NCBI RefSeq assembly: GCF_900182835.1
Contig: NZ_FXUB01000001.1
Coordinates: 557,954-621,953, forward strand
DNA: 64,000 bases
DNA from: Desulfurobacterium pacificum
Lineage (GTDB): Bacteria > Aquificota > Aquificia > Desulfurobacteriales > Desulfurobacteriaceae
Reading direction: 5' to 3'
Shown here: in pieces, positions 1-64,000 of the stretch
Position numbering within the stretch: the stretch's first letter is position 1
Layout: each line of letters opens with the position of its first letter
The notes under the pieces: generated by a model
What the model was told of the DNA's origin: nothing
The model's database searches: none
The model's input: only the letters and a program-made list of their open reading frames with translations
Translations under genes and position numbers: made by a program

Positions 1-851
1 ATGTTTATTTTGCCCTGAGAGGTGAAAAGCGTTCCGTTCCTCGCGTTTCTTGTTGGAATAACGCAGTCAAACATATCAACGCCGCAGGAAACTGCTTCCA
101 AAATGTCTTCAGGTTTTCCAACTCCCATAAGGTAACGGGGCTTATCTTCTGGCAGTTGCGGCGCAACAAGTCTCGTTATCCTATACATATCTTTCTTCGG
201 TTCGCCAACGCTCAAACCGCCTATGGCAAAGCCGTCAAAGTTTAAAGGCGAAAGAAGCTCAACGCACTTTAGCCTCAAATCTTCGTAAACTCCCCCCTGC
301 ACTATGGCAAAGATAGCCGTTTTATCGGTAGTTCTCGCCCTCAAGCTCCTCAAAGCCCACCTGACAGTCCTCTCCATAGAATGTTTGGCGTACTCGTAAG
401 TAGCCGGATAAGGCGTGCATTCGTCCAAAACCATTCCTATGTCAACACCTATCTCTTCTTCAAACTTTACGACAAATTCAGGTGAGAAGAAATGCTTTGA
501 ACCGTCTATGTGAGAGCGGAACTCTATACCATCTTCCGTTATCTTCATTAACTTTCCTAAACTAAATACCTGAAAACCGCCGCTATCTGTAAGTATGAGA
601 CCGTCCCAGTTTACGAATTTATGAAGTCCTCCGGCTTCTCTGAGGATATCCAAACCCGGACGCAGGTAAAGGTGATAAACGTTTGAGAGAACCAGAGAAT
701 AACCCATTTCCTTAACGTCGCGCCAGGTTACGCTTTTTACAGCGCCAAGCGTCCCGACAGGCATAAAGCATGGCGTTTCTGTAACGCCGTGAGTTCCTTT
801 CAACAAACCATACCTTGCGCTGCCGTCCTTAGCTAAAACCTTAAACTCCAT
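1..851 (-). CDS. tgt: Queuine tRNA-ribosyltransferase (tRNA-guanine transglycosylase). It is partial: the C-terminus runs off the window start.
   Basis: Reverse-strand translation from the ATG at 851 reads MEFKVLAKDGSARYGLLKGTHGVTETPCFMPVGT...DCVIPTRNARNG, which is a typical TGT. The ORF track omits it because it is truncated. Confidence 0.8.
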   Translation of the reverse strand, partial: MEFKVLAKDGSARYGLLKGTHGVTETPCFMPVGTLGAVKSVTWRDVKEMGYSLVLSNVYHLYLRPGLDILREAGGLHKFVNWDGLILTDSGGFQVFSLGKLMKITEDGIEFRSHIDGSKHFFSPEFVVKFEEEIGVDIGMVLDECTPYPATYEYAKHSMERTVRWALRSLRARTTDKTAIFAIVQGGVYEDLRLKCVELLSPLNFDGFAIGGLSVGEPKKDMYRITRLVAPQLPEDKPRYLMGVGKPEDILEAVSCGVDMFDCVIPTRNARNGTLFTSQGKIN

Positions 852-859
852 AAAAGCTC

Positions 860-1897
860 CTACTTTGGAAGTGTAGAAAGAACGAAAGCATCGCTTTCTG
901 TTACAAGGCAGTCATCTTCTATCCTCACACCGCCTAATTCAGGAACATATATTCCCGGTTCAACGGTTACAACCATATTCTTCTTTAGAATTTCCGAAGA
1001 ACGTTTTGAAAGCGTCGGTGCTTCGTGAACTTCCACTCCTATACCGTGACCGGTTGAATGAACGAAGAGTTCGCCGTAACCTTTAGAAGTTATGTATTCT
1101 CTGACTGCTTCATCTACCTTTTTGCAGGGAACGCCTACTCTAAGGCTTTCTATACCAATTCTCTGCGCTTCTTTCACAATGTCGTAAATGTTCTTTAATT
1201 CGGAAGGAACGTTACCTACCAAAAACGTCCTCGTTACGTCGGAAACGTAACCGCCTACGCGAACGCCGAAATCTACAACAACCGCTTCACCGTCTTTAAT
1301 CTCTTTACGAGAGGTTTTCCAGTGGGGAATGGCAGAACCTTTACCTGAAGCTACTATAGTTTCAAAAGCCTCATCCTCACCGCCAAATTTGAAAAACGCC
1401 TTTATCAGCTCAGCTCTAAATTCAAGTTCGGTTATGCCGGGTTTTAACAGATGGATAACGTGATTCAGTGTTGTCTCAGCAACAGTTACAGCCCTTGATA
1501 TAAGCGCCACCTCCTCTTCCGTCTTAACTGCTCTGAATTCTGAAAGGAAATTGCTTTCTATCTTTACAGAAAAACTCTTTTTCAAGGCATTGTAGGTAGA
1601 AACCTTTACCTTTTTATCATCTATCAATAGTCTGTCCAATTTTAAATCTTCTAACTTTTCCACAAACTTTTCCCAGCTTTTCCACAAAACTACGTTAACC
1701 TGTTTCACTGAACGCTTTGCCTTCTCAAAATACCTGCCATCGGTGAAAAAGAAAATTTCTCCTTCAGCGGTGACAACGCTAATTCCGAAAGAGGATTGAA
1801 ATTTTGTAAGGTAGAAGTTTTCGGCACTATCAAACGAAACGTAAGCGTCACAATCTCTACTTTTTACTTTACAGGATATACTTTGTAAGGTCTTCAT
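860..1897 (-). CDS. M24-family metallopeptidase (Xaa-Pro aminopeptidase/prolidase-like).
   Basis: [15 protein letters not shown] metal-ligand motif and the pita-bread fold pattern. It overlaps the hslU 3' end by 29 nt, so the true start may be internal. Confidence 0.75.
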
Positions 1898-3296
1898 CCT
1901 CTATTATCCCTTCCAACTTGCTCCTTACGTAGTCCCTATCTATAACCACTTTCTGTCCTTTCATACTTGGCGCATTGAAGGACAGGTCTTCTAATAGCCT
2001 TTCCATAACGGTGTGTAGTCTTCTCGCACCTATGTTCTCTGCCTTCGTGTTGGCTTCTTCGGCAATTCTCGCAATTTCTTCAATCCCATCTTCCGTAAAC
2101 TCTATCTCAACGCCTTCCGTTTCCAAAAGGGCTTTATACTGCTTCGTAAGAGCATTCTTAGGCTCTGTAAGAATTCTTACAAAATCCTCTTTGGTGAGAG
2201 GCTTAAGCTCAACTCTTATGGGAAATCTACCCTGAAGTTCGGGTAGAAGGTCTGAAGGTTTCGCTATATGGAAAGCACCGGCAGCTATGAAGAGAATGTG
2301 GTCTGTCCTTACAAGTCCGTATTTTGTAGAAACCTTGCTGCCTTCAACGATAGGAAGTAAGTCCCTCTGAACGCCCTCCCTTGAAACGTCTGGACCTCTA
2401 CCGCCGCTTTTTGCAGCTACCTTGTCTATCTCATCTATGAAAACGATTCCCTGATTCTCAACTCTGTTTATCGCTTCTCTTATCACCTCATCCATATCTA
2501 TAAGTTTCTGAGCTTCTTCCTGTGTTAGATAGCGAAGCGCTTCTTTTACTTTCATTTTTCTCATCTTCTTGGGCTTTGGCAGAATAGAAGAAAGCATGTC
2601 CTGAATGTTAGAAAGGTCACCTCCAACGCCTATAACGTTTATACCTGGCGTTTCAACAGTAACGGCTATCTCAACTATTTCATCATCAAGTTTTCCTTCT
2701 TTTAAAAGCTTCTTTATTCTGTTTCTCTCGTCCTGAAGGCGGGATTTCATCTTCTCATCGGTCTGCTGCGGCTTTTGAGGCGAAAGGAATACGTCAAACA
2801 GGCTCTGTAGAGACTGCTGGGCAGTCGCAGGCTCTGGAACCATTATCTCGGCGAGTCTATCGTAGGCAAGCTCTCTCGCCCTCTCCTCTACTTCAGCCAT
2901 CTTTTCTTCTTTAACCATATTGACAGCTATCTCTACAAGGTCACGAATGATGGATTCAACATCTCTACCTACGTAACCGACTTCTGTAAACTTTGTAGCC
3001 TCAACCTTTATAAACGGCGCCTTTACTAACTTGGCAAGTCTCCTTGCAATTTCGGTCTTACCAACGCCTGTAGGTCCTATCATTATGATGTTTTTCGGTG
3101 CAACCTCTTCCCTCATCTCTGGCGGCAACTTCTGACGGCGCCACCTGTTTCTTAACGCTATAGCAACAGCTTTTTTGGCTTCTTTCTGACCGACTATGTA
3201 TTTATCAAGCTCATTAACTATCTCCGCCGGCGTCATGAAAGATTCTTCCTTCTTTTCCTCGGCGCTCTCCTTGCCGCCAAAAAACTTTTCAAACAT
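1869..3296 (-). CDS. hslU: ATP-dependent protease ATPase subunit HslU.
   Basis: [20 protein letters not shown] Walker A, the I-domain and a C-terminal EDLTKYIL-like end. Confidence 0.9.
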
Positions 3297-3305
3297 CTTT
3301 CCTCC

Positions 3306-3839
3306 TTAAAGTTCTTCAATGACAATGTTCGTATTGGTGTAGATGCAGATTTTGCCGGCGATGTGGAGGGATTTTTCAACGATTTCTCTCGCAGAAAGGT
3401 CTGTATTTTCGTAAAGGGCTGTCGCCGCCGCCTGAGCGTAAGCACCCCCGGAACCGATAGCCATAACAGGAATATCAGGCTCTATAACGTCACCGTTTCC
3501 CGAGATAAGCAAAATTTTCGTAGTATCAGCAACCAAAAGCATCGCCTCTAAACGCCTCAAAACTCTGTCAGTTCTCCAATCCTTTGCAAGCTCAACAGCA
3601 GATTTCAAAAGGTTACCGCTGTAAGTTTGAAGCTTATCCTCAAACCTCTCAAGGAGGGCAAAAGCATCAGCAACAGAACCGGCAAACCCAGCTAAAACTC
3701 TACCACCGTATATCTTTCTAACTTTCCTTGCGCCGTTCTTAAAAACCGTATTACCTAAAGTAACCTGACCGTCTCCAGCCATCGCAACTTTGCCATTTCT
3801 CAACGCAGCGCATATCGTAGTAGCGTGAAAATCCATCAC
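3306..3839 (-). CDS. hslV: ATP-dependent protease subunit HslV.
   Basis: An N-terminal TTI motif after Met ([27 protein letters not shown]) and its position immediately upstream of hslU. Confidence 0.9.
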
Positions 3840-4087
3840 CCCTCCACAATAAACATCTGTCTACGAAGTCTACCACCAACAAACTGACCCAAAACTGCAA
3901 CTGCTATCAAAACCGGTGCAAACTTCCACGGTATTCCAAGTCCTATCCTCATAGCTATAATGAACGGTATAGGTATATGAACGTATAGAAACCACTGCTT
4001 AGAGAACTTCTCCACACCTTCTCTCAACCAGCCAAAAGGAAGGTTTAAAATAAACGTCATAACAATAACGAAAACTATTTTTTCCAT
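3836..4087 (-). CDS. Small integral membrane protein (83 aa, two or three TM helices), translationally coupled to hslV.
   Basis: Hydrophobic ORF with an ATGA overlap onto the hslV start. No recognisable family. Confidence 0.45.
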
Positions 4088-4149
4088 TTTAAGCCTCCCG
4101 AGTGGAAGAATCTAACGTTGCAGAATAATTTAATGGAAATCATTCCTAA

Positions 4150-4830
4150 ATGCAAAAGGAGGAAACCTTGACTCCTGTAGTTGCCTTTGTAGGATATCAC
4201 AACTCCGGAAAAACCAGCTTCGCCTCAAAAGTGGTAAGAATACTGAAAGAGAAAGGCTATAAAGTAGCTGTCGTCAAATCAACGAAGCATTCAGGTCTTA
4301 TAAAAGACACAGAAGGTAAAGATACGTTTATTTATAAACAATCAGGCGCAGATGCCGTAGCTCTCGTAATGCCAGACGAAATCGTCCTTTTTAGCAAAGA
4401 GCAGCTCCCTTTAACTGAGCTGGTATTCCACTACTTTCCCCACTTTGACATTGTAATATGTGAAGGCTTCAAAAACTCCTCCGTTCCAAAAATAGAAGTA
4501 ATAAGAAAAGAACTAAACAAAAATCCCCTCCACAACCAGCTAAAAAACGTAATAGCCGTAGCCTCCGACTTTGAAATCCCTGATATTAAAAACTTCTCAA
4601 TAGAAAAACCGGAAGAAGTAGCCGAATTCTTAGAAAAAAGCTTCATTAAAAAGAGAAACGACGATTTTCCGCACGAAGTAACACTCTTAGTAAACGGGAA
4701 AGAGATTCCGATGAAACACTACGTAAAGAAAAGCCTTATGGGAGTAATAGAAGGATTCATCAGCGCGCTAAAAGGCGTTGAAAAACCGGAAACCATAGAA
4801 ATAAGAATCAGCAAATCGGAGGAAAAATGA
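4150..4830 (+). CDS. mobB: MobB-like molybdopterin-guanine dinucleotide biosynthesis adaptor (P-loop NTPase) with a C-terminal extension.
   Basis: VAFVGYHNSGKTSFASKVVRILKEKGYKVAVVKSTKH is a typical MobB P-loop. An alternative TTG start at about 4168 follows the AAGGAGG sequence. Confidence 0.7.
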   Translation: MQKEETLTPVVAFVGYHNSGKTSFASKVVRILKEKGYKVAVVKSTKHSGLIKDTEGKDTFIYKQSGADAVALVMPDEIVLFSKEQLPLTELVFHYFPHFDIVICEGFKNSSVPKIEVIRKELNKNPLHNQLKNVIAVASDFEIPDIKNFSIEKPEEVAEFLEKSFIKKRNDDFPHEVTLLVNGKEIPMKHYVKKSLMGVIEGFISALKGVEKPETIEIRISKSEEK

Positions 4831-6203
4831 ACGTTGAAAAAGTTGAAAAATACTTAAAGGAAGCAATAGGAAAGGAAAGAGTAAAATCTTCCATTGATTT
4901 TCGCGCTGCCTACGCCTACGACGGCACACCAACAGGCTACAAAGCCATTCCAGACTTAGTAGTGTTTCCGGAAAATGAAGAACACGTATCAAAAATCCTC
5001 TCCATCGCTAACGAAGAAAAAATCCCTATCTACCCCCGCGGCGCCGGCTCCGGTCTTACAGGCGGTTCAGCCCCCATAAACGGCGGCATAGTAGTATCAA
5101 CTGAAAAGATGAACAGAATATTGGAAATAGATGAAGACAACTTAGCCGTCCTCACAGAACCGGGCGTCGTAACCTACGACCTCCAAAAAGAGGTTGAAAA
5201 GAAAGGACTCTTCTACCCGCCAGACCCTTCAAGTTATAAGTATTCAACAATCGGCGGTAACATTGCCGAAAACGCAGGTGGACCCCGGTGCGTCAAATAC
5301 GGCGTAACGAAAGATTACGTCATGCAACTTGAAGTTGTCTTTGCCGACGGCACGATTGCAAAAGTAGGTTCAAAAGCCGTTAAGTCCGTCGCAGGATACA
5401 ACTTAAAAGACCTGATAGTCGGCTCAGAAGGAACGCTTGCCTTCATCACAAAAGCCTACCTCAAACTCATTCCAAAGCCGGAAGCCGTAAGAACAGCAAT
5501 GGCAATCTTCCCCAAAATAGAACAGGCAGCACAGGCAGTAGCCAACATGTTCAAAGCAAAAGTCATCCCAACAGCCTGCGAACTCTTAGATAAAAACTCC
5601 ATCGTTGCAGTTGAAAACTACGCCAAAATCGGACTTCCCTCCTATGCAGAAGGGCTATTAATCGTTGAAGTTGACGGCTACGCCTCAATCGTTGACGAAC
5701 TGATAGAAAGAGCCATGGAAGTCTGCAGAAAGGCAGGTGCAGAAGAAATCAAAATCGCAAAAACGGAAGAAGAAAGAGAACACATCTGGCACGCAAGACG
5801 CTCTCTTTCACCTGCAATCGTTAACTTGAAACCGAAAAAAATCAACGAAGACGTTGTCGTCCCAAGAAGCAGAATTCCGGACCTCATAAAAGGCGTTTAC
5901 GAAATAGCTAAAAAGTACGACCTCATGGTAGTAAACTTCGGACACGCCGGCGACGGCAACATACACGTAAACTTCATGTACGAACCTCACGAAGAAGAAA
6001 AGGTAGAAAGAGCGGTAAGAGAAGTATTCCGTCTCACCCTAAACCTTGAAGGCTCCGTCTCCGGCGAACACGGCATCGGCTGGATGAAAAAAGAGTTTCT
6101 ACCCTGGGAAGTAGGTGAAGCCCTGGAAAAGATGAAAGCTATTAAGAAAGCCCTTGACCCCAACAACATACTCAACCCGGGAAAAATATTTGATTTATCA
6201 TAG
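4827..6203 (+). CDS. glcD: FAD-linked oxidase (glycolate oxidase subunit GlcD / D-lactate dehydrogenase family).
   Basis: FAD-binding PCMH domain (PRGAGSGLTGG), 458 aa. Confidence 0.8.
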   Translation: MNVEKVEKYLKEAIGKERVKSSIDFRAAYAYDGTPTGYKAIPDLVVFPENEEHVSKILSIANEEKIPIYPRGAGSGLTGGSAPINGGIVVSTEKMNRILEIDEDNLAVLTEPGVVTYDLQKEVEKKGLFYPPDPSSYKYSTIGGNIAENAGGPRCVKYGVTKDYVMQLEVVFADGTIAKVGSKAVKSVAGYNLKDLIVGSEGTLAFITKAYLKLIPKPEAVRTAMAIFPKIEQAAQAVANMFKAKVIPTACELLDKNSIVAVENYAKIGLPSYAEGLLIVEVDGYASIVDELIERAMEVCRKAGAEEIKIAKTEEEREHIWHARRSLSPAIVNLKPKKINEDVVVPRSRIPDLIKGVYEIAKKYDLMVVNFGHAGDGNIHVNFMYEPHEEEKVERAVREVFRLTLNLEGSVSGEHGIGWMKKEFLPWEVGEALEKMKAIKKALDPNNILNPGKIFDLS

Positions 6204-6282
6204 AGGTAAAAAGAACTAAAAAGCTGCCGATAAGTATAATTAATCGGGCAGTTTTGCTATCTCGCGTTTTGGGAGAGGGTAA

Positions 6283-7044
6283 ATGGACATAGCTACCCTT
6301 ATAGGTATAGGCGGTGCGTTACTTCTCATAATTATCTCAATTGTCATAGGCGGAAGTCCCGGCGCTTTCATCAACATTCCCTCTCTCCTCATTACGGTCG
6401 GCGGTGGTATAACTGCTGGAATGGCCGGCTTTCCATTGGGAGAGTTCATCGGTGGCTTAAAGGCAATGCTGAAAGCGATTCAACCTGGCATGCCTGACCC
6501 TTTAGAAACCGTTGATTTTCTGTCCGAAATAGCGAAAAAAGCAAGGAAAGAGGGGATTTTAGCTCTTGAAGCCGATATTGATTCTTTCTACGCAAGAGAC
6601 CCCTTCTTCGGCGACGTCATGAGAATGCTCATAGATGGTCTTGAAATAGAAGAAATACGCAGTACCGCAGAAAGCTCCATGGCACAGATAGACCAAAAAC
6701 TATCAACGGAAGTCTCTGTATGGGAAGCTTTAGGTGACCTGTTTCCAGCGTTCGGTATGATAGGAACGCTAATAGGTTTGATTCAGATGCTTCAAAACCT
6801 GTCAGACCCATCAGCACTTGGTCCCGGCATGGCAGTAGCTATGATTACAACCCTTTACGGTGCTATATTAGCCAATACGCTCTGTATTCCGATATCCAAG
6901 AAACTCAAATACTACAAAGACTTACGTCTTCTTTACCTTGAAGCCTACATACTTACTGCAGAAGCAATAGAAAAAGGTTTAAACCCAAATATACTCAAGC
7001 AAAAACTTGCTGGACTCTTAGGAGTGGAAGTGAAAGAGGGTTAA
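6283..7044 (+). CDS. motA: Flagellar motor stator protein MotA/PomA.
   Basis: Four-TM MotA/TolQ/ExbB proton-channel pattern, followed by two motB genes. Confidence 0.85.
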   Translation: MDIATLIGIGGALLLIIISIVIGGSPGAFINIPSLLITVGGGITAGMAGFPLGEFIGGLKAMLKAIQPGMPDPLETVDFLSEIAKKARKEGILALEADIDSFYARDPFFGDVMRMLIDGLEIEEIRSTAESSMAQIDQKLSTEVSVWEALGDLFPAFGMIGTLIGLIQMLQNLSDPSALGPGMAVAMITTLYGAILANTLCIPISKKLKYYKDLRLLYLEAYILTAEAIEKGLNPNILKQKLAGLLGVEVKEG

Positions 7045-7047
7045 TGA

Positions 7048-7749
7048 ATGGCAAGGAAGAAAAAGGAGGAGTGCAAAGCTCCTCCAGCGTGGCTCACCAG
7101 CTTTGGCGACCTCATGTCTCTGCTCTTAACGTTCTTCATTCTCCTTTATTCCATGTCAACAATATCCCTTGAAAAGTTCTACCAGGCTCTAAAAGGAATA
7201 ATACAGGCATTCGGGGGGCATTACGTCATTTACGAAAACAGAGTCGTCAGCGGAAAAAACGTTCCAATAGAATTCCCCAATATGTACCCCAAGATACCAT
7301 CAAGAAGACAGATAGAAAGCAAACTTCAGGAAATAAGGAGTATGCTTCAAAAAGCGGGTATAAAAACAGAAATAGCAAAGTTCGGAACAAGTATAAGGCT
7401 AAGGATAAACACAGACAAAATATTTCCGCCCGGAAGTGACAGACCCTACCCTCAGGCAATTCCTCTAATCATGGAACTCTGTAAAAAGCTGAAGGAGTTA
7501 GACTTACCGATAACCATTGAAGGACACACAGACAGCACTCCAATACATACAAAACGATTCCCTTCAAACTGGGAACTATCTGCCGCAAGAGCAACAACTG
7601 TTCTAAGGTTATTCATGCAATGCGGCTATGACCCTAATAAACTATCAGCAGCAGGATGTGGACAATACAGACCTATTGCCCCAAATACAACTCCTGAAGG
7701 CAGAGCAAAAAACAGACGGATAGAGATAGTAATACACTTACCTATGTAA
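7048..7749 (+). CDS. motB: Flagellar motor protein MotB, paralog 1 (OmpA-like C-terminal domain).
   Basis: PAWLTSFGDLMSLLLTFFILL plug and TM region with a conserved Asp, plus an OmpA-like peptidoglycan-binding C-terminus. Confidence 0.85.
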   Translation: MARKKKEECKAPPAWLTSFGDLMSLLLTFFILLYSMSTISLEKFYQALKGIIQAFGGHYVIYENRVVSGKNVPIEFPNMYPKIPSRRQIESKLQEIRSMLQKAGIKTEIAKFGTSIRLRINTDKIFPPGSDRPYPQAIPLIMELCKKLKELDLPITIEGHTDSTPIHTKRFPSNWELSAARATTVLRLFMQCGYDPNKLSAAGCGQYRPIAPNTTPEGRAKNRRIEIVIHLPM

Positions 7750-7759
7750 CGGTGAAAAA

Positions 7760-8506
7760 ATGGCAAGGAAAAAGAAGGAAGAATGTAAATCAGTCCCGGC
7801 GTGGCTCACCAGCTTCAGCGACCTTATGTCACTTCTTTTAACGTTTTTCATTCTCCTTTACTCTATGAGTACACTTGATATAACGAAAGCTATGAAATTC
7901 CTGTCCTACTTCCAGGGTGAAAAAGCAAAAACCTTTGAAAAAATATCCATAGTTAAACCAATCCGTATATACACAACCGATGTAGCCAAAAAGATTAAAA
8001 AGATAATTCAAAGAATCCTTCCCGTTTACGGTTACCAGATAGTAGTTACAGAAGACTACGTAATGGTAAGACTATTCAACAAAATACTATTTAAGAAAAA
8101 CTCCTTTCAACTTACACCGGAAGCAAAAAAGGCATTAGACGAGATAGCAAAAATAATCAAATCGCTTCCCGATTGTCAGATAAAAGTTGTAGGACATACA
8201 AGCGAAAACGAACCTACAAAAATCCTCCCCGGCATCCAAGATAGCTGGGACCTCTCAATAAGAAGGGCTACAACAGTAGCAAGGTACTTAGCGTCAAAAG
8301 GCGTTCCTCCTAATAGGATAGAAGCTGTAGGTTACGACTACACAAGACCTCTATATACATGGAAAAATCCCCTCCTCCAAGCCCGCAACCGCAGAGTTGA
8401 AATATACATCTACGTTGCCCAACCGCGAAAGGAGAAAAAGGTAGAAGTTAAGAGAAAAGAAAAACTCCCGACAAAAGAAAAAGAAAAAGAAAGCAAAACT
8501 AAATAA
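7760..8506 (+). CDS. motB: Flagellar motor protein MotB, paralog 2, with a K/E-rich C-terminal tail.
   Basis: Its N-terminus (MARKKKEECKSVPAWLTSFSDLMSLLLTFFILLYSMST) is nearly identical to that of paralog 1. The C-terminal domain is OmpA-like. Confidence 0.85.
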   Translation: MARKKKEECKSVPAWLTSFSDLMSLLLTFFILLYSMSTLDITKAMKFLSYFQGEKAKTFEKISIVKPIRIYTTDVAKKIKKIIQRILPVYGYQIVVTEDYVMVRLFNKILFKKNSFQLTPEAKKALDEIAKIIKSLPDCQIKVVGHTSENEPTKILPGIQDSWDLSIRRATTVARYLASKGVPPNRIEAVGYDYTRPLYTWKNPLLQARNRRVEIYIYVAQPRKEKKVEVKRKEKLPTKEKEKESKTK

Positions 8507-8583
8507 ATTAAATTTTGATTTTAAAAGGATATTTTGATAAATTTCTTCTTAAGAACTGTTTCAAACCATCTCAGGAGGGAGGC

Positions 8584-9318
8584 ATGAAAAAATCACTAAT
8601 TATCCTTTCTATTCTCAGTCTTATCCCCCTTACAGCAAAAGCAGAAGGAATTAAAGTATCTACATCCGTAGGAGTACAACAGGAACTCTTCAGAGGTTGG
8701 GTACAGTATAAAGGAACAAAAATAGACGTTAAAGACGACCTGCAAATAAAAGACAAGAACAAATTCACCGGATGCATAGATTTCAAAATACCAGGAAAAC
8801 TTCCAAACGTGAGAATAGAATACTTAAACGTCAAAAGCTCAGGTACAGGAACAATCTCAAAATCCATTACATTTGGCGGCGTAACTTTCAACGTTAGCGA
8901 TACAATTAATACCAGATTTAAAGCAGACCAGATAGACGCAACTTTCTACTACACACCTCTAAAAGGAACTCTGCAAGCAAACGTAGGTGCAGGAGTTAAA
9001 TATCTGACAGGCTACGTTGATATCAAAAGTCTTAAAACAGGAACTTATTCCGATACAAATTTTGATATCCCCGTACCTTACGTGTTTGCAGAAACAACTA
9101 TAAAACAGAACCTATTCTTCGGCTCCTTTTCAATTAAAGGAGTTGCATATTCCGGCAATTACTTTTACGACTGGAACCTAAAAAGCGGAGTAAGTTACAA
9201 AAACTTTTTCGCCGACTTGGGTTATAGATATCAAAAACTGCATATAGACGATATAGAAGACTTCTCAAGCGATTTAAAAATAAAAGGAATTTACGGAGAG
9301 ATAGGAATAAGATTCTAA
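8584..9318 (+). CDS. Outer-membrane beta-barrel protein with a signal peptide, function unknown.
   Basis: Signal peptide MKKSLIILSILSLIPLTAKA, alternating amphipathic beta-strands and a C-terminal aromatic residue (GIRF). The ORF-track start at 8515 is probably too early. Confidence 0.6.
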   Translation: MKKSLIILSILSLIPLTAKAEGIKVSTSVGVQQELFRGWVQYKGTKIDVKDDLQIKDKNKFTGCIDFKIPGKLPNVRIEYLNVKSSGTGTISKSITFGGVTFNVSDTINTRFKADQIDATFYYTPLKGTLQANVGAGVKYLTGYVDIKSLKTGTYSDTNFDIPVPYVFAETTIKQNLFFGSFSIKGVAYSGNYFYDWNLKSGVSYKNFFADLGYRYQKLHIDDIEDFSSDLKIKGIYGEIGIRF

Positions 9319-9358
9319 ATAAAAATGGAAGCTGGCAGAAAGGTTTTCTGCCAGCTAA

Positions 9359-10282
9359 TTAACGAATAATTTTAACGAAGTAGTAAGTTTGAACACCATT
9401 AGAAGGTTTAAGGTCTACTTCTTCATAAGCTTTATACGTAAAGTTTAACCTACTGCCGTGCTGTGCAGGAGCAAGTAAAATGTCACGACCGATAGTAATT
9501 CCTACCCTGTTATCCTTCAAGTGACCAAAGTAATACTTCCTTAACGAAGGATGTTTGGCAGCTTCAGAAGCATCTATTCCATAAACAAAACCATCAGGAT
9601 AAGCTAAAACCCAGCAGTGATAACCTTTAACTTCACCGCTTCCATTTACAGGTAAGCCTATCTGAAACCTGGCAGGAATTCCTGCTGCTCTACAAAGGGC
9701 GATAAATAGAGAATGAAAATCGGTGCAGTTACCCCTTTTCGCATCGCAAGCCCATATCGCATCACCTCTTCCCCAGCCTTTTCCGGATTTATCATACTTC
9801 ATATGAGAAACCACGTAGTTGTATATCGCTTTCAATTTTTCAACGTCAGTCTTTTTACCGGCAGTTATCCTTTCTGCAAGAACTTTAAACTTATCAACAG
9901 GAACCAACCTGTCCGGAAGTAGATACCTCAAAGGCGGTTTGGAAGTCAATTTTTCAGGTTTTACTTCCTCTCTCTCTACGAGCAATTTAACGGTAATCCT
10001 TGTAGGTTCTTTTAGAGGTCCTTCATGCCTTATATAGATAAACCTATCGCCGTATTCCGACTCTTTGAGAAGCTGAAAAGAGTATGGGGAAACAACTTCC
10101 ATCCTTTCTATCTTTTGCCACCTGTTCTCGTAAGGCACAGGAATCCAGACTTCCACCAATTTGGCTTTCGGTTGAGGCTTTAAATCAACAACTTCTTTCA
10201 ACTCATAAAGCGCCGCGTTAGCGTTTTGAGTTAGCAAAACTAAAGCTCCAATTAGCGCGCTGAAAAATCCTCTCATCATCAT
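9359..10282 (-). CDS. Secreted transglutaminase-like cysteine protease domain protein.
   Basis: GNCTDFHSLFIALCRAAGIPARF transglutaminase core with Cys, a signal peptide MMMRGFFSALIGALVLLTQNANA, and GGAGG upstream of the ATG at 10282. It is translationally coupled to the upstream molybdoenzyme gene. Confidence 0.7.
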   Translation of the reverse strand: MMMRGFFSALIGALVLLTQNANAALYELKEVVDLKPQPKAKLVEVWIPVPYENRWQKIERMEVVSPYSFQLLKESEYGDRFIYIRHEGPLKEPTRITVKLLVEREEVKPEKLTSKPPLRYLLPDRLVPVDKFKVLAERITAGKKTDVEKLKAIYNYVVSHMKYDKSGKGWGRGDAIWACDAKRGNCTDFHSLFIALCRAAGIPARFQIGLPVNGSGEVKGYHCWVLAYPDGFVYGIDASEAAKHPSLRKYYFGHLKDNRVGITIGRDILLAPAQHGSRLNFTYKAYEEVDLKPSNGVQTYYFVKIIR

Positions 10283-10289
10283 TCGCCTC

Positions 10290-13200
10290 CTAAACTTTCT
10301 CAATCTTAACTCTTGTGCTGCTGAAGTCGGGAATACCGCTGAACGTTTCAAGAAGCGGCAGGTTGTAGAACTCAGAATCAAGGTAGGTTAAAGCATTTAC
10401 GGGAATTCCTACTTTTCTTCTTTCATCTGGAACTATCCAGCCATCCTCTCCAACTACCTTGTTACCCCCTAAAAGAACCTCCCTTCCGTTTTCAACAAAA
10501 AAGGCAGATGCACCGTGCTGCCAGTGCCCAAAGTGGTGGGAATAGGCTACAACTCCAGGTCTCACAAGTTCCGTAACTTTAACGGTGGTTATAAACCCCT
10601 TTCTATTTGAAGATGAAGTTACCCTTACCCTATCACCATCTCTGAGGTTGAGAGCAGCGGCGTCGGTGGGGTGGATTTTTAAGGAAAAGTCAGGCTCATA
10701 GACAAGTGCCTGTCTGTAACAGATAGTTCTTGATTGAGTGTGAAGGGCAGATTTGTAAGAGATAAGGTTAAATCGGAACTCGCTCTGAGGTTTATCAACA
10801 CGATTACCACGGTAGTCTGTAGCCCTTACGTATTTAAGAGTTCCCCACAATTTCTTTCCCGTTAGAGAATCGGTTGAAGTCCCCAGCTTCTCGTTCCACA
10901 CACATATCTCTTTAACCTTAGACTCAAAATTACCGTTCTCATCAAACAAAACCCTGTCAGATTTAAAAACGCCTCCTTTCAAAAGGACGGTGCATACTTT
11001 TCGCCATTCCTTTCCACTTAAAACGTCCTTGTGCTTGGCAACGGGATAATTCTTTTCCACTTCTTCTAACTCTTTTTCTGAAGCATCTTCTACGCCGGCA
11101 TTAAAGGCAAGATTAGCTATACCTCTCAAGTAATAATCCTCGGCTTTTTTAAGAGGGTAGAACTTACCGTTCTTACCCGGAATGGCGTTATCACCGTATC
11201 CCGGCAGGTTCAAATAACGAGACACATCTATAATAAACGTTTCCATAGAGTAAGGATTCCCCTCTTTCGTCTTCCCCACTAACGGTTCAACTGCTGGCGT
11301 TCTTACGGCAGTGAAATAACCACCAGGTGCGTGCGGCGTCAAAAATCCGTAGTGTCCTTCAAGATAAGTAACATCAGGAACTATGTAATCTGCATAAATG
11401 TTCGTTTCATTTATTGTGGTATCAATAGAAATAAACAGAGGAACCTTATCTTGGTTTTTCAGTGTTTCAATAAAGCGCATCCCTCCCGGCATGCTGTAAA
11501 TAAAATCCGAAAAATAAGCAATCAGAACTTTTATGGGGTAGGGATACTGCTGGTCTATCCCGGAAATAGCTGCCACAGAAAGTCCACCTTTGGTAAACGG
11601 AAACCACGGAAGTTTTGAAGGATAACCGTGTTTTTTAAACTCAGAAGTCTTCTCGTAAGCAAACTTCTCCCTTGAAATCTTAACGCCTTTAGGCTTCAGC
11701 TTCCCGTTAAAATCTTTAAGGTCGTAAAGTCCTCTCTGCCAGTTAGCAGCCCCTTTTCCTTTTCCTAAATACCCTCCCTTTCTGCAAACGTTACCCACTA
11801 ATGCGTTAAGCATAGCTATGGCGTAACTTGCGTAAGTTCCACCAACATAGTTACCGCCTCCGTGATAGGCAAACGCCACTGAATAAGGTGCATACTCCCA
11901 GAACTCTTTTGCAACTTCCTTTATAACGCTTTCCGGTATTCCCGATTCATCTGCATAGAAAGAAAGTTGATACTCAAAAACGCTGTCCTTCATAAGCCTA
12001 AACGCAGTCTTAACCTTAAAACCGTTAACTTCACCTTCCCACTCAAGCTCTCCTTTTTCTGCAGATGCATAAGGAACAACTTTCCCCTTTACACTATCGT
12101 AAACAGCAGGCTTACCATTAATTCTCAGAAATTCACCTATTCTTTCTCCTTCAGCTATAACGAGATGCGTAGCGTTAGTGTAAACGTTCCTTCCATACTC
12201 TTTAGCAACTTTTAAAGAAGGAATAGAAAGAAATTCTCTATCAAACCAGCCATTCTCAAGCATTACTCTTATCATTCCCATAGCCAAAGCGCCGTCTTTA
12301 GTAGGCTTAATAGGAAGCCACCTGTGAGCGTGAGCAACTGCTTTAGGCGCTCTCGGGTCAACGATAACGACCTTAAGCTCTCCCGCATTCACCCGCCGTG
12401 CTATTATCCCACCAGACGTGTTTACACCCGGCTGCTGAGCTGAGTAAAGGTTTGAACCAAATATCAACATATATTTTGAGTTCCAGTAATCAGCTTTAAA
12501 CTCCACTTCCTTACCGTCAGAAAAGGCGTAGTTGCCCATTCTAAAGCCGATACCGCATATATCCGTATGAGATATGTAATTTACAGTTCCAACCGAGTTG
12601 TAAAGCCACCTTTTTATAAAATGACTTCTCCCCGCCTGTGAACGACCGATAAACCATACCAATTGGTTTCTTACTGTTCCTAATTCAGGTGCGCTCTCAT
12701 TTATAAGCTCGTCAGATAGAACGTCTTTTATCCCCGGATAGTATCGGTTATCACCAATCTCTTTAAACAGGTATCCTCCCTCACTTACCTCTTTTATCAA
12801 CTGTTCCCAACTTATCGGTTTAAACTTCCCTTCGCCGCGTTTACCTATCCTTTTAAGCGGCTGAGTTATCCTGTAAGGGTTATATAGATAATCGTTATCC
12901 ATCTGCGGCTTGGCACAGGTTGAAGCAGAATAGTTAAAACTCTTCCTAACAGGCGTTTCATAAGGAATTTCCCTTCCACAACGATTGTAAGGATGGTATG
13001 GATTACCATCTACTCTTCTGAGTTTACCCTTATCTACCGTTACTCTTAAACCGCATCTTGCATTGCAGGCAAGACAAACGGTATTAACAACTCTTCCACT
13101 ATCTTTTTTTGTTTCTGGCATACCGTAAACGTTCTCTTTAACAGGAAGAGAAACGCTAACAGAATGGAAGAAAGAAAGCTTTCTACGAAGCTCAGGGGAA

Positions 13201-13766
13201 GATTCTAAAAGTTCCTTTAAAGCTCCTTCCGGTTTCAACAGGTTTCCAAATACTAAAGCACCAGACGGACAAACGGCAGCACACCTTGGAACGTCACCTT
13301 TTTTAATAACCCTTTCAGCGCACAGGTCACACTTTTTTGCCTTTCCGTTCACTAAAGTTATTGCACCGTAAGGACAAGCTATAGCACAATTACCGCAACC
13401 AACGCAGAGATTTTCATCTATTGATACAACACCACCTTTTTCCACCCTAATTGCACCGTAACTGCAGGCAGAAACGCAGAAGTGCTCCCTACAATGCTTG
13501 CAGGCATTTTCTCTGTTAAACTCAAGTCTCGGAAATGTATCTTTGATTTCCGCATCTCTGATGAAGAAGAGATTGACTTCAGGAGTTTCGTTCAATTCGT
13601 GTTCCAGCTGACAGGCAGCCATACAGGCTTTACAGCCTATACATCTATTTTTATCGTAAATCAAAACAGGATAAAACTTCTCAGTTTCTTTACCCTTAGC
13701 TATCTTAATTGGCGACAGAAGGAGAACGGAAAATCCAGCAACCTTCAAAAAATCCCGCCTTCTCAA
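10290..13766 (-). CDS. TAT-exported fusion protein: a four-cluster 4Fe-4S ferredoxin module (PsrB/DmsB/NrfC-like) followed by a molybdopterin-guanine-dinucleotide oxidoreductase catalytic module (PsrA/TtrA/DmsA-like).
   Basis: Twin-arginine motif MRRRDFLKVAGFSVLL, four Cys-rich ferredoxin motifs (CIGCKACMAAC, CKHCREHFCVSAC, CVGCGNCAIACP, CDLCAERV..CAAVCP), then the CLACNARCG N-terminal FeS motif of MGD enzymes and a long MGD-binding region. 1158 aa. Confidence 0.75.
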   Translation of the reverse strand: MRRRDFLKVAGFSVLLLSPIKIAKGKETEKFYPVLIYDKNRCIGCKACMAACQLEHELNETPEVNLFFIRDAEIKDTFPRLEFNRENACKHCREHFCVSACSYGAIRVEKGGVVSIDENLCVGCGNCAIACPYGAITLVNGKAKKCDLCAERVIKKGDVPRCAAVCPSGALVFGNLLKPEGALKELLESSPELRRKLSFFHSVSVSLPVKENVYGMPETKKDSGRVVNTVCLACNARCGLRVTVDKGKLRRVDGNPYHPYNRCGREIPYETPVRKSFNYSASTCAKPQMDNDYLYNPYRITQPLKRIGKRGEGKFKPISWEQLIKEVSEGGYLFKEIGDNRYYPGIKDVLSDELINESAPELGTVRNQLVWFIGRSQAGRSHFIKRWLYNSVGTVNYISHTDICGIGFRMGNYAFSDGKEVEFKADYWNSKYMLIFGSNLYSAQQPGVNTSGGIIARRVNAGELKVVIVDPRAPKAVAHAHRWLPIKPTKDGALAMGMIRVMLENGWFDREFLSIPSLKVAKEYGRNVYTNATHLVIAEGERIGEFLRINGKPAVYDSVKGKVVPYASAEKGELEWEGEVNGFKVKTAFRLMKDSVFEYQLSFYADESGIPESVIKEVAKEFWEYAPYSVAFAYHGGGNYVGGTYASYAIAMLNALVGNVCRKGGYLGKGKGAANWQRGLYDLKDFNGKLKPKGVKISREKFAYEKTSEFKKHGYPSKLPWFPFTKGGLSVAAISGIDQQYPYPIKVLIAYFSDFIYSMPGGMRFIETLKNQDKVPLFISIDTTINETNIYADYIVPDVTYLEGHYGFLTPHAPGGYFTAVRTPAVEPLVGKTKEGNPYSMETFIIDVSRYLNLPGYGDNAIPGKNGKFYPLKKAEDYYLRGIANLAFNAGVEDASEKELEEVEKNYPVAKHKDVLSGKEWRKVCTVLLKGGVFKSDRVLFDENGNFESKVKEICVWNEKLGTSTDSLTGKKLWGTLKYVRATDYRGNRVDKPQSEFRFNLISYKSALHTQSRTICYRQALVYEPDFSLKIHPTDAAALNLRDGDRVRVTSSSNRKGFITTVKVTELVRPGVVAYSHHFGHWQHGASAFFVENGREVLLGGNKVVGEDGWIVPDERRKVGIPVNALTYLDSEFYNLPLLETFSGIPDFSSTRVKIEKV

Positions 13767-13888
13767 TTCAAACCTCCTTATTTTAGTATGACGCTTACAT
13801 TCTACTTATCTATTTTCCAGATAGAAAAAATCAATTTTAAAACACTTCATTATAGAGGGCTTTTTTCGGTAAGATTTAAGAAATACAA

Positions 13889-14080
13889 ATGAAGAGGTCA
13901 GCTATGGAGATAACTCACAAGCTCTGGAAATGCACTGTTTGTGGATACGTTTATAACGTTGACGAAGGAGATGAAGAAAATATGATTCCCCCCGGAACGC
14001 CCTTTGAAGCGCTGCCTGTTGACTGGGTATGTCCAATATGTGGAGCAACAAAGGATAAATTTGAGCCGGTTGACGAATGA
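13889..14080 (+). CDS. rd: Rubredoxin.
   Basis: CTVCGYVY and WVCPICG paired CxxC motifs. An alternative start at the ATG at 13904 (MEITHK) is possible. Confidence 0.85.
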
Positions 14081-15051
14081 AGATTTTAATAATTAGGTTC
14101 TCATCGTTAGGTGATGTAATACTTACTTCCTCTGTATTCTCACCTCTAAAAGAAGTCGGTATTGAGGTTGATTTACTTACGCTGAAACCGTGGGGAGAAA
14201 TCTTTAAAAACGATAATAGGCTATCAAGAGTCATAGAAGTCGGAAAAGAAGAAGTTAAAACTCTTAAAGGTTTAAAAAGGTTAGCTGAAAAATTAAACAA
14301 AAATCAGTATGACTACATATTTGACCTTCACAACACCTTGAGAAGCAGAGCGCTATCTTTTTATCTAAAAGCCAAAGTTTTCCGATATAAAAAATCCTCC
14401 CTCCTGCGTCGCCTCATGCTCGTATTCAAACCTTTCAAATCAAAATGGTTATTCGTTCCTGAGCTTTACGCAAAACCCTTCAGAAAAATCGGTATAGAGA
14501 TAAAAAATCCCCGCCCCTACATCCTCCTATCCCGGCAGGAAATATCAAAAATTTCCCATTTAATCCCTCCAAAACCCTTCATAGCCATTGCACCTGGAGC
14601 AAAGTGGGAAGGGAAAAGATATCCTGTAAAAAATTTCATAGAAATCAGCAAGCTCTTAAATAAAAAAGGATTCAACGTAGCCGTAATCGGCGGCAAAGAA
14701 GACTACCCGTTAGGTAAGGAAATCTCTGAAAACAGCACTGCTGTCAACTTGTGCGGAAAACTAACCTTAAGAGAAAGCCTCACCGTTATCTCACAGGCAA
14801 AAGGTGTAATATCAAACGATTCAGCCGTAGTTCACATGGCAAGAGCAGTCAAAACGCCTGTAGCAGTAATCTTCGGTCCCACCCACCCCGCTTTCGGATT
14901 CGCACCAGCTCCAGACGAAGGAATCGTAATAACGAAAAACCTTCCCTGTTCCCCCTGTTCCCTTCACGGCAAAACAAAGTGCAAAGAAAGAAAGTGCTTT
15001 GACATAAACCCCAAAAAAGTAGTAGAAAATTTCTTGAAAATTTCAGAATAA
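14077..15051 (+). CDS. Glycosyltransferase family 9 (LPS heptosyltransferase-like).
   Basis: [22 protein letters not shown]-terminus and a C-terminal CSPC motif typical of GT9. Confidence 0.75.
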
Positions 15052-15135
15052 TCAAGCGCAAAACTGCACCCAAAAATTCCAAAAGATTCCAAATGGGAAA
15101 TTTTGAGGAAATCATTGGGAGAGAAGGGAAGACGT

Positions 15136-15222
15136 TGGTGCCCGGGGCGGGAATCGAACCCGCACGGGCTTGCGCCCAAGGGATTTTGAGTCCCTCGCGT
15201 CTGCCAGTTCCGCCACCCGGGC
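15136..15222 (-). tRNA. tRNA-Leu (anticodon CAA), long variable arm, encoded CCA.
   Basis: Reverse complement reads GCCCGGGTGGCGGAACTGGCAGACGCGAGGGACTCAAAATCCCTTGGGCGCAAGCCCGTGCGGGTTCGATTCCCGCCCCGGGCACCA. The cloverleaf is folded by eye. Confidence 0.85.
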
Positions 15223-15276
15223 ATTTGGTTAAACTATAATATAGTCTCTAAAAGCAAAACTACAAGAGAGGTAATT

Positions 15277-16095
15277 ATGAACGTTAGAATCGGATTTATC
15301 GGCGGCGGAAATATGGCAGAAGCATTCATAAGCGGCTTCGTAAACGGCGAATTGATACTGCCAAGCAAAATCCACGTTTCCGACGTTAACAAAGAAAGGC
15401 TTGAATACCTTAAAAACACTTACGGAATTAACGTTCACGAAACAAACGTATCTGTCGTTCTAAACAGCGATATAGTCTTTCTATCAGTAAAGCCTCAAGT
15501 GATGAAAGCGGTTTTGGAAGAGATAAAGGAAGCCTTAACGCCAGCACAGGTAGTAGTTTCTATGGCAGCAGGTTATCCGATAAAGAAGATAGAGGAAACT
15601 TTAGGAGACGACAAAAAAATCGTCCGCATAATGCCAAACATACTGGTAAAGATAAGGAAAGGAGTAATCGCTCTAACTCACAACTACCGTTTGTTAGACG
15701 AGGAATTAAGCACTGTTAAAGAAATTCTTTCTGACTGCGGAGAAGTCGTTGAGGTTGAGGAAAAACTCTTTGACGCCGTTACTGCAATTTCAGGCAGCGG
15801 ACCAGCGTTCATATTTCTAACCATAGAAGCGTTAGCCGACGGCGGCGTAAAGGCAGGACTACCAAGAGAAGCAGCTCTCAAGTTAGTAACGGCAACAATT
15901 GTAGGTTCTGCAGAAATGGTGAGAAACGGCGAACACCCTGAAGTTTTAAAGGATAAAGTCACATCACCTGCAGGAACAACAATAGCAGGACTGTCAGCTT
16001 TAGAAGAAAGAGGTACGCGTTACTCTTTCATAAAAGCGGTAGAGGAAGCATTCAAACGTTCAAAAGAGATATCTGAGTTGATAGAGAAGTTATAG
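15277..16095 (+). CDS. proC: Pyrroline-5-carboxylate reductase.
   Basis: MNVRIGFIGGGNMAEAFISG Rossmann N-terminus and the ProC C-terminal dimerisation domain. Confidence 0.9.
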   Translation: MNVRIGFIGGGNMAEAFISGFVNGELILPSKIHVSDVNKERLEYLKNTYGINVHETNVSVVLNSDIVFLSVKPQVMKAVLEEIKEALTPAQVVVSMAAGYPIKKIEETLGDDKKIVRIMPNILVKIRKGVIALTHNYRLLDEELSTVKEILSDCGEVVEVEEKLFDAVTAISGSGPAFIFLTIEALADGGVKAGLPREAALKLVTATIVGSAEMVRNGEHPEVLKDKVTSPAGTTIAGLSALEERGTRYSFIKAVEEAFKRSKEISELIEKL

Positions 16096-16842
16096 ATGCT
16101 AAAGAAACCGAAACCGGAAAAGCGCTTCTACAGAAAATGGGAAAAACGTAAAGGCTTTAAATCTTTTGAAATAGTCTCAGGCGAAAGTGATATATTCATT
16201 TCTGTTCCGGAAAAACACTACTCAGAAGAACTTAAAAAGACACTACTAAACAGACTTATAACTCTCAGAGAGCAGATACTCTCGTTTTCAAATAAACACA
16301 GAGAATTCCTCACCTCTCTTACCCCTGTAAAAATCCCCCCCCTCTCACCAGCCATAATCAACTACATGGCAAAAAGCGCGAAAGAGATAGGCGTAGGACC
16401 TATGGCAGGAGTGGCAGGTGCAATAAATTTTTACCTCTCAGAAACGCTGAAAGAGAGGGGAATTGACGAATTTTTCATAGAAAACGGCGGAGACACCTAT
16501 TTCTCATCAAAATCGCCGGTAACGGTAGGAATAATTACAGGAAGTCCGAACATTGACGGCAAAATAGGCATTAAACTCGCGCCAGGAACCTGGAGCGTGT
16601 GCAGCTCTTCAAGCAAGATAGGTCATTCTTTAAGTCTTGGAAGAACACAGTTAGTCACGGTTGTAGCGAAAGACCCTGCTATTGCGGACTGCGCCGCAAC
16701 GTTTTTGGCAAACAGCAAAAGCGTAGAGGAAGTTCAGGAACGCTTCAAAAAGATAAAAGATAAAATCACCGGCTTCCTGTCGTTCATAGACAACAAGTTC
16801 GCCTTCTACGGACTGGAACTAACTGCGGTTAAAACTCGTTAA
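16096..16842 (+). CDS. UPF0280/ApbE-like family protein (function unknown).
   Basis: GVGPMAGVAGAINFY...ENGGDTYF pattern resembling the UPF0280 (MJ1651-like) family, recognised from memory only. Confidence 0.5.
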   Translation: MLKKPKPEKRFYRKWEKRKGFKSFEIVSGESDIFISVPEKHYSEELKKTLLNRLITLREQILSFSNKHREFLTSLTPVKIPPLSPAIINYMAKSAKEIGVGPMAGVAGAINFYLSETLKERGIDEFFIENGGDTYFSSKSPVTVGIITGSPNIDGKIGIKLAPGTWSVCSSSSKIGHSLSLGRTQLVTVVAKDPAIADCAATFLANSKSVEEVQERFKKIKDKITGFLSFIDNKFAFYGLELTAVKTR

Positions 16843-18208
16843 TCTCTACGCTCCCTTCTTCCAACCTCTTTTCTAACTTAATACCGCCTTTTTCTATCCT
16901 GTAAGTGTAGAATACGTTACCAACAGGCGTTCCCCTTGCTTTGACAACTCCTATAACCCTTTTTATAACGCCCTTTATAGGAACGTACTTTAACAGTATA
17001 AAAGCATCAGCCATATACGATATACCGTAATCTTCGTTTCCGCCGGGAACTAACTCTTTCGTGAAAACGGCAGTTATTCCGTTCTTTTTAAAGAAGTGAA
17101 CGAGAGAGTAGATTAAGTCAACCAACCTAACCTTGTTAGGTATTCTGGATACAACGTCAAAGATGGAATCTATCGTAACGCGCCTGTAACCACCATTTTT
17201 GATAATTTCTATCATTTTAAAAGATAACAGGTCTGGGTCAACCTCTGTAGGAGTGATAAAAACTAAATCTATTAGCCCCTTATCTCTATACTTCTTCACA
17301 GGAAGACCTAAAGTTTCTCCGTTTGATTCAATACTGCCAGGCGGTTCCTGAAAAGATATATGTAATCCCTTTTCTCCTTTTTCTGCTCCGGAAATAAGAA
17401 AATGCAGACATAGAGTTGTTTTCCCAAGACCTGCATAACCCTTAACAACAGCCGTTGTGCCCCTTATCAACCCACCCGTCAGAAGCTTATCCACTCCATC
17501 AACACCAAAACTGCACCTATCCTGCGGATTTACTTCTACGTTGTAAGGTTCAACCTTTATCCTCGGGTAAACGGTAATGCCGTCAGAAGTAATAACCAAA
17601 GGATGGTTTCCGGCAAAAAAATCCCCACCCCTCAACTTATCCACTCTAAAATACTTCCTCTCATAGTTGTTAAATATTTTCTTCTCAAACGTAAATATCA
17701 CATCGGCTATATAAACAACAGGCGTATCCTTACCGTTAACCCATTCACCAACTAAAACGGTGGATATCCCTCTCAAGCTGTTTTTGACCGAAAGGCTGTA
17801 GGTCAACTTCCTTACTTCTTCCCTTGAAAGCAAGGATTCAACAGCTTTGTAACTATCTATAAAAACAAAATCGGGGCTGAAACCCTCTATTAGCTCATCT
17901 ATCTTGGCAGCTATATCTTCCGCCTTAGGAGAAAACAGAAAATCCTCAAGAGAAGCCATAGCAAAGTTCTCAGTCAACTCTTTTGAAAAGAAAGAGAATT
18001 TGCTCATATCAGAAAATATTTTGATTGCCGGCTCACCCAAAGTGCTGATAAAAAGAGACTTTTTACCCTGCCTTGAAAGGCTGCACATCCACTGAAACGT
18101 AAACGTCGTCTTTCCTGTTCCGGGTTCTCCCCTCAAAACAACTACAGAACCTGGCGAAATACCTGTATAAAGTATCCTACCATCAATAAAAGGAACGCCT
18201 ACTTCCAT
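16829..18208 (-). CDS. KaiC-like double RecA-superfamily ATPase.
   Basis: Two tandem KaiC-type domains, each with a Walker A (GEPGTGKTTFTFQW and GYAGLGKTTLCLHF). Confidence 0.75.
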   Translation of the reverse strand: MEVGVPFIDGRILYTGISPGSVVVLRGEPGTGKTTFTFQWMCSLSRQGKKSLFISTLGEPAIKIFSDMSKFSFFSKELTENFAMASLEDFLFSPKAEDIAAKIDELIEGFSPDFVFIDSYKAVESLLSREEVRKLTYSLSVKNSLRGISTVLVGEWVNGKDTPVVYIADVIFTFEKKIFNNYERKYFRVDKLRGGDFFAGNHPLVITSDGITVYPRIKVEPYNVEVNPQDRCSFGVDGVDKLLTGGLIRGTTAVVKGYAGLGKTTLCLHFLISGAEKGEKGLHISFQEPPGSIESNGETLGLPVKKYRDKGLIDLVFITPTEVDPDLLSFKMIEIIKNGGYRRVTIDSIFDVVSRIPNKVRLVDLIYSLVHFFKKNGITAVFTKELVPGGNEDYGISYMADAFILLKYVPIKGVIKRVIGVVKARGTPVGNVFYTYRIEKGGIKLEKRLEEGSVEINEF

Positions 18209-18522
18209 AAGTCCTCCAAAAGTAATTCTGCCACCGATTCACCGAAAGATGAAATCAAAACGCTCTTAACAGCACTCCAGAACGTAGAAAACTCACTTTC
18301 ATTTAAATCTGCCAACACCTCTCTCTCTGTAAGAACAATCTTTCCAGAAACGTCAGACGGAACTTTACCAACCGCCAGCCGAAAGATAGTATAAGCTGAC
18401 AGCGTTCCCAACTTCTCTTTTAACTCCTCGTAAGCCGCATTCAATTTTTTATTGTAGTCCACGTTACCTCCCGAGTAACCTGAGGGGCGGAGAGAGGAAG
18501 TATCCCTGTCCAAGTTCAACAT
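18199..18522 (-). CDS. Hypothetical 107-aa protein lying between the EAL and KaiC-like genes.
   Basis: ORF with no recognisable motif. It overlaps both neighbours, so its start is uncertain. Confidence 0.4.
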   Translation of the reverse strand: MLNLDRDTSSLRPSGYSGGNVDYNKKLNAAYEELKEKLGTLSAYTIFRLAVGKVPSDVSGKIVLTEREVLADLNESEFSTFWSAVKSVLISSFGESVAELLLEDLWK

Positions 18523-20170
18523 TCATCTCCTTTAAAAGCTTATAAACTTTTTCATTCTCTATCCACTCGGCAAGCAGAGTAATGTTCAGGTTATCACAGA
18601 CGTACTTAACGGCAGAAACGATAATCTCATCCTCTTTTGAAAACGCAAGATTCCTGATTAAACTGCCATCAAGCTTTATATAGGTAGGATGTAACTTTTT
18701 AACGTAATCAAAACCGGAAAATCCACTTGCAAAATCATCTATCGCAAACTCAAACCCTTTCACCTTTAACTTATTAAACAGGTCAACAACTGAAGCCATA
18801 TCTTTCACGTACTCCCTTTCCGTTACTTCAAAAACAATCTCTTCAGCCGGTAGCTCTTCTGAAACGGAAAGCAGAAATTCTCTGTTCTGAGGATTGGAAA
18901 GAAACTTACCCGAAAGGTTAACAAACAACTTTTTCCCTTTCAGCTCCTCTATCTCCTCTTTCCATTTAGGAATTTCGGAAAGAACTATCTTGTCAAGCTC
19001 CTGCCACAAATTCAATCGGTCTAAAACGTCCGCATAAACGTAAACCGATTTGAGTTCGCCATCCTCCTCAAACCTTGATAGCACTTCATAACCGTAAATC
19101 TCTTCCCTTTTCATATCAAAAATCGGCTGAAAAACAGGAATAACTTCCCTGTTAAGAACCTTCTCTTTTATACAGACAAAGCAGTCAAACTTCCTAAAAA
19201 AGCGCTCCCCGAACTCTTCTCTTTCTCTTATCTTCAAAATTGCAGACCTACCTTCCTCCTTCAGCTTCTCAAGAGACATAAAAATAATTCTTTCAACATC
19301 TTCAGGTGATTCAGCCACGCTGCCCAAATCAAGAATAGCCATAGAAACGCCAACGCTGAAATTCTCTGGCATTACCAAAAAGCTCGTCTTATCCTTCAAA
19401 AGCTCGTAGCACTCATCAACGTCCTTCTCACAGACGAAAAGGAACTGCCCAGAGCCCAAATAACCGCAGATAAACTCTGACCCCGCTTTTTCAAGAACTT
19501 CTTTAAAGACGTTTCCAACAAAGTTAATGACCCTGTTACCAACCAAGTTGCCAAAGCGCATGTTTATAAGGTTAAGGTCGTTGATATCAATTATCACTGC
19601 CGTTAAACTCTTTTTCGTCTCTACAAGGCGTCTAACGAGTTCTATTGCAACGTCCCTGTTTAAAAAGCCCGGGATAACACTTACAGGAGAGCGATTTTCA
19701 AGACCGTAAAGGTAGAGAAACGACAGAAAAGAGAGCAGAAAAGAGAAAGCCGAAACGTCCGGTGGTTCCTGGTCGTTAAAACCTACCGATAGGTAGAAGT
19801 CTAAGTTTTTGGCATCTATAGAAAGCGGAATCAAAAGATAGTTCTCGGGGCTTTTTTCTGATTTGCCTTCTAAGGTAAAAGTCTTTACGCTCTCTTTGCG
19901 GATTTCAACGCCCACCGATGAAAGTTTTTCAATTAAAGCGTCCAAAACTTTTTGAAAGGAGCAATCGGAAGAGGAGATGAATTTTACAGACTTGTCTTCA
20001 AGAACTATGAGAGAGAGGGAAGGGGAGGTGAAGGGGGGGATTTTTCTCAAACCATCAATCATATGAAGAACCACTTCCTCAGGAACAGACAGCTCAGAGA
20101 CAGAAAGAAGTAACTTAGAGAAAAGCTCCCTCAGTTTCCCCAACAGTTTTAAACTTTGACTACCCATCAT
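18464..20170 (-). CDS. Cyclic-di-GMP signalling protein: N-terminal sensory region, degenerate GGDEF and a C-terminal EAL phosphodiesterase domain.
   Basis: EAL-domain motifs (EVLSRFE, FVNLSGKFL, FEVTEREYV, FAIDDFASGFSGF, YIKLDGSLI). The GGDEF-like region lacks a canonical GG(D/E)EF. Confidence 0.75.
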   Translation of the reverse strand: MMGSQSLKLLGKLRELFSKLLLSVSELSVPEEVVLHMIDGLRKIPPFTSPSLSLIVLEDKSVKFISSSDCSFQKVLDALIEKLSSVGVEIRKESVKTFTLEGKSEKSPENYLLIPLSIDAKNLDFYLSVGFNDQEPPDVSAFSFLLSFLSFLYLYGLENRSPVSVIPGFLNRDVAIELVRRLVETKKSLTAVIIDINDLNLINMRFGNLVGNRVINFVGNVFKEVLEKAGSEFICGYLGSGQFLFVCEKDVDECYELLKDKTSFLVMPENFSVGVSMAILDLGSVAESPEDVERIIFMSLEKLKEEGRSAILKIREREEFGERFFRKFDCFVCIKEKVLNREVIPVFQPIFDMKREEIYGYEVLSRFEEDGELKSVYVYADVLDRLNLWQELDKIVLSEIPKWKEEIEELKGKKLFVNLSGKFLSNPQNREFLLSVSEELPAEEIVFEVTEREYVKDMASVVDLFNKLKVKGFEFAIDDFASGFSGFDYVKKLHPTYIKLDGSLIRNLAFSKEDEIIVSAVKYVCDNLNITLLAEWIENEKVYKLLKEMNVELGQGYFLSPPLRLLGR

Positions 20171-20210
20171 CTCCTCTCGGTTTAAAATTATACTCTTATT
20201 TACAAAATGC

Positions 20211-20239
20211 TTGACAGAAGAACAACGAGGATATATAAA
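20211..20239 (+). promoter_or_regulatory. Putative sigma70-type promoter for the TolC-like gene.
   Basis: TTGACA (20211-20216), a 17-nt spacer, then TATAAA (20234-20239), about 30 nt upstream of the ATG at 20272. Confidence 0.4.
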
Positions 20240-20271
20240 TTGATTGCAATATTTGAATTAATGGGGTAGAT

Positions 20272-21603
20272 ATGAAGAAGTTTCTAACGTCCACGTTATT
20301 GCTCTTTCTAATAACCTCCACCTCCTACGGTTTAACGCTTCAGGAAGCCGTCAAAACAGCCCTTAAAGAAAACAACTACCTGAAAGCTCAAGAAATCAGC
20401 GTAAAAGAAAAAGAGATTAACCTTAAAATATCAAAAGCCCGTCTTCTGCCCTCTTTCTCTTTATACACCGACTACAACAAAACTACAGACCCACCTTACG
20501 CAATTATGAATAGAATGGAAGTTCAAAAACTTGATATGTTCAACACAAACTTTAACGACCCCGGAAAATCCCAACTCTTCCGCACCGGAATAAACGCTTT
20601 CCTTCCCATATGGCTCGGCGGAAAATTAAGGATAGGAATAGATATTTCAAAGAAAGACCTAAAAGCCGAAAAAACAAAACTTTCCAAAAGTAAACAGGAA
20701 ATAATCTACCAAGTAGTTAAGGCTTACTATCAGGTTCTCACCGCAAAATCCTACGTTGAAACGGCAAAGTTAGCTGTAAGAGATGCTCAAAAACACGTAA
20801 AAGACGCCGAAACCGCTTATAAAGCCGGACTTACTGTAAAATCCGATGTTTTAAGAGCTAAAGTCTACCTTGAGCAGGCAGAAGAAAATTTAGTAAAAGC
20901 AAAAAGCAACTACGAAATAGCAAAACGAGCGCTGCTAACGGCAATGGGACTGATGCCACTGAACTCTATAAATATTGACGGCGAGCTGACCTATAAAAAA
21001 TTCAACTTTAACCTTCAAAAACTTATCAAAACAGCACTGAAGAACAGACCGGAATTAAAAGAGCTATCTATCAGAGAAAAGCAGAGTAACGATGTAGAAA
21101 AGTTAGCAAAAAGCGACTTCTTACCATCTATCGTTGCCTACGGTGACTACTTCATGGCTTCAGATGCAGAACCTCTTGATAAAGACAACTCAAGCTGGAC
21201 GTTCGGATTAAAGGCTTCCGTTAAACTTTTTGACGGCGGCATAAGGTTTAGAGAAGTTGAAAAAGCAAGACTAATGAAGCTCAAAATAAAGGAAAACAGA
21301 GAAAGAGCTGAAAAAGGAATAGCATTTGAAGTCTCTCGTGCATACTACAACTTCCTTCAGGCAGAAAAGAGAGTAGAACTCTCCGCAGCAGCAATAAAAT
21401 CGGCAGAAGAATCTTTAAGAATTATGGAAAAGAGGTACAAAAACGGCTTAGCCACCATAACAGAGCTACTTGATACACAAACAGCGCTAAATCAAGCAAG
21501 GAGTAACTACGTTGCAGCCCTTTCAGCTTACAGAATGGCTGTAGCAGACGTATACTACACGACAGGAACTATAGACAAACACTATAGTGAATTGGCAGAA
21601 TAG
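20272..21603 (+). CDS. TolC-like outer membrane efflux protein (OMF family).
   Basis: Signal peptide and duplicated coiled-coil/beta-barrel repeats typical of TolC/OprM. Confidence 0.75.
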   Translation: MKKFLTSTLLLFLITSTSYGLTLQEAVKTALKENNYLKAQEISVKEKEINLKISKARLLPSFSLYTDYNKTTDPPYAIMNRMEVQKLDMFNTNFNDPGKSQLFRTGINAFLPIWLGGKLRIGIDISKKDLKAEKTKLSKSKQEIIYQVVKAYYQVLTAKSYVETAKLAVRDAQKHVKDAETAYKAGLTVKSDVLRAKVYLEQAEENLVKAKSNYEIAKRALLTAMGLMPLNSINIDGELTYKKFNFNLQKLIKTALKNRPELKELSIREKQSNDVEKLAKSDFLPSIVAYGDYFMASDAEPLDKDNSSWTFGLKASVKLFDGGIRFREVEKARLMKLKIKENRERAEKGIAFEVSRAYYNFLQAEKRVELSAAAIKSAEESLRIMEKRYKNGLATITELLDTQTALNQARSNYVAALSAYRMAVADVYYTTGTIDKHYSELAE

Positions 21604-22286
21604 GAAAGGAAAAATTCAGCTAACTTTACATCTTCCTTAGTTGTAATTTTTATGTTAAAAGGCTCTCCAGGTATGGTAACAACGCTGTAGCCGTACCTTT
21701 CCAACAGCGCTGAATCGTCAGTCGCCCAAAAATCCTCCCCCACCGCCCTCTCATGACATTTTAAAATCACCTCATACATAAAAACTTGCGGCGTTTGAAC
21801 TAAAACTAACTTATCCCTGTCCAGAGTTCTCTCCACAAAAAAATCCCCCCTCTCAAGCGGCGCCCCAACGACCTTAACTGTATCCCTTGGTTTCAAACCG
21901 GGAATAACGCCATCAACCTCATAATCGGACAAAGCGACAACCAACTCTCTAACAAGCGACTGAGAAACCAAAGGTCTTACGCCGTCATGTATTAAAACCT
22001 CATCAACTCCCTCATTCTCAATCGCCTTTAAACCCTTAAAAACAGAACTCTGTCTTTCCTCTCCTCCAGGAACGACGTACTTAATCTTCTTAAACTTCTC
22101 CTTTAGCTTTTCCCCAAATTCCAAATCCTTGGCAGGCAGAACCAAAACTATACCGTGAACAAGCTCACTTTTTTCAAAAACTCTCAAAGTGTACTCAATT
22201 ACAGGAACGCCGTTAATCTCAAAAAACTGCTTCTTTCCACCAAACCTCCTGCCCAGCCCGGCAGCAGGTATTACAGCGTATCTCAC
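21582..22286 (-). CDS. ispD: 2-C-methyl-D-erythritol 4-phosphate cytidylyltransferase.
   Basis: MRYAVIPAAGLGRRFGGKKQF N-terminal motif. Confidence 0.85.
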   Translation of the reverse strand: MRYAVIPAAGLGRRFGGKKQFFEINGVPVIEYTLRVFEKSELVHGIVLVLPAKDLEFGEKLKEKFKKIKYVVPGGEERQSSVFKGLKAIENEGVDEVLIHDGVRPLVSQSLVRELVVALSDYEVDGVIPGLKPRDTVKVVGAPLERGDFFVERTLDRDKLVLVQTPQVFMYEVILKCHERAVGEDFWATDDSALLERYGYSVVTIPGEPFNIKITTKEDVKLAEFFLSYSANSL

Positions 22287-23263
22287 TTAACCACCTCTTT
22301 AACCCTTGCAAAAATTATCTTACCCGAAGAGGTCTGTAAAAGGTTATTCACAAGTACTTTAACCTTATGCCCTATCAGATGTTTGGCATCATCAACAACA
22401 ACCATCGTACCATCATCAAGGTAACCAACAGCCTGGTTCTTCTCTTTACCTTCCTTAACTAAGAAGACAACCAACTCCTCCCCAACTGCAACAACAGGCT
22501 TCAAAGCGTTGGCAAGGTCATTTATGTTCAAAATCTCAACGCCTTTTATAGATGCAACTCTGTTCAAATTATAATCGGTAGTAATCAACTTCGCTCCAAG
22601 TCTCCTGCAAAGCTCTACAAGCTTTGAATCAACATCCCTAATCCACGGAATATCCCTCTCGTAAATTTCAACAGGCGGTTTCTCAAGCATCCGTAACTGA
22701 GAAACCATATCAAGTCCCTTCTTCCCCTTCGTTCTCACCATAGGGTCAGTAGAATCTGCAAGAGTCTGAAGCTCCTCAAGAACAAATCGCGGAATCAAAA
22801 TCTTTCCTTCAATGAATCCCAACTTAGCTATCTCTACAACTCTACCATCTATAAGAGCGCTCGTATCAACGACCTTTAACGTCGTATAAAGTCCTCTTTC
22901 CTCTTTCAGCAACTCCGAAAGAGGTTTCCTACTACCTATTTCAACAGCCGTTAAACCAAAAAGGTAAGGAAGAGTTAGGAAGAGAATCTCTTGGAGGTAA
23001 GGAAAGTTAGTGAAGAGAGAGAAAAGCGAAAGCGTTATACCTTTGGCAAGGTAAAGTCCCAAGAAGAAACCGGCGGAAAACAAAAGAACGGTTTTAATCT
23101 TAAGCTTCCTCTTCATCAAAAACTCATAGAAGAGAAAGGAAGCAGCAGAGATGAATATACCAACAATTAAAGACTGCGTTAAAGTAAAGCCGTAATGTTT
23201 GAAAATAGCCGTAGAGACAAGCAGGAGGAATATTAAAAACCCTCCCATCACCTTTGACGTCAC
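22283..23263 (-). CDS. Membrane-anchored PIN plus TRAM domain protein (YacL-like).
   Basis: N-terminal TM helices, a PIN-domain motif VVDTSALIDGRV and a C-terminal TRAM-like beta region. Confidence 0.65.
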   Translation of the reverse strand: MTSKVMGGFLIFLLLVSTAIFKHYGFTLTQSLIVGIFISAASFLFYEFLMKRKLKIKTVLLFSAGFFLGLYLAKGITLSLFSLFTNFPYLQEILFLTLPYLFGLTAVEIGSRKPLSELLKEERGLYTTLKVVDTSALIDGRVVEIAKLGFIEGKILIPRFVLEELQTLADSTDPMVRTKGKKGLDMVSQLRMLEKPPVEIYERDIPWIRDVDSKLVELCRRLGAKLITTDYNLNRVASIKGVEILNINDLANALKPVVAVGEELVVFLVKEGKEKNQAVGYLDDGTMVVVDDAKHLIGHKVKVLVNNLLQTSSGKIIFARVKEVVK

Positions 23264-23748
23264 TTCTGCACCTCTTTAAGAATCTTCCTTATCCTCTGTT
23301 TTATCTTCTTTACAGGCTCCCCTAAAGATAAAGCTATCTCTTCAGATAACTTACTAAACGCCTCTTCAAACATCCTCTTTTCAGAGTAAGAAAGGTCTTT
23401 ATCCTTCGCTCTAAAAGAAAGATTACGAACAACTGTAGCAAGCTCTTTAATGTCTCCGGTTCTCAACCTATCAACGTTAAGCCTGTGTCTAACCGTCCAC
23501 TTCTCACTTATATTGGTCGGGGTTTCAGAAAGAAACTCAAATATCTCTGCAATTTCTTCTTCAGAAAGGATATGTCTGATACCGGAAGTCTCAGCTGCAG
23601 CTTCTGGAATCAGGATAGACATATTCTTTCCAACAAGGGAAATCCTCAGATAAACAACTTTTCTCCCCCCTACCTCCCTTTCTTCAGTTCCTTCAATAAC
23701 GCCAACGCCGTGAGGGGGACAGGCAACCTTATCTCCTACTTTAAACAT
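23260..23748 (-). CDS. carD: CarD/CdnL-family transcriptional regulator.
   Basis: MFKVGDKVACPPHGVGVIEG RNAP-interacting N-terminal domain. Confidence 0.8.
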   Translation of the reverse strand: MFKVGDKVACPPHGVGVIEGTEEREVGGRKVVYLRISLVGKNMSILIPEAAAETSGIRHILSEEEIAEIFEFLSETPTNISEKWTVRHRLNVDRLRTGDIKELATVVRNLSFRAKDKDLSYSEKRMFEEAFSKLSEEIALSLGEPVKKIKQRIRKILKEVQK

Positions 23749-23757
23749 CAGATACTC

Positions 23758-24615
23758 CTAATGAGGTTTCTTCACCGGCACCTCTCCCTTTTTCGGTTCC
23801 CCGTAAGGAACGGGAACGTACTGAACAGAAGGTTGTCCTCCCGGTTGATAGTAAAGCTCCATAAGGTCGTAAACCTCTTCCGGAACCTCTGTAGTAACGT
23901 TCAACCCCAACTCTTTAACCACTTCAACGTTCAAAGGATAATCGTGCGTCCAGTAACCGCTCGTTAGAATCTCCGCTATCCTTTCAGCTTTTTCCCTGTC
24001 ATGACCTTTAAGCGTCAGAACCCTAACTATTGTATTTTTCATCTGTACAAGGGCTTTTTCTGCAACATCCGCCATTATCAACGTTTCATCTTTCAGTTCC
24101 GTTTTCTTCATCTGGGCAACTTTCACAAGAGAAGGAGCAGGAAACTGACCAAGCTGCGGGTCAAGAGGACCTAACACGGCGTTTGAGTCCATAACTATTT
24201 CATCGGCTGCCAGAGCTATAAGCGTCCCGCCGGACATAGCATAATGGGGAACAATAACCCTAACAGGCGCTTTCCTCTTGGCAAGGGCTGAGGCTATCTG
24301 CGTAGCCGCAAGAGCAAGCCCACCCGGAGTATGAATAATCAGGTCAATAGCCATATCGTCAGGCGTCATCCTTATCGCTCTCAGGATACGTTCAGAATCC
24401 TCAATCGTTATGTAGCGAACCAAAGGAAATCCCATAAAGGCAAGTCTTTCCTGACGGTGAATCATAGTAATAACGCGGGATTTTCTCTTTTTCTCTATCT
24501 CTTTTATAAGGCGGAGACGCGCCCACTCAAGATTTTTCTGCTGAAAGAGGGGCCAGATGGAAAAGAAGATAATAAGCAACCAGAAAATGTCAAAAAAAGT
24601 TGGACCCTGATGCAT
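23758..24615 (-). CDS. Membrane-anchored serine protease of the SDH / ClpP-like (S49-related) family.
   Basis: N-terminal TM helix and HTPGGLALAATQIASAL...MSGGTLIALAADEIVM pattern. Confidence 0.6.
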   Translation of the reverse strand: MHQGPTFFDIFWLLIIFFSIWPLFQQKNLEWARLRLIKEIEKKRKSRVITMIHRQERLAFMGFPLVRYITIEDSERILRAIRMTPDDMAIDLIIHTPGGLALAATQIASALAKRKAPVRVIVPHYAMSGGTLIALAADEIVMDSNAVLGPLDPQLGQFPAPSLVKVAQMKKTELKDETLIMADVAEKALVQMKNTIVRVLTLKGHDREKAERIAEILTSGYWTHDYPLNVEVVKELGLNVTTEVPEEVYDLMELYYQPGGQPSVQYVPVPYGEPKKGEVPVKKPH

Positions 24616-24625
24616 GGAGTCTCCT

Positions 24626-25909
24626 TTATAAATCTTTAAACACTATTTTACCATTATAAAATGTCATTTTAACTTTTCCTTTTAATTTCCAGCCCAAAAA
24701 CGGCGAGTTAAAACTTTTTGACCTAACCATTTCTCTGATAAAAACGTACTCTTCGTCCGGGTCAAAAACGGTAACATTTGCCCTCGCTCCAAGTTTTAAC
24801 GCTCCTATATCACTTCTCTTTATGATTTTAGCTGGAGTGGTAGATAGCCTCTCCACCATCTGAGAAAGCGTTAGATACCCCTTTCTAACAAGCTCTAAAG
24901 TAAGTGGCAACATAGTCTGAAGACCTATTATTCCAAAAGGTGCAGCACAGAATTCAACCATTTTCTCATCTTCTGTATGGGGAGCGTGGTCTGTAGCGAT
25001 AGCGTCGGCAACTCCGCTTTTTAAAGCTCTCCTACAGGCTTCAACATCTTCTGAAGTTCTCAACGGTGGGCACATCTTAGCACTGGTGTTGAAGTCCCTG
25101 ACAGCTTCCTCCGTAAGTGTAAAGTGGTGAGGCGTTATTTCACAAGTTACGTTTATTCCTTCTCTTTTCGCCATTTCTATAATTCTCAAGGCATTAGAAG
25201 TAGAAACGTGACAGATATGGATATGAGCGCCCGTAAGCTTTGCAACCATTAAATCTCTTAAAATCCCTATCTCTTCAGCTTCTGCCGGCATACCAGGAAT
25301 GCCCAACAGCGTTGAAATCATTCCCTCGTTCATATGACCGCCGGCGGAAAGAGTCTTATCCTCACTATGGGTAAAAACAGGAATTCCAAGAGAACGGGCG
25401 TAATCCATCGCGTTTCTCAAAACCTTCGCATCTTTAGGCGTTTCACCATCATCAGAAACAGCAACTATACCGGCTTTTACCATCAAACCTATTTCTGCTA
25501 ATTCCTCTCCCTTTAACCCTTTAGTTATTGCTCCAATAGGAAAAACATCACAGAGACCAACCGACTTCGCCTTTTCCACTATATACCTTGTAACGGCAGG
25601 ATTATCGTTAACAGGGTCTGTGTTAGCCATACAGCAAACAGAAGTTACTCCTCCCGCAACGGCAGCCTGCGAGCCCGTTTCTATGTCTTCTTTCCACTCC
25701 TGCCCGGGGTCTCTAAAGTGAACGTGCAAATCTATAAATCCAGGAGAAACAACTAAACCATCGGCATTAACAACGGTTACCGCTTCAGAAATAGGAATGT
25801 TCTTCTCAACTTTAACAACTTTGCCGTTATCAATAAGAATGTCTGTTACTTCATCAATTGAAAGGGAAGGGTCTACAACCCTTCCTCCCTTTATAAGGAG
25901 AGAATCCAT
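24626..25909 (-). CDS. pyrC: Dihydroorotase.
   Basis: Amidohydrolase metal ligands (DLHVHFRDPG, HxH), 427 aa. Confidence 0.85.
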   Translation of the reverse strand: MDSLLIKGGRVVDPSLSIDEVTDILIDNGKVVKVEKNIPISEAVTVVNADGLVVSPGFIDLHVHFRDPGQEWKEDIETGSQAAVAGGVTSVCCMANTDPVNDNPAVTRYIVEKAKSVGLCDVFPIGAITKGLKGEELAEIGLMVKAGIVAVSDDGETPKDAKVLRNAMDYARSLGIPVFTHSEDKTLSAGGHMNEGMISTLLGIPGMPAEAEEIGILRDLMVAKLTGAHIHICHVSTSNALRIIEMAKREGINVTCEITPHHFTLTEEAVRDFNTSAKMCPPLRTSEDVEACRRALKSGVADAIATDHAPHTEDEKMVEFCAAPFGIIGLQTMLPLTLELVRKGYLTLSQMVERLSTTPAKIIKRSDIGALKLGARANVTVFDPDEEYVFIREMVRSKSFNSPFLGWKLKGKVKMTFYNGKIVFKDL

Positions 25910-25921
25910 TCTCTACTCCTT

Positions 25922-26254
25922 CTACCGTTTTTGAGCCAGTGCAGTTTGTCTGTGACAGCGGGTGCAGTTGGCTGGATTTTTAGCGCTAAACGCTTTCACC
26001 CCATTATGACAGGCGCCGCAATACTTACCTTGCCATATATCCTGCATAGTAAAGTGGTCTGCTCCAAACTTTTTCTTAAACAGCTTCGGATGGCAGTAAA
26101 AACAGTGTTGGTGCTTTACCTTTACGTGATAAACGTGGCTAAATACCACATCACCTTTAGGTGTTTTAAAAACAAGGTTTTTATTAAGCACTCCACCTTT
26201 AAAACAACCGTAGATAAACAGCGCGGCAGCAGGTAAAAGCAGAAACTTACGCAT
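25922..26254 (-). CDS. Small periplasmic triheme c-type cytochrome (c7/c3-like).
   Basis: Signal peptide plus three CxxCH motifs (CFYCH, CGACH, CTRCH) in 110 aa. Confidence 0.7.
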   Translation of the reverse strand: MRKFLLLPAAALFIYGCFKGGVLNKNLVFKTPKGDVVFSHVYHVKVKHQHCFYCHPKLFKKKFGADHFTMQDIWQGKYCGACHNGVKAFSAKNPANCTRCHRQTALAQKR

Positions 26255-26300
26255 TTACAAACCTCCTTTCATTTCTCCCCATCCCCAAACTGCCGCTCCT

Positions 26301-27242
26301 CTAATGTATCTCTTCCTTCAACTTCTCAAGCCTTCCACAGAGTAGAGAAAGGACTACCATTCTCACTGCCAACCCGGTTTCTACCTGGTTGAAAATTAAA
26401 GAACGCTCCGACGTTACAACGTCATTGTTTAACTCAACGCCCCTGTTGAAAGGACCAGGATGCAGTATCACCGTTTCAGGCTTTAACATTCCAAGACGCT
26501 TTCTATTCACGCCAAACAGCTCTGCGTATTCCCTTAGAGAAGGAAATACTTTTTTCGCATTTTGCCTTTCAAGTTGAATTCTTAAAAGAATAATCACGTC
26601 AGAAAGCTCTGCTACCTCCTCAAAAGAGTTTAACTTTTTAACACCTAAAGCTTGAGGAAATCTTGGCATCATAGGTGAAGGACCATAAATAAAAACTTCC
26701 GCCCCTAACTTCCTGAAAAGTAAAGCGTCTGAACGAGCAACTCTGCTGTTAACTATATCTCCCATTATCGTTATCTTCTTACCTTCAAGCGTTCCAAACC
26801 TTTCTAAGAGGGTTATCGCATCAAGAAGTGCCTGTGTGGGGTGTTCCCTCCTTCCATCACCTGCATTTACAACAGAGGCGTTTATATGGTTTTTAACGGT
26901 ATAAGGTGCACCTTCACACGGATGCCTTAAAACGATAACGTCTGGATGCATCATATCAAGATTTTTTAAAGTATCTATAAGGCTTTCACCCTTCTTAACG
27001 CTGCTAACGGAAGCCGAAATATTTATCACGTCGGCAGAAAGAAACTTGCCAGCCTTTTCAAAAGAGGAACGGGTTCTTGTGGACGGTTCAAAGAAAAGGT
27101 TTACAACGCACTTACCTCTAAGAACGGAAAATTTCTTTCTATCTTCTTTTAAAGCTTTCTTTACCTGTTGAGAAAGCTTATATACCTCCTGAAACTGCTC
27201 TTTTGAAACATCCTCTATAGAAATCAGGTGTTTCATTATCAC
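26301..27242 (-). CDS. pyrB: Aspartate carbamoyltransferase catalytic subunit.
   Basis: STRTRSSFE and HPTQALLD motifs. Confidence 0.9.
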   Translation of the reverse strand: MIMKHLISIEDVSKEQFQEVYKLSQQVKKALKEDRKKFSVLRGKCVVNLFFEPSTRTRSSFEKAGKFLSADVINISASVSSVKKGESLIDTLKNLDMMHPDVIVLRHPCEGAPYTVKNHINASVVNAGDGRREHPTQALLDAITLLERFGTLEGKKITIMGDIVNSRVARSDALLFRKLGAEVFIYGPSPMMPRFPQALGVKKLNSFEEVAELSDVIILLRIQLERQNAKKVFPSLREYAELFGVNRKRLGMLKPETVILHPGPFNRGVELNNDVVTSERSLIFNQVETGLAVRMVVLSLLCGRLEKLKEEIH

Positions 27243-27319
27243 CCCTTAGCTTTTTTTCGGCTCTTTTGTAAACTCTTCTGCCCTAACAATACCTAAAGTA
27301 CCTGCTAAAGTTATTTCCC

Positions 27320-28675
27320 TCAAACTTTTTCCTCTAACTTTATAGGTATCTTTATCGCTTCCCTTACTTCAACTGCAAGCCTGTGAGCCTCAAGCCCTTC
27401 ACATTCAGCCAAATTCCTTGCATGTTCAGATACTCTTTTAAAGCCTTCTTTACTAACGTAAAGAATGGAAGAACGCTTTACAAAATCGTAAACACCTAAA
27501 GGCGAGAAAAATCTCGCGCTTCCACCTGTAGGAAGAACGTGGTTTGGACCTAAAACGTAATCACCCAAAGATTCGCAAGTATGGTGTCCTAAAAAGATTG
27601 CACCTGCGTGCTTTATTAAATCCAGTAGAGCAAACGGTTCTTTTGTAGCAACCTCAAGATGCTCTGGTGCTACTTCGTTGGCTACCTGACAGGAATGGTA
27701 AACGTCCTTAGTTAAAAACACCGTTCCAAAGTTTTCTATTGACTTTTCTGCAATTTCTTTCCTTTTAAGAGTTTCAAGCTTTTTATAAAGAGCATCTACA
27801 ACTTCTTCGGCAAGTTTTTCATCATGAGTTACTAAAAAAGCACCAGCAAGCTCGTCATGTTCTGCTTGAGATAGAAGGTCTGTAGCAACCCATTCTGGAT
27901 TTGCCGTTTCATCGGCTATAACTAAAATCTCACTCGGTCCTGCCACCATATCTATGTCAACAGTTCCAAAGAGAAACTTCTTTGCAAGAGCAACGTAGAT
28001 GTTTCCAGGACCTACTATCTTGTCAACCTTAGGTATAGATTCTGTTCCATAGGCTATTGCGGCAATCCCGTGAGCGCCGCCAACCCTGTAAATCTCATCA
28101 ACGCCAGAAAGTTTAGCGGCAACTAAGGAATAGGGATTAACTTCAAGCGTTCCAATAGCTGGCGTTATCATAACAACCTTTTCAACGCCGGCAACCTTAG
28201 CAGGAACAGCGTTCATAATAACAGAAGACGGATAGGAAGCTTTTCCACCTGGAACGTATATACCTGCACTTTCAAGCGGCGTTACTTTCTGTCCTAAAAC
28301 AATTCCCGGTTCTGTAACGAAATAGGAATTTTCAAGTTGCTTTTCGTGAAACTTCCTTACTCTATCAACAGCAAACTTTATGGCATCTATTACTTTAGGC
28401 TCAACTTTTTGAAAAGCTTCTTCTATCTCCTCTTCAGAAACTTTTACGTTTTCAGGAGTTAAGTCAACTCTGTCAAATTTTTTAGCGTATCCGAAAACAG
28501 CAGTATCACCATACTTTTTAACGTTTTCTATTATTTCTAAAACAGAAGACGCGTATTTACTTTCTAAACCCTGACCTCTGTTTTTTATTCTTGAAAGTTC
28601 AGGGTCTTTCTGCCAGTCATCTTTCCTTAAATCAACTCTTTTCATAACGAACTCCTGATGCGGATTTAAATACAA
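27320..28675 (-). CDS. hisD: Histidinol dehydrogenase.
   Basis: HisD family pattern. The likely true start is the internal Met at about 28645 (MKRVDLRKDD). Confidence 0.85.
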   Translation of the reverse strand: MYLNPHQEFVMKRVDLRKDDWQKDPELSRIKNRGQGLESKYASSVLEIIENVKKYGDTAVFGYAKKFDRVDLTPENVKVSEEEIEEAFQKVEPKVIDAIKFAVDRVRKFHEKQLENSYFVTEPGIVLGQKVTPLESAGIYVPGGKASYPSSVIMNAVPAKVAGVEKVVMITPAIGTLEVNPYSLVAAKLSGVDEIYRVGGAHGIAAIAYGTESIPKVDKIVGPGNIYVALAKKFLFGTVDIDMVAGPSEILVIADETANPEWVATDLLSQAEHDELAGAFLVTHDEKLAEEVVDALYKKLETLKRKEIAEKSIENFGTVFLTKDVYHSCQVANEVAPEHLEVATKEPFALLDLIKHAGAIFLGHHTCESLGDYVLGPNHVLPTGGSARFFSPLGVYDFVKRSSILYVSKEGFKRVSEHARNLAECEGLEAHRLAVEVREAIKIPIKLEEKV

Positions 28676-28736
28676 ATTATATCAGCCACAAACGGTAAAA
28701 TTTAAAAGAAAAAGCAAAATGTCATCAGGAGAAATT

Positions 28737-29477
28737 ATGAAAAACTTCTTTTTCCTTTCTCTTATGCTAATCTTCTTTAGCTGCGGAGGTTCTCCTTCTA
28801 ATCAAACCACTTCAACCCTTAAAGGAAGTATCCTTTTTGCTTATAACTACAATTCTACTCTGTGGCAATCTATTGAATCTGCCCCTTCCGGAAACAAAAC
28901 AATCTTCGTAGTGGTCAATCCTGACGATGGACCTGGAACACAAACCGACCCTCTTTACAGCAACTTTATAAATGAACTCACTAAAACAGAGAAAATCCCC
29001 CTCGCCTACATTTACACAAACTACGCCCAAAGAGACATAACTTCAGTAGAAGCAGACGTAAATGCATGGCTGGAACTCTACCCGGAAATAAAAGGCTTCT
29101 TCTTTGACGAAGTAAGCGATTCAGAAGAAGACCTTCCTTACTACGAAGAATTAGAAAACTACGTAAAAGCTAAAGGAAACTATTATATAGTCCTGAATCC
29201 CGGAACGAACGTTCCAGAAAGTTACTTTGAAATATCAGATGCCGTTATAACCTATGAAGATTCCGCAGAAAATACAGGAAATTACGTTCCCCCACCGTTT
29301 TACAGCAAGAATGCCTGCGTAATCTACGGCGTAAGCGATAATTTATGGAAAGAGGTATTCAACGAGTTTAAAACGAAATGCGCCTACCTGTTTATAACAA
29401 ACGGAACGTTGCCAAATCCTTACAGTGAGCTACCAGATTACTTTGAAGAAGAGATAAAGAGTATAGAAGAAAATTGA
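28737..29477 (+). CDS. Lipoprotein of the spherulation-specific family 4 (GH114-related TIM-barrel) type.
   Basis: Lipobox FFSCGG, then VVNPDDGPGT...GFFFDEV...VLNPGTNVPE, which matches my memory of the Spherulin-4 / PF12138 pattern. Confidence 0.55.
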   Translation: MKNFFFLSLMLIFFSCGGSPSNQTTSTLKGSILFAYNYNSTLWQSIESAPSGNKTIFVVVNPDDGPGTQTDPLYSNFINELTKTEKIPLAYIYTNYAQRDITSVEADVNAWLELYPEIKGFFFDEVSDSEEDLPYYEELENYVKAKGNYYIVLNPGTNVPESYFEISDAVITYEDSAENTGNYVPPPFYSKNACVIYGVSDNLWKEVFNEFKTKCAYLFITNGTLPNPYSELPDYFEEEIKSIEEN

Positions 29478-29478
29478 G

Positions 29479-29574
<96 letters not shown>

Positions 29575-29579
29575 AAGAA

Positions 29580-29655
<76 letters not shown>

Positions 29656-29660
29656 ACTTG

Positions 29661-29755
29661 TGGCGGAGGGGGAGGGATTTGAACCCCCGGAGGGCTGGTT
29701 AGGCCCTCAGGTGATTTCAAGTCACCCGCCTTCAGCCAGACTCGGCCACCCCTCC
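29661..29755 (-). tRNA. tRNA-Ser (anticodon TGA).
   Basis: Reverse complement GGAGGGGTGGCCGAGTCTGGCTGAAGGCGGGTGACTTGAAATCACC...GGTTCAAATCCCTCCCCCTCCGCCA. Confidence 0.8.
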
Positions 29756-29820
29756 GCGTTGCGTAGAAGAAAAATATAACCTATGTTTTAAGCTGTCAAC
29801 TGAAATCTGGAGGAATTGTC

Positions 29821-29991
29821 ATGCTTCCAAAAGAACTTTTAGAAGTTTTAGCCTGCCCGCAGTGTAAAGGAGACTTAGAATACAGGGAAAAAGAGCAAAA
29901 ATTGGTGTGTCACAAGTGCAAGTTGGCTTTTCCCATCGTTGACGACATACCTGTAATGCTCATTGAAGAAGCTGAAAAGTTAGAGGGGTAA
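29821..29991 (+). CDS. Trm112/UPF0434-family small zinc-ribbon-like protein (56 aa).
   Basis: [21 protein letters not shown]...[20 protein letters not shown], with GGAGG upstream. It is under 60 aa, so it is absent from the ORF track. Confidence 0.65.
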
Positions 29992-29994
29992 AGG

Positions 29995-30099
29995 ATGAGC
30001 ACAATAAGCTTCTTGCTTTCCCTTTTAATAGCAGTTGTCTTTATCACTTCTACCGCCTACGGCATCTACAAAACCTTTAAAAAGAGGAAGCAGCAATGA
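29995..30099 (+). CDS. Possible 34-aa single-TM micro-protein overlapping the rlmN start.
   Basis: AAGGATG start. The ORF reads MSTISFLLSLLIAVVFITSTAYGIYKTFKKRKQQ, a hydrophobic helix with a basic tail. Confidence 0.3.
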   Translation: MSTISFLLSLLIAVVFITSTAYGIYKTFKKRKQQ

Positions 30100-31148
30100 C
30101 CTGTCTGAAAGATTTAACGTTTAAGGAATTACAAGACTTTGTAACTTCCATAGGACTTGAAAAATACAGAGCAAAGCAGATTGCTCAGTGGCTCTACAAA
30201 AAGAGAGTCAAATCTTTTGACGAAATGACAAACATTTCAAAGCAGACAAGAAAGCTCCTTTCTGAGAAAGCAAAGATAGATGCCCTGAAACTGGTAAAAG
30301 TGGAAGAATCATCCGATGGAACGAAAAAATACCTTTTTGAACTTGAAGACGGCAACAGAATAGAGTCAGTTTTCATACCGGAAAGAGACTGGAACACGCT
30401 CTGCGTTTCTACTCAGGTTGGATGCCCGATAGGTTGCAAGTTCTGCCTTACCGCAAAGGACGGATTTGCAAGGAACTTAACAACAGCAGAAATCGTTGAC
30501 CAATATATACAGGTTCAAAGAGATGTGGGTGAGGAAAACCGCATTTCCAACGTAGTATTTATGGGAATGGGAGAGCCGCTTTTAAACTTTGATAACGTCA
30601 GGAAAGCCGTAGAAATCATGACGGACAAAAACATGCTTGACCTTTCAACAAGAAAGGTAACGATTTCCACAGTAGGAATAATTCCCGGAATAGAGAGAAT
30701 GGCTAAAGAGATGAACAAAGTTAAGCTCGCCATTTCTCTCCACGCAACAACAGACGAAGTAAGGGATAAGTTAGTGCCGATAAACAAAAGGTATCCCATA
30801 AAAGAACTTTTCAAAGCATTAAGAAAGTATCCGGCAGACAACGTAAGAAGAATAATGATTGAATACGTGATGCTAAAGGGCGTTAACGATTCAGAAGAAG
30901 ACGCTAAAAGACTTGTTAAGTTAGTAAAAGGCATCCCTGTAAAAGTCAATCTGATACCCTTTAATCCATATCCGGGCGCTGAGTTTGAACCTTCACCGCG
31001 CAGCCAGATAGAGAAATTTCAAAAAATCCTGTGGGACAACAACGTTGCAGCGTTTATAAGGGATTCAAGAGGACAGGACATTTCGGCTGCCTGCGGAATG
31101 CTCAGAACGAAGGAAAAGAACCAGTTAGCTCAAAATATATCTTCCTGA
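30096..31148 (+). CDS. rlmN: 23S rRNA/tRNA adenine-C2 methyltransferase, radical SAM.
   Basis: CPIGCKFC radical-SAM motif and the RlmN/Cfr family pattern. Confidence 0.85.
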   Translation: MTCLKDLTFKELQDFVTSIGLEKYRAKQIAQWLYKKRVKSFDEMTNISKQTRKLLSEKAKIDALKLVKVEESSDGTKKYLFELEDGNRIESVFIPERDWNTLCVSTQVGCPIGCKFCLTAKDGFARNLTTAEIVDQYIQVQRDVGEENRISNVVFMGMGEPLLNFDNVRKAVEIMTDKNMLDLSTRKVTISTVGIIPGIERMAKEMNKVKLAISLHATTDEVRDKLVPINKRYPIKELFKALRKYPADNVRRIMIEYVMLKGVNDSEEDAKRLVKLVKGIPVKVNLIPFNPYPGAEFEPSPRSQIEKFQKILWDNNVAAFIRDSRGQDISAACGMLRTKEKNQLAQNISS

Positions 31149-31515
31149 AAAAATCCCTGTCTTTGAGGCCCGGGTGGGGGATTTTCAGGCGGGGCGTGCT
31201 AATTTTCACTTCATCGTAAGTTATTATGTCCACATCTATTACTCTGGGACCCCACCGATAAGTAGGATACCTGCCTACCTGTTTCTCTATCCACTTAGCA
31301 AGGTAAAGGAGTTCCTGAGGAGGATGAAAAGTTTCCATTAAAATGCCTGTATTGAGAAATGGAGGCTGTTTTTCCACTCCAAACGGCGTAGTTTCGTAAA
31401 TGTCCGTTCTTTTCAGTATTTTTCCCGCTTCTTTCTCTAAAAAGTAAACAGCTCTTTCAAGGTTAGTTAGCCTGTTTCCTAAATTACTGCCTAAAATAAA
31501 AACTACTTCTGCCAT
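31102..31515 (-). CDS. folK: 6-hydroxymethyl-7,8-dihydropterin pyrophosphokinase (HPPK).
   Basis: VFILGSNLGNR ... RWGPRVIDVDII motifs. Confidence 0.8.
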   Translation of the reverse strand: MAEVVFILGSNLGNRLTNLERAVYFLEKEAGKILKRTDIYETTPFGVEKQPPFLNTGILMETFHPPQELLYLAKWIEKQVGRYPTYRWGPRVIDVDIITYDEVKISTPRLKIPHPGLKDRDFFRKIYFELTGSFPSF

Positions 31516-32498
31516 TTATCGTTCAACCACATATGGAAATTGCTGCTTTGGGGAACGTTAAGGAAGAGTTTAATGTTGGGGTTCTTTGAAAGGCTTTCTG
31601 CTATCTTCTCTTGAACGTTAAGTTCCTTCCACTTGAGAACAGCTTTATTGATAGACTTTGACAGCATTTCGTTAGCCTTGGCTTCCGCTTCTGCTTTCTT
31701 CAGCCTTGCTTCTGCTTCCGCTTTTGCCTGAATTACCCTCTGTTCAGCTTCTGCCTGTGCTTTTATAACTTTCTGTATCTTTTCCGTTTCCGCCTGTATT
31801 TTCTTAACTTCTTGTTCGCGTTTTGCCTGCTCTTCAACGTACTTCATTCTTTCAGCTTCCTGTTTTGCAAGCTGAACTTCTTTTATCTTTTTCTGAATCT
31901 CTGGAGGGAGAAGAATATTTCTAAGCTGAACACCTACCACCTGAACAGCCTTTTGAGATTGCTTCGCAATTTCACTTCTTATTCCCTGCTCTATCTTAGT
32001 GGCTATTTCCGTTCTTTTAGTCGGAATGGTCTCTGCTGGGTAGTTACCTATTACGTCTCTAACTACTTCTCTAACTATAGGATTAACCAATTTTTCTTCC
32101 CAGTTCCAGCCCCACCTTTCAAGGGTTTCTGCTGCCTGGTCGGGCATCAACCTATACTGCGTAGTGAGTTCTACTTCTATAGGCAACCCTCTCTCATCTA
32201 AAACGGTTATGGCAGGCTTGTTTATTATGCCTTCTTTGTCGGTTAAATCTCTTGTGCCTTTGTAGTTGATGGTGTGGATTTTTACGTCAACCTTTCTTAT
32301 ATCTTGAATGAGAGGCATCTTAAAGTGAAGTCCAGGAGGTAATTCATGAGGGTCGTACTTACCTAAAGTAATCTTTACGCCTACCTGTCCAGATTCTATT
32401 GTTTCAAATGGCTTGAATACACCAAAAGCAAACATAAGAACGAAAAATATTCCCAACAATCCTGCGAATTTTCTAAGTTCAGGCGGAGCTTCTTTCAC
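31503..32498 (-). CDS. SPFH/band-7 (prohibitin/HflK-C-like) membrane protein with a coiled-coil C-terminus.
   Basis: N-terminal TM helix, SPFH core and a K/E-rich coiled coil. Confidence 0.75.
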   Translation of the reverse strand: MKEAPPELRKFAGLLGIFFVLMFAFGVFKPFETIESGQVGVKITLGKYDPHELPPGLHFKMPLIQDIRKVDVKIHTINYKGTRDLTDKEGIINKPAITVLDERGLPIEVELTTQYRLMPDQAAETLERWGWNWEEKLVNPIVREVVRDVIGNYPAETIPTKRTEIATKIEQGIRSEIAKQSQKAVQVVGVQLRNILLPPEIQKKIKEVQLAKQEAERMKYVEEQAKREQEVKKIQAETEKIQKVIKAQAEAEQRVIQAKAEAEARLKKAEAEAKANEMLSKSINKAVLKWKELNVQEKIAESLSKNPNIKLFLNVPQSSNFHMWLNDKWQK

Positions 32499-32998
32499 TA
32501 TTTAACCTCTTCTTTAAGAATTTCTATCAACAGCTTTAACGCTTTTTTGGCAGCTTTCCTCCTTCTGTGGTTACGGCGCTTAACTTCATCCGGGTCATCA
32601 TCTTTAAAGATAAACTTAAACACTTCTACTCTATCCTTTACTGCTACACCAATGTAGGTTAAACCGACAGGCTTTTCTTCCGTTCCACCGGAAGGTCCTG
32701 CTATTCCGGTAGTGGAAATAGCACAATCGGTATTCATAAGTTCCTTAACGCCTAAAACCATTTCTCTCGCTGTTTCTTCACTAACTGCACCGTATTTGAG
32801 TAACGTTTCTGCCTTAACGTTTAAAACCTTCATCTTTATGTGGTTATCGTATGCAACTACACCACCCATAAAGTATTCTGAACTTCCAGGAACGTTAACG
32901 ATTCTGGCTGCCACTAAACCACCGGTGCAACTTTCAGCCGTAGAAAGTTTCAATCCAGCCTTTGTTAAAAGCTCTTTAAGTTCAAATTCCGGTTTCAT
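32498..32998 (-). CDS. pncC: CinA C-terminal domain protein (NMN amidohydrolase PncC-like).
   Basis: [16 protein letters not shown] motif. Confidence 0.8.
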
Positions 32999-33071
32999 GA
33001 CTTAACTCCGTAGATAGTTATAATTATTCTAACATCACGCTTCACGTTTAAAACAATAAAGGAACTGCAGT

Positions 33072-33374
33072 ATGAAAAAGGAAGAGGTAATAAAAATCCT
33101 GCAAAAACACAGGAAAGATATAGAGAAGTTCGGCGTAAAAAGAATCGGCTTGTTCGGCTCTGTGGCAAGAGATAAAGCTAACGAGAAGAGCGATATTGAT
33201 TTTGTTGTTGAGTTTGGAAAAGGGAAAGCCACATTCAAAAATTTCGGGGGATTGATTGAGTTTTTGGAAAACCTTTTCCACAGAGAAATGGATATTTTAA
33301 CACCAGAAGGAATCAAAAGCATAAGAATTAAATCCGTAAGGGAAAGAATAAAAAAAGAGGTAGAGTATGTTTGA
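33072..33374 (+). CDS. MntA-like minimal nucleotidyltransferase (Pol-beta superfamily), HepT/MntA antitoxin type.
   Basis: GLFGSVARDKANEKSDIDFVVEF, i.e. GS...D.D nucleotidyltransferase motif. Confidence 0.7.
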   Translation: MKKEEVIKILQKHRKDIEKFGVKRIGLFGSVARDKANEKSDIDFVVEFGKGKATFKNFGGLIEFLENLFHREMDILTPEGIKSIRIKSVRERIKKEVEYV

Positions 33375-33407
33375 CAGAAGCAACAAGGAGTTTGTCATAA
33401 ATCTAGT

Positions 33408-34526
33408 ATGGAGGAAAATAGAATGTTTTCTCTACCAGAACACATAAAAAAAGTTCACGTTTACGAACCTGGAAAACCGGAAGATGAACTGAAAAGAGAG
33501 TTAGAACTAAAAGAAATAGTCAAGTTGGCTTCAAACGAAAATCCCCTCGGCCCCTCCCCCGCAGCCGTCAGAGCAATCATTGAAGACCTGAAAAACCTCA
33601 ATCGCTATCCAGACGGAAATTCCTACTACCTCAAAAAAGCCCTCGCAGAACATTTAAACGTTGAAATTGAAAATATCTTTGTAGGTTTGGGTTCTAACGA
33701 AGCGCTGGATATCATCTCAAGAGCATACTTAAGACCTGGCAAAAACGCCGTTTACAGCGAAAAATCCTTCGCCGTTTACCCCATAGTCGTTCAGCTTGCA
33801 GGCGCAGAGCATAAAGTTGTAAAAGCTAAAGATAACTACTATATGGACCTGAAAGCGCACCTTGATGCAATAGACGAAAACACAGCAGTGGTGTTTTTAG
33901 CAAACCCAAACAACCCGACAGGAACGGCATTTACAAGAAAAGAGTTTGAAGAGTTTTTAAAAGAGTTCCCCAACGACGTTCTGCTCGTTTTAGATGAAGC
34001 TTATTACGAATACGCCGTAGGAGCAGGTTTTGATATAGAAAACGGCGTTGAATACATTCACGAAAAGAACATAGTGGTAACGAGAACGTTTTCAAAAATT
34101 TACGGACTTGCAGGTTTAAGGTTAGGATACGCCGTTGCTAAAAAGGAAATAATAGAAGACATGAACAGAATCAGACAGCCCTTTAACGTAACAAGACCTG
34201 CACAGGTAGGCGGCGTTGCAGCGTTAGAAGATAAGATGTTTATCAAACATTCTCAGGTGGTAAACGAAGAAGGCAAGAAGTATCTATACGAGCAGTTTGA
34301 AAAGTTAGGGCTTGAATACGTTCCAACCTACGCAAACTTCATACTGGTAAAGGTAGGATTTCCCAGCAGAGAAGTATTCAACCGCCTGCTTAAAAAAGGC
34401 GTTATAGTCAGAGCTATGGACGGATACGGCTTCCCAGACCACATAAGAGTTACAATCGGAACGATGAAGGAAAACATCTTCTTCATCAACAAGCTTAAAG
34501 AGGTTTTAGAGGAGTTAAGAGGTTGA
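33408..34526 (+). CDS. hisC: Histidinol-phosphate aminotransferase.
   Basis: Class II aminotransferase pattern with a PLP lysine (FSKIYGLAGLRLGY). Confidence 0.85.
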   Translation: MEENRMFSLPEHIKKVHVYEPGKPEDELKRELELKEIVKLASNENPLGPSPAAVRAIIEDLKNLNRYPDGNSYYLKKALAEHLNVEIENIFVGLGSNEALDIISRAYLRPGKNAVYSEKSFAVYPIVVQLAGAEHKVVKAKDNYYMDLKAHLDAIDENTAVVFLANPNNPTGTAFTRKEFEEFLKEFPNDVLLVLDEAYYEYAVGAGFDIENGVEYIHEKNIVVTRTFSKIYGLAGLRLGYAVAKKEIIEDMNRIRQPFNVTRPAQVGGVAALEDKMFIKHSQVVNEEGKKYLYEQFEKLGLEYVPTYANFILVKVGFPSREVFNRLLKKGVIVRAMDGYGFPDHIRVTIGTMKENIFFINKLKEVLEELRG

Positions 34527-35701
34527 AGATAGCCCACATCTCAGACAGCCACACAGGATACGCCCAGTATAGACTTATAGAGAGAAAGAGAGACTTTTTA
34601 CTGGCGTTTGAAAGGGCAATAGATGAAAGCCTCAATAGAAAGGTTGACCTGATTATCCATACCGGAGACCTTTTTGAAAGTTACCAGCCGGACATGGCAA
34701 CATTTTCCGCCGTTATAAAGATTCTTCAAAAAGTTAAAAGTGCAGGTGTGGAATTTTTAGCCATAACGGGAAATCACGACAGGGCTTTAAGGGGTGGCGT
34801 CGTTCCGCCTCACAGAGTTTTAGAAGAGTTAGGACTGCTGAAGTTTCTCAATATTAAACCGGGAATTCCTGTAAAAGAACAGGTTTTTTCGGACGGCGAT
34901 TTTGTAATCGCTGGATTTCAATACCTTCCTAAAAGGCTGTTAGACGCTTTTAAAGAGGATATCTTCCCCTCACTTTCCGAATTAGCAGCAAAGAGCAAAA
35001 CGTCAATTCTGATGTTCCATCAGGGAATAAAGCAGTATCTACCTTACGAAGAAAGCTACGAGATGGACTTTGTTGACCTGCCGGAAGGGTTTGATTACTA
35101 CGCAGGCGGGCACGTTCACGCCTTCTTAAAGGAAAACGTCAAAGGGGGAATACTATCCTACGCAGGCGCTACGGAGTTCAGAAGCAGGAGAGAAGCTGAG
35201 AGGAATTTCAGGGGTTTCAACGTCTTTGATACAAAAGAGAAAAAGCTTGAGAGAATTGAATTGGAAGGTTTAAGACCTTTCATAGTTGTTAACTGTAACG
35301 AGGAAAACGTCAAAGAAGAGTTAGAAAAAGCTTTAAGCAGAGCCGAAGAAAGCGAGATTCCACCGATTGTTGTAGTTGATTACAAATTCAGAGGACTTGA
35401 AATTGAAACTTTCTCGGAAACTCTTAAATCTCTGGAAAAGGTTTCATTAACTTTGAGGATACTGAAAAAACGGCTGGAAGGAGAAGAAAAAGAGCTAACG
35501 GGCGGGAAAGGAAAAAGCTACGCCACGTTCTTGGAAGAGTTTATGAAAGAAAAAGGCGCTGGAAGCAGCGCCATAAAGGTTGCAAAAGAGCTTTTAGACG
35601 CATCGCCGGAACACGTAGAAGAGATTTTAAAGGCTTTCTCGTTTGAGATGACGGGAAGCGAGAGGCTAAAGGAATTTTTGGATGGGGTGGGGGATTTTTA
35701 A
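34523..35701 (+). CDS. Mre11/SbcD-like metallophosphoesterase (DNA repair exonuclease family).
   Basis: MKIAHISDSHTG, GDLFE and GNHD calcineurin-like motifs. Confidence 0.7.
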   Translation: MKIAHISDSHTGYAQYRLIERKRDFLLAFERAIDESLNRKVDLIIHTGDLFESYQPDMATFSAVIKILQKVKSAGVEFLAITGNHDRALRGGVVPPHRVLEELGLLKFLNIKPGIPVKEQVFSDGDFVIAGFQYLPKRLLDAFKEDIFPSLSELAAKSKTSILMFHQGIKQYLPYEESYEMDFVDLPEGFDYYAGGHVHAFLKENVKGGILSYAGATEFRSRREAERNFRGFNVFDTKEKKLERIELEGLRPFIVVNCNEENVKEELEKALSRAEESEIPPIVVVDYKFRGLEIETFSETLKSLEKVSLTLRILKKRLEGEEKELTGGKGKSYATFLEEFMKEKGAGSSAIKVAKELLDASPEHVEEILKAFSFEMTGSERLKEFLDGVGDF

Positions 35702-36407
35702 CCTTTTAGCCGACGTTCTATTCCCTTCCTACTGCGCCGTTTGCGGAAAAGTTTTAATCGGAAAGGATAACTACGCCGTTGCCTGCAGAGATTGCTGGAA
35801 CGAACACTTTAAAGCCTACAAAGGCGTAAAGTGCCTGATTTGCGGACATCCGGTTGAAAAGCTGCCGGGGAGCGGAAACCTGTGCAAAAGGTGTCTTGAA
35901 AGCGGCAGGAGGTTTTACTTTGAGGGGGTGGATTTTTTCGGCATCTACGAAGGGCTTATAGAATACGCCATTTATGAGCTGAAGTTTGAAAAAAACCTGC
36001 CGGTTGCAGGGTTCATAGGAAAGGAAATCAGCAGGCAGCTGAACAGTTTTGCCCTGAAAAATCGGGTTGATGTAATCACGTTCGTGCCCGTATCTGAAGA
36101 AAGGAAAAGAGAAAGAGGCTACGACCAGTGCGAAGAAATTTTGAAAGCAACCGGTATTAAATTTGAAAGCTTATTAGAAAAAACGTTTGAAACTGAAAGA
36201 CAGGCTACTCTTGAATTCTCTAAAAGGCGGGAAAACGTAAAAGGATGCTTCAGGGTTAACAGAAACGTAAAAGGAAAGAGAGTTCTACTCTTTGACGATG
36301 TCTTCACAACCGGCGCAACGGCAAACGAAGCGGCAAAAACTCTGAAAGAAGCAGGAGCAGAAAGGGTTTTTGTATTTACAGTAGCCTACACCGTTTTAGG
36401 AAAATAG
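35682..36407 (+). CDS. comF: ComF-family phosphoribosyltransferase-domain protein.
   Basis: N-terminal Cys zinc finger (CAVCGK..C..C) and a C-terminal PRTase motif VLLFDDVFTTGAT. Confidence 0.7.
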   Translation: MGWGIFNLLADVLFPSYCAVCGKVLIGKDNYAVACRDCWNEHFKAYKGVKCLICGHPVEKLPGSGNLCKRCLESGRRFYFEGVDFFGIYEGLIEYAIYELKFEKNLPVAGFIGKEISRQLNSFALKNRVDVITFVPVSEERKRERGYDQCEEILKATGIKFESLLEKTFETERQATLEFSKRRENVKGCFRVNRNVKGKRVLLFDDVFTTGATANEAAKTLKEAGAERVFVFTVAYTVLGK

Positions 36408-37352
36408 AAGACACGCAACTTTCCTGCCGTTTTCCACCACTATCGGTTTCATGTCAAATGAAAGGCACTCTTTCTTTCGGTAAGAGCATCTAAAGTAGAA
36501 AGGACATCCACTTTCTGGAACTTTTTCATCGTCAGTAGATATTACCCTCTTTTTCTTCAAACCTATTTGCGGAACAGGGGTGGATTCAACTAAAAGCTTG
36601 GTATACGGATGCAGGGGAGATGAGATAACGTCTTCGGTTCTACCCTCTTCAACGACATAACCTTTATACATCACGATAACTCTGTCGCTTACGGCTTCCA
36701 CGGTAGGCAGAGAGTGAGAGATAAAGAAATAGCTCATTCCAAACTTTTCCTGAAGGTCAAGAAAAAGGTTGACAATCTGCGCCTGAACGGAAACGTCAAG
36801 TGCTGAAGTGGGTTCATCTGCAACTATGAGTTTTGGCTTTAAAGCAACTGCCCGGGCGATGGCAAGGCGCTGCTTTTGACCGCCGGAAAGCTGGTGAGGG
36901 TAACTCTCAAGAGCGTTTAAAGGAAGGTTAACTAATTCTATAAGTTCTCTGGCTTTTTCCTTCAATTCCTTCTTTATATAAGCGTAGTTTATCTTTAAAC
37001 CTTCCGTAACGATTTCCCAGCCTTTCATTCTTGGGTTTAAAGAACCCTGAGGGTTCTGGAAGACTGCCTGAACGTTAAGCCTGTAGTTTCTATACTCTTT
37101 GCCTTTCAGAAAACGAATGTTTTTACCCAGATACCTGATTTCGCCCTTTGTGGGTTTTTCAAGGTCAAGGATGGTTTTGGCGAGGGTGGATTTTCCGCAA
37201 CCGCTTTCACCTATAACGCCAAGCGTTTCCCCTTCCTTCACGTAAACGCTAACGTCCCTTAAAGCCACCAACTTTTCTATCGTTCTGCCAAACCAGTCTT
37301 TTTTAACCGGAAATTCTTTAGTTACATTAATCGTTTCTATTAACTTTTCCAA
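36396..37352 (-). CDS. ABC transporter ATP-binding protein (oligopeptide/dipeptide OppF/DppF type).
   Basis: Walker A GESGCGKST, signature LSGGQKQR, Walker B LIVADEPTSALD, and a C-terminal oligopeptide-type extension. Confidence 0.8.
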   Translation of the reverse strand: MEKLIETINVTKEFPVKKDWFGRTIEKLVALRDVSVYVKEGETLGVIGESGCGKSTLAKTILDLEKPTKGEIRYLGKNIRFLKGKEYRNYRLNVQAVFQNPQGSLNPRMKGWEIVTEGLKINYAYIKKELKEKARELIELVNLPLNALESYPHQLSGGQKQRLAIARAVALKPKLIVADEPTSALDVSVQAQIVNLFLDLQEKFGMSYFFISHSLPTVEAVSDRVIVMYKGYVVEEGRTEDVISSPLHPYTKLLVESTPVPQIGLKKKRVISTDDEKVPESGCPFYFRCSYRKKECLSFDMKPIVVENGRKVACLLFS

Positions 37353-37415
37353 AACCTACCTCTCAATTAATCGCCTAAATTATAACTGGTAGAATTCCTT
37401 TAACAGGAGTGCAGG

Positions 37416-37601
37416 TTGAAAGAGAAGAAAATAAAATGCCCCAACTGCGGTAGAGAAACGGAATGGAAAGGTAATCCGTTTCGCCCTTTCTGTTCTGAAA
37501 AGTGTAAGTTAGCAGACTTGAACAAATGGTTTAACGAAGAATACGCCATAGAAGGTGCTGTAGGAAATGAAGAATCAGAAGAAGTTGACACCGGCTCTTA
37601 A
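37416..37601 (+). CDS. yacG: DNA gyrase inhibitor YacG (zinc ribbon).
   Basis: CPNCGRE...FCSEKCKLADLNKW pattern. Confidence 0.7.
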   Translation: MKEKKIKCPNCGRETEWKGNPFRPFCSEKCKLADLNKWFNEEYAIEGAVGNEESEEVDTGS

Positions 37602-40110
37602 ACAGTATCTTGACCTGAAAGAGAAGTTCAAAGATGCAATCTTAATGTTCAGAATGGGTGACTTCTACGAAATGTTCTTTGAAGACGCAAAAGTAGCAGC
37701 AAAGGAACTGGAAATTGCCCTGACTTCAAGACCTTTTGGAAAGAATAGTGCCAAAGTCCCCATGTGCGGCGTTCCCTATCACGCTGTGGAAAACTACATA
37801 ACCAAACTGGTGAAAAAGGGCTACAAAGTTGCCATATGCGAGCAGTTAGAAGAACCAAAGCCTGGTAAAAAGGTCGTTGACAGAGACGTAGTCAGAGTTA
37901 TCACGCCCGGCACTTACTTTGAAGATGAAACGGAAGACAGATTCTTAATGGCAATATATCCGTTCAAAGGCAACTACTGCGTGGCGTGGTGCGAATTGGG
38001 AACAGGTGATTACCTTTTTACAACAGTTAATAAAAAGGAACTTCTGTCAATACTATCAAAGTTTAAGCCACGAGAAATCATCATTCCCAACACTTCTTCA
38101 ATTCATTCGCTAATAAAAGAAGCTCTTCCTCATGCCTCTATCGTTGAAAGAGAACCTTGCCTTTTTTCAGAAAAGGAAACAGTAATAGATGCAGAAAACA
38201 AAGGTGAAGTAAAAGCTATTTCTGCTCTCTCAGAGTTCGTTAAAGAAACCCAGAAAGAGTTTATACCCAAACTTAAAACTCCCCGTAAATACACAGGCAA
38301 CAGATACGTTTATATTGACCCTCAAACGCAGAAAAACCTTGAGCTTATAGAACCTGCTTTCGGCGACAACGACAAAGCATCTCTATTCGGCGTTTTAAAC
38401 AGAACAAAAACAGGAATGGGCAGAAGACTCTTAAAGTTCTGGATATTACATCCTTTAAGGGACATAAAAGAAATACAAAAACGCCTGAATGCTGTAGAGG
38501 AATTAACTAAAAACTACGAAACTTTAGAAAAACTTTCTTCAACGCTATCCCGAATATACGACCTGGAAAGATTACTATCCAAGATTACGTCTGGCATAGC
38601 CAACCCAAGAGAAATTGCCGCCTTAAGAAACTCTTTAAGTATACTTCCACAGCTCTTTCAGGAAATGTCCCAACTATCATCAACGCTATTTTCAGAAATA
38701 AAGAACGACTTTGACGACCTCTACGATATCTACTGCGAAATAGAAAGGGTTTTAGTAGAAAATCCCCCCACCTCTCCCAAAGAAGGCGGACTGATTAAAG
38801 AAGGCGTCAACGAAGAGTTAGATGAATTGAGAAAACTGAAAAGTCAGGCAGAATCAATCATAAGAGAGATAGAAGAAAGAGAAAGACAGAGAACAGGCAT
38901 ATCAAGCCTAAAAGTAGGCTACAACAACGTTTTCGGATACTACATAGAAGTTTCCAGACCAAACCTTCACCTGATTCCTGAAGATTACATAAGAAAACAA
39001 ACACTGGTCAATGCAGAAAGGTTTATAACGCCAGAACTAAAAGAGTTTGAAGAGAAAATCCTCTCCGCCCAGGAAAGAATAGAAAAGATAGAGTATGAAC
39101 TCTTCTCCAACCTACGCCAATTCATAACAGACAACGCCCACAGAATAATGAAAACGGCAGAGAAAGTCGCCCTCATAGATGTCCTTCAATCCTTAGCCGC
39201 CGTTGCAGTTGAAAGAGACTACACAAAACCTGAAGTAAAAGAAAGCTTCTCAATCTACATAGAAGAAGGTAAACACCCGGTTCTTGAAAAGTTCTTGGAA
39301 GAAGATTTCATTCCAAATACCACCGCCCTCACCCCCGAAAGTTACATCCTCATCGTTACAGGACCGAACATGGGCGGAAAATCGGTATTCCTGCGTCAGA
39401 CAGCCCTCATAACACTAATGGCACAAATAGGCTCTTTTGTGCCAGCCCAAAAGGCAAAAATAGGCATCGTTGACAGGATATTTTCCCGTATTGGCGCTGC
39501 AGACAACCTAAGCAAGGGGCTTTCAACCTTTATGATGGAAATGGTAGAAACTGCCAACATCCTGAAAAACGCCACAGAAAACAGCCTCATAATACTTGAT
39601 GAAATCGGAAGGGGAACGAGCACCTACGACGGCATGAGCATCGCAAGAGCTGTGGTGGAATACATCTCAGAAAAACTTTCTGCAAAAACTCTCTTTGCAA
39701 CCCACTACCATGAACTTACAGAACTTGAAGGAACGGTGAAAGGCATCAAAAACTTTCACGTTTCCGTAGAAGAAATAAACGGCAGAATAGTATTCACCCA
39801 TAAAGTTTTGCCCGGAGCGTCGGAAAAGTCCTACGGCGTCCACGTTGCAGAGTTAGCAGGACTTCCAAAGGAAGTAATAAAGAGAGCCAAAGAAATCCTC
39901 AGCAGCCTTGAAGAGAAAACCGACTACCTCCCCCTGTTTCAAAATATCCCCACCTACAGCGAAACTACAGAGTTTGAAAACGAAATGGTAGAAAGGCTTT
40001 TAGAAGAGTTAGAATCCATTGAAATTTCCACCACAACACCCCTTGAAGCGCTCATGATACTGTCAAAGTTGAAAGAAATCGCTAAAACGGTGAAAAGAGG
40101 TGGACGTTGA
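37567..40110 (+). CDS. mutS: DNA mismatch repair protein MutS.
   Basis: TPALKQYLDLK N-terminus, Walker A GPNMGGKS and the HTH C-terminus. The annotated ATG overlaps yacG by 35 nt, and an in-frame TTG at about 37585 is an alternative start. Confidence 0.9.
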   Translation: MKNQKKLTPALKQYLDLKEKFKDAILMFRMGDFYEMFFEDAKVAAKELEIALTSRPFGKNSAKVPMCGVPYHAVENYITKLVKKGYKVAICEQLEEPKPGKKVVDRDVVRVITPGTYFEDETEDRFLMAIYPFKGNYCVAWCELGTGDYLFTTVNKKELLSILSKFKPREIIIPNTSSIHSLIKEALPHASIVEREPCLFSEKETVIDAENKGEVKAISALSEFVKETQKEFIPKLKTPRKYTGNRYVYIDPQTQKNLELIEPAFGDNDKASLFGVLNRTKTGMGRRLLKFWILHPLRDIKEIQKRLNAVEELTKNYETLEKLSSTLSRIYDLERLLSKITSGIANPREIAALRNSLSILPQLFQEMSQLSSTLFSEIKNDFDDLYDIYCEIERVLVENPPTSPKEGGLIKEGVNEELDELRKLKSQAESIIREIEERERQRTGISSLKVGYNNVFGYYIEVSRPNLHLIPEDYIRKQTLVNAERFITPELKEFEEKILSAQERIEKIEYELFSNLRQFITDNAHRIMKTAEKVALIDVLQSLAAVAVERDYTKPEVKESFSIYIEEGKHPVLEKFLEEDFIPNTTALTPESYILIVTGPNMGGKSVFLRQTALITLMAQIGSFVPAQKAKIGIVDRIFSRIGAADNLSKGLSTFMMEMVETANILKNATENSLIILDEIGRGTSTYDGMSIARAVVEYISEKLSAKTLFATHYHELTELEGTVKGIKNFHVSVEEINGRIVFTHKVLPGASEKSYGVHVAELAGLPKEVIKRAKEILSSLEEKTDYLPLFQNIPTYSETTEFENEMVERLLEELESIEISTTTPLEALMILSKLKEIAKTVKRGGR

Positions 40111-41054
40111 TTTTGGTAACGGGCGGAGCAGGCTTCATAGGTTCACACCTCGTTGAAGAGATAGTAAAAAAGGAAAAAGTCGTTGTAGTGGATAACCTTT
40201 CAAGCGGAAAATTAGAGAACCTGCCAGAACACGAAAACCTTATTTTCCTGAAAGAAGACATATCGGATAAAAGCACAGTCAAGAATATCTTTGATAGCTA
40301 CCCTGTAAAAACCGTATATCATCTGGCAGCTGTTGCTTCCGTTCAAAGGTCGGTAGAGGAACCGGAAGAAACCCACAGAACAAACTTTGATTCAACTCTG
40401 TTCCTTTTAGAAGAGAGCAGAAAAAACAAAGTAAGCAAGTTTATATTTGCCTCCTCTGCAGCCGTTTACGGCGACCTTCCAGAACTGCCCAAAAGAGAGG
40501 ATATGCCCGTCAAACCGCTAACCCCTTACGGCGTTGACAAATACGCTTCCGAAAGATACGTGGTTAACAGCTTCCACCTTTACAACTTAAACGGCACAGC
40601 TCTGCGTTTTTTCAACGTTTACGGCGAAAGGCAGGACCCTTCATCCCCCTATTCCGGTGTTATTTCAATATTCATAGATAGAACTATAAAGCACCTTTCA
40701 GGTGAAGAAACGAAAATAGTCATATACGGCGATGGCAAACAAACGAGGGACTTTATCTACGTAAAAGACGTTGTTAAAGCTCTTATCCTTGTTGGCAAAT
40801 CACCTGAATCTAACGGAAAGGTTTTCAACGTGGGAACGGGCAGAGAAACCTCTCTCCTGCAGCTACTCAAAGTGATAGAAGAAATTGCCGGTGACGTTCC
40901 ACCGGTAAAGTTTGCCCCTCCCCGCAGAGGTGATGTAAAACGTTCCTGCGCAGATATAAGAAGAATTAAAGAGTTGGGGTTCCAGCCTTCCTATTCTTTG
41001 AAAGAAGGATTAAGAAAACTGTTCCAATACGAGCTTCAGAACCACAAACGATAA
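40107..41054 (+). CDS. NAD-dependent sugar-nucleotide epimerase/dehydratase (SDR). It is PelX-like, i.e. a candidate UDP-GlcNAc/UDP-Glc 4-epimerase.
   Basis: VTGGAGFIGSHL Rossmann motif and the YxxxK catalytic pattern (YGVDKY). Its 3' end converges on and overlaps the pelB-like gene. Confidence 0.75.
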   Translation: MILVTGGAGFIGSHLVEEIVKKEKVVVVDNLSSGKLENLPEHENLIFLKEDISDKSTVKNIFDSYPVKTVYHLAAVASVQRSVEEPEETHRTNFDSTLFLLEESRKNKVSKFIFASSAAVYGDLPELPKREDMPVKPLTPYGVDKYASERYVVNSFHLYNLNGTALRFFNVYGERQDPSSPYSGVISIFIDRTIKHLSGEETKIVIYGDGKQTRDFIYVKDVVKALILVGKSPESNGKVFNVGTGRETSLLQLLKVIEEIAGDVPPVKFAPPRRGDVKRSCADIRRIKELGFQPSYSLKEGLRKLFQYELQNHKR

Positions 41055-44014
41055 CCTGAAGTAATTGTCCAGCCAGAAGAGTTCGTTCCTTTAAAACCGT
41101 TAAAAACGGTTCCCTCTATATGTAAGTTGTCGTCTCCGAACAATTTTCCTCCTATCCCCAAAAGAACAGAAGCGTTCATTCCATATTTTGAGCTGTAGCT
41201 TAGAGAGGAATCAAAGTAAGGTCTCCAGACTCTGACAAAGCTGTTTCTATTCTCAAAGCCAAAGTTAAGCCCCACACCTAACTGATAGAAGCTGTCAGGC
41301 AGAACGTCGGCTGGTTTGTATTCAGATATCTTATCTGCATAAGAGTTAGTATGGTCAGATTCAGCGTATTCGTTAACAGAGAAGAAAAGCCTGAAAAGGT
41401 AATCCGGGTATCCCGAACGAGCTTTATAGGAAAGCTCTGAATAAAGCTCTCTACCTCTTCCCACGTAAACGCCGTCAACAGAGTAATACCTATCAAGGTA
41501 AAAAGAACTGAAAAATCCGTATTTGTTGGTAATAGGAAAGGAATACTCAAAACCGCCGCCGGACTTAAGAGTTGAAAAAGAAGCAATCTCTGAAACATCG
41601 CTCAAAGCGTTCACATAAAGTTTAACTGTTAACTGACTTCCCCTGTAAAAACTCCTGCTACCTTTCAGATAAAATCCCCTCCTCTCTCTACCCCCTGCTC
41701 TAAAGATAGTTACACCGCCAGAAAGCGAAGACTTGTGAAAATATCTCTTTAACCCCACGGCAACGTCAGCAGTTCCTTTTCTTTCTGACAGAACGTTTCC
41801 GCCGTTAAGAGAAAGCAGGTTGTTACTTTCAAAGGTGAAATAGGTATCATCTTCAAAATGCCAGCGCAGTTTAAAGTGCGGAGAAAGGTAGCTAAATCTA
41901 CCGCTCCTGTTAAACGTCAGGTCAGCAGAAAAAACAGAAGCGTAGTTGACAATCAGGTCTCTGAATTGACAGTAAAGCCTGTTATCTTCCCTGTTCTCTT
42001 CAAGACCCTTGTAAGCAACTACAAACGCTTTTCCGAACTTTTCTATCTCCTCAAGGGCTGCAACTCTGTCTCTTACTGGCAATATCTCTAAATACTTTGA
42101 CAATAACCTTTCCATCATATACCTGTCATCTTTGTAAAGAGCAAGAGAAAGTCTCATCCAGGGTTTCAGCTTAAAACTCTTCCTTTTCTGCAGATACTCA
42201 ACTTCTTCGTTCCTTCCGCGGTAAAGCAGGTAAGACAGGTAAATCTCTCTGGCAAAATCAGAATCCAGATAGCGTTTCAAACGAACATAATCTCTTTCAA
42301 ACTTTTCCGGTTGCTCAAAGTAGATAGCCGTGCGTAGATAAGCTTCAACGATATCCCTTCCTCTCTTTCCATTTTCAACTTCTCTCTCTGCCTTTTTAAA
42401 TATCTTAAACCTTAACTTTTTAGCTTCTCCTTCTCTGCCGTAAAGCTCTAAAACGTCCGCTTTTGTAAGCAGAAACGAAAGGCTTCTATCTTTCACAAAA
42501 TTAATGCACCGTAAAGCGTCTTTTCCGTCCTGCAAGAACAGGTATGCAGAAAGGAAATCCTCAGGTATCAGCTTTTCGTAACTTCGGTATTTTTCTAAAA
42601 CAGACTTTAAACCTTTAACGTCCTCTGCTGTAATGAGAAGGGATATGAGCTGGGATATCAGGTCGGGGGATGGGTGGGGGGATTTTTTTATGGCTGAGCG
42701 TATAAGCTTTTCTGCCCTATCAACTTCACCAATTTTTAGAAGAGCGTAAGTATAGATAGAAAAAATATCCGCATTGCTTAACAACTTTTCCCTCTGATTT
42801 TCAGGAAATCTATTGAGAAAATAAACAATATCTTTCCACCTTTTGTGTGAAGAGAGAAAAAACAGATAATAAATGAGAAAACTATCCTTTTTAAACCTTT
42901 TATAACCATCCAAAGCATACTTTGCTGCTAATTCTGGCTTTCTATAGTAAAAATACAGAACAACACGTTCATAATCATCAACACTTCCTTTCCCTTCCAA
43001 AATCAATCTCTCAGAAACTTTTACCGCAGTATCAAAATCACCAAGCGCCCAAGCAAGATTACTCAAGGTTCTCAAATAAGAAGCATCTTTCACCTTTTGC
43101 CATTCTTCCTTTAGAGAATCCAAAGATTTCCCAAACTGCCGCTTCGCAAAATAAATATGAGCAAGAAACAACCTATCTCTCGGATTTAATCCATACTTTT
43201 TTCTTAAAATCTTAAAAACCTCTAACGCCTTCTCCGTCTGTCCTCTATACCAATATATATTCGCTGCCACTCTTAAAGCTTCAGGATTATTACCATATTT
43301 TCTTACCAAGATTTCAGCAGCCTTGTCTGGCTGCCCAGCCACGTTAAACACGTTTATAACTTCTTTGAAACCTACGTTTATCCCCCTTTTAAGCATCAAA
43401 TTTAATGTTTTCATTGCTAAATCAGGTCTATTAAGCGCAAGAGACATTGAATAAAGTTCTCTCAAGTACTCCCACTTATGAAAACCAAAAACTAATTTTT
43501 CAAGTGCTTTTAGAGCAATTTCAGGCTTTCCACTCCAGGTAGCAACTGTTTTTAATCTCTCCCACCACAAATCAGAATTTGGAAACTTCTTTATTCCCAA
43601 AAGAGCTACAGTTAAAGCCTTATCTAACTTTCTATTCCCAAGATAAACGGTATAAAGAACATCCAACACACCGTTACCATGAATAACATTTTTCCTTTTT
43701 TTCTTTATTTTAGATACATCAGTAGGAACAAAAGAGTAGCTCTTAATACCTAAAGCCTTTAAAATACCTATCTTTCTCCTCAATTCCCTGACAGTAGAAG
43801 CAGTTAGAAACCTTACAGTATAGTATCCTTTATCAGTTTTATAAATAAACGCATCTCTCCTTATCTCCTGTGGAAGTTTTCTCAAAAACCCTTCTGCATA
43901 CTTATACGATGGAAACGTCGCTAACTGTATAGAGTAAGTCCCCGCAAAGACCACCTTCGGAAACAAAAGGAAAATCAACAAAACAATCCCCACTCCCCAC
44001 CAGTTACTTCTCAT
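41036..44014 (-). CDS. pelB: PelB-like outer-membrane export protein: signal peptide, SPOR-like domain, a long TPR region and a C-terminal beta-barrel porin.
   Basis: Signal peptide MRSNWWGVGIVLLIFLLFPKVVFA and a SPOR-like stretch (YSIQLATF...YYTVRF). The central region holds many helical TPR-like repeats. The C-terminal ~300 aa shows an alternating beta-strand pattern and ends in ...GYRLWF, a terminal Phe. It lies within a pel gene cluster. Confidence 0.7.
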   Translation of the reverse strand: MRSNWWGVGIVLLIFLLFPKVVFAGTYSIQLATFPSYKYAEGFLRKLPQEIRRDAFIYKTDKGYYTVRFLTASTVRELRRKIGILKALGIKSYSFVPTDVSKIKKKRKNVIHGNGVLDVLYTVYLGNRKLDKALTVALLGIKKFPNSDLWWERLKTVATWSGKPEIALKALEKLVFGFHKWEYLRELYSMSLALNRPDLAMKTLNLMLKRGINVGFKEVINVFNVAGQPDKAAEILVRKYGNNPEALRVAANIYWYRGQTEKALEVFKILRKKYGLNPRDRLFLAHIYFAKRQFGKSLDSLKEEWQKVKDASYLRTLSNLAWALGDFDTAVKVSERLILEGKGSVDDYERVVLYFYYRKPELAAKYALDGYKRFKKDSFLIYYLFFLSSHKRWKDIVYFLNRFPENQREKLLSNADIFSIYTYALLKIGEVDRAEKLIRSAIKKSPHPSPDLISQLISLLITAEDVKGLKSVLEKYRSYEKLIPEDFLSAYLFLQDGKDALRCINFVKDRSLSFLLTKADVLELYGREGEAKKLRFKIFKKAEREVENGKRGRDIVEAYLRTAIYFEQPEKFERDYVRLKRYLDSDFAREIYLSYLLYRGRNEEVEYLQKRKSFKLKPWMRLSLALYKDDRYMMERLLSKYLEILPVRDRVAALEEIEKFGKAFVVAYKGLEENREDNRLYCQFRDLIVNYASVFSADLTFNRSGRFSYLSPHFKLRWHFEDDTYFTFESNNLLSLNGGNVLSERKGTADVAVGLKRYFHKSSLSGGVTIFRAGGRERRGFYLKGSRSFYRGSQLTVKLYVNALSDVSEIASFSTLKSGGGFEYSFPITNKYGFFSSFYLDRYYSVDGVYVGRGRELYSELSYKARSGYPDYLFRLFFSVNEYAESDHTNSYADKISEYKPADVLPDSFYQLGVGLNFGFENRNSFVRVWRPYFDSSLSYSSKYGMNASVLLGIGGKLFGDDNLHIEGTVFNGFKGTNSSGWTITSGYRLWF

Positions 44015-45085
44015 TTAATTTCCTCCAGAAACCCTCTTCAAAAGCATATCAGCAATTCTCAAAGATAGCTTCCTATCGTTAATAGCTCTTGCCACACCTA
44101 AAAAGTAGTTAAGTACGCTGTCATTGTTAGAATATTTATCTAAATTCTCTTCAATAAGCTGAGAGACACTACCATAATCCCTTTTCCATAAAGCTAAGTT
44201 TATACACGTCTTAAGAACATTAAAGGATGGATTCTTTTTCAAGTAAACCTTACAAAATTCTAAAGCTCTATCGTAATCTTTATAAGAAAGCTCAAAATTC
44301 ACCAAAGTTCTAAAATCTTTGAAAGAGAACTCACCTCTATGAAGCAGGTTATAGGCTAATTGTTCAACTGTTCCCTTCTGTTTCAGATATAAAGCTGTTT
44401 TGAATAACTCTTTATCAAAATCTTTCCCAATCTCTCCTTTCCTCATCAAAATCTTTAACGTATCAGCAATCAGCTTTTTATCTCCAGAAGATATAGCAAG
44501 AACCATCAATTGCTTATAGTAATTTTCATCTCCCGTTAATTTCGCAAGTTTTTCACAACTCTTATAAGCCAAGTCCTTAAAGCCAAAGGCAAGAGCTTCC
44601 TCATAAACAAATCTATACGTTTCAATAGAAGGAAACGTCCTCTCATAAGACTCAAGAAACTTACGTATCTCTTTCCTTATTTTCTCTCTTTCCTTATTAT
44701 CCTTTTGGGCAAAATACTCCGATACAAGAATCTTAAAATCTAACTGATAAAGGAATTTTTTCTGCTTTTTATCCCTAATTTTTTCCAAATACTTTTCTAT
44801 AAGTCTATGAGCTTCTTCATACCTTCCTAACTTAACATCCTTCTCTATCAAAAGAGAAAACAACTTAGAATCAAACTTAATATCCAAAAGTTTTTCTAAA
44901 TATAATCTGGAAAGATCAAGGTTATAGTCTTCTTGAGTAAGCAGAATTTCATTCAATCTACCTTTCGGAAACATTACAAAAGCCAGAATCAAAAATAATC
45001 CAACAAAAGCTAACACTTCCCATTTAGAGAATATTTCAACGTTTACAAACTGCTTCCACTGTAACCTTTTTCTTTCTTGCTTCAA
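44015..45085 (-). CDS. Inner-membrane-anchored TPR protein. It is either a split-off N-terminal part of PelB or an accessory TPR protein.
   Basis: One N-terminal TM helix (VLAFVGLFLILAFVMF) followed by TPR-like helical repeats. Its stop directly abuts the start of the pelB-like gene. Confidence 0.55.
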   Translation of the reverse strand: MKQERKRLQWKQFVNVEIFSKWEVLAFVGLFLILAFVMFPKGRLNEILLTQEDYNLDLSRLYLEKLLDIKFDSKLFSLLIEKDVKLGRYEEAHRLIEKYLEKIRDKKQKKFLYQLDFKILVSEYFAQKDNKEREKIRKEIRKFLESYERTFPSIETYRFVYEEALAFGFKDLAYKSCEKLAKLTGDENYYKQLMVLAISSGDKKLIADTLKILMRKGEIGKDFDKELFKTALYLKQKGTVEQLAYNLLHRGEFSFKDFRTLVNFELSYKDYDRALEFCKVYLKKNPSFNVLKTCINLALWKRDYGSVSQLIEENLDKYSNNDSVLNYFLGVARAINDRKLSLRIADMLLKRVSGGN

Positions 45086-47801
45086 CCTCTACCATTCCTC
45101 CTTTCCTTTTCAAATTAACTCCATTACCCACTCTAAGAGAACAGGTATCAGCTACCCGCAAATCTGCCTTCAAAGGTAAAACTTCTGAATGCAGAACTAA
45201 ACGGTAATATCCTCTTTCTACATCTTTCCTAAAATCCTTTACCATACCGTTTGAACTCACCAGAACAAAATCGTTATCATCTCTATTAACAAAAACGATT
45301 CTCCTACATCTACTATCATCTAAAAATACGTAAATCCTGCCGTTTATCCTTCTATAACCAACAACTCCTTGAGATTTATCAATACTTGGTATCCCGCCCT
45401 TCCCCTCCAATCTAACTGTCTTCAAACTACCCGAAGAACAAAAGTACATATTTCCATCCCTATTACTTTCAGCAATACTTGCTCCCCTGAATTCCAAAAC
45501 CCGCTGGGCATATTCAGAGAGAAACATAGGAACAGTTCCTTGTCTCATAGCCCAATCGTAAACTTTCTTTAAAGCGTTGAAAGACAAAGGAAATTGAGCA
45601 GAGTAAAAATGGTAATAGATACTTATAGGCTTTAATCTTCTCGGCTTATCCGTAAGTTTAAACGTTGAAATAACTCTAACGTACCCATCTTTGATTTTCC
45701 AACCTTTCGTATAAACTTCCTCATTTTGAACAGGAGCATAAACTTGAAAAAATTTTCCCTTATTGATACCCATAGGAGAAACTTTACAAAGGTAAGGAAA
45801 AGTATCATCTATAGTTGTATCCCCTCCGTTAACGTTATAAACACCCAACTTATACGTTCTTTCAACAACCGGTGGCGGTGGGGCACAATCACCAGACCAC
45901 AACAACACTTTCGCCTTTTTACCATTAGGAGCAAGATATTTATCTATAAACTCGAGAGAATAATCAATTTCTTTCTTTACACTTGGAACATAACCGGGGA
46001 TAGGAAGATGATAACCATACTTAAGATTTCTCTTATCGGTAGGTTTCAAACCCATACTCATTCTGTAAACATCTATCCAGTTAAAAGGATGAGAATAAGT
46101 ATGACTCGCAGGCTCAACGTTAGGAAGCGAAAAAATACTTTTAGCAACTTCCATCAATTTCTTTGCCTTTTTAGGATAAAGCCCTCGTGGGTCAACTTCT
46201 CCAACTATTACAGAAACAGTATGCGGAACTTTATAAACCTTAAAAATCTTTTCTCTTAAAACTTCACCTACATATTTTCCATATTCCACAAAACTTTTAT
46301 CTGCAAACCCATCTCCATCTAAGTGAACAGTCATTATTCTCCGCCCACTCTCAGTCGTGACGTCAGGCGCAAAAGGCAATCGTCCAAAAACTTCCGAAAA
46401 CAGCCAAAACGGGTCAAAAACCCACAAACTATCGTTAAACATATCTTTAAGCAAGTAACCTGAATAACCGTAGCCGCCCCACGGAGTTATCGCAACAGGA
46501 ATGAACTTTTGACCTACAGAATTCTCTAAAACAAGCAAAGGAGTATATTTCCCTTTAGGATTTACAAAACTATCCGTAGGAAACGGATAGGCTTTAATCT
46601 CAAAACCATAAGTTCTTCCTTTATAAACAATCTTAGGAACTTCTTCGGGCTTTCTGTTGGAAACCAATTCAAAATTTAAGTGTTTTAACTGCTCAGGCGA
46701 AAAAACGCTTAAATCAACAATAAAAACCTTTATTCCTCTTTTCTTAGCTTTTAAAAGTAACTTTATTACTTTATCTTTATTTTTTTTCCCTCGTATATTC
46801 CATACAACAACGCCTTTTACATCGGAAGTTAAACTTTTTTCAGAAAAATCCCCCACACTCACCACCACCGGTTCATATCCCAACCATTCAAGCGGTAATT
46901 GAATTAACCTATGAACATCACTCTCATCAGGAATCTCTAAAGATGAGTCATAAACCAAAAGAATTTTCCTCTTCAAAATATGGAAAACTCCTTCTCCTAC
47001 CTCTGTCAAATTTTTATCAGCAACCCAAGGTATAAACCCCTCTTTTATTAACCTCTTAGCAACTCTCCTCGCCTCCTGTTCTTTATTAGACGGCAGATAG
47101 TCAATCACCACTACAGGTTTTTCTTCTTTTATCTTTTTAAGCTTATCTAACAACCATTGTCTTTCTCTATTTCCCACATCAACGTAATTAAGCTTAGCAT
47201 CTAATCCTTTATAAAGAGATTCAACAACTACCGCATCAATCAAACTTTTGACCTGAGGATAGACATCAAATCCCCTATTAACCATAATAATCTTCTTGGG
47301 ATAATTCCTCCTCAAAGCCTTGATAAACTCAACTTTTCTTCTTTCATAGCTTTTCCATTCCTTCTTAGGAAGAACCATTTGATAAGAATCAAGCGTATCC
47401 AAAAAAATCCCATCGTAACTCTTAAGCAAAGCACTTGCTTTCTTCAACATAAACTCAAAACATTCTTTATTTCTTAGATCAACAACAAAAGATTTCCACG
47501 CTTTATTCTTACCTAAAATCCAGCTTTTCCTAACGTGCTTAAAAAACTTTCTAAAAGGTTCTACCTCGCCCAAGCTAAAGTAAGCTATAAGCTTTCCCCT
47601 CCTTTTAACGTAAAACCTCTCTTTTATCTTTTCTGGAGTAAAAACATCAGGGTCAACAACTATCCAATCGTATGTATACAAAACTTGGTCTGGAGGCTCA
47701 GAATACATAAAAGCAACAGATGGCTTAACGCTTTGCGCAAAAACTTGAAATCCCCACAAAAAACTAAGTGTTAAGCATAAAAGTCCTATAATGAATCTCA
47801 T
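45036..47801 (-). CDS. pelA: PelA-like periplasmic bifunctional protein: an N-terminal GH114/GH166-type glycoside hydrolase and a C-terminal CE4 polysaccharide deacetylase.
   Basis: Signal peptide and a GH114-like TIM-barrel region (IAYFSLGEVE...GIFLDTLDSY...IMVNRGFD). A CE4-like HTYSHP motif and an upstream DGDG sequence are present. At 921 aa it is similar in length to P. aeruginosa PelA (948 aa). Confidence 0.7.
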   Translation of the reverse strand: MRFIIGLLCLTLSFLWGFQVFAQSVKPSVAFMYSEPPDQVLYTYDWIVVDPDVFTPEKIKERFYVKRRGKLIAYFSLGEVEPFRKFFKHVRKSWILGKNKAWKSFVVDLRNKECFEFMLKKASALLKSYDGIFLDTLDSYQMVLPKKEWKSYERRKVEFIKALRRNYPKKIIMVNRGFDVYPQVKSLIDAVVVESLYKGLDAKLNYVDVGNRERQWLLDKLKKIKEEKPVVVIDYLPSNKEQEARRVAKRLIKEGFIPWVADKNLTEVGEGVFHILKRKILLVYDSSLEIPDESDVHRLIQLPLEWLGYEPVVVSVGDFSEKSLTSDVKGVVVWNIRGKKNKDKVIKLLLKAKKRGIKVFIVDLSVFSPEQLKHLNFELVSNRKPEEVPKIVYKGRTYGFEIKAYPFPTDSFVNPKGKYTPLLVLENSVGQKFIPVAITPWGGYGYSGYLLKDMFNDSLWVFDPFWLFSEVFGRLPFAPDVTTESGRRIMTVHLDGDGFADKSFVEYGKYVGEVLREKIFKVYKVPHTVSVIVGEVDPRGLYPKKAKKLMEVAKSIFSLPNVEPASHTYSHPFNWIDVYRMSMGLKPTDKRNLKYGYHLPIPGYVPSVKKEIDYSLEFIDKYLAPNGKKAKVLLWSGDCAPPPPVVERTYKLGVYNVNGGDTTIDDTFPYLCKVSPMGINKGKFFQVYAPVQNEEVYTKGWKIKDGYVRVISTFKLTDKPRRLKPISIYYHFYSAQFPLSFNALKKVYDWAMRQGTVPMFLSEYAQRVLEFRGASIAESNRDGNMYFCSSGSLKTVRLEGKGGIPSIDKSQGVVGYRRINGRIYVFLDDSRCRRIVFVNRDDNDFVLVSSNGMVKDFRKDVERGYYRLVLHSEVLPLKADLRVADTCSLRVGNGVNLKRKGGMVEVEARKKKVTVEAVCKR

Positions 47802-49137
47802 AAAGAGCCCTCCTCAATAGAAGCGTAGCAAAAACAAAAGAAAAAAGCAGAGAAAACAGAAAACCGTAACCGTAAAAGTAAGGACCTCCCTTAATGCTCA
47901 GATAGGTAAAGAGAGCATTCGTAACGAAAAAAACAACAGTTGATACAACAGCTTCTCTCCGCAAGTCAAAATAAAAAAGCAGAGAAAGAACCACCATAAA
48001 GAGCAATTGCAGAGAAGTCCCTAAACACAAAATATTAAATAGAGGAATGTACAGCAGAGAAAGCTTAAACAACTTAAAAAGAGCATACTCCACCAAAAAA
48101 ACAATAACTAAAGCTATAGCCTGAATTCTAAAAACCTCTTGGATTAAAGACCTTATAGCCATAAGCATTTCATAACCTAACTCCAGGATTCTCTCTAAAG
48201 TTTCCCCTTCCCTCACAGCATCGTAGTATCTTTGATAGTATTCTGCAAATTCCCCTTCCAGTTTTAAAAAGAAAAACCCCATACCTGGCGCAATAGAAAG
48301 GTAAGCTAAAAACATCGGAACATCATAAACGATAGACGCCCTAAAAGGTCCCAGAACGTTTTCTCCCGTAGAACCTGAAAACCAAAAAAGAAACTTATCA
48401 ATCCATATTCCTAAGTTATAAAAAACACCTGCAACAGCCAAAGAGTAATAAACTCTCTTTCGGTTTAAAAAATCAAACTCAATCAATCTATCGGAAGGAA
48501 AGGATTTAAACATATAACCGACAATAAGAGAAAAAGTAATCCCCGCACCCACAAAATAAGCAATTAAAAAGCCTAACACAAAATATTTCTGCAACAAACC
48601 TGCCAGAAGAACCATAACACCAAAACCAAAAAGGAAAGAGGCAAAAACGAACTTATAACTTTTAAGTGACGTCAAAACAGTATTAGCTATCCAAAAACCA
48701 GAAAAGAGAGACATAAGAAACGCAAACAAAAGAACAAAAACTGGAGAAAGCTCCCTCACGTATAACAGCCCTACAAGTAGTCCAAAAATAAGCCCGGCAA
48801 TCATGCTAAGTGTAAGAGCTCCAATAAAATTAGGGAGAACTCTATCTATTTCCTTGCTAAAAATCCTATCCGCTACGTACCTGCTGAACAGCAGTTGCAA
48901 AGGAGAAGAAACTATTAAGCTCAAAGCCGTTACATAAGTAATAACTATCTGACATTTCCTAACAAAATCGTTGTCTCCAGAAACCTTCCCTGCAACTATA
49001 CCTGCAACTAATATCGCAACAATAGACACTATCCAAGGTCCTGCACTTAGAGAGACAGAATATGCAAAAGAAAGCAGGATTGAAGACAGCCTATTACTCT
49101 TTAATAACCTTTTTAGTTCAAACGATATCCCTGCCAT
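47764..49137 (-). CDS. pelG: PelG-like 12-TM polysaccharide transporter (MATE/MOP-like).
   Basis: The MAGISFELKRLL N-terminus resembles P. aeruginosa PelG (MAGIGFELRK...). It has about 12 hydrophobic helices and is 457 aa, against 456 aa for PelG. Confidence 0.75.
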   Translation of the reverse strand: MAGISFELKRLLKSNRLSSILLSFAYSVSLSAGPWIVSIVAILVAGIVAGKVSGDNDFVRKCQIVITYVTALSLIVSSPLQLLFSRYVADRIFSKEIDRVLPNFIGALTLSMIAGLIFGLLVGLLYVRELSPVFVLLFAFLMSLFSGFWIANTVLTSLKSYKFVFASFLFGFGVMVLLAGLLQKYFVLGFLIAYFVGAGITFSLIVGYMFKSFPSDRLIEFDFLNRKRVYYSLAVAGVFYNLGIWIDKFLFWFSGSTGENVLGPFRASIVYDVPMFLAYLSIAPGMGFFFLKLEGEFAEYYQRYYDAVREGETLERILELGYEMLMAIRSLIQEVFRIQAIALVIVFLVEYALFKLFKLSLLYIPLFNILCLGTSLQLLFMVVLSLLFYFDLRREAVVSTVVFFVTNALFTYLSIKGGPYFYGYGFLFSLLFSFVFATLLLRRALYEIHYRTFMLNT

Positions 49138-50614
49138 TTAAAAATTCCTCATACAACTTTCTGTAGCTATCAACAAACATCTCAAAGCTGTAAAACCTCT
49201 TAACTCTCTCAAATGCAACTCTACTACAGCTCTGCCATTCCCTTTCATTCTCCAAAAGCTCAAGGTATCCTTTGGCTATTTCACTCGGATTCGCAACTGG
49301 AGCAATCCTACCTGCTCTCCCTAATCTCACATCAGCCTCATTTAAACCACCATATATCAATTGCCTGCAAGAACCAACATCCGTAGCAACGCACGGAACA
49401 CCCGCTGCAAAAGACTCCAAAACTACTAAAGGCATTCCTTCACTTATAGATGTAAGGGTCGTAATCTTTACTTTTTTAAGAACCTCTGAAACACGACGAA
49501 AACCTAAAAACTTTACGTTATTCTCTAATCGCAAAACTTCTACCAACTTTTTACACTCTTCAAAATACTCCGGGTCTTCATCTGTAGGACCAACAACCCA
49601 CCCCTCAACTTTAGCGTTTTTATTAACAACAATCCTCATCGCCTTAATAAAAGTTTTAATATCTTTTATAGGCACAACCCTACCAATTAAAGCAACTACG
49701 GGCAATCTATCTCTACTTTTCCTTGCTTCCTCATACAGCTCTACTTTTACTCCATTAGGAATAACCATTGTCTTTTCTTCAGGAGCACCTAAAGAAATTT
49801 GAACTCTACGAGCATCTTCAAAGAGAGAAATGATTACAGAAGCAGTTCTGTAAGAGATTTTCCCTAAACCCACGAAGAAATTAATCCACATTCTCCTAAG
49901 ATGGTCAATCTCTCCATACTCTTTCTGATAAAAGAACCTCCTATCCTGTATCCAATCTGAATTCAGAATATCTATCTTCCTTTCTCTCGTATAAATACCA
50001 TGCTCAGTAAGGATAAAAGGTGATTTATAACTGTTTCTAATTAAAGAAGCTAAAAAACCAGCATATCCCGTAGAAGGACTATGAACCAATCTTGGTCTAT
50101 CTACTTCTTCAACTATTGAAGCTACCCTCCATAAAGGGTCATGAATATTCCTTACCGTCCAAAAATAATCAATAAAAGGCAAATCTTCAGCAAAAGTCAT
50201 ATAGCTTTCACATATAAACTCCCAAGAAGTTCTCCCATACAGAAACTCCTCCTCTTTAACCTCTTTTAAGTAAAAATCCTTTCTATGTAGGTTTTCAGGT
50301 ATATCTCCTCCACTCCTTCTGAACCAACAGTGCAAAAACCTCAATTTCTCTAAAAGTTTTTCTCTCTTTTTTAGACTTTGAGGCTCTGGTCTATCCTTTT
50401 TATCAAAAAGAAAAAACTCCTTAACAAACAAAACATTATCCGGAATATCGTACTGAATCTCTCCGTAATCCTCCCTCCTACTTCCCAAAAATACAACGCC
50501 AAAGGTAAACTCTGTTAAAGAAGTAATGAGCTGATGTATCCAAGAGGAAACTCCTCCCCTTATGTAAGGATACGTTCCTTCAGCTACCATTAAAATATCA
50601 GGATTATGTGTCAT
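49118..50614 (-). CDS. pelF: PelF-like GT4 family glycosyltransferase.
   Basis: EGTYPYIRGGVSSWIHQL N-terminal motif typical of PelF-type GT4 enzymes, plus the GT-B C-terminal EX7E region. Confidence 0.75.
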   Translation of the reverse strand: MTHNPDILMVAEGTYPYIRGGVSSWIHQLITSLTEFTFGVVFLGSRREDYGEIQYDIPDNVLFVKEFFLFDKKDRPEPQSLKKREKLLEKLRFLHCWFRRSGGDIPENLHRKDFYLKEVKEEEFLYGRTSWEFICESYMTFAEDLPFIDYFWTVRNIHDPLWRVASIVEEVDRPRLVHSPSTGYAGFLASLIRNSYKSPFILTEHGIYTRERKIDILNSDWIQDRRFFYQKEYGEIDHLRRMWINFFVGLGKISYRTASVIISLFEDARRVQISLGAPEEKTMVIPNGVKVELYEEARKSRDRLPVVALIGRVVPIKDIKTFIKAMRIVVNKNAKVEGWVVGPTDEDPEYFEECKKLVEVLRLENNVKFLGFRRVSEVLKKVKITTLTSISEGMPLVVLESFAAGVPCVATDVGSCRQLIYGGLNEADVRLGRAGRIAPVANPSEIAKGYLELLENEREWQSCSRVAFERVKRFYSFEMFVDSYRKLYEEFLNGRDIV

Positions 50615-51605
50615 TCCTCAATCTACCTTCCCACAAAAGTTTCATAAAGTAAACATTTGGATGTAAAGACAATGGAATTCCTTCCCAAAGTTTCTTAACG
50701 TTTTCATAATTCCCACGATAAAACTCAATCTCTGCAAGGTAAGGAATAACTCTTATTTTCGTTACAACATCATTACATTCCAAAGCTTTAGAGAGATATT
50801 CAAATGCCTTCTCATAATCACCTTTCCTTAAAAAAATCCTCCCCGCCACCAAATACACATCTGGGTCACCATTTAACTCCAAAACCTTTTTAACGTAAAA
50901 CAACGTTTCTTCCACAACAAAATTTTCAAGTTCCTTATCCACAAGCCCAAAATAGAGCAATTCCCAATAAAGAAGAGCTAACTTCTTATAAACTTCCAAC
51001 AGTTCCTTCTCTGCCAAACCTTCTTTTAAGCGGCTCTTTAAAAAACTTATCCTGTCATTTATCTCTTTCTCTAAATGAGAAATAATAGAAAAAGCAGTAA
51101 GTCTCACCTCATCTTTAGGATTTCCCAAAGCCCTTTTAGCTATCTCTATAGAAACAGGCGTTCTCATCTCCTTAAGTAGAAAAACAGCTCGTTCATCAAT
51201 ACGGTGAGCTTCACGTTTAAAAAACTGCAAAACTCCTTCTCCAAATTTCCTCGGTCTAACTCTAACATTATCCATAGTTATCTCTTCAACCTGAATACGC
51301 GAAACTGAAGGAGTTCTATCCCTTTTCTGCTTTCTTAAAACAAGCACATACAAAATCAAATAGGCAACATAACCAACTAACGGAAAAAGGAAAACAGAAA
51401 GAAAAATCGCTGGAAAGCTTCCTCTTGCTCTCCTATAAATAGACGTTACAAAAGGATAGATAAAAACAGAAAAAAGCAAAGATGCAATAAAATGAAAAAA
51501 CAAAAAAGCAAAAACAGCAACGTACGGGTTATCAACCCTTAGAAAACCTAAAGCCATAGATTCAAGTATAACAGAACCCACTAAAGTCTTATAGCTGCTT
51601 CCCAA
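50604..51605 (-). CDS. pelE: PelE-like inner-membrane protein (N-terminal TM helices plus a cytoplasmic TPR-like domain).
   Basis: Four predicted TM segments in the first ~100 aa, then TPR-like helical repeats. 333 aa against 329 aa for PelE. Confidence 0.6.
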   Translation of the reverse strand: MGSSYKTLVGSVILESMALGFLRVDNPYVAVFAFLFFHFIASLLFSVFIYPFVTSIYRRARGSFPAIFLSVFLFPLVGYVAYLILYVLVLRKQKRDRTPSVSRIQVEEITMDNVRVRPRKFGEGVLQFFKREAHRIDERAVFLLKEMRTPVSIEIAKRALGNPKDEVRLTAFSIISHLEKEINDRISFLKSRLKEGLAEKELLEVYKKLALLYWELLYFGLVDKELENFVVEETLFYVKKVLELNGDPDVYLVAGRIFLRKGDYEKAFEYLSKALECNDVVTKIRVIPYLAEIEFYRGNYENVKKLWEGIPLSLHPNVYFMKLLWEGRLRNDT

Positions 51606-51625
51606 ATTTCCCCCTCAAATACCTA

Positions 51626-52891
51626 TTACTCTTCAAATTGCTTAAAAAGATACTCCAACTTTTCCTCTATCTTTCTATCTATTGAAATAATTCTGTAAGG
51701 AAGTTCTACTTTCCCGAAACTGTATGAAAAATCCCTTTCTATCCTACCCACAAACCCCCTCGCAGAAGAGATAGAAGAAAGCGGAAGCATCACAAAAACT
51801 AACTTCACTCCGCCCAAATCCACGACGTTCAACATATCAAGACCTCTAATCCTCTCAGACAAAAACAAAGGAAAATCTTCTTTTAAATGGTCTACTCTAT
51901 AAATAACTAAGGAACTTTCTATTCCTGTTCTTTCTCTCAACGAAACCATAACAGACAACTCTTTTAAAAAGTCATACTCAAAATACCGCTTTAAAATAGA
52001 ACTTACACCACCAACCAAATCAACGCTTTCCAGCTCATTAAGCAACCAAAAGAGAATAACACCAAGAGAAAGAATAGTATCGCTGTTAAAATAGTTAAAT
52101 GGAATCCTTGTCAAAACAAAAACTCCCAAGAGTTTATCTCCTGAAGCAAAGTCATAGATAGGAATAACTGCAAGGTATTTAGACTGAATCTGATTTTCTA
52201 TCTGCGAGATAAAAACTGCCTCTTTCTCTTCAAGTGCCTTCTTCACCAAGGGGTCTTCTTTATCTAAGGAAATCTCTTTCCCAACAGAAAGCACACAATC
52301 AAAACCATTTCTCTGCGGCAAGAAAAGTCCAGCTTCTTGAACGTAAAATCCTGCCACCATAAGTTCTTTCAATTTTTCAAAGATTTCTTTTAACCCACCA
52401 CTCTCCCCCAATTCCTTCAATTTTTCCTTCAATTCTCCAATTATTGACCTAATACTAACAGGCTTAACCATATAATGCTTTTCCAACTGGTCGTGAGAAA
52501 GCTTCAGAAGAATAAAATCGCTCGCCTGTCTTCTTATCTTATCCTTGAAGTACAAATTCTCTTCCTCAGTTACTCTAATTTTCCTCGTCCAGAAAAAGTG
52601 GAACTCTCCAGCTATAAGAACATGCAACAGACTCCAAAGCAAAAACTCTACATTCCAGTTTCTATAAAGAACTCCCATGGCAGCAATTTCAAGGAGAAAA
52701 GCTAAAAGCCCAATCTCAAGTCCGTAATAAAGCGTAACAACCAGTAAAAACAGCAAATAAGGGTTAATAGGAGAAGACGTAAACAACGGGTCAGAAGGAT
52801 TCAAAAAATATCCAAAAATGAAGAAAAAAACGGTAAACAAAAAAACTTCTATAAGAACAAACTTAACGCCAATCTCTCTAAACATTATCAA
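51626..52891 (-). CDS. pelD: PelD-like inner-membrane c-di-GMP receptor (4 TM, then a GAF-like and a degenerate GGDEF-like domain).
   Basis: Four N-terminal TM helices, a cytoplasmic region of PelD-like length and a candidate RxxD I-site (RGLD). Supported by its operon context between pelC and pelE. Confidence 0.6.
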   Translation of the reverse strand: MIMFREIGVKFVLIEVFLFTVFFFIFGYFLNPSDPLFTSSPINPYLLFLLVVTLYYGLEIGLLAFLLEIAAMGVLYRNWNVEFLLWSLLHVLIAGEFHFFWTRKIRVTEEENLYFKDKIRRQASDFILLKLSHDQLEKHYMVKPVSIRSIIGELKEKLKELGESGGLKEIFEKLKELMVAGFYVQEAGLFLPQRNGFDCVLSVGKEISLDKEDPLVKKALEEKEAVFISQIENQIQSKYLAVIPIYDFASGDKLLGVFVLTRIPFNYFNSDTILSLGVILFWLLNELESVDLVGGVSSILKRYFEYDFLKELSVMVSLRERTGIESSLVIYRVDHLKEDFPLFLSERIRGLDMLNVVDLGGVKLVFVMLPLSSISSARGFVGRIERDFSYSFGKVELPYRIISIDRKIEEKLEYLFKQFEE

Positions 52892-53340
52892 AACGCCTTG
52901 TCAAACAATTCCTGTGTCATTAATCCCAAAGATTTATTTCCCCATTCAGTTGCAGACAGAGAACCTGAAGCCAACTTTTTCCCAGTTTTCAAGTCTTTAA
53001 CAACATATGTAACGCTCACAGCCGGCTCTCCATCTATTCCGACCTTATAACGCCATTCATTTACATATCCACTAATCACGCACCTGTAACCTTCTTTTAT
53101 TAAATCTCCTTTTTCAGCCCCATTAACTAAATCAACGTTGTAGCCCTTAGACTTTAAAACTCCATAAAGAATAGCAGCCACCCTACTACCTGCCAAAGGA
53201 GTTTCACTATAGTTAGTAAAAGGAACCACAGCACAATGAAAACCTTTAAAGTCTTGCCTTTTCGTCTGATTTATCAAAGTAGCACAGCCGCTTAAAACGA
53301 AAGAAAACGCAAATAATCCCCATAAAAGTTTTTTAATCAT
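52888..53340 (-). CDS. pelC: PelC-like outer-membrane lipoprotein.
   Basis: Lipobox LSGC after the signal peptide, about 150 aa, and first gene of the pel-like operon (ATGA overlap with pelD). Confidence 0.6.
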   Translation of the reverse strand: MIKKLLWGLFAFSFVLSGCATLINQTKRQDFKGFHCAVVPFTNYSETPLAGSRVAAILYGVLKSKGYNVDLVNGAEKGDLIKEGYRCVISGYVNEWRYKVGIDGEPAVSVTYVVKDLKTGKKLASGSLSATEWGNKSLGLMTQELFDKAF

Positions 53341-53412
53341 TATTACTCCCCCTTAACAAAGTAATAACGAATTTTAACACTTAATTTATCACAATGAATT
53401 GATATTAGTCAA

Positions 53413-54972
53413 TTAAGAAGTATTTTCTATTAGAGATAACGCAGCATTGATGCCATCTATTGCAGAACTCGTTATACCACCTGCATATCCAGCACCCTCT
53501 CCAATCGGATATAAATTACTCGCAGAAACCGATACGTAATTCTCGTTCCTGACAATCCTCACAGGCGAAGAAGTTCTCGTCTCAACTCCCACAAGCGTTG
53601 CGTTCTGGGGAACAAAGAAAGAAACCTTCTCATACCAATACAGGAAAGCCTCCTTAATAGGCTGAACGATTTCAGGCGGAAGCAGTCTGTCAAGCCTCGC
53701 ACTCTTCAGGGCAGGAATATAACCACCTTCTATTAACTCAGAAGAACTTTCTCCATTTATGAAATCCCAAACCCTTTGAGCAGGCATAGAGTAATCGCTC
53801 CCACCAGCTACAAACGCAGCCCTTTCAAGCAATTTCTGAAACTCTATAGCTCTGAAGGGGTCGTTATCAAAATCCTCCGGAAAAACCTGAACAACAACGG
53901 CACTATTAGCGTAACCGCTATCCCTTGCGTAGTTACTCATTCCATTACATACAACAGAATTTTTCTCAGAAGAAGCACATATCACGTATCCGCCCGGACA
54001 CATACAGAAGGTAAAAACGTTCCTTTTCCTTCCTCTATAGGTAAACGAATACTCGGCCGGCGGTAAATCAGGATATTTGAACCACTTTCTTCCGTATTGA
54101 ACTCTGTTAATTGTTTTCTGCCTGTGAATAACTCTCAAACCAACAGCAAAAGGTTTTGCTTCTAAAGCTATATTCCTGTTCTTTAACATCTCAAAAGTAT
54201 CTCTGGCGCTATTACCGATAGCTAAAAACACGTAATCGTAACTTTCCTCTGAAATCTCAGCTGTTAAAAGGTTTTTCAGAACAACAGAGTTTACTTTACC
54301 CTTATCTACGTTCAAATTAAGTAACAGAGTAGAAAACCTGAACTTAACTCCCTGGTCTATCAGCTTTTCCCTCATGTTCTTTACAACTATTCTTAACCTG
54401 TCCGTCCCAACGTGCGGCTTGCTCTTATAAAGAATGTCTTCCGGCGCACCACACTCCACTAAAAGCTTAAAAACAAAGTGTTTTTTCTTATCTTTCACCC
54501 TTGTCGTCAATTTGCCGTCAGAAAACGTTCCCGCTCCTCCTTCACCAAACTGAACGTTTGAGTTTTCATCAAGAATCCTTTTTTCCCAGAAACGATTAAC
54601 ATCTACAACTCTTTCTTCTACCTTTTTTCCGCGCTCAACAACTGTAACGTCAAAACCTGCTTTAGAAAGGATATAAGCTGAAAAAAGTCCTGCCGGTCCG
54701 CTACCAACCACTAAAACCTTTTTCTTTGTGGAAATTCTGGGGATTTTTATCTCAGGAATAGGAACGTGTTCTCTTGCTTTCTTCTCGTTTATCAACTCTT
54801 TCGCAACATTTTGAGGTAAATCCACCAATATCCTGTATAAAAAGTAAGGTTTTTTCCTTGCATCTATAGATTTCCTCAAAATAGAAAAATCCTTGACTTC
54901 CAACCCCAGACGTTTAATTTCATCCTCAAGTTTAGAACCAAGCGGAACTTTTACATCTATTTCAACCTTCAT
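53413..54972 (-). CDS. FAD-dependent dehydrogenase (uncharacterised NAD(FAD)-utilising family, COG2509-like).
   Basis: VLVVGSGPAGLFSAYILSKAGFDVTVVERG dinucleotide-binding motif. Confidence 0.7.
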   Translation of the reverse strand: MKVEIDVKVPLGSKLEDEIKRLGLEVKDFSILRKSIDARKKPYFLYRILVDLPQNVAKELINEKKAREHVPIPEIKIPRISTKKKVLVVGSGPAGLFSAYILSKAGFDVTVVERGKKVEERVVDVNRFWEKRILDENSNVQFGEGGAGTFSDGKLTTRVKDKKKHFVFKLLVECGAPEDILYKSKPHVGTDRLRIVVKNMREKLIDQGVKFRFSTLLLNLNVDKGKVNSVVLKNLLTAEISEESYDYVFLAIGNSARDTFEMLKNRNIALEAKPFAVGLRVIHRQKTINRVQYGRKWFKYPDLPPAEYSFTYRGRKRNVFTFCMCPGGYVICASSEKNSVVCNGMSNYARDSGYANSAVVVQVFPEDFDNDPFRAIEFQKLLERAAFVAGGSDYSMPAQRVWDFINGESSSELIEGGYIPALKSARLDRLLPPEIVQPIKEAFLYWYEKVSFFVPQNATLVGVETRTSSPVRIVRNENYVSVSASNLYPIGEGAGYAGGITSSAIDGINAALSLIENTS

Positions 54973-55483
54973 CCGGCAACTCCATCTTTAGTTTTTTCAA
55001 AAATTCTCTAAAATGTTCAGAAAACGCCTTAAATTCTCTTTCTCTTTGCTTAACTTCTTCCCTGCCCAACTCTTCTACATTTATAACCACAATCTCATCA
55101 AATCCTTTCACCCCTAATCTTTTCTCAACTCTATCCTTAACGTAAATGAGGGAATCCCTCTTCAAAACTTCAGCCTTTTCAAGAACATCTCCTATAAACT
55201 TCTCAGCGTTATCTATATCCCTCTGTCTAACCCTACCGGAAAAGTAAAATGAAATAGAAATCCTTACAGGATTCTCAATAGGAAAGTTCTCTAAACCATA
55301 AGTTAACTTTTGGATATGAAACTGATAAATAGCCTCCCTCTGCGCAGCTAAAACTTCCTTATCGTTCATTATAAAAGGTTTCATATCACCGTTGATTCTT
55401 CGGTGCGAAATTCTCTTATAGTTAGCTTTACTCGGTATTTTCCCGACAAAGTAGAAAGTAAACCTCACCCTTTTCACCTTCAC
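54962..55483 (-). CDS. rusA: RusA-family Holliday junction resolvase with a C-terminal ~50-aa extension.
   Basis: PSKANYKR and RQRDIDNAEKFIGDVL match the RusA motifs PPSNNRYYR and RRRDLDNLQKAAFDAL of E. coli. The K/E-rich tail is extra. Confidence 0.7.
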   Translation of the reverse strand: MKVKRVRFTFYFVGKIPSKANYKRISHRRINGDMKPFIMNDKEVLAAQREAIYQFHIQKLTYGLENFPIENPVRISISFYFSGRVRQRDIDNAEKFIGDVLEKAEVLKRDSLIYVKDRVEKRLGVKGFDEIVVINVEELGREEVKQREREFKAFSEHFREFLKKLKMELPDEG

Positions 55484-55533
55484 CGTTTATTTGGTATCTT
55501 TTTAAAAAACGAAAACTGGCAGGTAATAAATTA

Positions 55534-56598
55534 ATGATAGGATTCGCAAAGACAACCAAAAAGAACAATAACAGCTCAGAACTAATATTCAAGAAATTCC
55601 TTATTATACTGAGCCTTCTAATACTTATCGTATTACTCTCCACATTCGGAATAATGTTCATAGAACATTGGAGCTTCCTTGATGCTCTCTGGCACACAAT
55701 CATAACAATATCCACTGTAGGCTACGGTGAAGTCAGACCGCTCTCACCTGCCGGAAAAGTTTTCACTATGATTGTAATAGTAGTATCGTTCACTTTCTTT
55801 GCTTACGGTGCATTTACCGTAGCATCAATGATTATGGAAGGAGAACTGAGAAAATTTTTCATAATAAGAAAAATGGAGAAATTAGCTATGAAACTGAAAA
55901 ACCACACCATAGTCTGTGGACTAGGCAGAACAGGACAAGCAGCAATAAAAGAACTCTGGAAAGAGAAAGTCCCTTTCGTCGTAATTGAAAAAGATGAAGC
56001 AAAAATAGAAGAAGCGAAAGAGAAGTATCCCAATCTCATATATATCTTAGGAGACGCAACAGAAGATGAAACGTTGATAAAAGCAGGAGTGAAATCTGCA
56101 GCCAACATGATAGTAGCAACAGCAGACGATGCTGATAACCTATTTATTACGCTTTCAGCCAAAAACCTGAATCCAAACTTGAGAATAGTTACAAGGGCAA
56201 ACAGAGAAGAAAACGTTGTAAAACTCAAAAGAGCTGGAGCAACCGAAGTCATCCTGCCAAATGTCATCGGCGGTTTAAGAATGGCTTCTTTAGCAATAAG
56301 ACCAAGCGTAGTAAGCTTTTTAGATATAGTTACCCATCACGGAGAGATAGACTTAAGGTTAGAAGAGGTAAAAGTTCCCAAAGGTTCCCCTTTTCATGGC
56401 AAACTTTTAAAAGATTTAGAAATTCCCAAAAAGACAGGTGTAGTCGTTATTGGCGTCCGCAGAGAAGATGGTTCTTTTATACTAAATCCAACGTCAACAA
56501 CAATGATATTAGAAGGAGATTCTTTAATCATAATCGGAACAAGAGAACAAGCTGACAAATTAAAGAGACTGGTTAGAGGAGAAGAAATTGAAGATTAA
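55534..56598 (+). CDS. MthK-like potassium channel with RCK (TrkA-N/TrkA-C) gating domains.
   Basis: Two TM helices flanking a TVGYGE selectivity filter, then the Rossmann-type motif GLGRTGQAA and a TrkA-C domain. Confidence 0.8.
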   Translation: MIGFAKTTKKNNNSSELIFKKFLIILSLLILIVLLSTFGIMFIEHWSFLDALWHTIITISTVGYGEVRPLSPAGKVFTMIVIVVSFTFFAYGAFTVASMIMEGELRKFFIIRKMEKLAMKLKNHTIVCGLGRTGQAAIKELWKEKVPFVVIEKDEAKIEEAKEKYPNLIYILGDATEDETLIKAGVKSAANMIVATADDADNLFITLSAKNLNPNLRIVTRANREENVVKLKRAGATEVILPNVIGGLRMASLAIRPSVVSFLDIVTHHGEIDLRLEEVKVPKGSPFHGKLLKDLEIPKKTGVVVIGVRREDGSFILNPTSTTMILEGDSLIIIGTREQADKLKRLVRGEEIED

Positions 56599-56599
56599 G

Positions 56600-56686
56600 T
56601 GGTGCGGGAGGCGGGATTTGAACCCGCACGCCCGTAAGGGCACCGCCCCCTCAAGACGGCGCGTCTGCCGATTCCGCCACTCCCGC
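56600..56686 (-). tRNA. tRNA-Leu (anticodon GAG).
   Basis: Reverse complement GCGGGAGTGGCGGAATCGGCAGACGCGCCGTCTTGAGGGGGCGG...GGTTCAAATCCCGCCTCCCGCACCA. Anticodon stem CCGTC/GGCGG with loop TTGAGGG. Confidence 0.8.
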
Positions 56687-56695
56687 AATCGGACG

Positions 56696-57043
56696 ATGGA
56701 AAATATAAACTTTAACCCTTTCCTTGTCAAGAAGTTACGCAACGGATTTACGTTATTAGAAGTACTATTAGCTATAGCAATAGCCGGAATGGCTTTCGGT
56801 GCATTCCTACTTCTATCTTCTAAATCTGTTGACATTACCAACAGAATCTTCACTCAGTTTATTGAAACTGTAGCTGCACATAACTGCATCAACGAAATCA
56901 TCTATAATCACAAAGACTATAACGGAAAAACAGTAGAGATTCTAAATAGACAGATTACCGTAAAACAAGACTTTGAAAATCTGATGGGCTTTAGAGTAGT
57001 CAAAGTAAAAGCAGGAGACGTAGAAGTTTATGAAATACGCTAA
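56696..57043 (+). CDS. Prepilin-type N-terminal cleavage/methylation domain protein (pseudopilin / minor pilin).
   Basis: KKLRNGFTLLEVLLAIAIAG class III signal sequence (G|FTLLE). The ORF-track start inside the tRNA is rejected in favour of the ATG at 56696. Confidence 0.7.
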   Translation: MENINFNPFLVKKLRNGFTLLEVLLAIAIAGMAFGAFLLLSSKSVDITNRIFTQFIETVAAHNCINEIIYNHKDYNGKTVEILNRQITVKQDFENLMGFRVVKVKAGDVEVYEIR

Positions 57044-57527
57044 AGGTTTTACTCTCCTTGAGATACTAATTGCCACAACTCTTGCAACGTTAATAATCTT
57101 TCTTTCCTATCAATTCTTTAACAACGTATCAACCACTTCAAACTTTCTGAAAAAATACACTGAAATAGAAAAAACTTCTATTCCTCTTTTCTCCCTTTTT
57201 CTAAAAGACTTAGAATCTTCTAATCAATCCTATGGTACATTAAAGTTAACCAACACCGATAATAACTCTTCCCTATCTTTCTTCACAGAAAACTGCTACT
57301 TCTTCTCAGGTATCTGTAAAGTTAAATACTGGACATTAACAAAAAACAAAAAGCTATATCTCATACGTAGCGAATATAAACTTAATTCAACTACTCCAAC
57401 AGGCATAGACATACCTTTAACTTCCAAGCTTTCATCTTTTAAAGCCAAAGAAGAAGGAACCCTTTTAACCATCTATTTAATCTTTCAAAATAACGAAACC
57501 CTACCACTTACGTTTCACTTACACTAA
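57030..57527 (+). CDS. Prepilin-type N-terminal methylation domain protein (pseudopilin / minor pilin).
   Basis: MKYAKGFTLLEILIATTLATLIIF. Confidence 0.7.
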   Translation: MKYAKGFTLLEILIATTLATLIIFLSYQFFNNVSTTSNFLKKYTEIEKTSIPLFSLFLKDLESSNQSYGTLKLTNTDNNSSLSFFTENCYFFSGICKVKYWTLTKNKKLYLIRSEYKLNSTTPTGIDIPLTSKLSSFKAKEEGTLLTIYLIFQNNETLPLTFHLH

Positions 57528-58471
57528 GTAAACATTTTACTAATAGATTCCCCGTAATGAATCCTCCTTATAGCTTCAGCCAACATCACAGAAACGCTCA
57601 GAACTTTCACTCCATCAAACTCTTCCCTTAGAGGAATTGTATCCGTAATCACAACCTCCTTCACAATTCCCTCATTAACAACACCAGAAAGCCTCTCAAT
57701 AGCTGGACCAGAAAATACTGGATGAGTACAAGCTATATAAACCTCCGCAGCCCCCTTTTCTTTAATAGCCCTTGAAGCGTTAACTATCGTTCCTGCTGTA
57801 TCTATAATGTCGTCAACGATAATTGCCTTCTTTCCTTCTACTTCACCTATAATATTCATTACTTCAGAAACGTTAGGTTTTGGACGTCTCTTATCTATTA
57901 TGGCTATAGGAGAGCCTAATACTTTTGCAAAATTTCTTGCTCTTGCAACCCCGCCAATATCAGGAGAAACAACTACCGTATCCTCTCCTCCCATTCCTTT
58001 GGAAAGGAAATAATCTAAAAGTACAGGTCTCGCCTCTAAATGGTCAACAGGAATATCAAAAAATCCTTCAACCTGCTTCGCATGAAGGTCTATAACAACA
58101 ACATGATTTATGCCTGCTGCCGTCATTATATCTGCCAAAAGCTTAGCACTTATAGGGTCTCTCGGATTAACCTTCCTATCCTGCCTTCCATAAGCAAAAT
58201 AAGGAACAACCGCAGTAATTCTACCTGCAGAAGCTCTTTTTAAAGCATCTGCAATAATAAGCATCTCCATAATATGGTCATTAGCTGGTCTTGAAAGAGA
58301 CTGTATAACAAATACGTCACAATCTCTAACGCTTTCATTAATTACTACCTGTATTTCCCCGTCACTAAATCTTCCCACAGTAACGTCAGCTAAAGGAATT
58401 CCCAAATTTCCTGCAACAGCTTTAGCTAAATCAACGTTAGAAGTTCCAGTAATTATCTTAACCTGCTTCAT
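57524..58471 (-). CDS. prs: Ribose-phosphate pyrophosphokinase.
   Basis: PRPP synthetase motifs (DLHA, VVSPDIGGV). Confidence 0.9.
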   Translation of the reverse strand: MKQVKIITGTSNVDLAKAVAGNLGIPLADVTVGRFSDGEIQVVINESVRDCDVFVIQSLSRPANDHIMEMLIIADALKRASAGRITAVVPYFAYGRQDRKVNPRDPISAKLLADIMTAAGINHVVVIDLHAKQVEGFFDIPVDHLEARPVLLDYFLSKGMGGEDTVVVSPDIGGVARARNFAKVLGSPIAIIDKRRPKPNVSEVMNIIGEVEGKKAIIVDDIIDTAGTIVNASRAIKEKGAAEVYIACTHPVFSGPAIERLSGVVNEGIVKEVVITDTIPLREEFDGVKVLSVSVMLAEAIRRIHYGESISKMFT

Positions 58472-59120
58472 AGCTTAACCTCCTCTTAAATTCCAAAACG
58501 TTTTCCTTTATGTTACCTTTGAAAATGGCAGAACCTGCAACTATTATATCAGCTCCCGCTTGTACCACTTCATTTACGTTATCCGCCTTCACTCCACCAT
58601 CCACTTCTATAAGCGTTGATAACTTTTCCTTTTCTATTAGCTCTTTAAGTTTTTTGATTTTCTTTAAAGAAGAGTTAATAAACTTCTGTCCTCCAAAACC
58701 CGGATTAACAGACATAACCAAAACGAAATCAACGTATTCCAAAATATTTTCAAGGAAAAATACAGGAGTAGAAGGATTTATAACTATCCCAGCTTTGGCT
58801 CCAGCCTTTTTAATTTCCTCAATAATTCTATGATGATGCACGGCTGCTTCAAAGTGAAAAGATACAAGGTTAGCACCAGCTTTAACGAAATCCACCACAT
58901 ACTTCTCAGGTTCCACAATCATTAAATGCACATCTATAGGCATTTCAGTAATTTTCCTGATTGACTCAACAACAGGAATACCAACAGTTATGTTTGGAAC
59001 AAATCTACCATCCATAACGTCCACATGAAGAATATCCGCTCCAGCAGACTCAACAATACTAATCTGTTCTCCAAGACGAGAAAAATCGGCAGATAATATA
59101 GAAGGAGCCAAAAGTGGCAT
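58458..59120 (-). CDS. rpe: Ribulose-phosphate 3-epimerase.
   Basis: PSILSADF, HVDVMDG and VNPGFGGQ motifs. Confidence 0.9.
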   Translation of the reverse strand: MPLLAPSILSADFSRLGEQISIVESAGADILHVDVMDGRFVPNITVGIPVVESIRKITEMPIDVHLMIVEPEKYVVDFVKAGANLVSFHFEAAVHHHRIIEEIKKAGAKAGIVINPSTPVFFLENILEYVDFVLVMSVNPGFGGQKFINSSLKKIKKLKELIEKEKLSTLIEVDGGVKADNVNEVVQAGADIIVAGSAIFKGNIKENVLEFKRRLSYEAG

Positions 59121-59259
59121 AGTACATCTCCCTTAAATTCGTTCGCCCGAATTTTAGCAAAACCCCTGCGTACAATTTGAAAAAAACACTAATAAAACTA
59201 TTTTCAACAATAAACAAAGAAACAGGAGTTAGATAAAAAAGTTTTGGAGGAACAGCAGT

Positions 59260-59775
59260 ATGATTAAGGAATTCAAAGAATTTACTCCTAAAATAGGTAA
59301 AAGAGTGTTTATAGCGGAAAATGCTACAGTAATAGGAAACGTTGAAATAGGTGATGACAGTAGCATCTGGTTTGGGACAATACTCAGAGGAGACGTCAAC
59401 TTCATCAAAGTAGGAAAATGCACTTCCATACAAGACGGTTCAGTTGTTCATGTTACAAATAAAACCCATCCAACAGTTATTGGTAACTACGTTACTATAG
59501 GACATGCAGTTAAACTTCATGGATGCACAATAAAAGACAACTGTCTTATAGGCATTGGTGCAATCATTTTAGACGGTGCCATAGTAAACGAAAATTCAAT
59601 CGTTGCCGCAGGAACTCTTATCCCTCCAAATAAGGAATTTCCACCTGGTGTTTTGATAATGGGATTCCCCGGTAAAGTAGTTAGAGAACTTACAGAAGAA
59701 GAAATTAAAAGCCTACACGAACATGCTTTAAGATATGTAAAATACAAAGATGAATACCTTAATATGGGAGTTTAA
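59260..59775 (+). CDS. Gamma-class carbonic anhydrase / hexapeptide-repeat protein (YrdA/PaaY-like).
   Basis: Left-handed beta-helix hexapeptide repeats and the His ligand pattern. Confidence 0.75.
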   Translation: MIKEFKEFTPKIGKRVFIAENATVIGNVEIGDDSSIWFGTILRGDVNFIKVGKCTSIQDGSVVHVTNKTHPTVIGNYVTIGHAVKLHGCTIKDNCLIGIGAIILDGAIVNENSIVAAGTLIPPNKEFPPGVLIMGFPGKVVRELTEEEIKSLHEHALRYVKYKDEYLNMGV

Positions 59776-60801
59776 ATGCTTACAGAAAGAGAAAGAGATA
59801 TTCTGTTAAAAGTAACAGAACTATACATAAGGACAGGAGAACCTGTAGGGTCAAGAACTGTCCAAAAAGTCTTTAATATGAAAATAAGCCCCGCAACTAT
59901 AAGAAACGTTATGGCTGACTTGGAAGAAAAAGGATTTTTATATCAACCACACACATCAGCTGGAAGGATACCAACAGACAAGGGGTTAAAAGTTTATATC
60001 ACCCATCAATTCTTTAAATTAGGAGAAGAAGATAAAAATTTAGTAAATCAACTTTTAAACTATTTATCTCAAACTCACACAACAAGAACAGAAGATATCT
60101 TAGTGAAATTACTTGATTTCTTACAGAATTCCACGGGCTACTTAGGAATAGGAGCAAGTTTTTTAGAAAAATTAACAGTGAAAGAGATAAATCTTATAAA
60201 AATTTCTAAAGATAAAGCGTTGCTCATAATAGCTTTCTATCCTGATTATATCGTTCATAAAGTAATTAACCTATCCATTCCAGAAGGAGAAATTGCTAAG
60301 ATATCGAAAGAACTTTCTGTTAAGTTTAAAAACAAGCCTATATCAAAAATAAAAAAAGAACTAGTAGAAGAGCTAAATAGTATCCGCGAAGAATTTGCTA
60401 AATTATCCTTTAAACTCAACTCTCAAATACTTTCCGCTCTTAATGGCATAAATAAAGTAGAACTCTACGGAACATCAAACATAGTTAACATTTTGGCTGA
60501 TGATATAGAAAGGCTGAAAAACATACTTGAAATTCTTGAAGAGAAAAATCTATTGTTAGATATTCTTACAAGCTTTTTAGAAGAAGATAAGGAAACAAAC
60601 GTTATTTTAGGTTCAGAAACAAAGTACGAAGCTTTAGAACCTTTCGGTATAGTCGTAAGTAGATTCCAAATTGGAGACAAAAACGGCGGAGTAATAGGCA
60701 TCATAGGACCCAAAAGAATGGATTACTCTAAAATAATCCCTACAGTAGAAAACGTAGCAAAAGCTTTTACCATAATGCTTAACAAACAGCTCAAAAAATA
60801 A
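59776..60801 (+). CDS. hrcA: Heat-inducible transcription repressor HrcA.
   Basis: MLTERERDILLKVTELYIRTGEPVGSRTV winged-helix N-terminus. Confidence 0.85.
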   Translation: MLTERERDILLKVTELYIRTGEPVGSRTVQKVFNMKISPATIRNVMADLEEKGFLYQPHTSAGRIPTDKGLKVYITHQFFKLGEEDKNLVNQLLNYLSQTHTTRTEDILVKLLDFLQNSTGYLGIGASFLEKLTVKEINLIKISKDKALLIIAFYPDYIVHKVINLSIPEGEIAKISKELSVKFKNKPISKIKKELVEELNSIREEFAKLSFKLNSQILSALNGINKVELYGTSNIVNILADDIERLKNILEILEEKNLLLDILTSFLEEDKETNVILGSETKYEALEPFGIVVSRFQIGDKNGGVIGIIGPKRMDYSKIIPTVENVAKAFTIMLNKQLKK

Positions 60802-60803
60802 AA

Positions 60804-60894
60804 CCGGAGCCTTACCACACACGCCCTTCAGGCTTACCGTTGCTCCCTTCCGGGCCTGGCGGGGTTCACCTTCCGGGCGTTGTGGAGACCCCGG
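60804..60894 (-). ncRNA. ffs: Signal recognition particle RNA (4.5S / ffs-like).
   Basis: The reverse strand forms a hairpin (CCGGGG...CUCCGG ends) containing CAGGCCCGGAAGGGAGCAACGG, which matches the conserved domain IV motif CAGGUCCGGAAGGAAGCAGCC. The ends are approximate. Confidence 0.6.
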
Positions 60895-60915
60895 CAATAT
60901 TATTCAATATTTAAA

Positions 60916-61010
60916 TGGCGGAGGGGGCGGGATTCGAACCCGCGGTACCCCTTGTGGGGGTACACACGATTTCCAGTCGTGCCCCTTCAGCCAGGCTCGG
61001 GCACCCCTCC
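60916..61010 (-). tRNA. tRNA-Ser (anticodon GGA).
   Basis: Reverse complement GGAGGGGTGCCCGAGCCTGGCTGAAGGGGCACGACTGGAAATCGTG...GGTTCGAATCCCGCCCCCTCCGCCA. Confidence 0.8.
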
Positions 61011-61044
61011 GTGCACAAGGCAAATATAGTACCGACAAAAGCAG

Positions 61045-61073
61045 TTGACAAGTCAGTTTTACTTTTGTAAATT
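61045..61073 (+). promoter_or_regulatory. Putative sigma70-type promoter for rplM-rpsI.
   Basis: TTGACA (61045-61050), a 17-nt spacer, then TAAATT (61068-61073), about 65 nt upstream of the rplM ATG. Confidence 0.4.
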
Positions 61074-61137
61074 TCCGCCTGCCCGCTACATTTTCGGCGT
61101 TTCATAAAAAACGCCCTTAAAATTCGGAGGAGCAGAA

Positions 61138-61566
61138 ATGAAAACCTTTATGCAAAGAAAAGAAGATGTGCAGAGAGAGTGGTACATCGTAGATGCAACA
61201 GGTAAAACTCTTGGAAGGTTAGCAACGGAGATAGCTAAGGTACTTATGGGGAAACATAAACCCACATACACCCCTCACGTAGATGGAGGAGACTTCGTAG
61301 TAGTAGTCAACGCAGAAAAAGTATTTGTCACAGGAAAGAAACTCACTGACAAAATCTACTACAAACATACAGGTTACATGGGGCATTTGAAAGAAACAAC
61401 CCTTAAGGAAATGCTTGAAAAGAAACCAGAAGAAGTAATAAGGCTAGCCGTAAGGGGTATGCTTCCAAAGAATAAGTTGAGAGACAGAAGAATGAAAAGA
61501 CTTAAAGTCTATGCAGGTCCTGAACATCCTCACAAAGCACAAAACCCTAAACCCCTTGAAGTTTAA
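61138..61566 (+). CDS. rplM: 50S ribosomal protein L13.
   Basis: [30 protein letters not shown]. Confidence 0.9.
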
Positions 61567-61577
61567 CGGAGGCAATA

Positions 61578-61988
61578 ATGGCAGAAATCAGATACTATGG
61601 AACAGGAAAAAGAAAAACTGCTATAGCAAGAGTTTGGCTTATACCTAATGGTCAAGGAAATATCACAATTAAGATATCAAAAAATAAGACTATATCCGCA
61701 CCAGAATATTTCGGTAGGCTCGCACTGCTCAAAATTATGGAACAACCATTCAATATAACTGGAACTAACGGTAGATTTGACGTCCTATGTACAGTTAAAG
61801 GTGGAGGAAAATCCGCCCAAGCCGACGCCATCAAATACGGCATCGCAAAAGCCCTTTTAGCCTTCAATCCCGAACTCAGACCAACACTCAAAAAAGCAGG
61901 ATTCCTCACAAGAGATGCAAGAATCAAAGAAAGGAAGAAATACGGTCAAAGAGGCGCTCGTGCAAGATACCAGTGGTCCAAGCGTTAA
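61578..61988 (+). CDS. rpsI: 30S ribosomal protein S9.
   Basis: ...[11 protein letters not shown]...YQWSKR C-terminus. Confidence 0.9.
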
Positions 61989-63003
61989 AGCAGCAATTAT
62001 TGGTGCTTCTGGATATACGGGGGCGGAACTTCTCCGCCTCTTACTTTCCCATCCCTTCATAGAAGTTACCATCATAACTTCCAGGCAGTACGAAAATCAA
62101 CCATTAACTTCTGTATTTCCTTACTTCTTAAACAGCAAATACCAGCACTTAGTATTTCAAAGTCTGAACTTGGAAAAAATAGCTTCAGTAGATTTAGTAT
62201 TCTGTTGCCTGCCTCATAAAACATCCTTCCCAATAATAAAAGACCTCTTAACTACTAACCCAACTCTAAAAATCGTTGACTTTAGCGCCGATTTTAGATT
62301 CAAAAACCCAGCAATCTACGAACAAACTTATAACGTTCAGCACACTGCAAAAGAGCTTTTTGAAAAATCCACCTACGGCCTCCCAGAAATCTACAGAAAC
62401 GAAATTAAAAACAGCACGTTAATAGCAAATCCCGGCTGCTATCCCACCAGCGTAATATTAGCTCTCTACCCGGCTAAAAAGCACAACTTGATTGACGAGA
62501 AATTTCCTGTAATAGCCGATTCCAAATCAGGAGTAACCGGCGCAGGCAGAAAAGCAACTGTTGACTTCACTTTTTGTGAAATAAATGAAACGTTCAAAGC
62601 CTATGCAGTAGAAGGGCACCGCCACGCTCCAGAAATAGAAGAGAAACTCAACCTGAAGGTAAGGTTTACCCCTCATTTAGTTCCCATGAACAGAGGTATT
62701 TTATCCACCGTTTACTTCAAAACAAACGCCACGAAAGACGAACTTATTCAAACCTACGAAGAAACCTACAGAAACGAACCATTTGTGAGAATCAGGAAAA
62801 ATCCCCCCACCACCTCCGACGTCAAAGGCACAAACTTCTGCGACATCTACATAACCAAAGACGAAAAAACAGGCTTGGGAATTGCAATATCAGCCATAGA
62901 CAACATAGGCAAGGGAGCATCCGGTCAGGCAATCCAAAACGCTAACCTTCTCTTCAACTTCCCCGAAACAACAGGACTTGAACAATTTTCCTGGTGGATT
63001 TAA
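61915..63003 (+). CDS. argC: N-acetyl-gamma-glutamyl-phosphate reductase.
   Basis: [19 protein letters not shown] plus an active-site Cys region (NPGCYPTS). The ATG at 61915 overlaps rpsI by 74 nt, so the real start may be the in-frame GTG at 61960. Confidence 0.85.
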
Positions 63004-63104
63004 AATTTCCCCTAATACCAGAAAGGGGAAACAATTGAAAAACAAAAAAATTAGAGGGAAAAATCCCCCCACGCTACGGACAGGAAAAAATCCTTGAAGT
63101 CCTC

Positions 63105-64000
63105 ATGAAATTCCGCGCCCCACTCATTATAGCCCTTATAACCATAATGATTTCAACCGTTGGCTATATGATAATCTCCGGCGTTGACCTGCTCAGAGCT
63201 TTCTACATGACAATACTAACCGTTACCACCATCGGCTACGGCGAAATGTGGAACATGGACGCAAAGGCACGCATATTTAATTTGGCAGTAATGACCTTTG
63301 GCGTCGGCAGCGTAATGGGCTACTCAATAGCCGTTCTCATCAACATCGTTACATCAGGTGAAGTAAAAACCATAATGAGGTTCAGGAAAATGGTAAGCGA
63401 CATATCTGCCCTTAAAGGTCACTATATCGTTTTTGGAATGAACGACTACGTTGTTCACCTAATAAAAGAGATGAAATACTACGGCATACCTGTGGTAGTA
63501 ATAGATGAATCGGAAAAGTTAGAAGAGTTCGCTAAGGAACACGAAATACGCTATTACCTTCAACTGAACCCGACAGAAGAAAACACTCTATATCTTGCAA
63601 ACGTTGAAGCTGCCGTAGGTGCAATAGTTGCCACATCTGATGACTACAAAAACTTAGCTATAACCCTCACAATAAAAAACGTAACAACCAAAAACAACAT
63701 CTATCCCTTCTTCATCTTAGCACTGGTAAAAGATGACAAATTCAAAGAAAAACTCAAATTAGTAGGTGCTGATTACGTAGAAACAATCCCCTCAATAATC
63801 TCCAAAAGAGTTGTCATATTAGCAAGGAAACCACCAATTTTCGGTGAAAAATCCCTCCTTGAAGAAATCCTGTTCGGTGAACACACTTTCATAGACATAG
63901 AAGAATTAGTTGTTCAACCAGACTCTCCCATAATCGGTAAAACCCTGAAAGAACTTGACCTCAGAAAGCGTTTCGGAATAACCGTAATTGCAGTGAAAAA
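63105..64000 (+). CDS. Second MthK-like potassium channel with RCK domain. It is partial: the 3' end lies beyond the window.
   Basis: TIGYGE selectivity filter between two TM helices, then a TrkA-N-like domain (IVFGMNDYVVHLI). The ORF track omits it because it is truncated. Confidence 0.75.
   Translation, partial: MKFRAPLIIALITIMISTVGYMIISGVDLLRAFYMTILTVTTIGYGEMWNMDAKARIFNLAVMTFGVGSVMGYSIAVLINIVTSGEVKTIMRFRKMVSDISALKGHYIVFGMNDYVVHLIKEMKYYGIPVVVIDESEKLEEFAKEHEIRYYLQLNPTEENTLYLANVEAAVGAIVATSDDYKNLAITLTIKNVTTKNNIYPFFILALVKDDKFKEKLKLVGADYVETIPSIISKRVVILARKPPIFGEKSLLEEILFGEHTFIDIEELVVQPDSPIIGKTLKELDLRKRFGITVIAVK

What the first reader, a model, noticed from the sequence alone, without database searches (positions are those of the whole stretch)
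51626..52891. PelD-like receptor with a candidate RxxD I-site, in a genome that also encodes a GGDEF(degenerate)-EAL protein
In Pseudomonas, Pel synthesis is activated post-translationally when c-di-GMP binds the RxxD site of PelD's degenerate GGDEF domain. This ORF has 4 TM helices plus a ~300-aa cytoplasmic region containing an RGLD motif, followed by further Arg residues. An EAL-domain protein is encoded at 18464-20170. Together these suggest c-di-GMP-gated polysaccharide production in this thermophile.
Basis: inference. Interest (0 to 1): 0.55.

Follow-up and report, generated by a model that had tools for sequence, protein, structure and literature searches.

The report
Ordinary PelD c-di-GMP receptor gene

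Summary
The ORF is real. It lies on the minus strand at 51626-52891, and the likelier start is the ATG at 52885, giving 419 aa. It is 100% identical to an NCBI protein already named 'PelD GGDEF domain-containing protein [Desulfurobacterium pacificum]'.

It sits in an intact eight-gene cluster: pelC-pelD-pelE-pelF-pelG-pelA-TPR-pelB (41036-53340). This rearranged order with a split pelB is already published for Aquificae (Sulfurihydrogenibium; Persephonella has the same order but only one pelB listed).

These residues are kept in 41-42 of 42 thermophile-clade homologues. The catalytic GGDEF position reads DLGGV, so the domain is degenerate. An AF2 model (pLDDT 88) has P. aeruginosa PelD structures as its top eight PDB matches.

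The gene at 18464-20170 is a GGDEF(GSGQF)-EAL protein with all EAL catalytic motifs. It lies 31 kb away and is only circumstantial support. No diguanylate cyclase and no c-di-GMP riboswitch occur in the window. c-di-GMP binding itself remains untested.

Verdict: interpretation supported, new member of a known kind, low interest.

The parts
51626..52891 (-). pelD ORF. The listed start is TTG at 52891; the likelier start is ATG at 52885, giving 419 aa.
   Evidence: ORF list and translation. 100% identity over 419 aa to the NCBI protein 'PelD GGDEF domain-containing protein [Desulfurobacterium pacificum]'. Pfam PelD_GGDEF at 32 bits against a cut-off of 27.
52586..52885 (-). N-terminal membrane region, residues 1-100, with four predicted helices.
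   Evidence: Hydropathy scan. AF2 helices 2-28, 42-54, 56-73 and 79-136.
52478..52585 (-). Cytoplasmic stalk helix continuing from TM4, residues 101-136. It carries the near-invariant motif LLKLSHDQLE.
   Evidence: AF2 shows one continuous helix 79-136. K128, S130, H131 and E135 are invariant and D132, Q133 and L134 are kept in 90% or more. The motif served as the scan pattern and recovered pelD in 80 genomes. P. aeruginosa S145A/H146A had no phenotype (PMC2170427).
52016..52459 (-). GAF domain, roughly residues 143-290. It includes R146 (nt 52448-52450), the equivalent of P. aeruginosa R161.
   Evidence: phmmer alignment to PelD chains starting at residue 146 in TTG numbering. After the PelD structures, Foldseek hits are GAF domains. 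R146 is invariant in 42 of 42 sequences.
51629..52000 (-). Degenerate GGDEF domain, roughly residues 296-419.
   Evidence: Pfam PF16963 covers residues 306-394 in TTG numbering. hhalign alignment. Foldseek top hits are PelD chains 4dmz, 4etz and 4dn0.
51836..51847 (-). I-site RxxD: R347-G-L-D350.
   Evidence: Translates to RGLD. Aligned on P. aeruginosa R367-G-L-D370 by three methods. R is kept in 41/42 and D in 42/42 homologues.
51806..51820 (-). Position of the catalytic GGDEF motif, five residues after the I-site. It reads DLGGV, which is degenerate.
   Evidence: Read directly from the sequence. It is aligned to the non-GGDEF stretch RNDEG of P. aeruginosa PelD.
51743..51745 (-). R381, the equivalent of P. 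aeruginosa R402 and the third residue essential for c-di-GMP binding.
   Evidence: Alignments. Kept in 41/42 homologues. The role of R402 comes from PMC2170427.
52888..53340 (-). pelC, an outer-membrane lipoprotein of 150 aa with the lipobox LSGC.
   Evidence: phmmer to P. aeruginosa PelC 9h80, E 1.4e-16, and to 5t11 and 5t0z.
50604..51605 (-). pelE-like inner-membrane TPR protein, 333 aa.
   Evidence: Weak TPR hits. Conserved position between pelD and pelF in nearly all of the related loci listed that extend that far.
49118..50614 (-). pelF, a GT4 glycosyltransferase.
   Evidence: NCBIfam NF038011 PelF equivalog, E 2.8e-181, 604 bits.
47764..49137 (-). pelG, an inner-membrane exporter-like protein.
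   Evidence: Pfam PF16933 PelG, E 3.9e-128.
45036..47801 (-). pelA, the hydrolase/deacetylase.
   Evidence: phmmer to P. aeruginosa PelA 9cgy, E 4.6e-130, over residues 27-845. GH114 domain.
44015..45085 (-). TPR protein of 356 aa, the N-terminal fragment of a split pelB.
   Evidence: Weak TPR hits. The same ORF sits between pelA and pelB in L001, L006, L007 and L017. Two pelB genes are listed for Sulfurihydrogenibium in PMC7112194.
41036..44014 (-). pelB, TPR region plus C-terminal outer-membrane beta-barrel, 992 aa.
   Evidence: Pfam TPR_15 E 1.4e-32 and B-barrel_PelB_C PF24604 E 2e-27.
40107..41054 (+). PelX-like SDR sugar-nucleotide 4-epimerase, convergent with pelB.
   Evidence: Pfam Epimerase E 8e-65. 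phmmer to 6wjb/6wj9 at E about 1e-68 and to 4zrm at E 8e-72; I recall, without having checked, that 6wj9/6wja/6wjb are P. protegens PelX. The homologue lies directly upstream of pelC in L003, L004, L006 and L012.
18464..20170 (-). GGDEF(degenerate, GSGQF)-EAL protein, a predicted c-di-GMP phosphodiesterase. It is not linked to the pel cluster.
   Evidence: Pfam EAL E 1.5e-49 and GGDEF 24.3 bits. Best PDB match is PA0861 5xgb. The motifs EVLSR, VNLS, EVTE, DDF, IKLD, AEWIE and GQGY are all present.

Best explanation
The ORF is the PelD subunit of a Pel exopolysaccharide synthase complex in Desulfurobacterium pacificum (Aquificota). It has a four-helix membrane anchor and a long stalk helix that places a GAF domain and a catalytically dead GGDEF domain in the cytoplasm.

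By analogy with P. aeruginosa and B. cereus PelD, c-di-GMP (dimeric in the P. aeruginosa structure) binds the retained inhibitory site of the GGDEF domain through R347, D350 and R381, with R146 of the GAF domain touching the ligand. The ligand-bound protein then switches on polymerisation and export by the PelD-E-F-G inner-membrane complex. The polymer is trimmed and deacetylated by PelA and leaves through PelB/PelC.

What is shown here:
- orthology to PelD
- domain architecture
- a degenerate active site
- column-exact conservation of all four ligand-contacting residues
- a complete pel operon

What is inferred:
- actual c-di-GMP binding
- activation of Pel synthesis
- the GalNAc-rich nature of the product, suggested only by the neighbouring PelX-like epimerase
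- the presence of diguanylate cyclases elsewhere in the genome
For: - 100% identity to an NCBI protein already named PelD GGDEF domain-containing protein.
- Pfam PelD_GGDEF is above its gathering score.
- phmmer to P. aeruginosa PelD chains gives E 4e-8 over residues 146-395, with RGLD on RGLD, R on R402 and R on R161.
- hhalign between the thermophile profile and a profile of mostly proteobacterial PelDs gives probability 100%, E 2.1e-67, with the same pairing.
- Conservation is R146 42/42, R347 41/42, D350 42/42 and R381 41/42. The same four residues are invariant in the second alignment of mostly proteobacterial PelDs.
- The AF2 model has pLDDT 88 and pTM 0.81. Its top eight PDB matches are all P. 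aeruginosa PelD, at E 4e-14 to 1e-12.
- The operon partners are identified: PelC, PelF and PelG, PelA and the PelB barrel.
- The order pelC-D-E-F-G-A-(TPR)-B recurs in the related thermophile loci long enough to show it.
- Experimental basis in relatives: R367A, D370A and R402A abolish binding and pellicle formation in P. aeruginosa (PMC2170427). The equivalent mutants do the same in B. cereus (PMC7112168).
Against: - No binding or genetic data exist for any PelD from Aquificota.
- Identity to P. aeruginosa PelD is only about 22%.
- The global superposition of the AF2 model on the crystal structures is poor (rmsd about 11 A, TM 0.3-0.47). The two domains therefore sit differently in the model.
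- No GG[DE]EF cyclase is found in the 64 kb window or in the flanks of the 24 related loci scanned.
- No c-di-GMP riboswitch is present.
- An RxxD motif alone appears by chance in 59% of shuffles.
Confidence: 0.85

Rival explanations
1. PelD here is only a structural scaffold of the PelDEFG complex. Pel synthesis would not be gated by c-di-GMP, as proposed for streptococcal PelD.
For: Streptococcal PelD proteins have lost the GGDEF domain altogether (PMC7112168), so gating is not obligatory in the family. c-di-GMP binding does not affect assembly of the P. aeruginosa PelDEFG complex (PMC8461298). No cyclase is seen in the window.
Against: The GGDEF-like domain is present. All three residues essential for binding are kept in 41-42 of 42 homologues that share only 20-79% identity with the window protein. 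That pattern is hard to explain without selection for ligand binding. An apparently active EAL phosphodiesterase in the same window implies that c-di-GMP exists in this cell.
Confidence: 0.08
2. The I-site or the GAF pocket binds a different ligand, such as another cyclic dinucleotide, a nucleotide or a metabolite, and this ligand is the physiological signal in the thermophile clade.
For: The GAF domain has strongly conserved positions of unknown role (D211, Y237, F263, N267). The nearest non-PelD structural neighbours are ligand-binding GAF domains, for example the cAMP-bound Lcd1.
Against: P. aeruginosa PelD did not bind GTP, cGMP or cAMP (PMC2170427). The conserved residues are exactly those that contact c-di-GMP in 4DN0.
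Confidence: 0.05
3. The protein is an active diguanylate cyclase that makes c-di-GMP locally for Pel synthesis.
For: It has a GGDEF-type fold with an RxxD at the canonical spacing.
Against: The active-site motif reads DLGGV instead of GG[DE]EF. The generic GGDEF Pfam model does not match; only the PelD-specific model does. P. aeruginosa PelD does not bind GTP.
Confidence: 0.01

Closest known systems
Pseudomonas aeruginosa PelD (PA3061; PDB 4DMZ, 4DN0, 4ETX-4EUV)
   Same: Four-helix membrane anchor, stalk helix with the SHDQ motif, GAF domain and degenerate GGDEF domain. The I-site tetrapeptide RGLD is identical, and the equivalents of R402 and R161 are present. The gene lies between pelC and pelE.
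   Different: About 22% identity. It is 419 aa against 455 aa. The operon order is pelCDEFG-A-B rather than pelABCDEFG, and pelB is split. The host is a thermophilic chemolithoautotroph. The inter-domain pose in the AF2 model differs from the crystal structures.
PelD cluster 'G2' of Aquificae and Nautilia in Bundalovic-Torma et al. 2020 (Sulfurihydrogenibium sp. YO3AOP1, S. azorense, Persephonella marina)
   Same: The gene order is the same, pelC-D-E-F-G-A-B. [quoted passage not shown] Sulfurihydrogenibium PelDs are 31-35% identical hits.
   Different: Different family (Desulfurobacteriaceae against Hydrogenothermaceae). D. pacificum was not among the genomes surveyed, and the one Desulfurobacterium genome that was surveyed (D. 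thermolithotrophum) does not appear in the paper's operon tables. The epimerase gene is convergent after pelB here instead of upstream of pelC.
Bacillus cereus ATCC 10987 PelD
   Same: Degenerate GGDEF receptor with an intact RxxD plus a downstream Arg (R363, D366, R395). c-di-GMP binding was shown to be required for biofilm formation.
   Different: Gram-positive operon pelDEA(DA)FG without pelB or pelC. Not compared residue by residue here.
Allosteric I-site of active diguanylate cyclases (for example Caulobacter PleD)
   Same: An RxxD five residues upstream of the GGDEF position binds c-di-GMP.
   Different: In cyclases, binding inhibits catalysis. Here the catalytic site is dead and binding is expected to activate a partner complex.

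Membership tests
PelD (c-di-GMP receptor of the Pel synthase complex) | Significant sequence similarity to characterised PelD over the GAF and GGDEF regions | tested here: met
   phmmer to P. aeruginosa PelD chains, E 4e-8, residues 146-395. Pfam PF16963 at 32 bits against a cut-off of 27. hhalign probability 100%, E 2.1e-67.
PelD (c-di-GMP receptor of the Pel synthase complex) | N-terminal membrane anchor with four predicted TM helices, followed by a linker helix | tested here: met
   Hydropathy scan. AF2 helices 2-28, 42-54, 56-73 and 79-136. Helices 2 and 3 are short, so the count of four is likely but not certain.
PelD (c-di-GMP receptor of the Pel synthase complex) | GAF fold followed by a GGDEF fold | tested here: met
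   AF2 model with pLDDT 88. The Foldseek top eight hits are PelD 156/158-455 structures, followed by GAF domains. The global rmsd is high at about 11 A, so the fold match holds per domain, not for the inter-domain pose.
PelD (c-di-GMP receptor of the Pel synthase complex) | Catalytic GG[DE]EF motif absent (degenerate A-site) | tested here: met
   DLGGV at residues 356-360, aligned to P. aeruginosa RNDEG. The generic GGDEF Pfam model gives no hit.
PelD (c-di-GMP receptor of the Pel synthase complex) | I-site RxxD equivalent to R367/D370 | tested here: met
   R347-G-L-D350 falls on R367-G-L-D370 in three alignments. Conserved in 41/42 and 42/42 homologues.
PelD (c-di-GMP receptor of the Pel synthase complex) | Second-site arginine equivalent to R402, and GAF arginine equivalent to R161 | tested here: met
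   R381 falls on R402 and R146 on R161. Conserved in 41/42 and 42/42 homologues.
PelD (c-di-GMP receptor of the Pel synthase complex) | Encoded in a pel operon next to pelC/pelE/pelF/pelG | tested here: met
   pelC, pelF NF038011 and pelG PF16933, pelA and the pelB barrel. Synteny holds in the related loci.
PelD (c-di-GMP receptor of the Pel synthase complex) | Binds c-di-GMP with micromolar or better affinity, and binding is required for polysaccharide production | not testable with these tools
   Needs ITC or DRaCALA plus genetics. Only the P. aeruginosa and B. cereus proteins have been tested.
EAL-type c-di-GMP phosphodiesterase (gene at 18464-20170) | EAL domain with the catalytic signature E-x-L-x-R, N, E-x-x-E, DD, K, E and Q | tested here: met
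   PF00563 E 1.5e-49. The motifs EVLSR, VNLS, EVTE, DDF, IKLD, AEWIE and GQGY are all present. Enzyme activity was not tested.
Active diguanylate cyclase (GGDEF) anywhere in the window | Intact GG[DE]EF active site | tested here: not met
   No ORF of 100 aa or more in the window carries G[GS][DE]EF. The EAL protein has GSGQF. The rest of the genome was not available.

The most novel reading that the evidence does not exclude
The thermophile clade of PelD (Aquificota, Deferribacterales, Thermodesulfobacterium, Caldatribacterium) might work somewhat differently from the Pseudomonas protein. Possible differences are a different GAF/GGDEF arrangement, as in the AF2 model, or an extra input through the conserved GAF pocket or the invariant SHDQLE stalk motif. 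If so, Pel gating in deep-branching vent bacteria would be a distinct variant, and this protein would be an attractive thermostable subject for a first full-length PelDEFG structure.
Probability: 0.1. Interest if true: 0.4.

Novelty: new member of a known kind. Interest (0 to 1): 0.15.

Why it matters
It matters only modestly. It adds Desulfurobacteriaceae to the lineages where Pel synthesis is predicted to be switched on by c-di-GMP. That supports the view that this receptor-gated exopolysaccharide machine is widespread among hydrothermal-vent and hot-spring biofilm formers. A thermostable PelD or PelDEFG could be useful for structural work, because no full-length PelD or PelDEFG complex structure turned up in the literature search. 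The identification itself is already made by automated annotation, and the operon type is already published.

Tried and rejected
- Looked for a diguanylate cyclase to complete the circuit. There is no G[GS][DE]EF ORF in the window and no G[GAS][DE]EF ORF in the flanks of 24 related loci.
- Looked for c-di-GMP riboswitches with Rfam at gathering thresholds. Only tRNAs and SRP RNA were found.
- Promoter and terminator scans over the operon found no more sites than shuffles give. One plausible -35/-10 lies in the 72-bp gap upstream of pelC (53412-53383), but this is not evidence.
- The look-up of encoding contigs for the exact protein returned nothing, so the public contig could not be read beyond the window.
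- A literature search for 'Desulfurobacterium' plus 'diguanylate cyclase' found no paper.
- NCBIfam has no PelD, PelC or PelG model that matches. Those assignments rest on Pfam and PDB matches.
- phmmer of the 992-aa PelB against the PDB found nothing. Its assignment rests on Pfam PF24604.
- Rejected the idea that the bare RxxD motif is informative, because 59% of shuffles have one.
- Rejected the active-cyclase reading, because the A-site is DLGGV.

Full report
**What is at the coordinates**

The minus strand carries an uninterrupted ORF at 51626-52891. Its listed TTG start overlaps the stop codon of the upstream gene. An ATG two codons further on (52885) gives a 419-aa product. That product is 100% identical over its full length to an NCBI/UniRef protein already named 'PelD GGDEF domain-containing protein [Desulfurobacterium pacificum]'. 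The window is therefore from this hydrothermal-vent member of the Aquificota (family Desulfurobacteriaceae).

**Anatomy of the protein**

- Residues 1-100 are hydrophobic.
- An AlphaFold2 model built on 42 homologues (pLDDT 88, pTM 0.81) has four helices there: 2-28, 42-54, 56-73 and 79-136.
- The last helix continues about 36 residues into the cytoplasm as a stalk. It carries a near-invariant LLKLSHDQLE motif.
- Two alpha/beta domains follow.
- Pfam matches only the PelD-specific GGDEF model (PF16963, 32 bits, cut-off 27).
- Foldseek of the model against the PDB returns the eight P. aeruginosa PelD cytoplasmic structures as the top eight hits (E 4e-14 to 1e-12). GAF domains come next.
- The global superposition is poor (rmsd about 11 A, TM 0.3-0.47). 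The model's two domains are posed differently from the crystals, so I treat the fold match as per-domain.

**The I-site test**

The protein has exactly one RxxD, RGLD at 347-350 (nt 51836-51847). On its own this means little: composition predicts 0.85 RxxD per protein, and 59% of shuffles contain one. The alignments are what count.

- phmmer against PDB chains of P. aeruginosa PelD (E 4e-8, residues 146-395) puts RGLD column for column on 'RGLD'. With chain 4EUV starting at residue 158, that is R367-G-L-D370. The same alignment puts R381 on R402 and R146 on R161.
- MAFFT --add reproduces the I-site columns (RGLD and R381); the N-terminal end of the added P. aeruginosa fragment, which holds R161, was not placed reliably.
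- A profile-profile comparison gives probability 100%, E 2.1e-67 and 395 aligned columns, with the same pairing. It set the 42-sequence thermophile alignment against 17 PelDs translated from mostly proteobacterial loci, anchored on the P. aeruginosa fragment.
- In the thermophile alignment, R146 is kept in 42/42, R347 in 41/42, D350 in 42/42 and R381 in 41/42 sequences. Identity to the window protein there falls to 20%, and the single deviant is the same divergent sequence.
- The same four positions are invariant in the second alignment of mostly proteobacterial PelDs.
- Five residues after D350, where a cyclase would have GG[DE]EF, the sequence reads DLGGV. P. aeruginosa has RNDEG at that position. 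The domain is therefore catalytically degenerate.

R367, D370 and R402 are the residues whose alanine substitution abolishes c-di-GMP binding and pellicle formation in P. aeruginosa (PMC2170427). R161 contacts the ligand but is dispensable (PMC8461298). The equivalent trio is required in B. cereus PelD (PMC7112168).

**Genomic context**

The gene is the second of eight tightly packed or overlapping minus-strand genes spanning 41036-53340:

| Gene | Coordinates | Evidence |
|---|---|---|
| pelC (lipoprotein) | 52888-53340 | E 1.4e-16 to P. aeruginosa PelC 9H80 |
| pelD | 51626-52891 | see above |
| pelE-like TPR membrane protein | 50604-51605 | position and weak TPR hits |
| pelF | 49118-50614 | NF038011 equivalog, E 2.8e-181 |
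| pelG | 47764-49137 | PF16933, E 3.9e-128 |
| pelA | 45036-47801 | E 4.6e-130 to P. aeruginosa PelA 9CGY over residues 27-845 |
| TPR ORF, 356 aa | 44015-45085 | weak TPR hits |
| pelB, 992 aa | 41036-44014 | TPR_15 plus the PelB C-terminal beta-barrel PF24604 |

A convergent SDR epimerase at 40107-41054 matches the chains 6WJ9/6WJB at E about 1e-68. I recall, without having checked, that these are P. protegens PelX, a UDP-GlcNAc 4-epimerase.

A genome-collection scan seeded on the SHDQL motif found pelD in 80 loci. tblastn shows the order (epimerase)-pelC-D-E-F-G-A-(TPR)-B in the Aquificota, Deferribacterales and related thermophile contigs long enough to show it. The canonical pelA-B-C-D-E-F-G order appears in Vibrionaceae and other Gammaproteobacteria.

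**What is already published**

Bundalovic-Torma et al. 2020 list exactly this arrangement, including two adjacent pelB ORFs, for Sulfurihydrogenibium sp. YO3AOP1 and S. azorense. Persephonella marina and Nautilia profundicola have the same order with one pelB listed. All fall in PelD cluster 'G2'. Their Fig. [quoted passage not shown] The operon type is therefore known; D. pacificum is simply a further member.

**The EAL gene**

The gene at 18464-20170 (minus strand, 568 aa) has a strong EAL domain (E 1.5e-49) and a weak, partial GGDEF domain with GSGQF in place of GGDEF. Its best solved relative is PA0861/RbdA. All EAL catalytic signatures are present: EVLSR, VNLS, EVTE, DDF, IKLD, AEWIE and GQGY. 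It is probably an active phosphodiesterase.

It lies 31 kb from pelD with unrelated genes between them, so it shows only that c-di-GMP turnover genes exist in this genome. No intact GGDEF cyclase is encoded in the window and no c-di-GMP riboswitch is present. PilZ domains are reported in Aquificae (bioRxiv 10.1101/814665), so c-di-GMP signalling in the phylum is not in doubt. The cyclases of this particular genome were not examined.

**Mechanism and confidence**

The most likely reading (0.85) is a conventional PelD. c-di-GMP binds the retained I-site of the dead GGDEF domain, and the ligand-bound receptor activates PelF/PelG-dependent synthesis within a PelDEFG inner-membrane complex. PelA modifies the polymer and PelB/PelC export it.

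Orthology, architecture, site conservation and operon membership are shown here. Binding, activation and product chemistry are inferred.

The rivals are:
- a c-di-GMP-independent scaffold (0.08), which is hard to reconcile with near-perfect conservation of the three binding residues
- a different ligand (0.05)
- an active cyclase (0.01), excluded by the A-site sequence

**Verdict**

The feature is an ordinary, already auto-annotated orthologue in a published operon class: a new member of a known kind, of low interest.

Noticed in passing
window 42000-62000: G+C is 0.35-0.39 across this stretch, which holds the pel cluster, against 0.40-0.45 in the first 40 kb. This could reflect the AT-rich codon use of membrane and TPR proteins, or horizontal acquisition.
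   Followed up: no
window 41036-44014 (-), residues 25-86 of the PelB-like protein: A weak SPOR-like (peptidoglycan-binding) match follows the signal peptide of the split PelB (PF05036, E 0.0048, below the cut-off). If real, it would be an unusual anchor for the Pel export protein.
   Followed up: no
window 16829-18522 (-): A KaiC-like double P-loop ATPase (459 aa, PF06745 E 1e-61) lies directly downstream of the GGDEF*-EAL gene. A 107-aa ORF with no family match overlaps both genes, so this may be one operon.
   Followed up: no
window 52478-52585 (-), PelD residues 126-135: The stalk motif LLK[LIV]SHDQLE is conserved from Aquificota to Vibrionaceae, and it was specific enough to retrieve pelD from 80 genomes. 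In P. aeruginosa the S145A/H146A double mutant still bound c-di-GMP and made pellicle, so the motif's role is unexplained.
   Followed up: partly
L013:279-5246: A 5.6-kb contig binned as an 'uncultured Archaeoglobaceae archaeon' carries pelD-E-F-G. This is most likely a mis-binned bacterial contig rather than an archaeal pel operon.
   Followed up: no
L001:2918-4612 (-): In a Desulfurobacteriaceae MAG whose PelD is 69% identical, a 564-aa GGDEF-EAL gene lies about 5 kb upstream of pelC. Genes for ProRS, DnaB and TrpE separate them. Over the roughly 225-residue EAL segment that tblastn aligned, it is 30% identical to the window's EAL protein.
   Followed up: partly
window 40107-41054 (+); L003, L004, L006, L012: The PelX-like epimerase gene sits immediately upstream of pelC in several thermophile loci. 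In this window it is convergent with the end of pelB.
   Followed up: partly
window 29482-29755 (-), 60799-61010 (-): There is a cluster of three tRNA genes, and separately a small SRP RNA next to a tRNA. These are ordinary housekeeping features.
   Followed up: no
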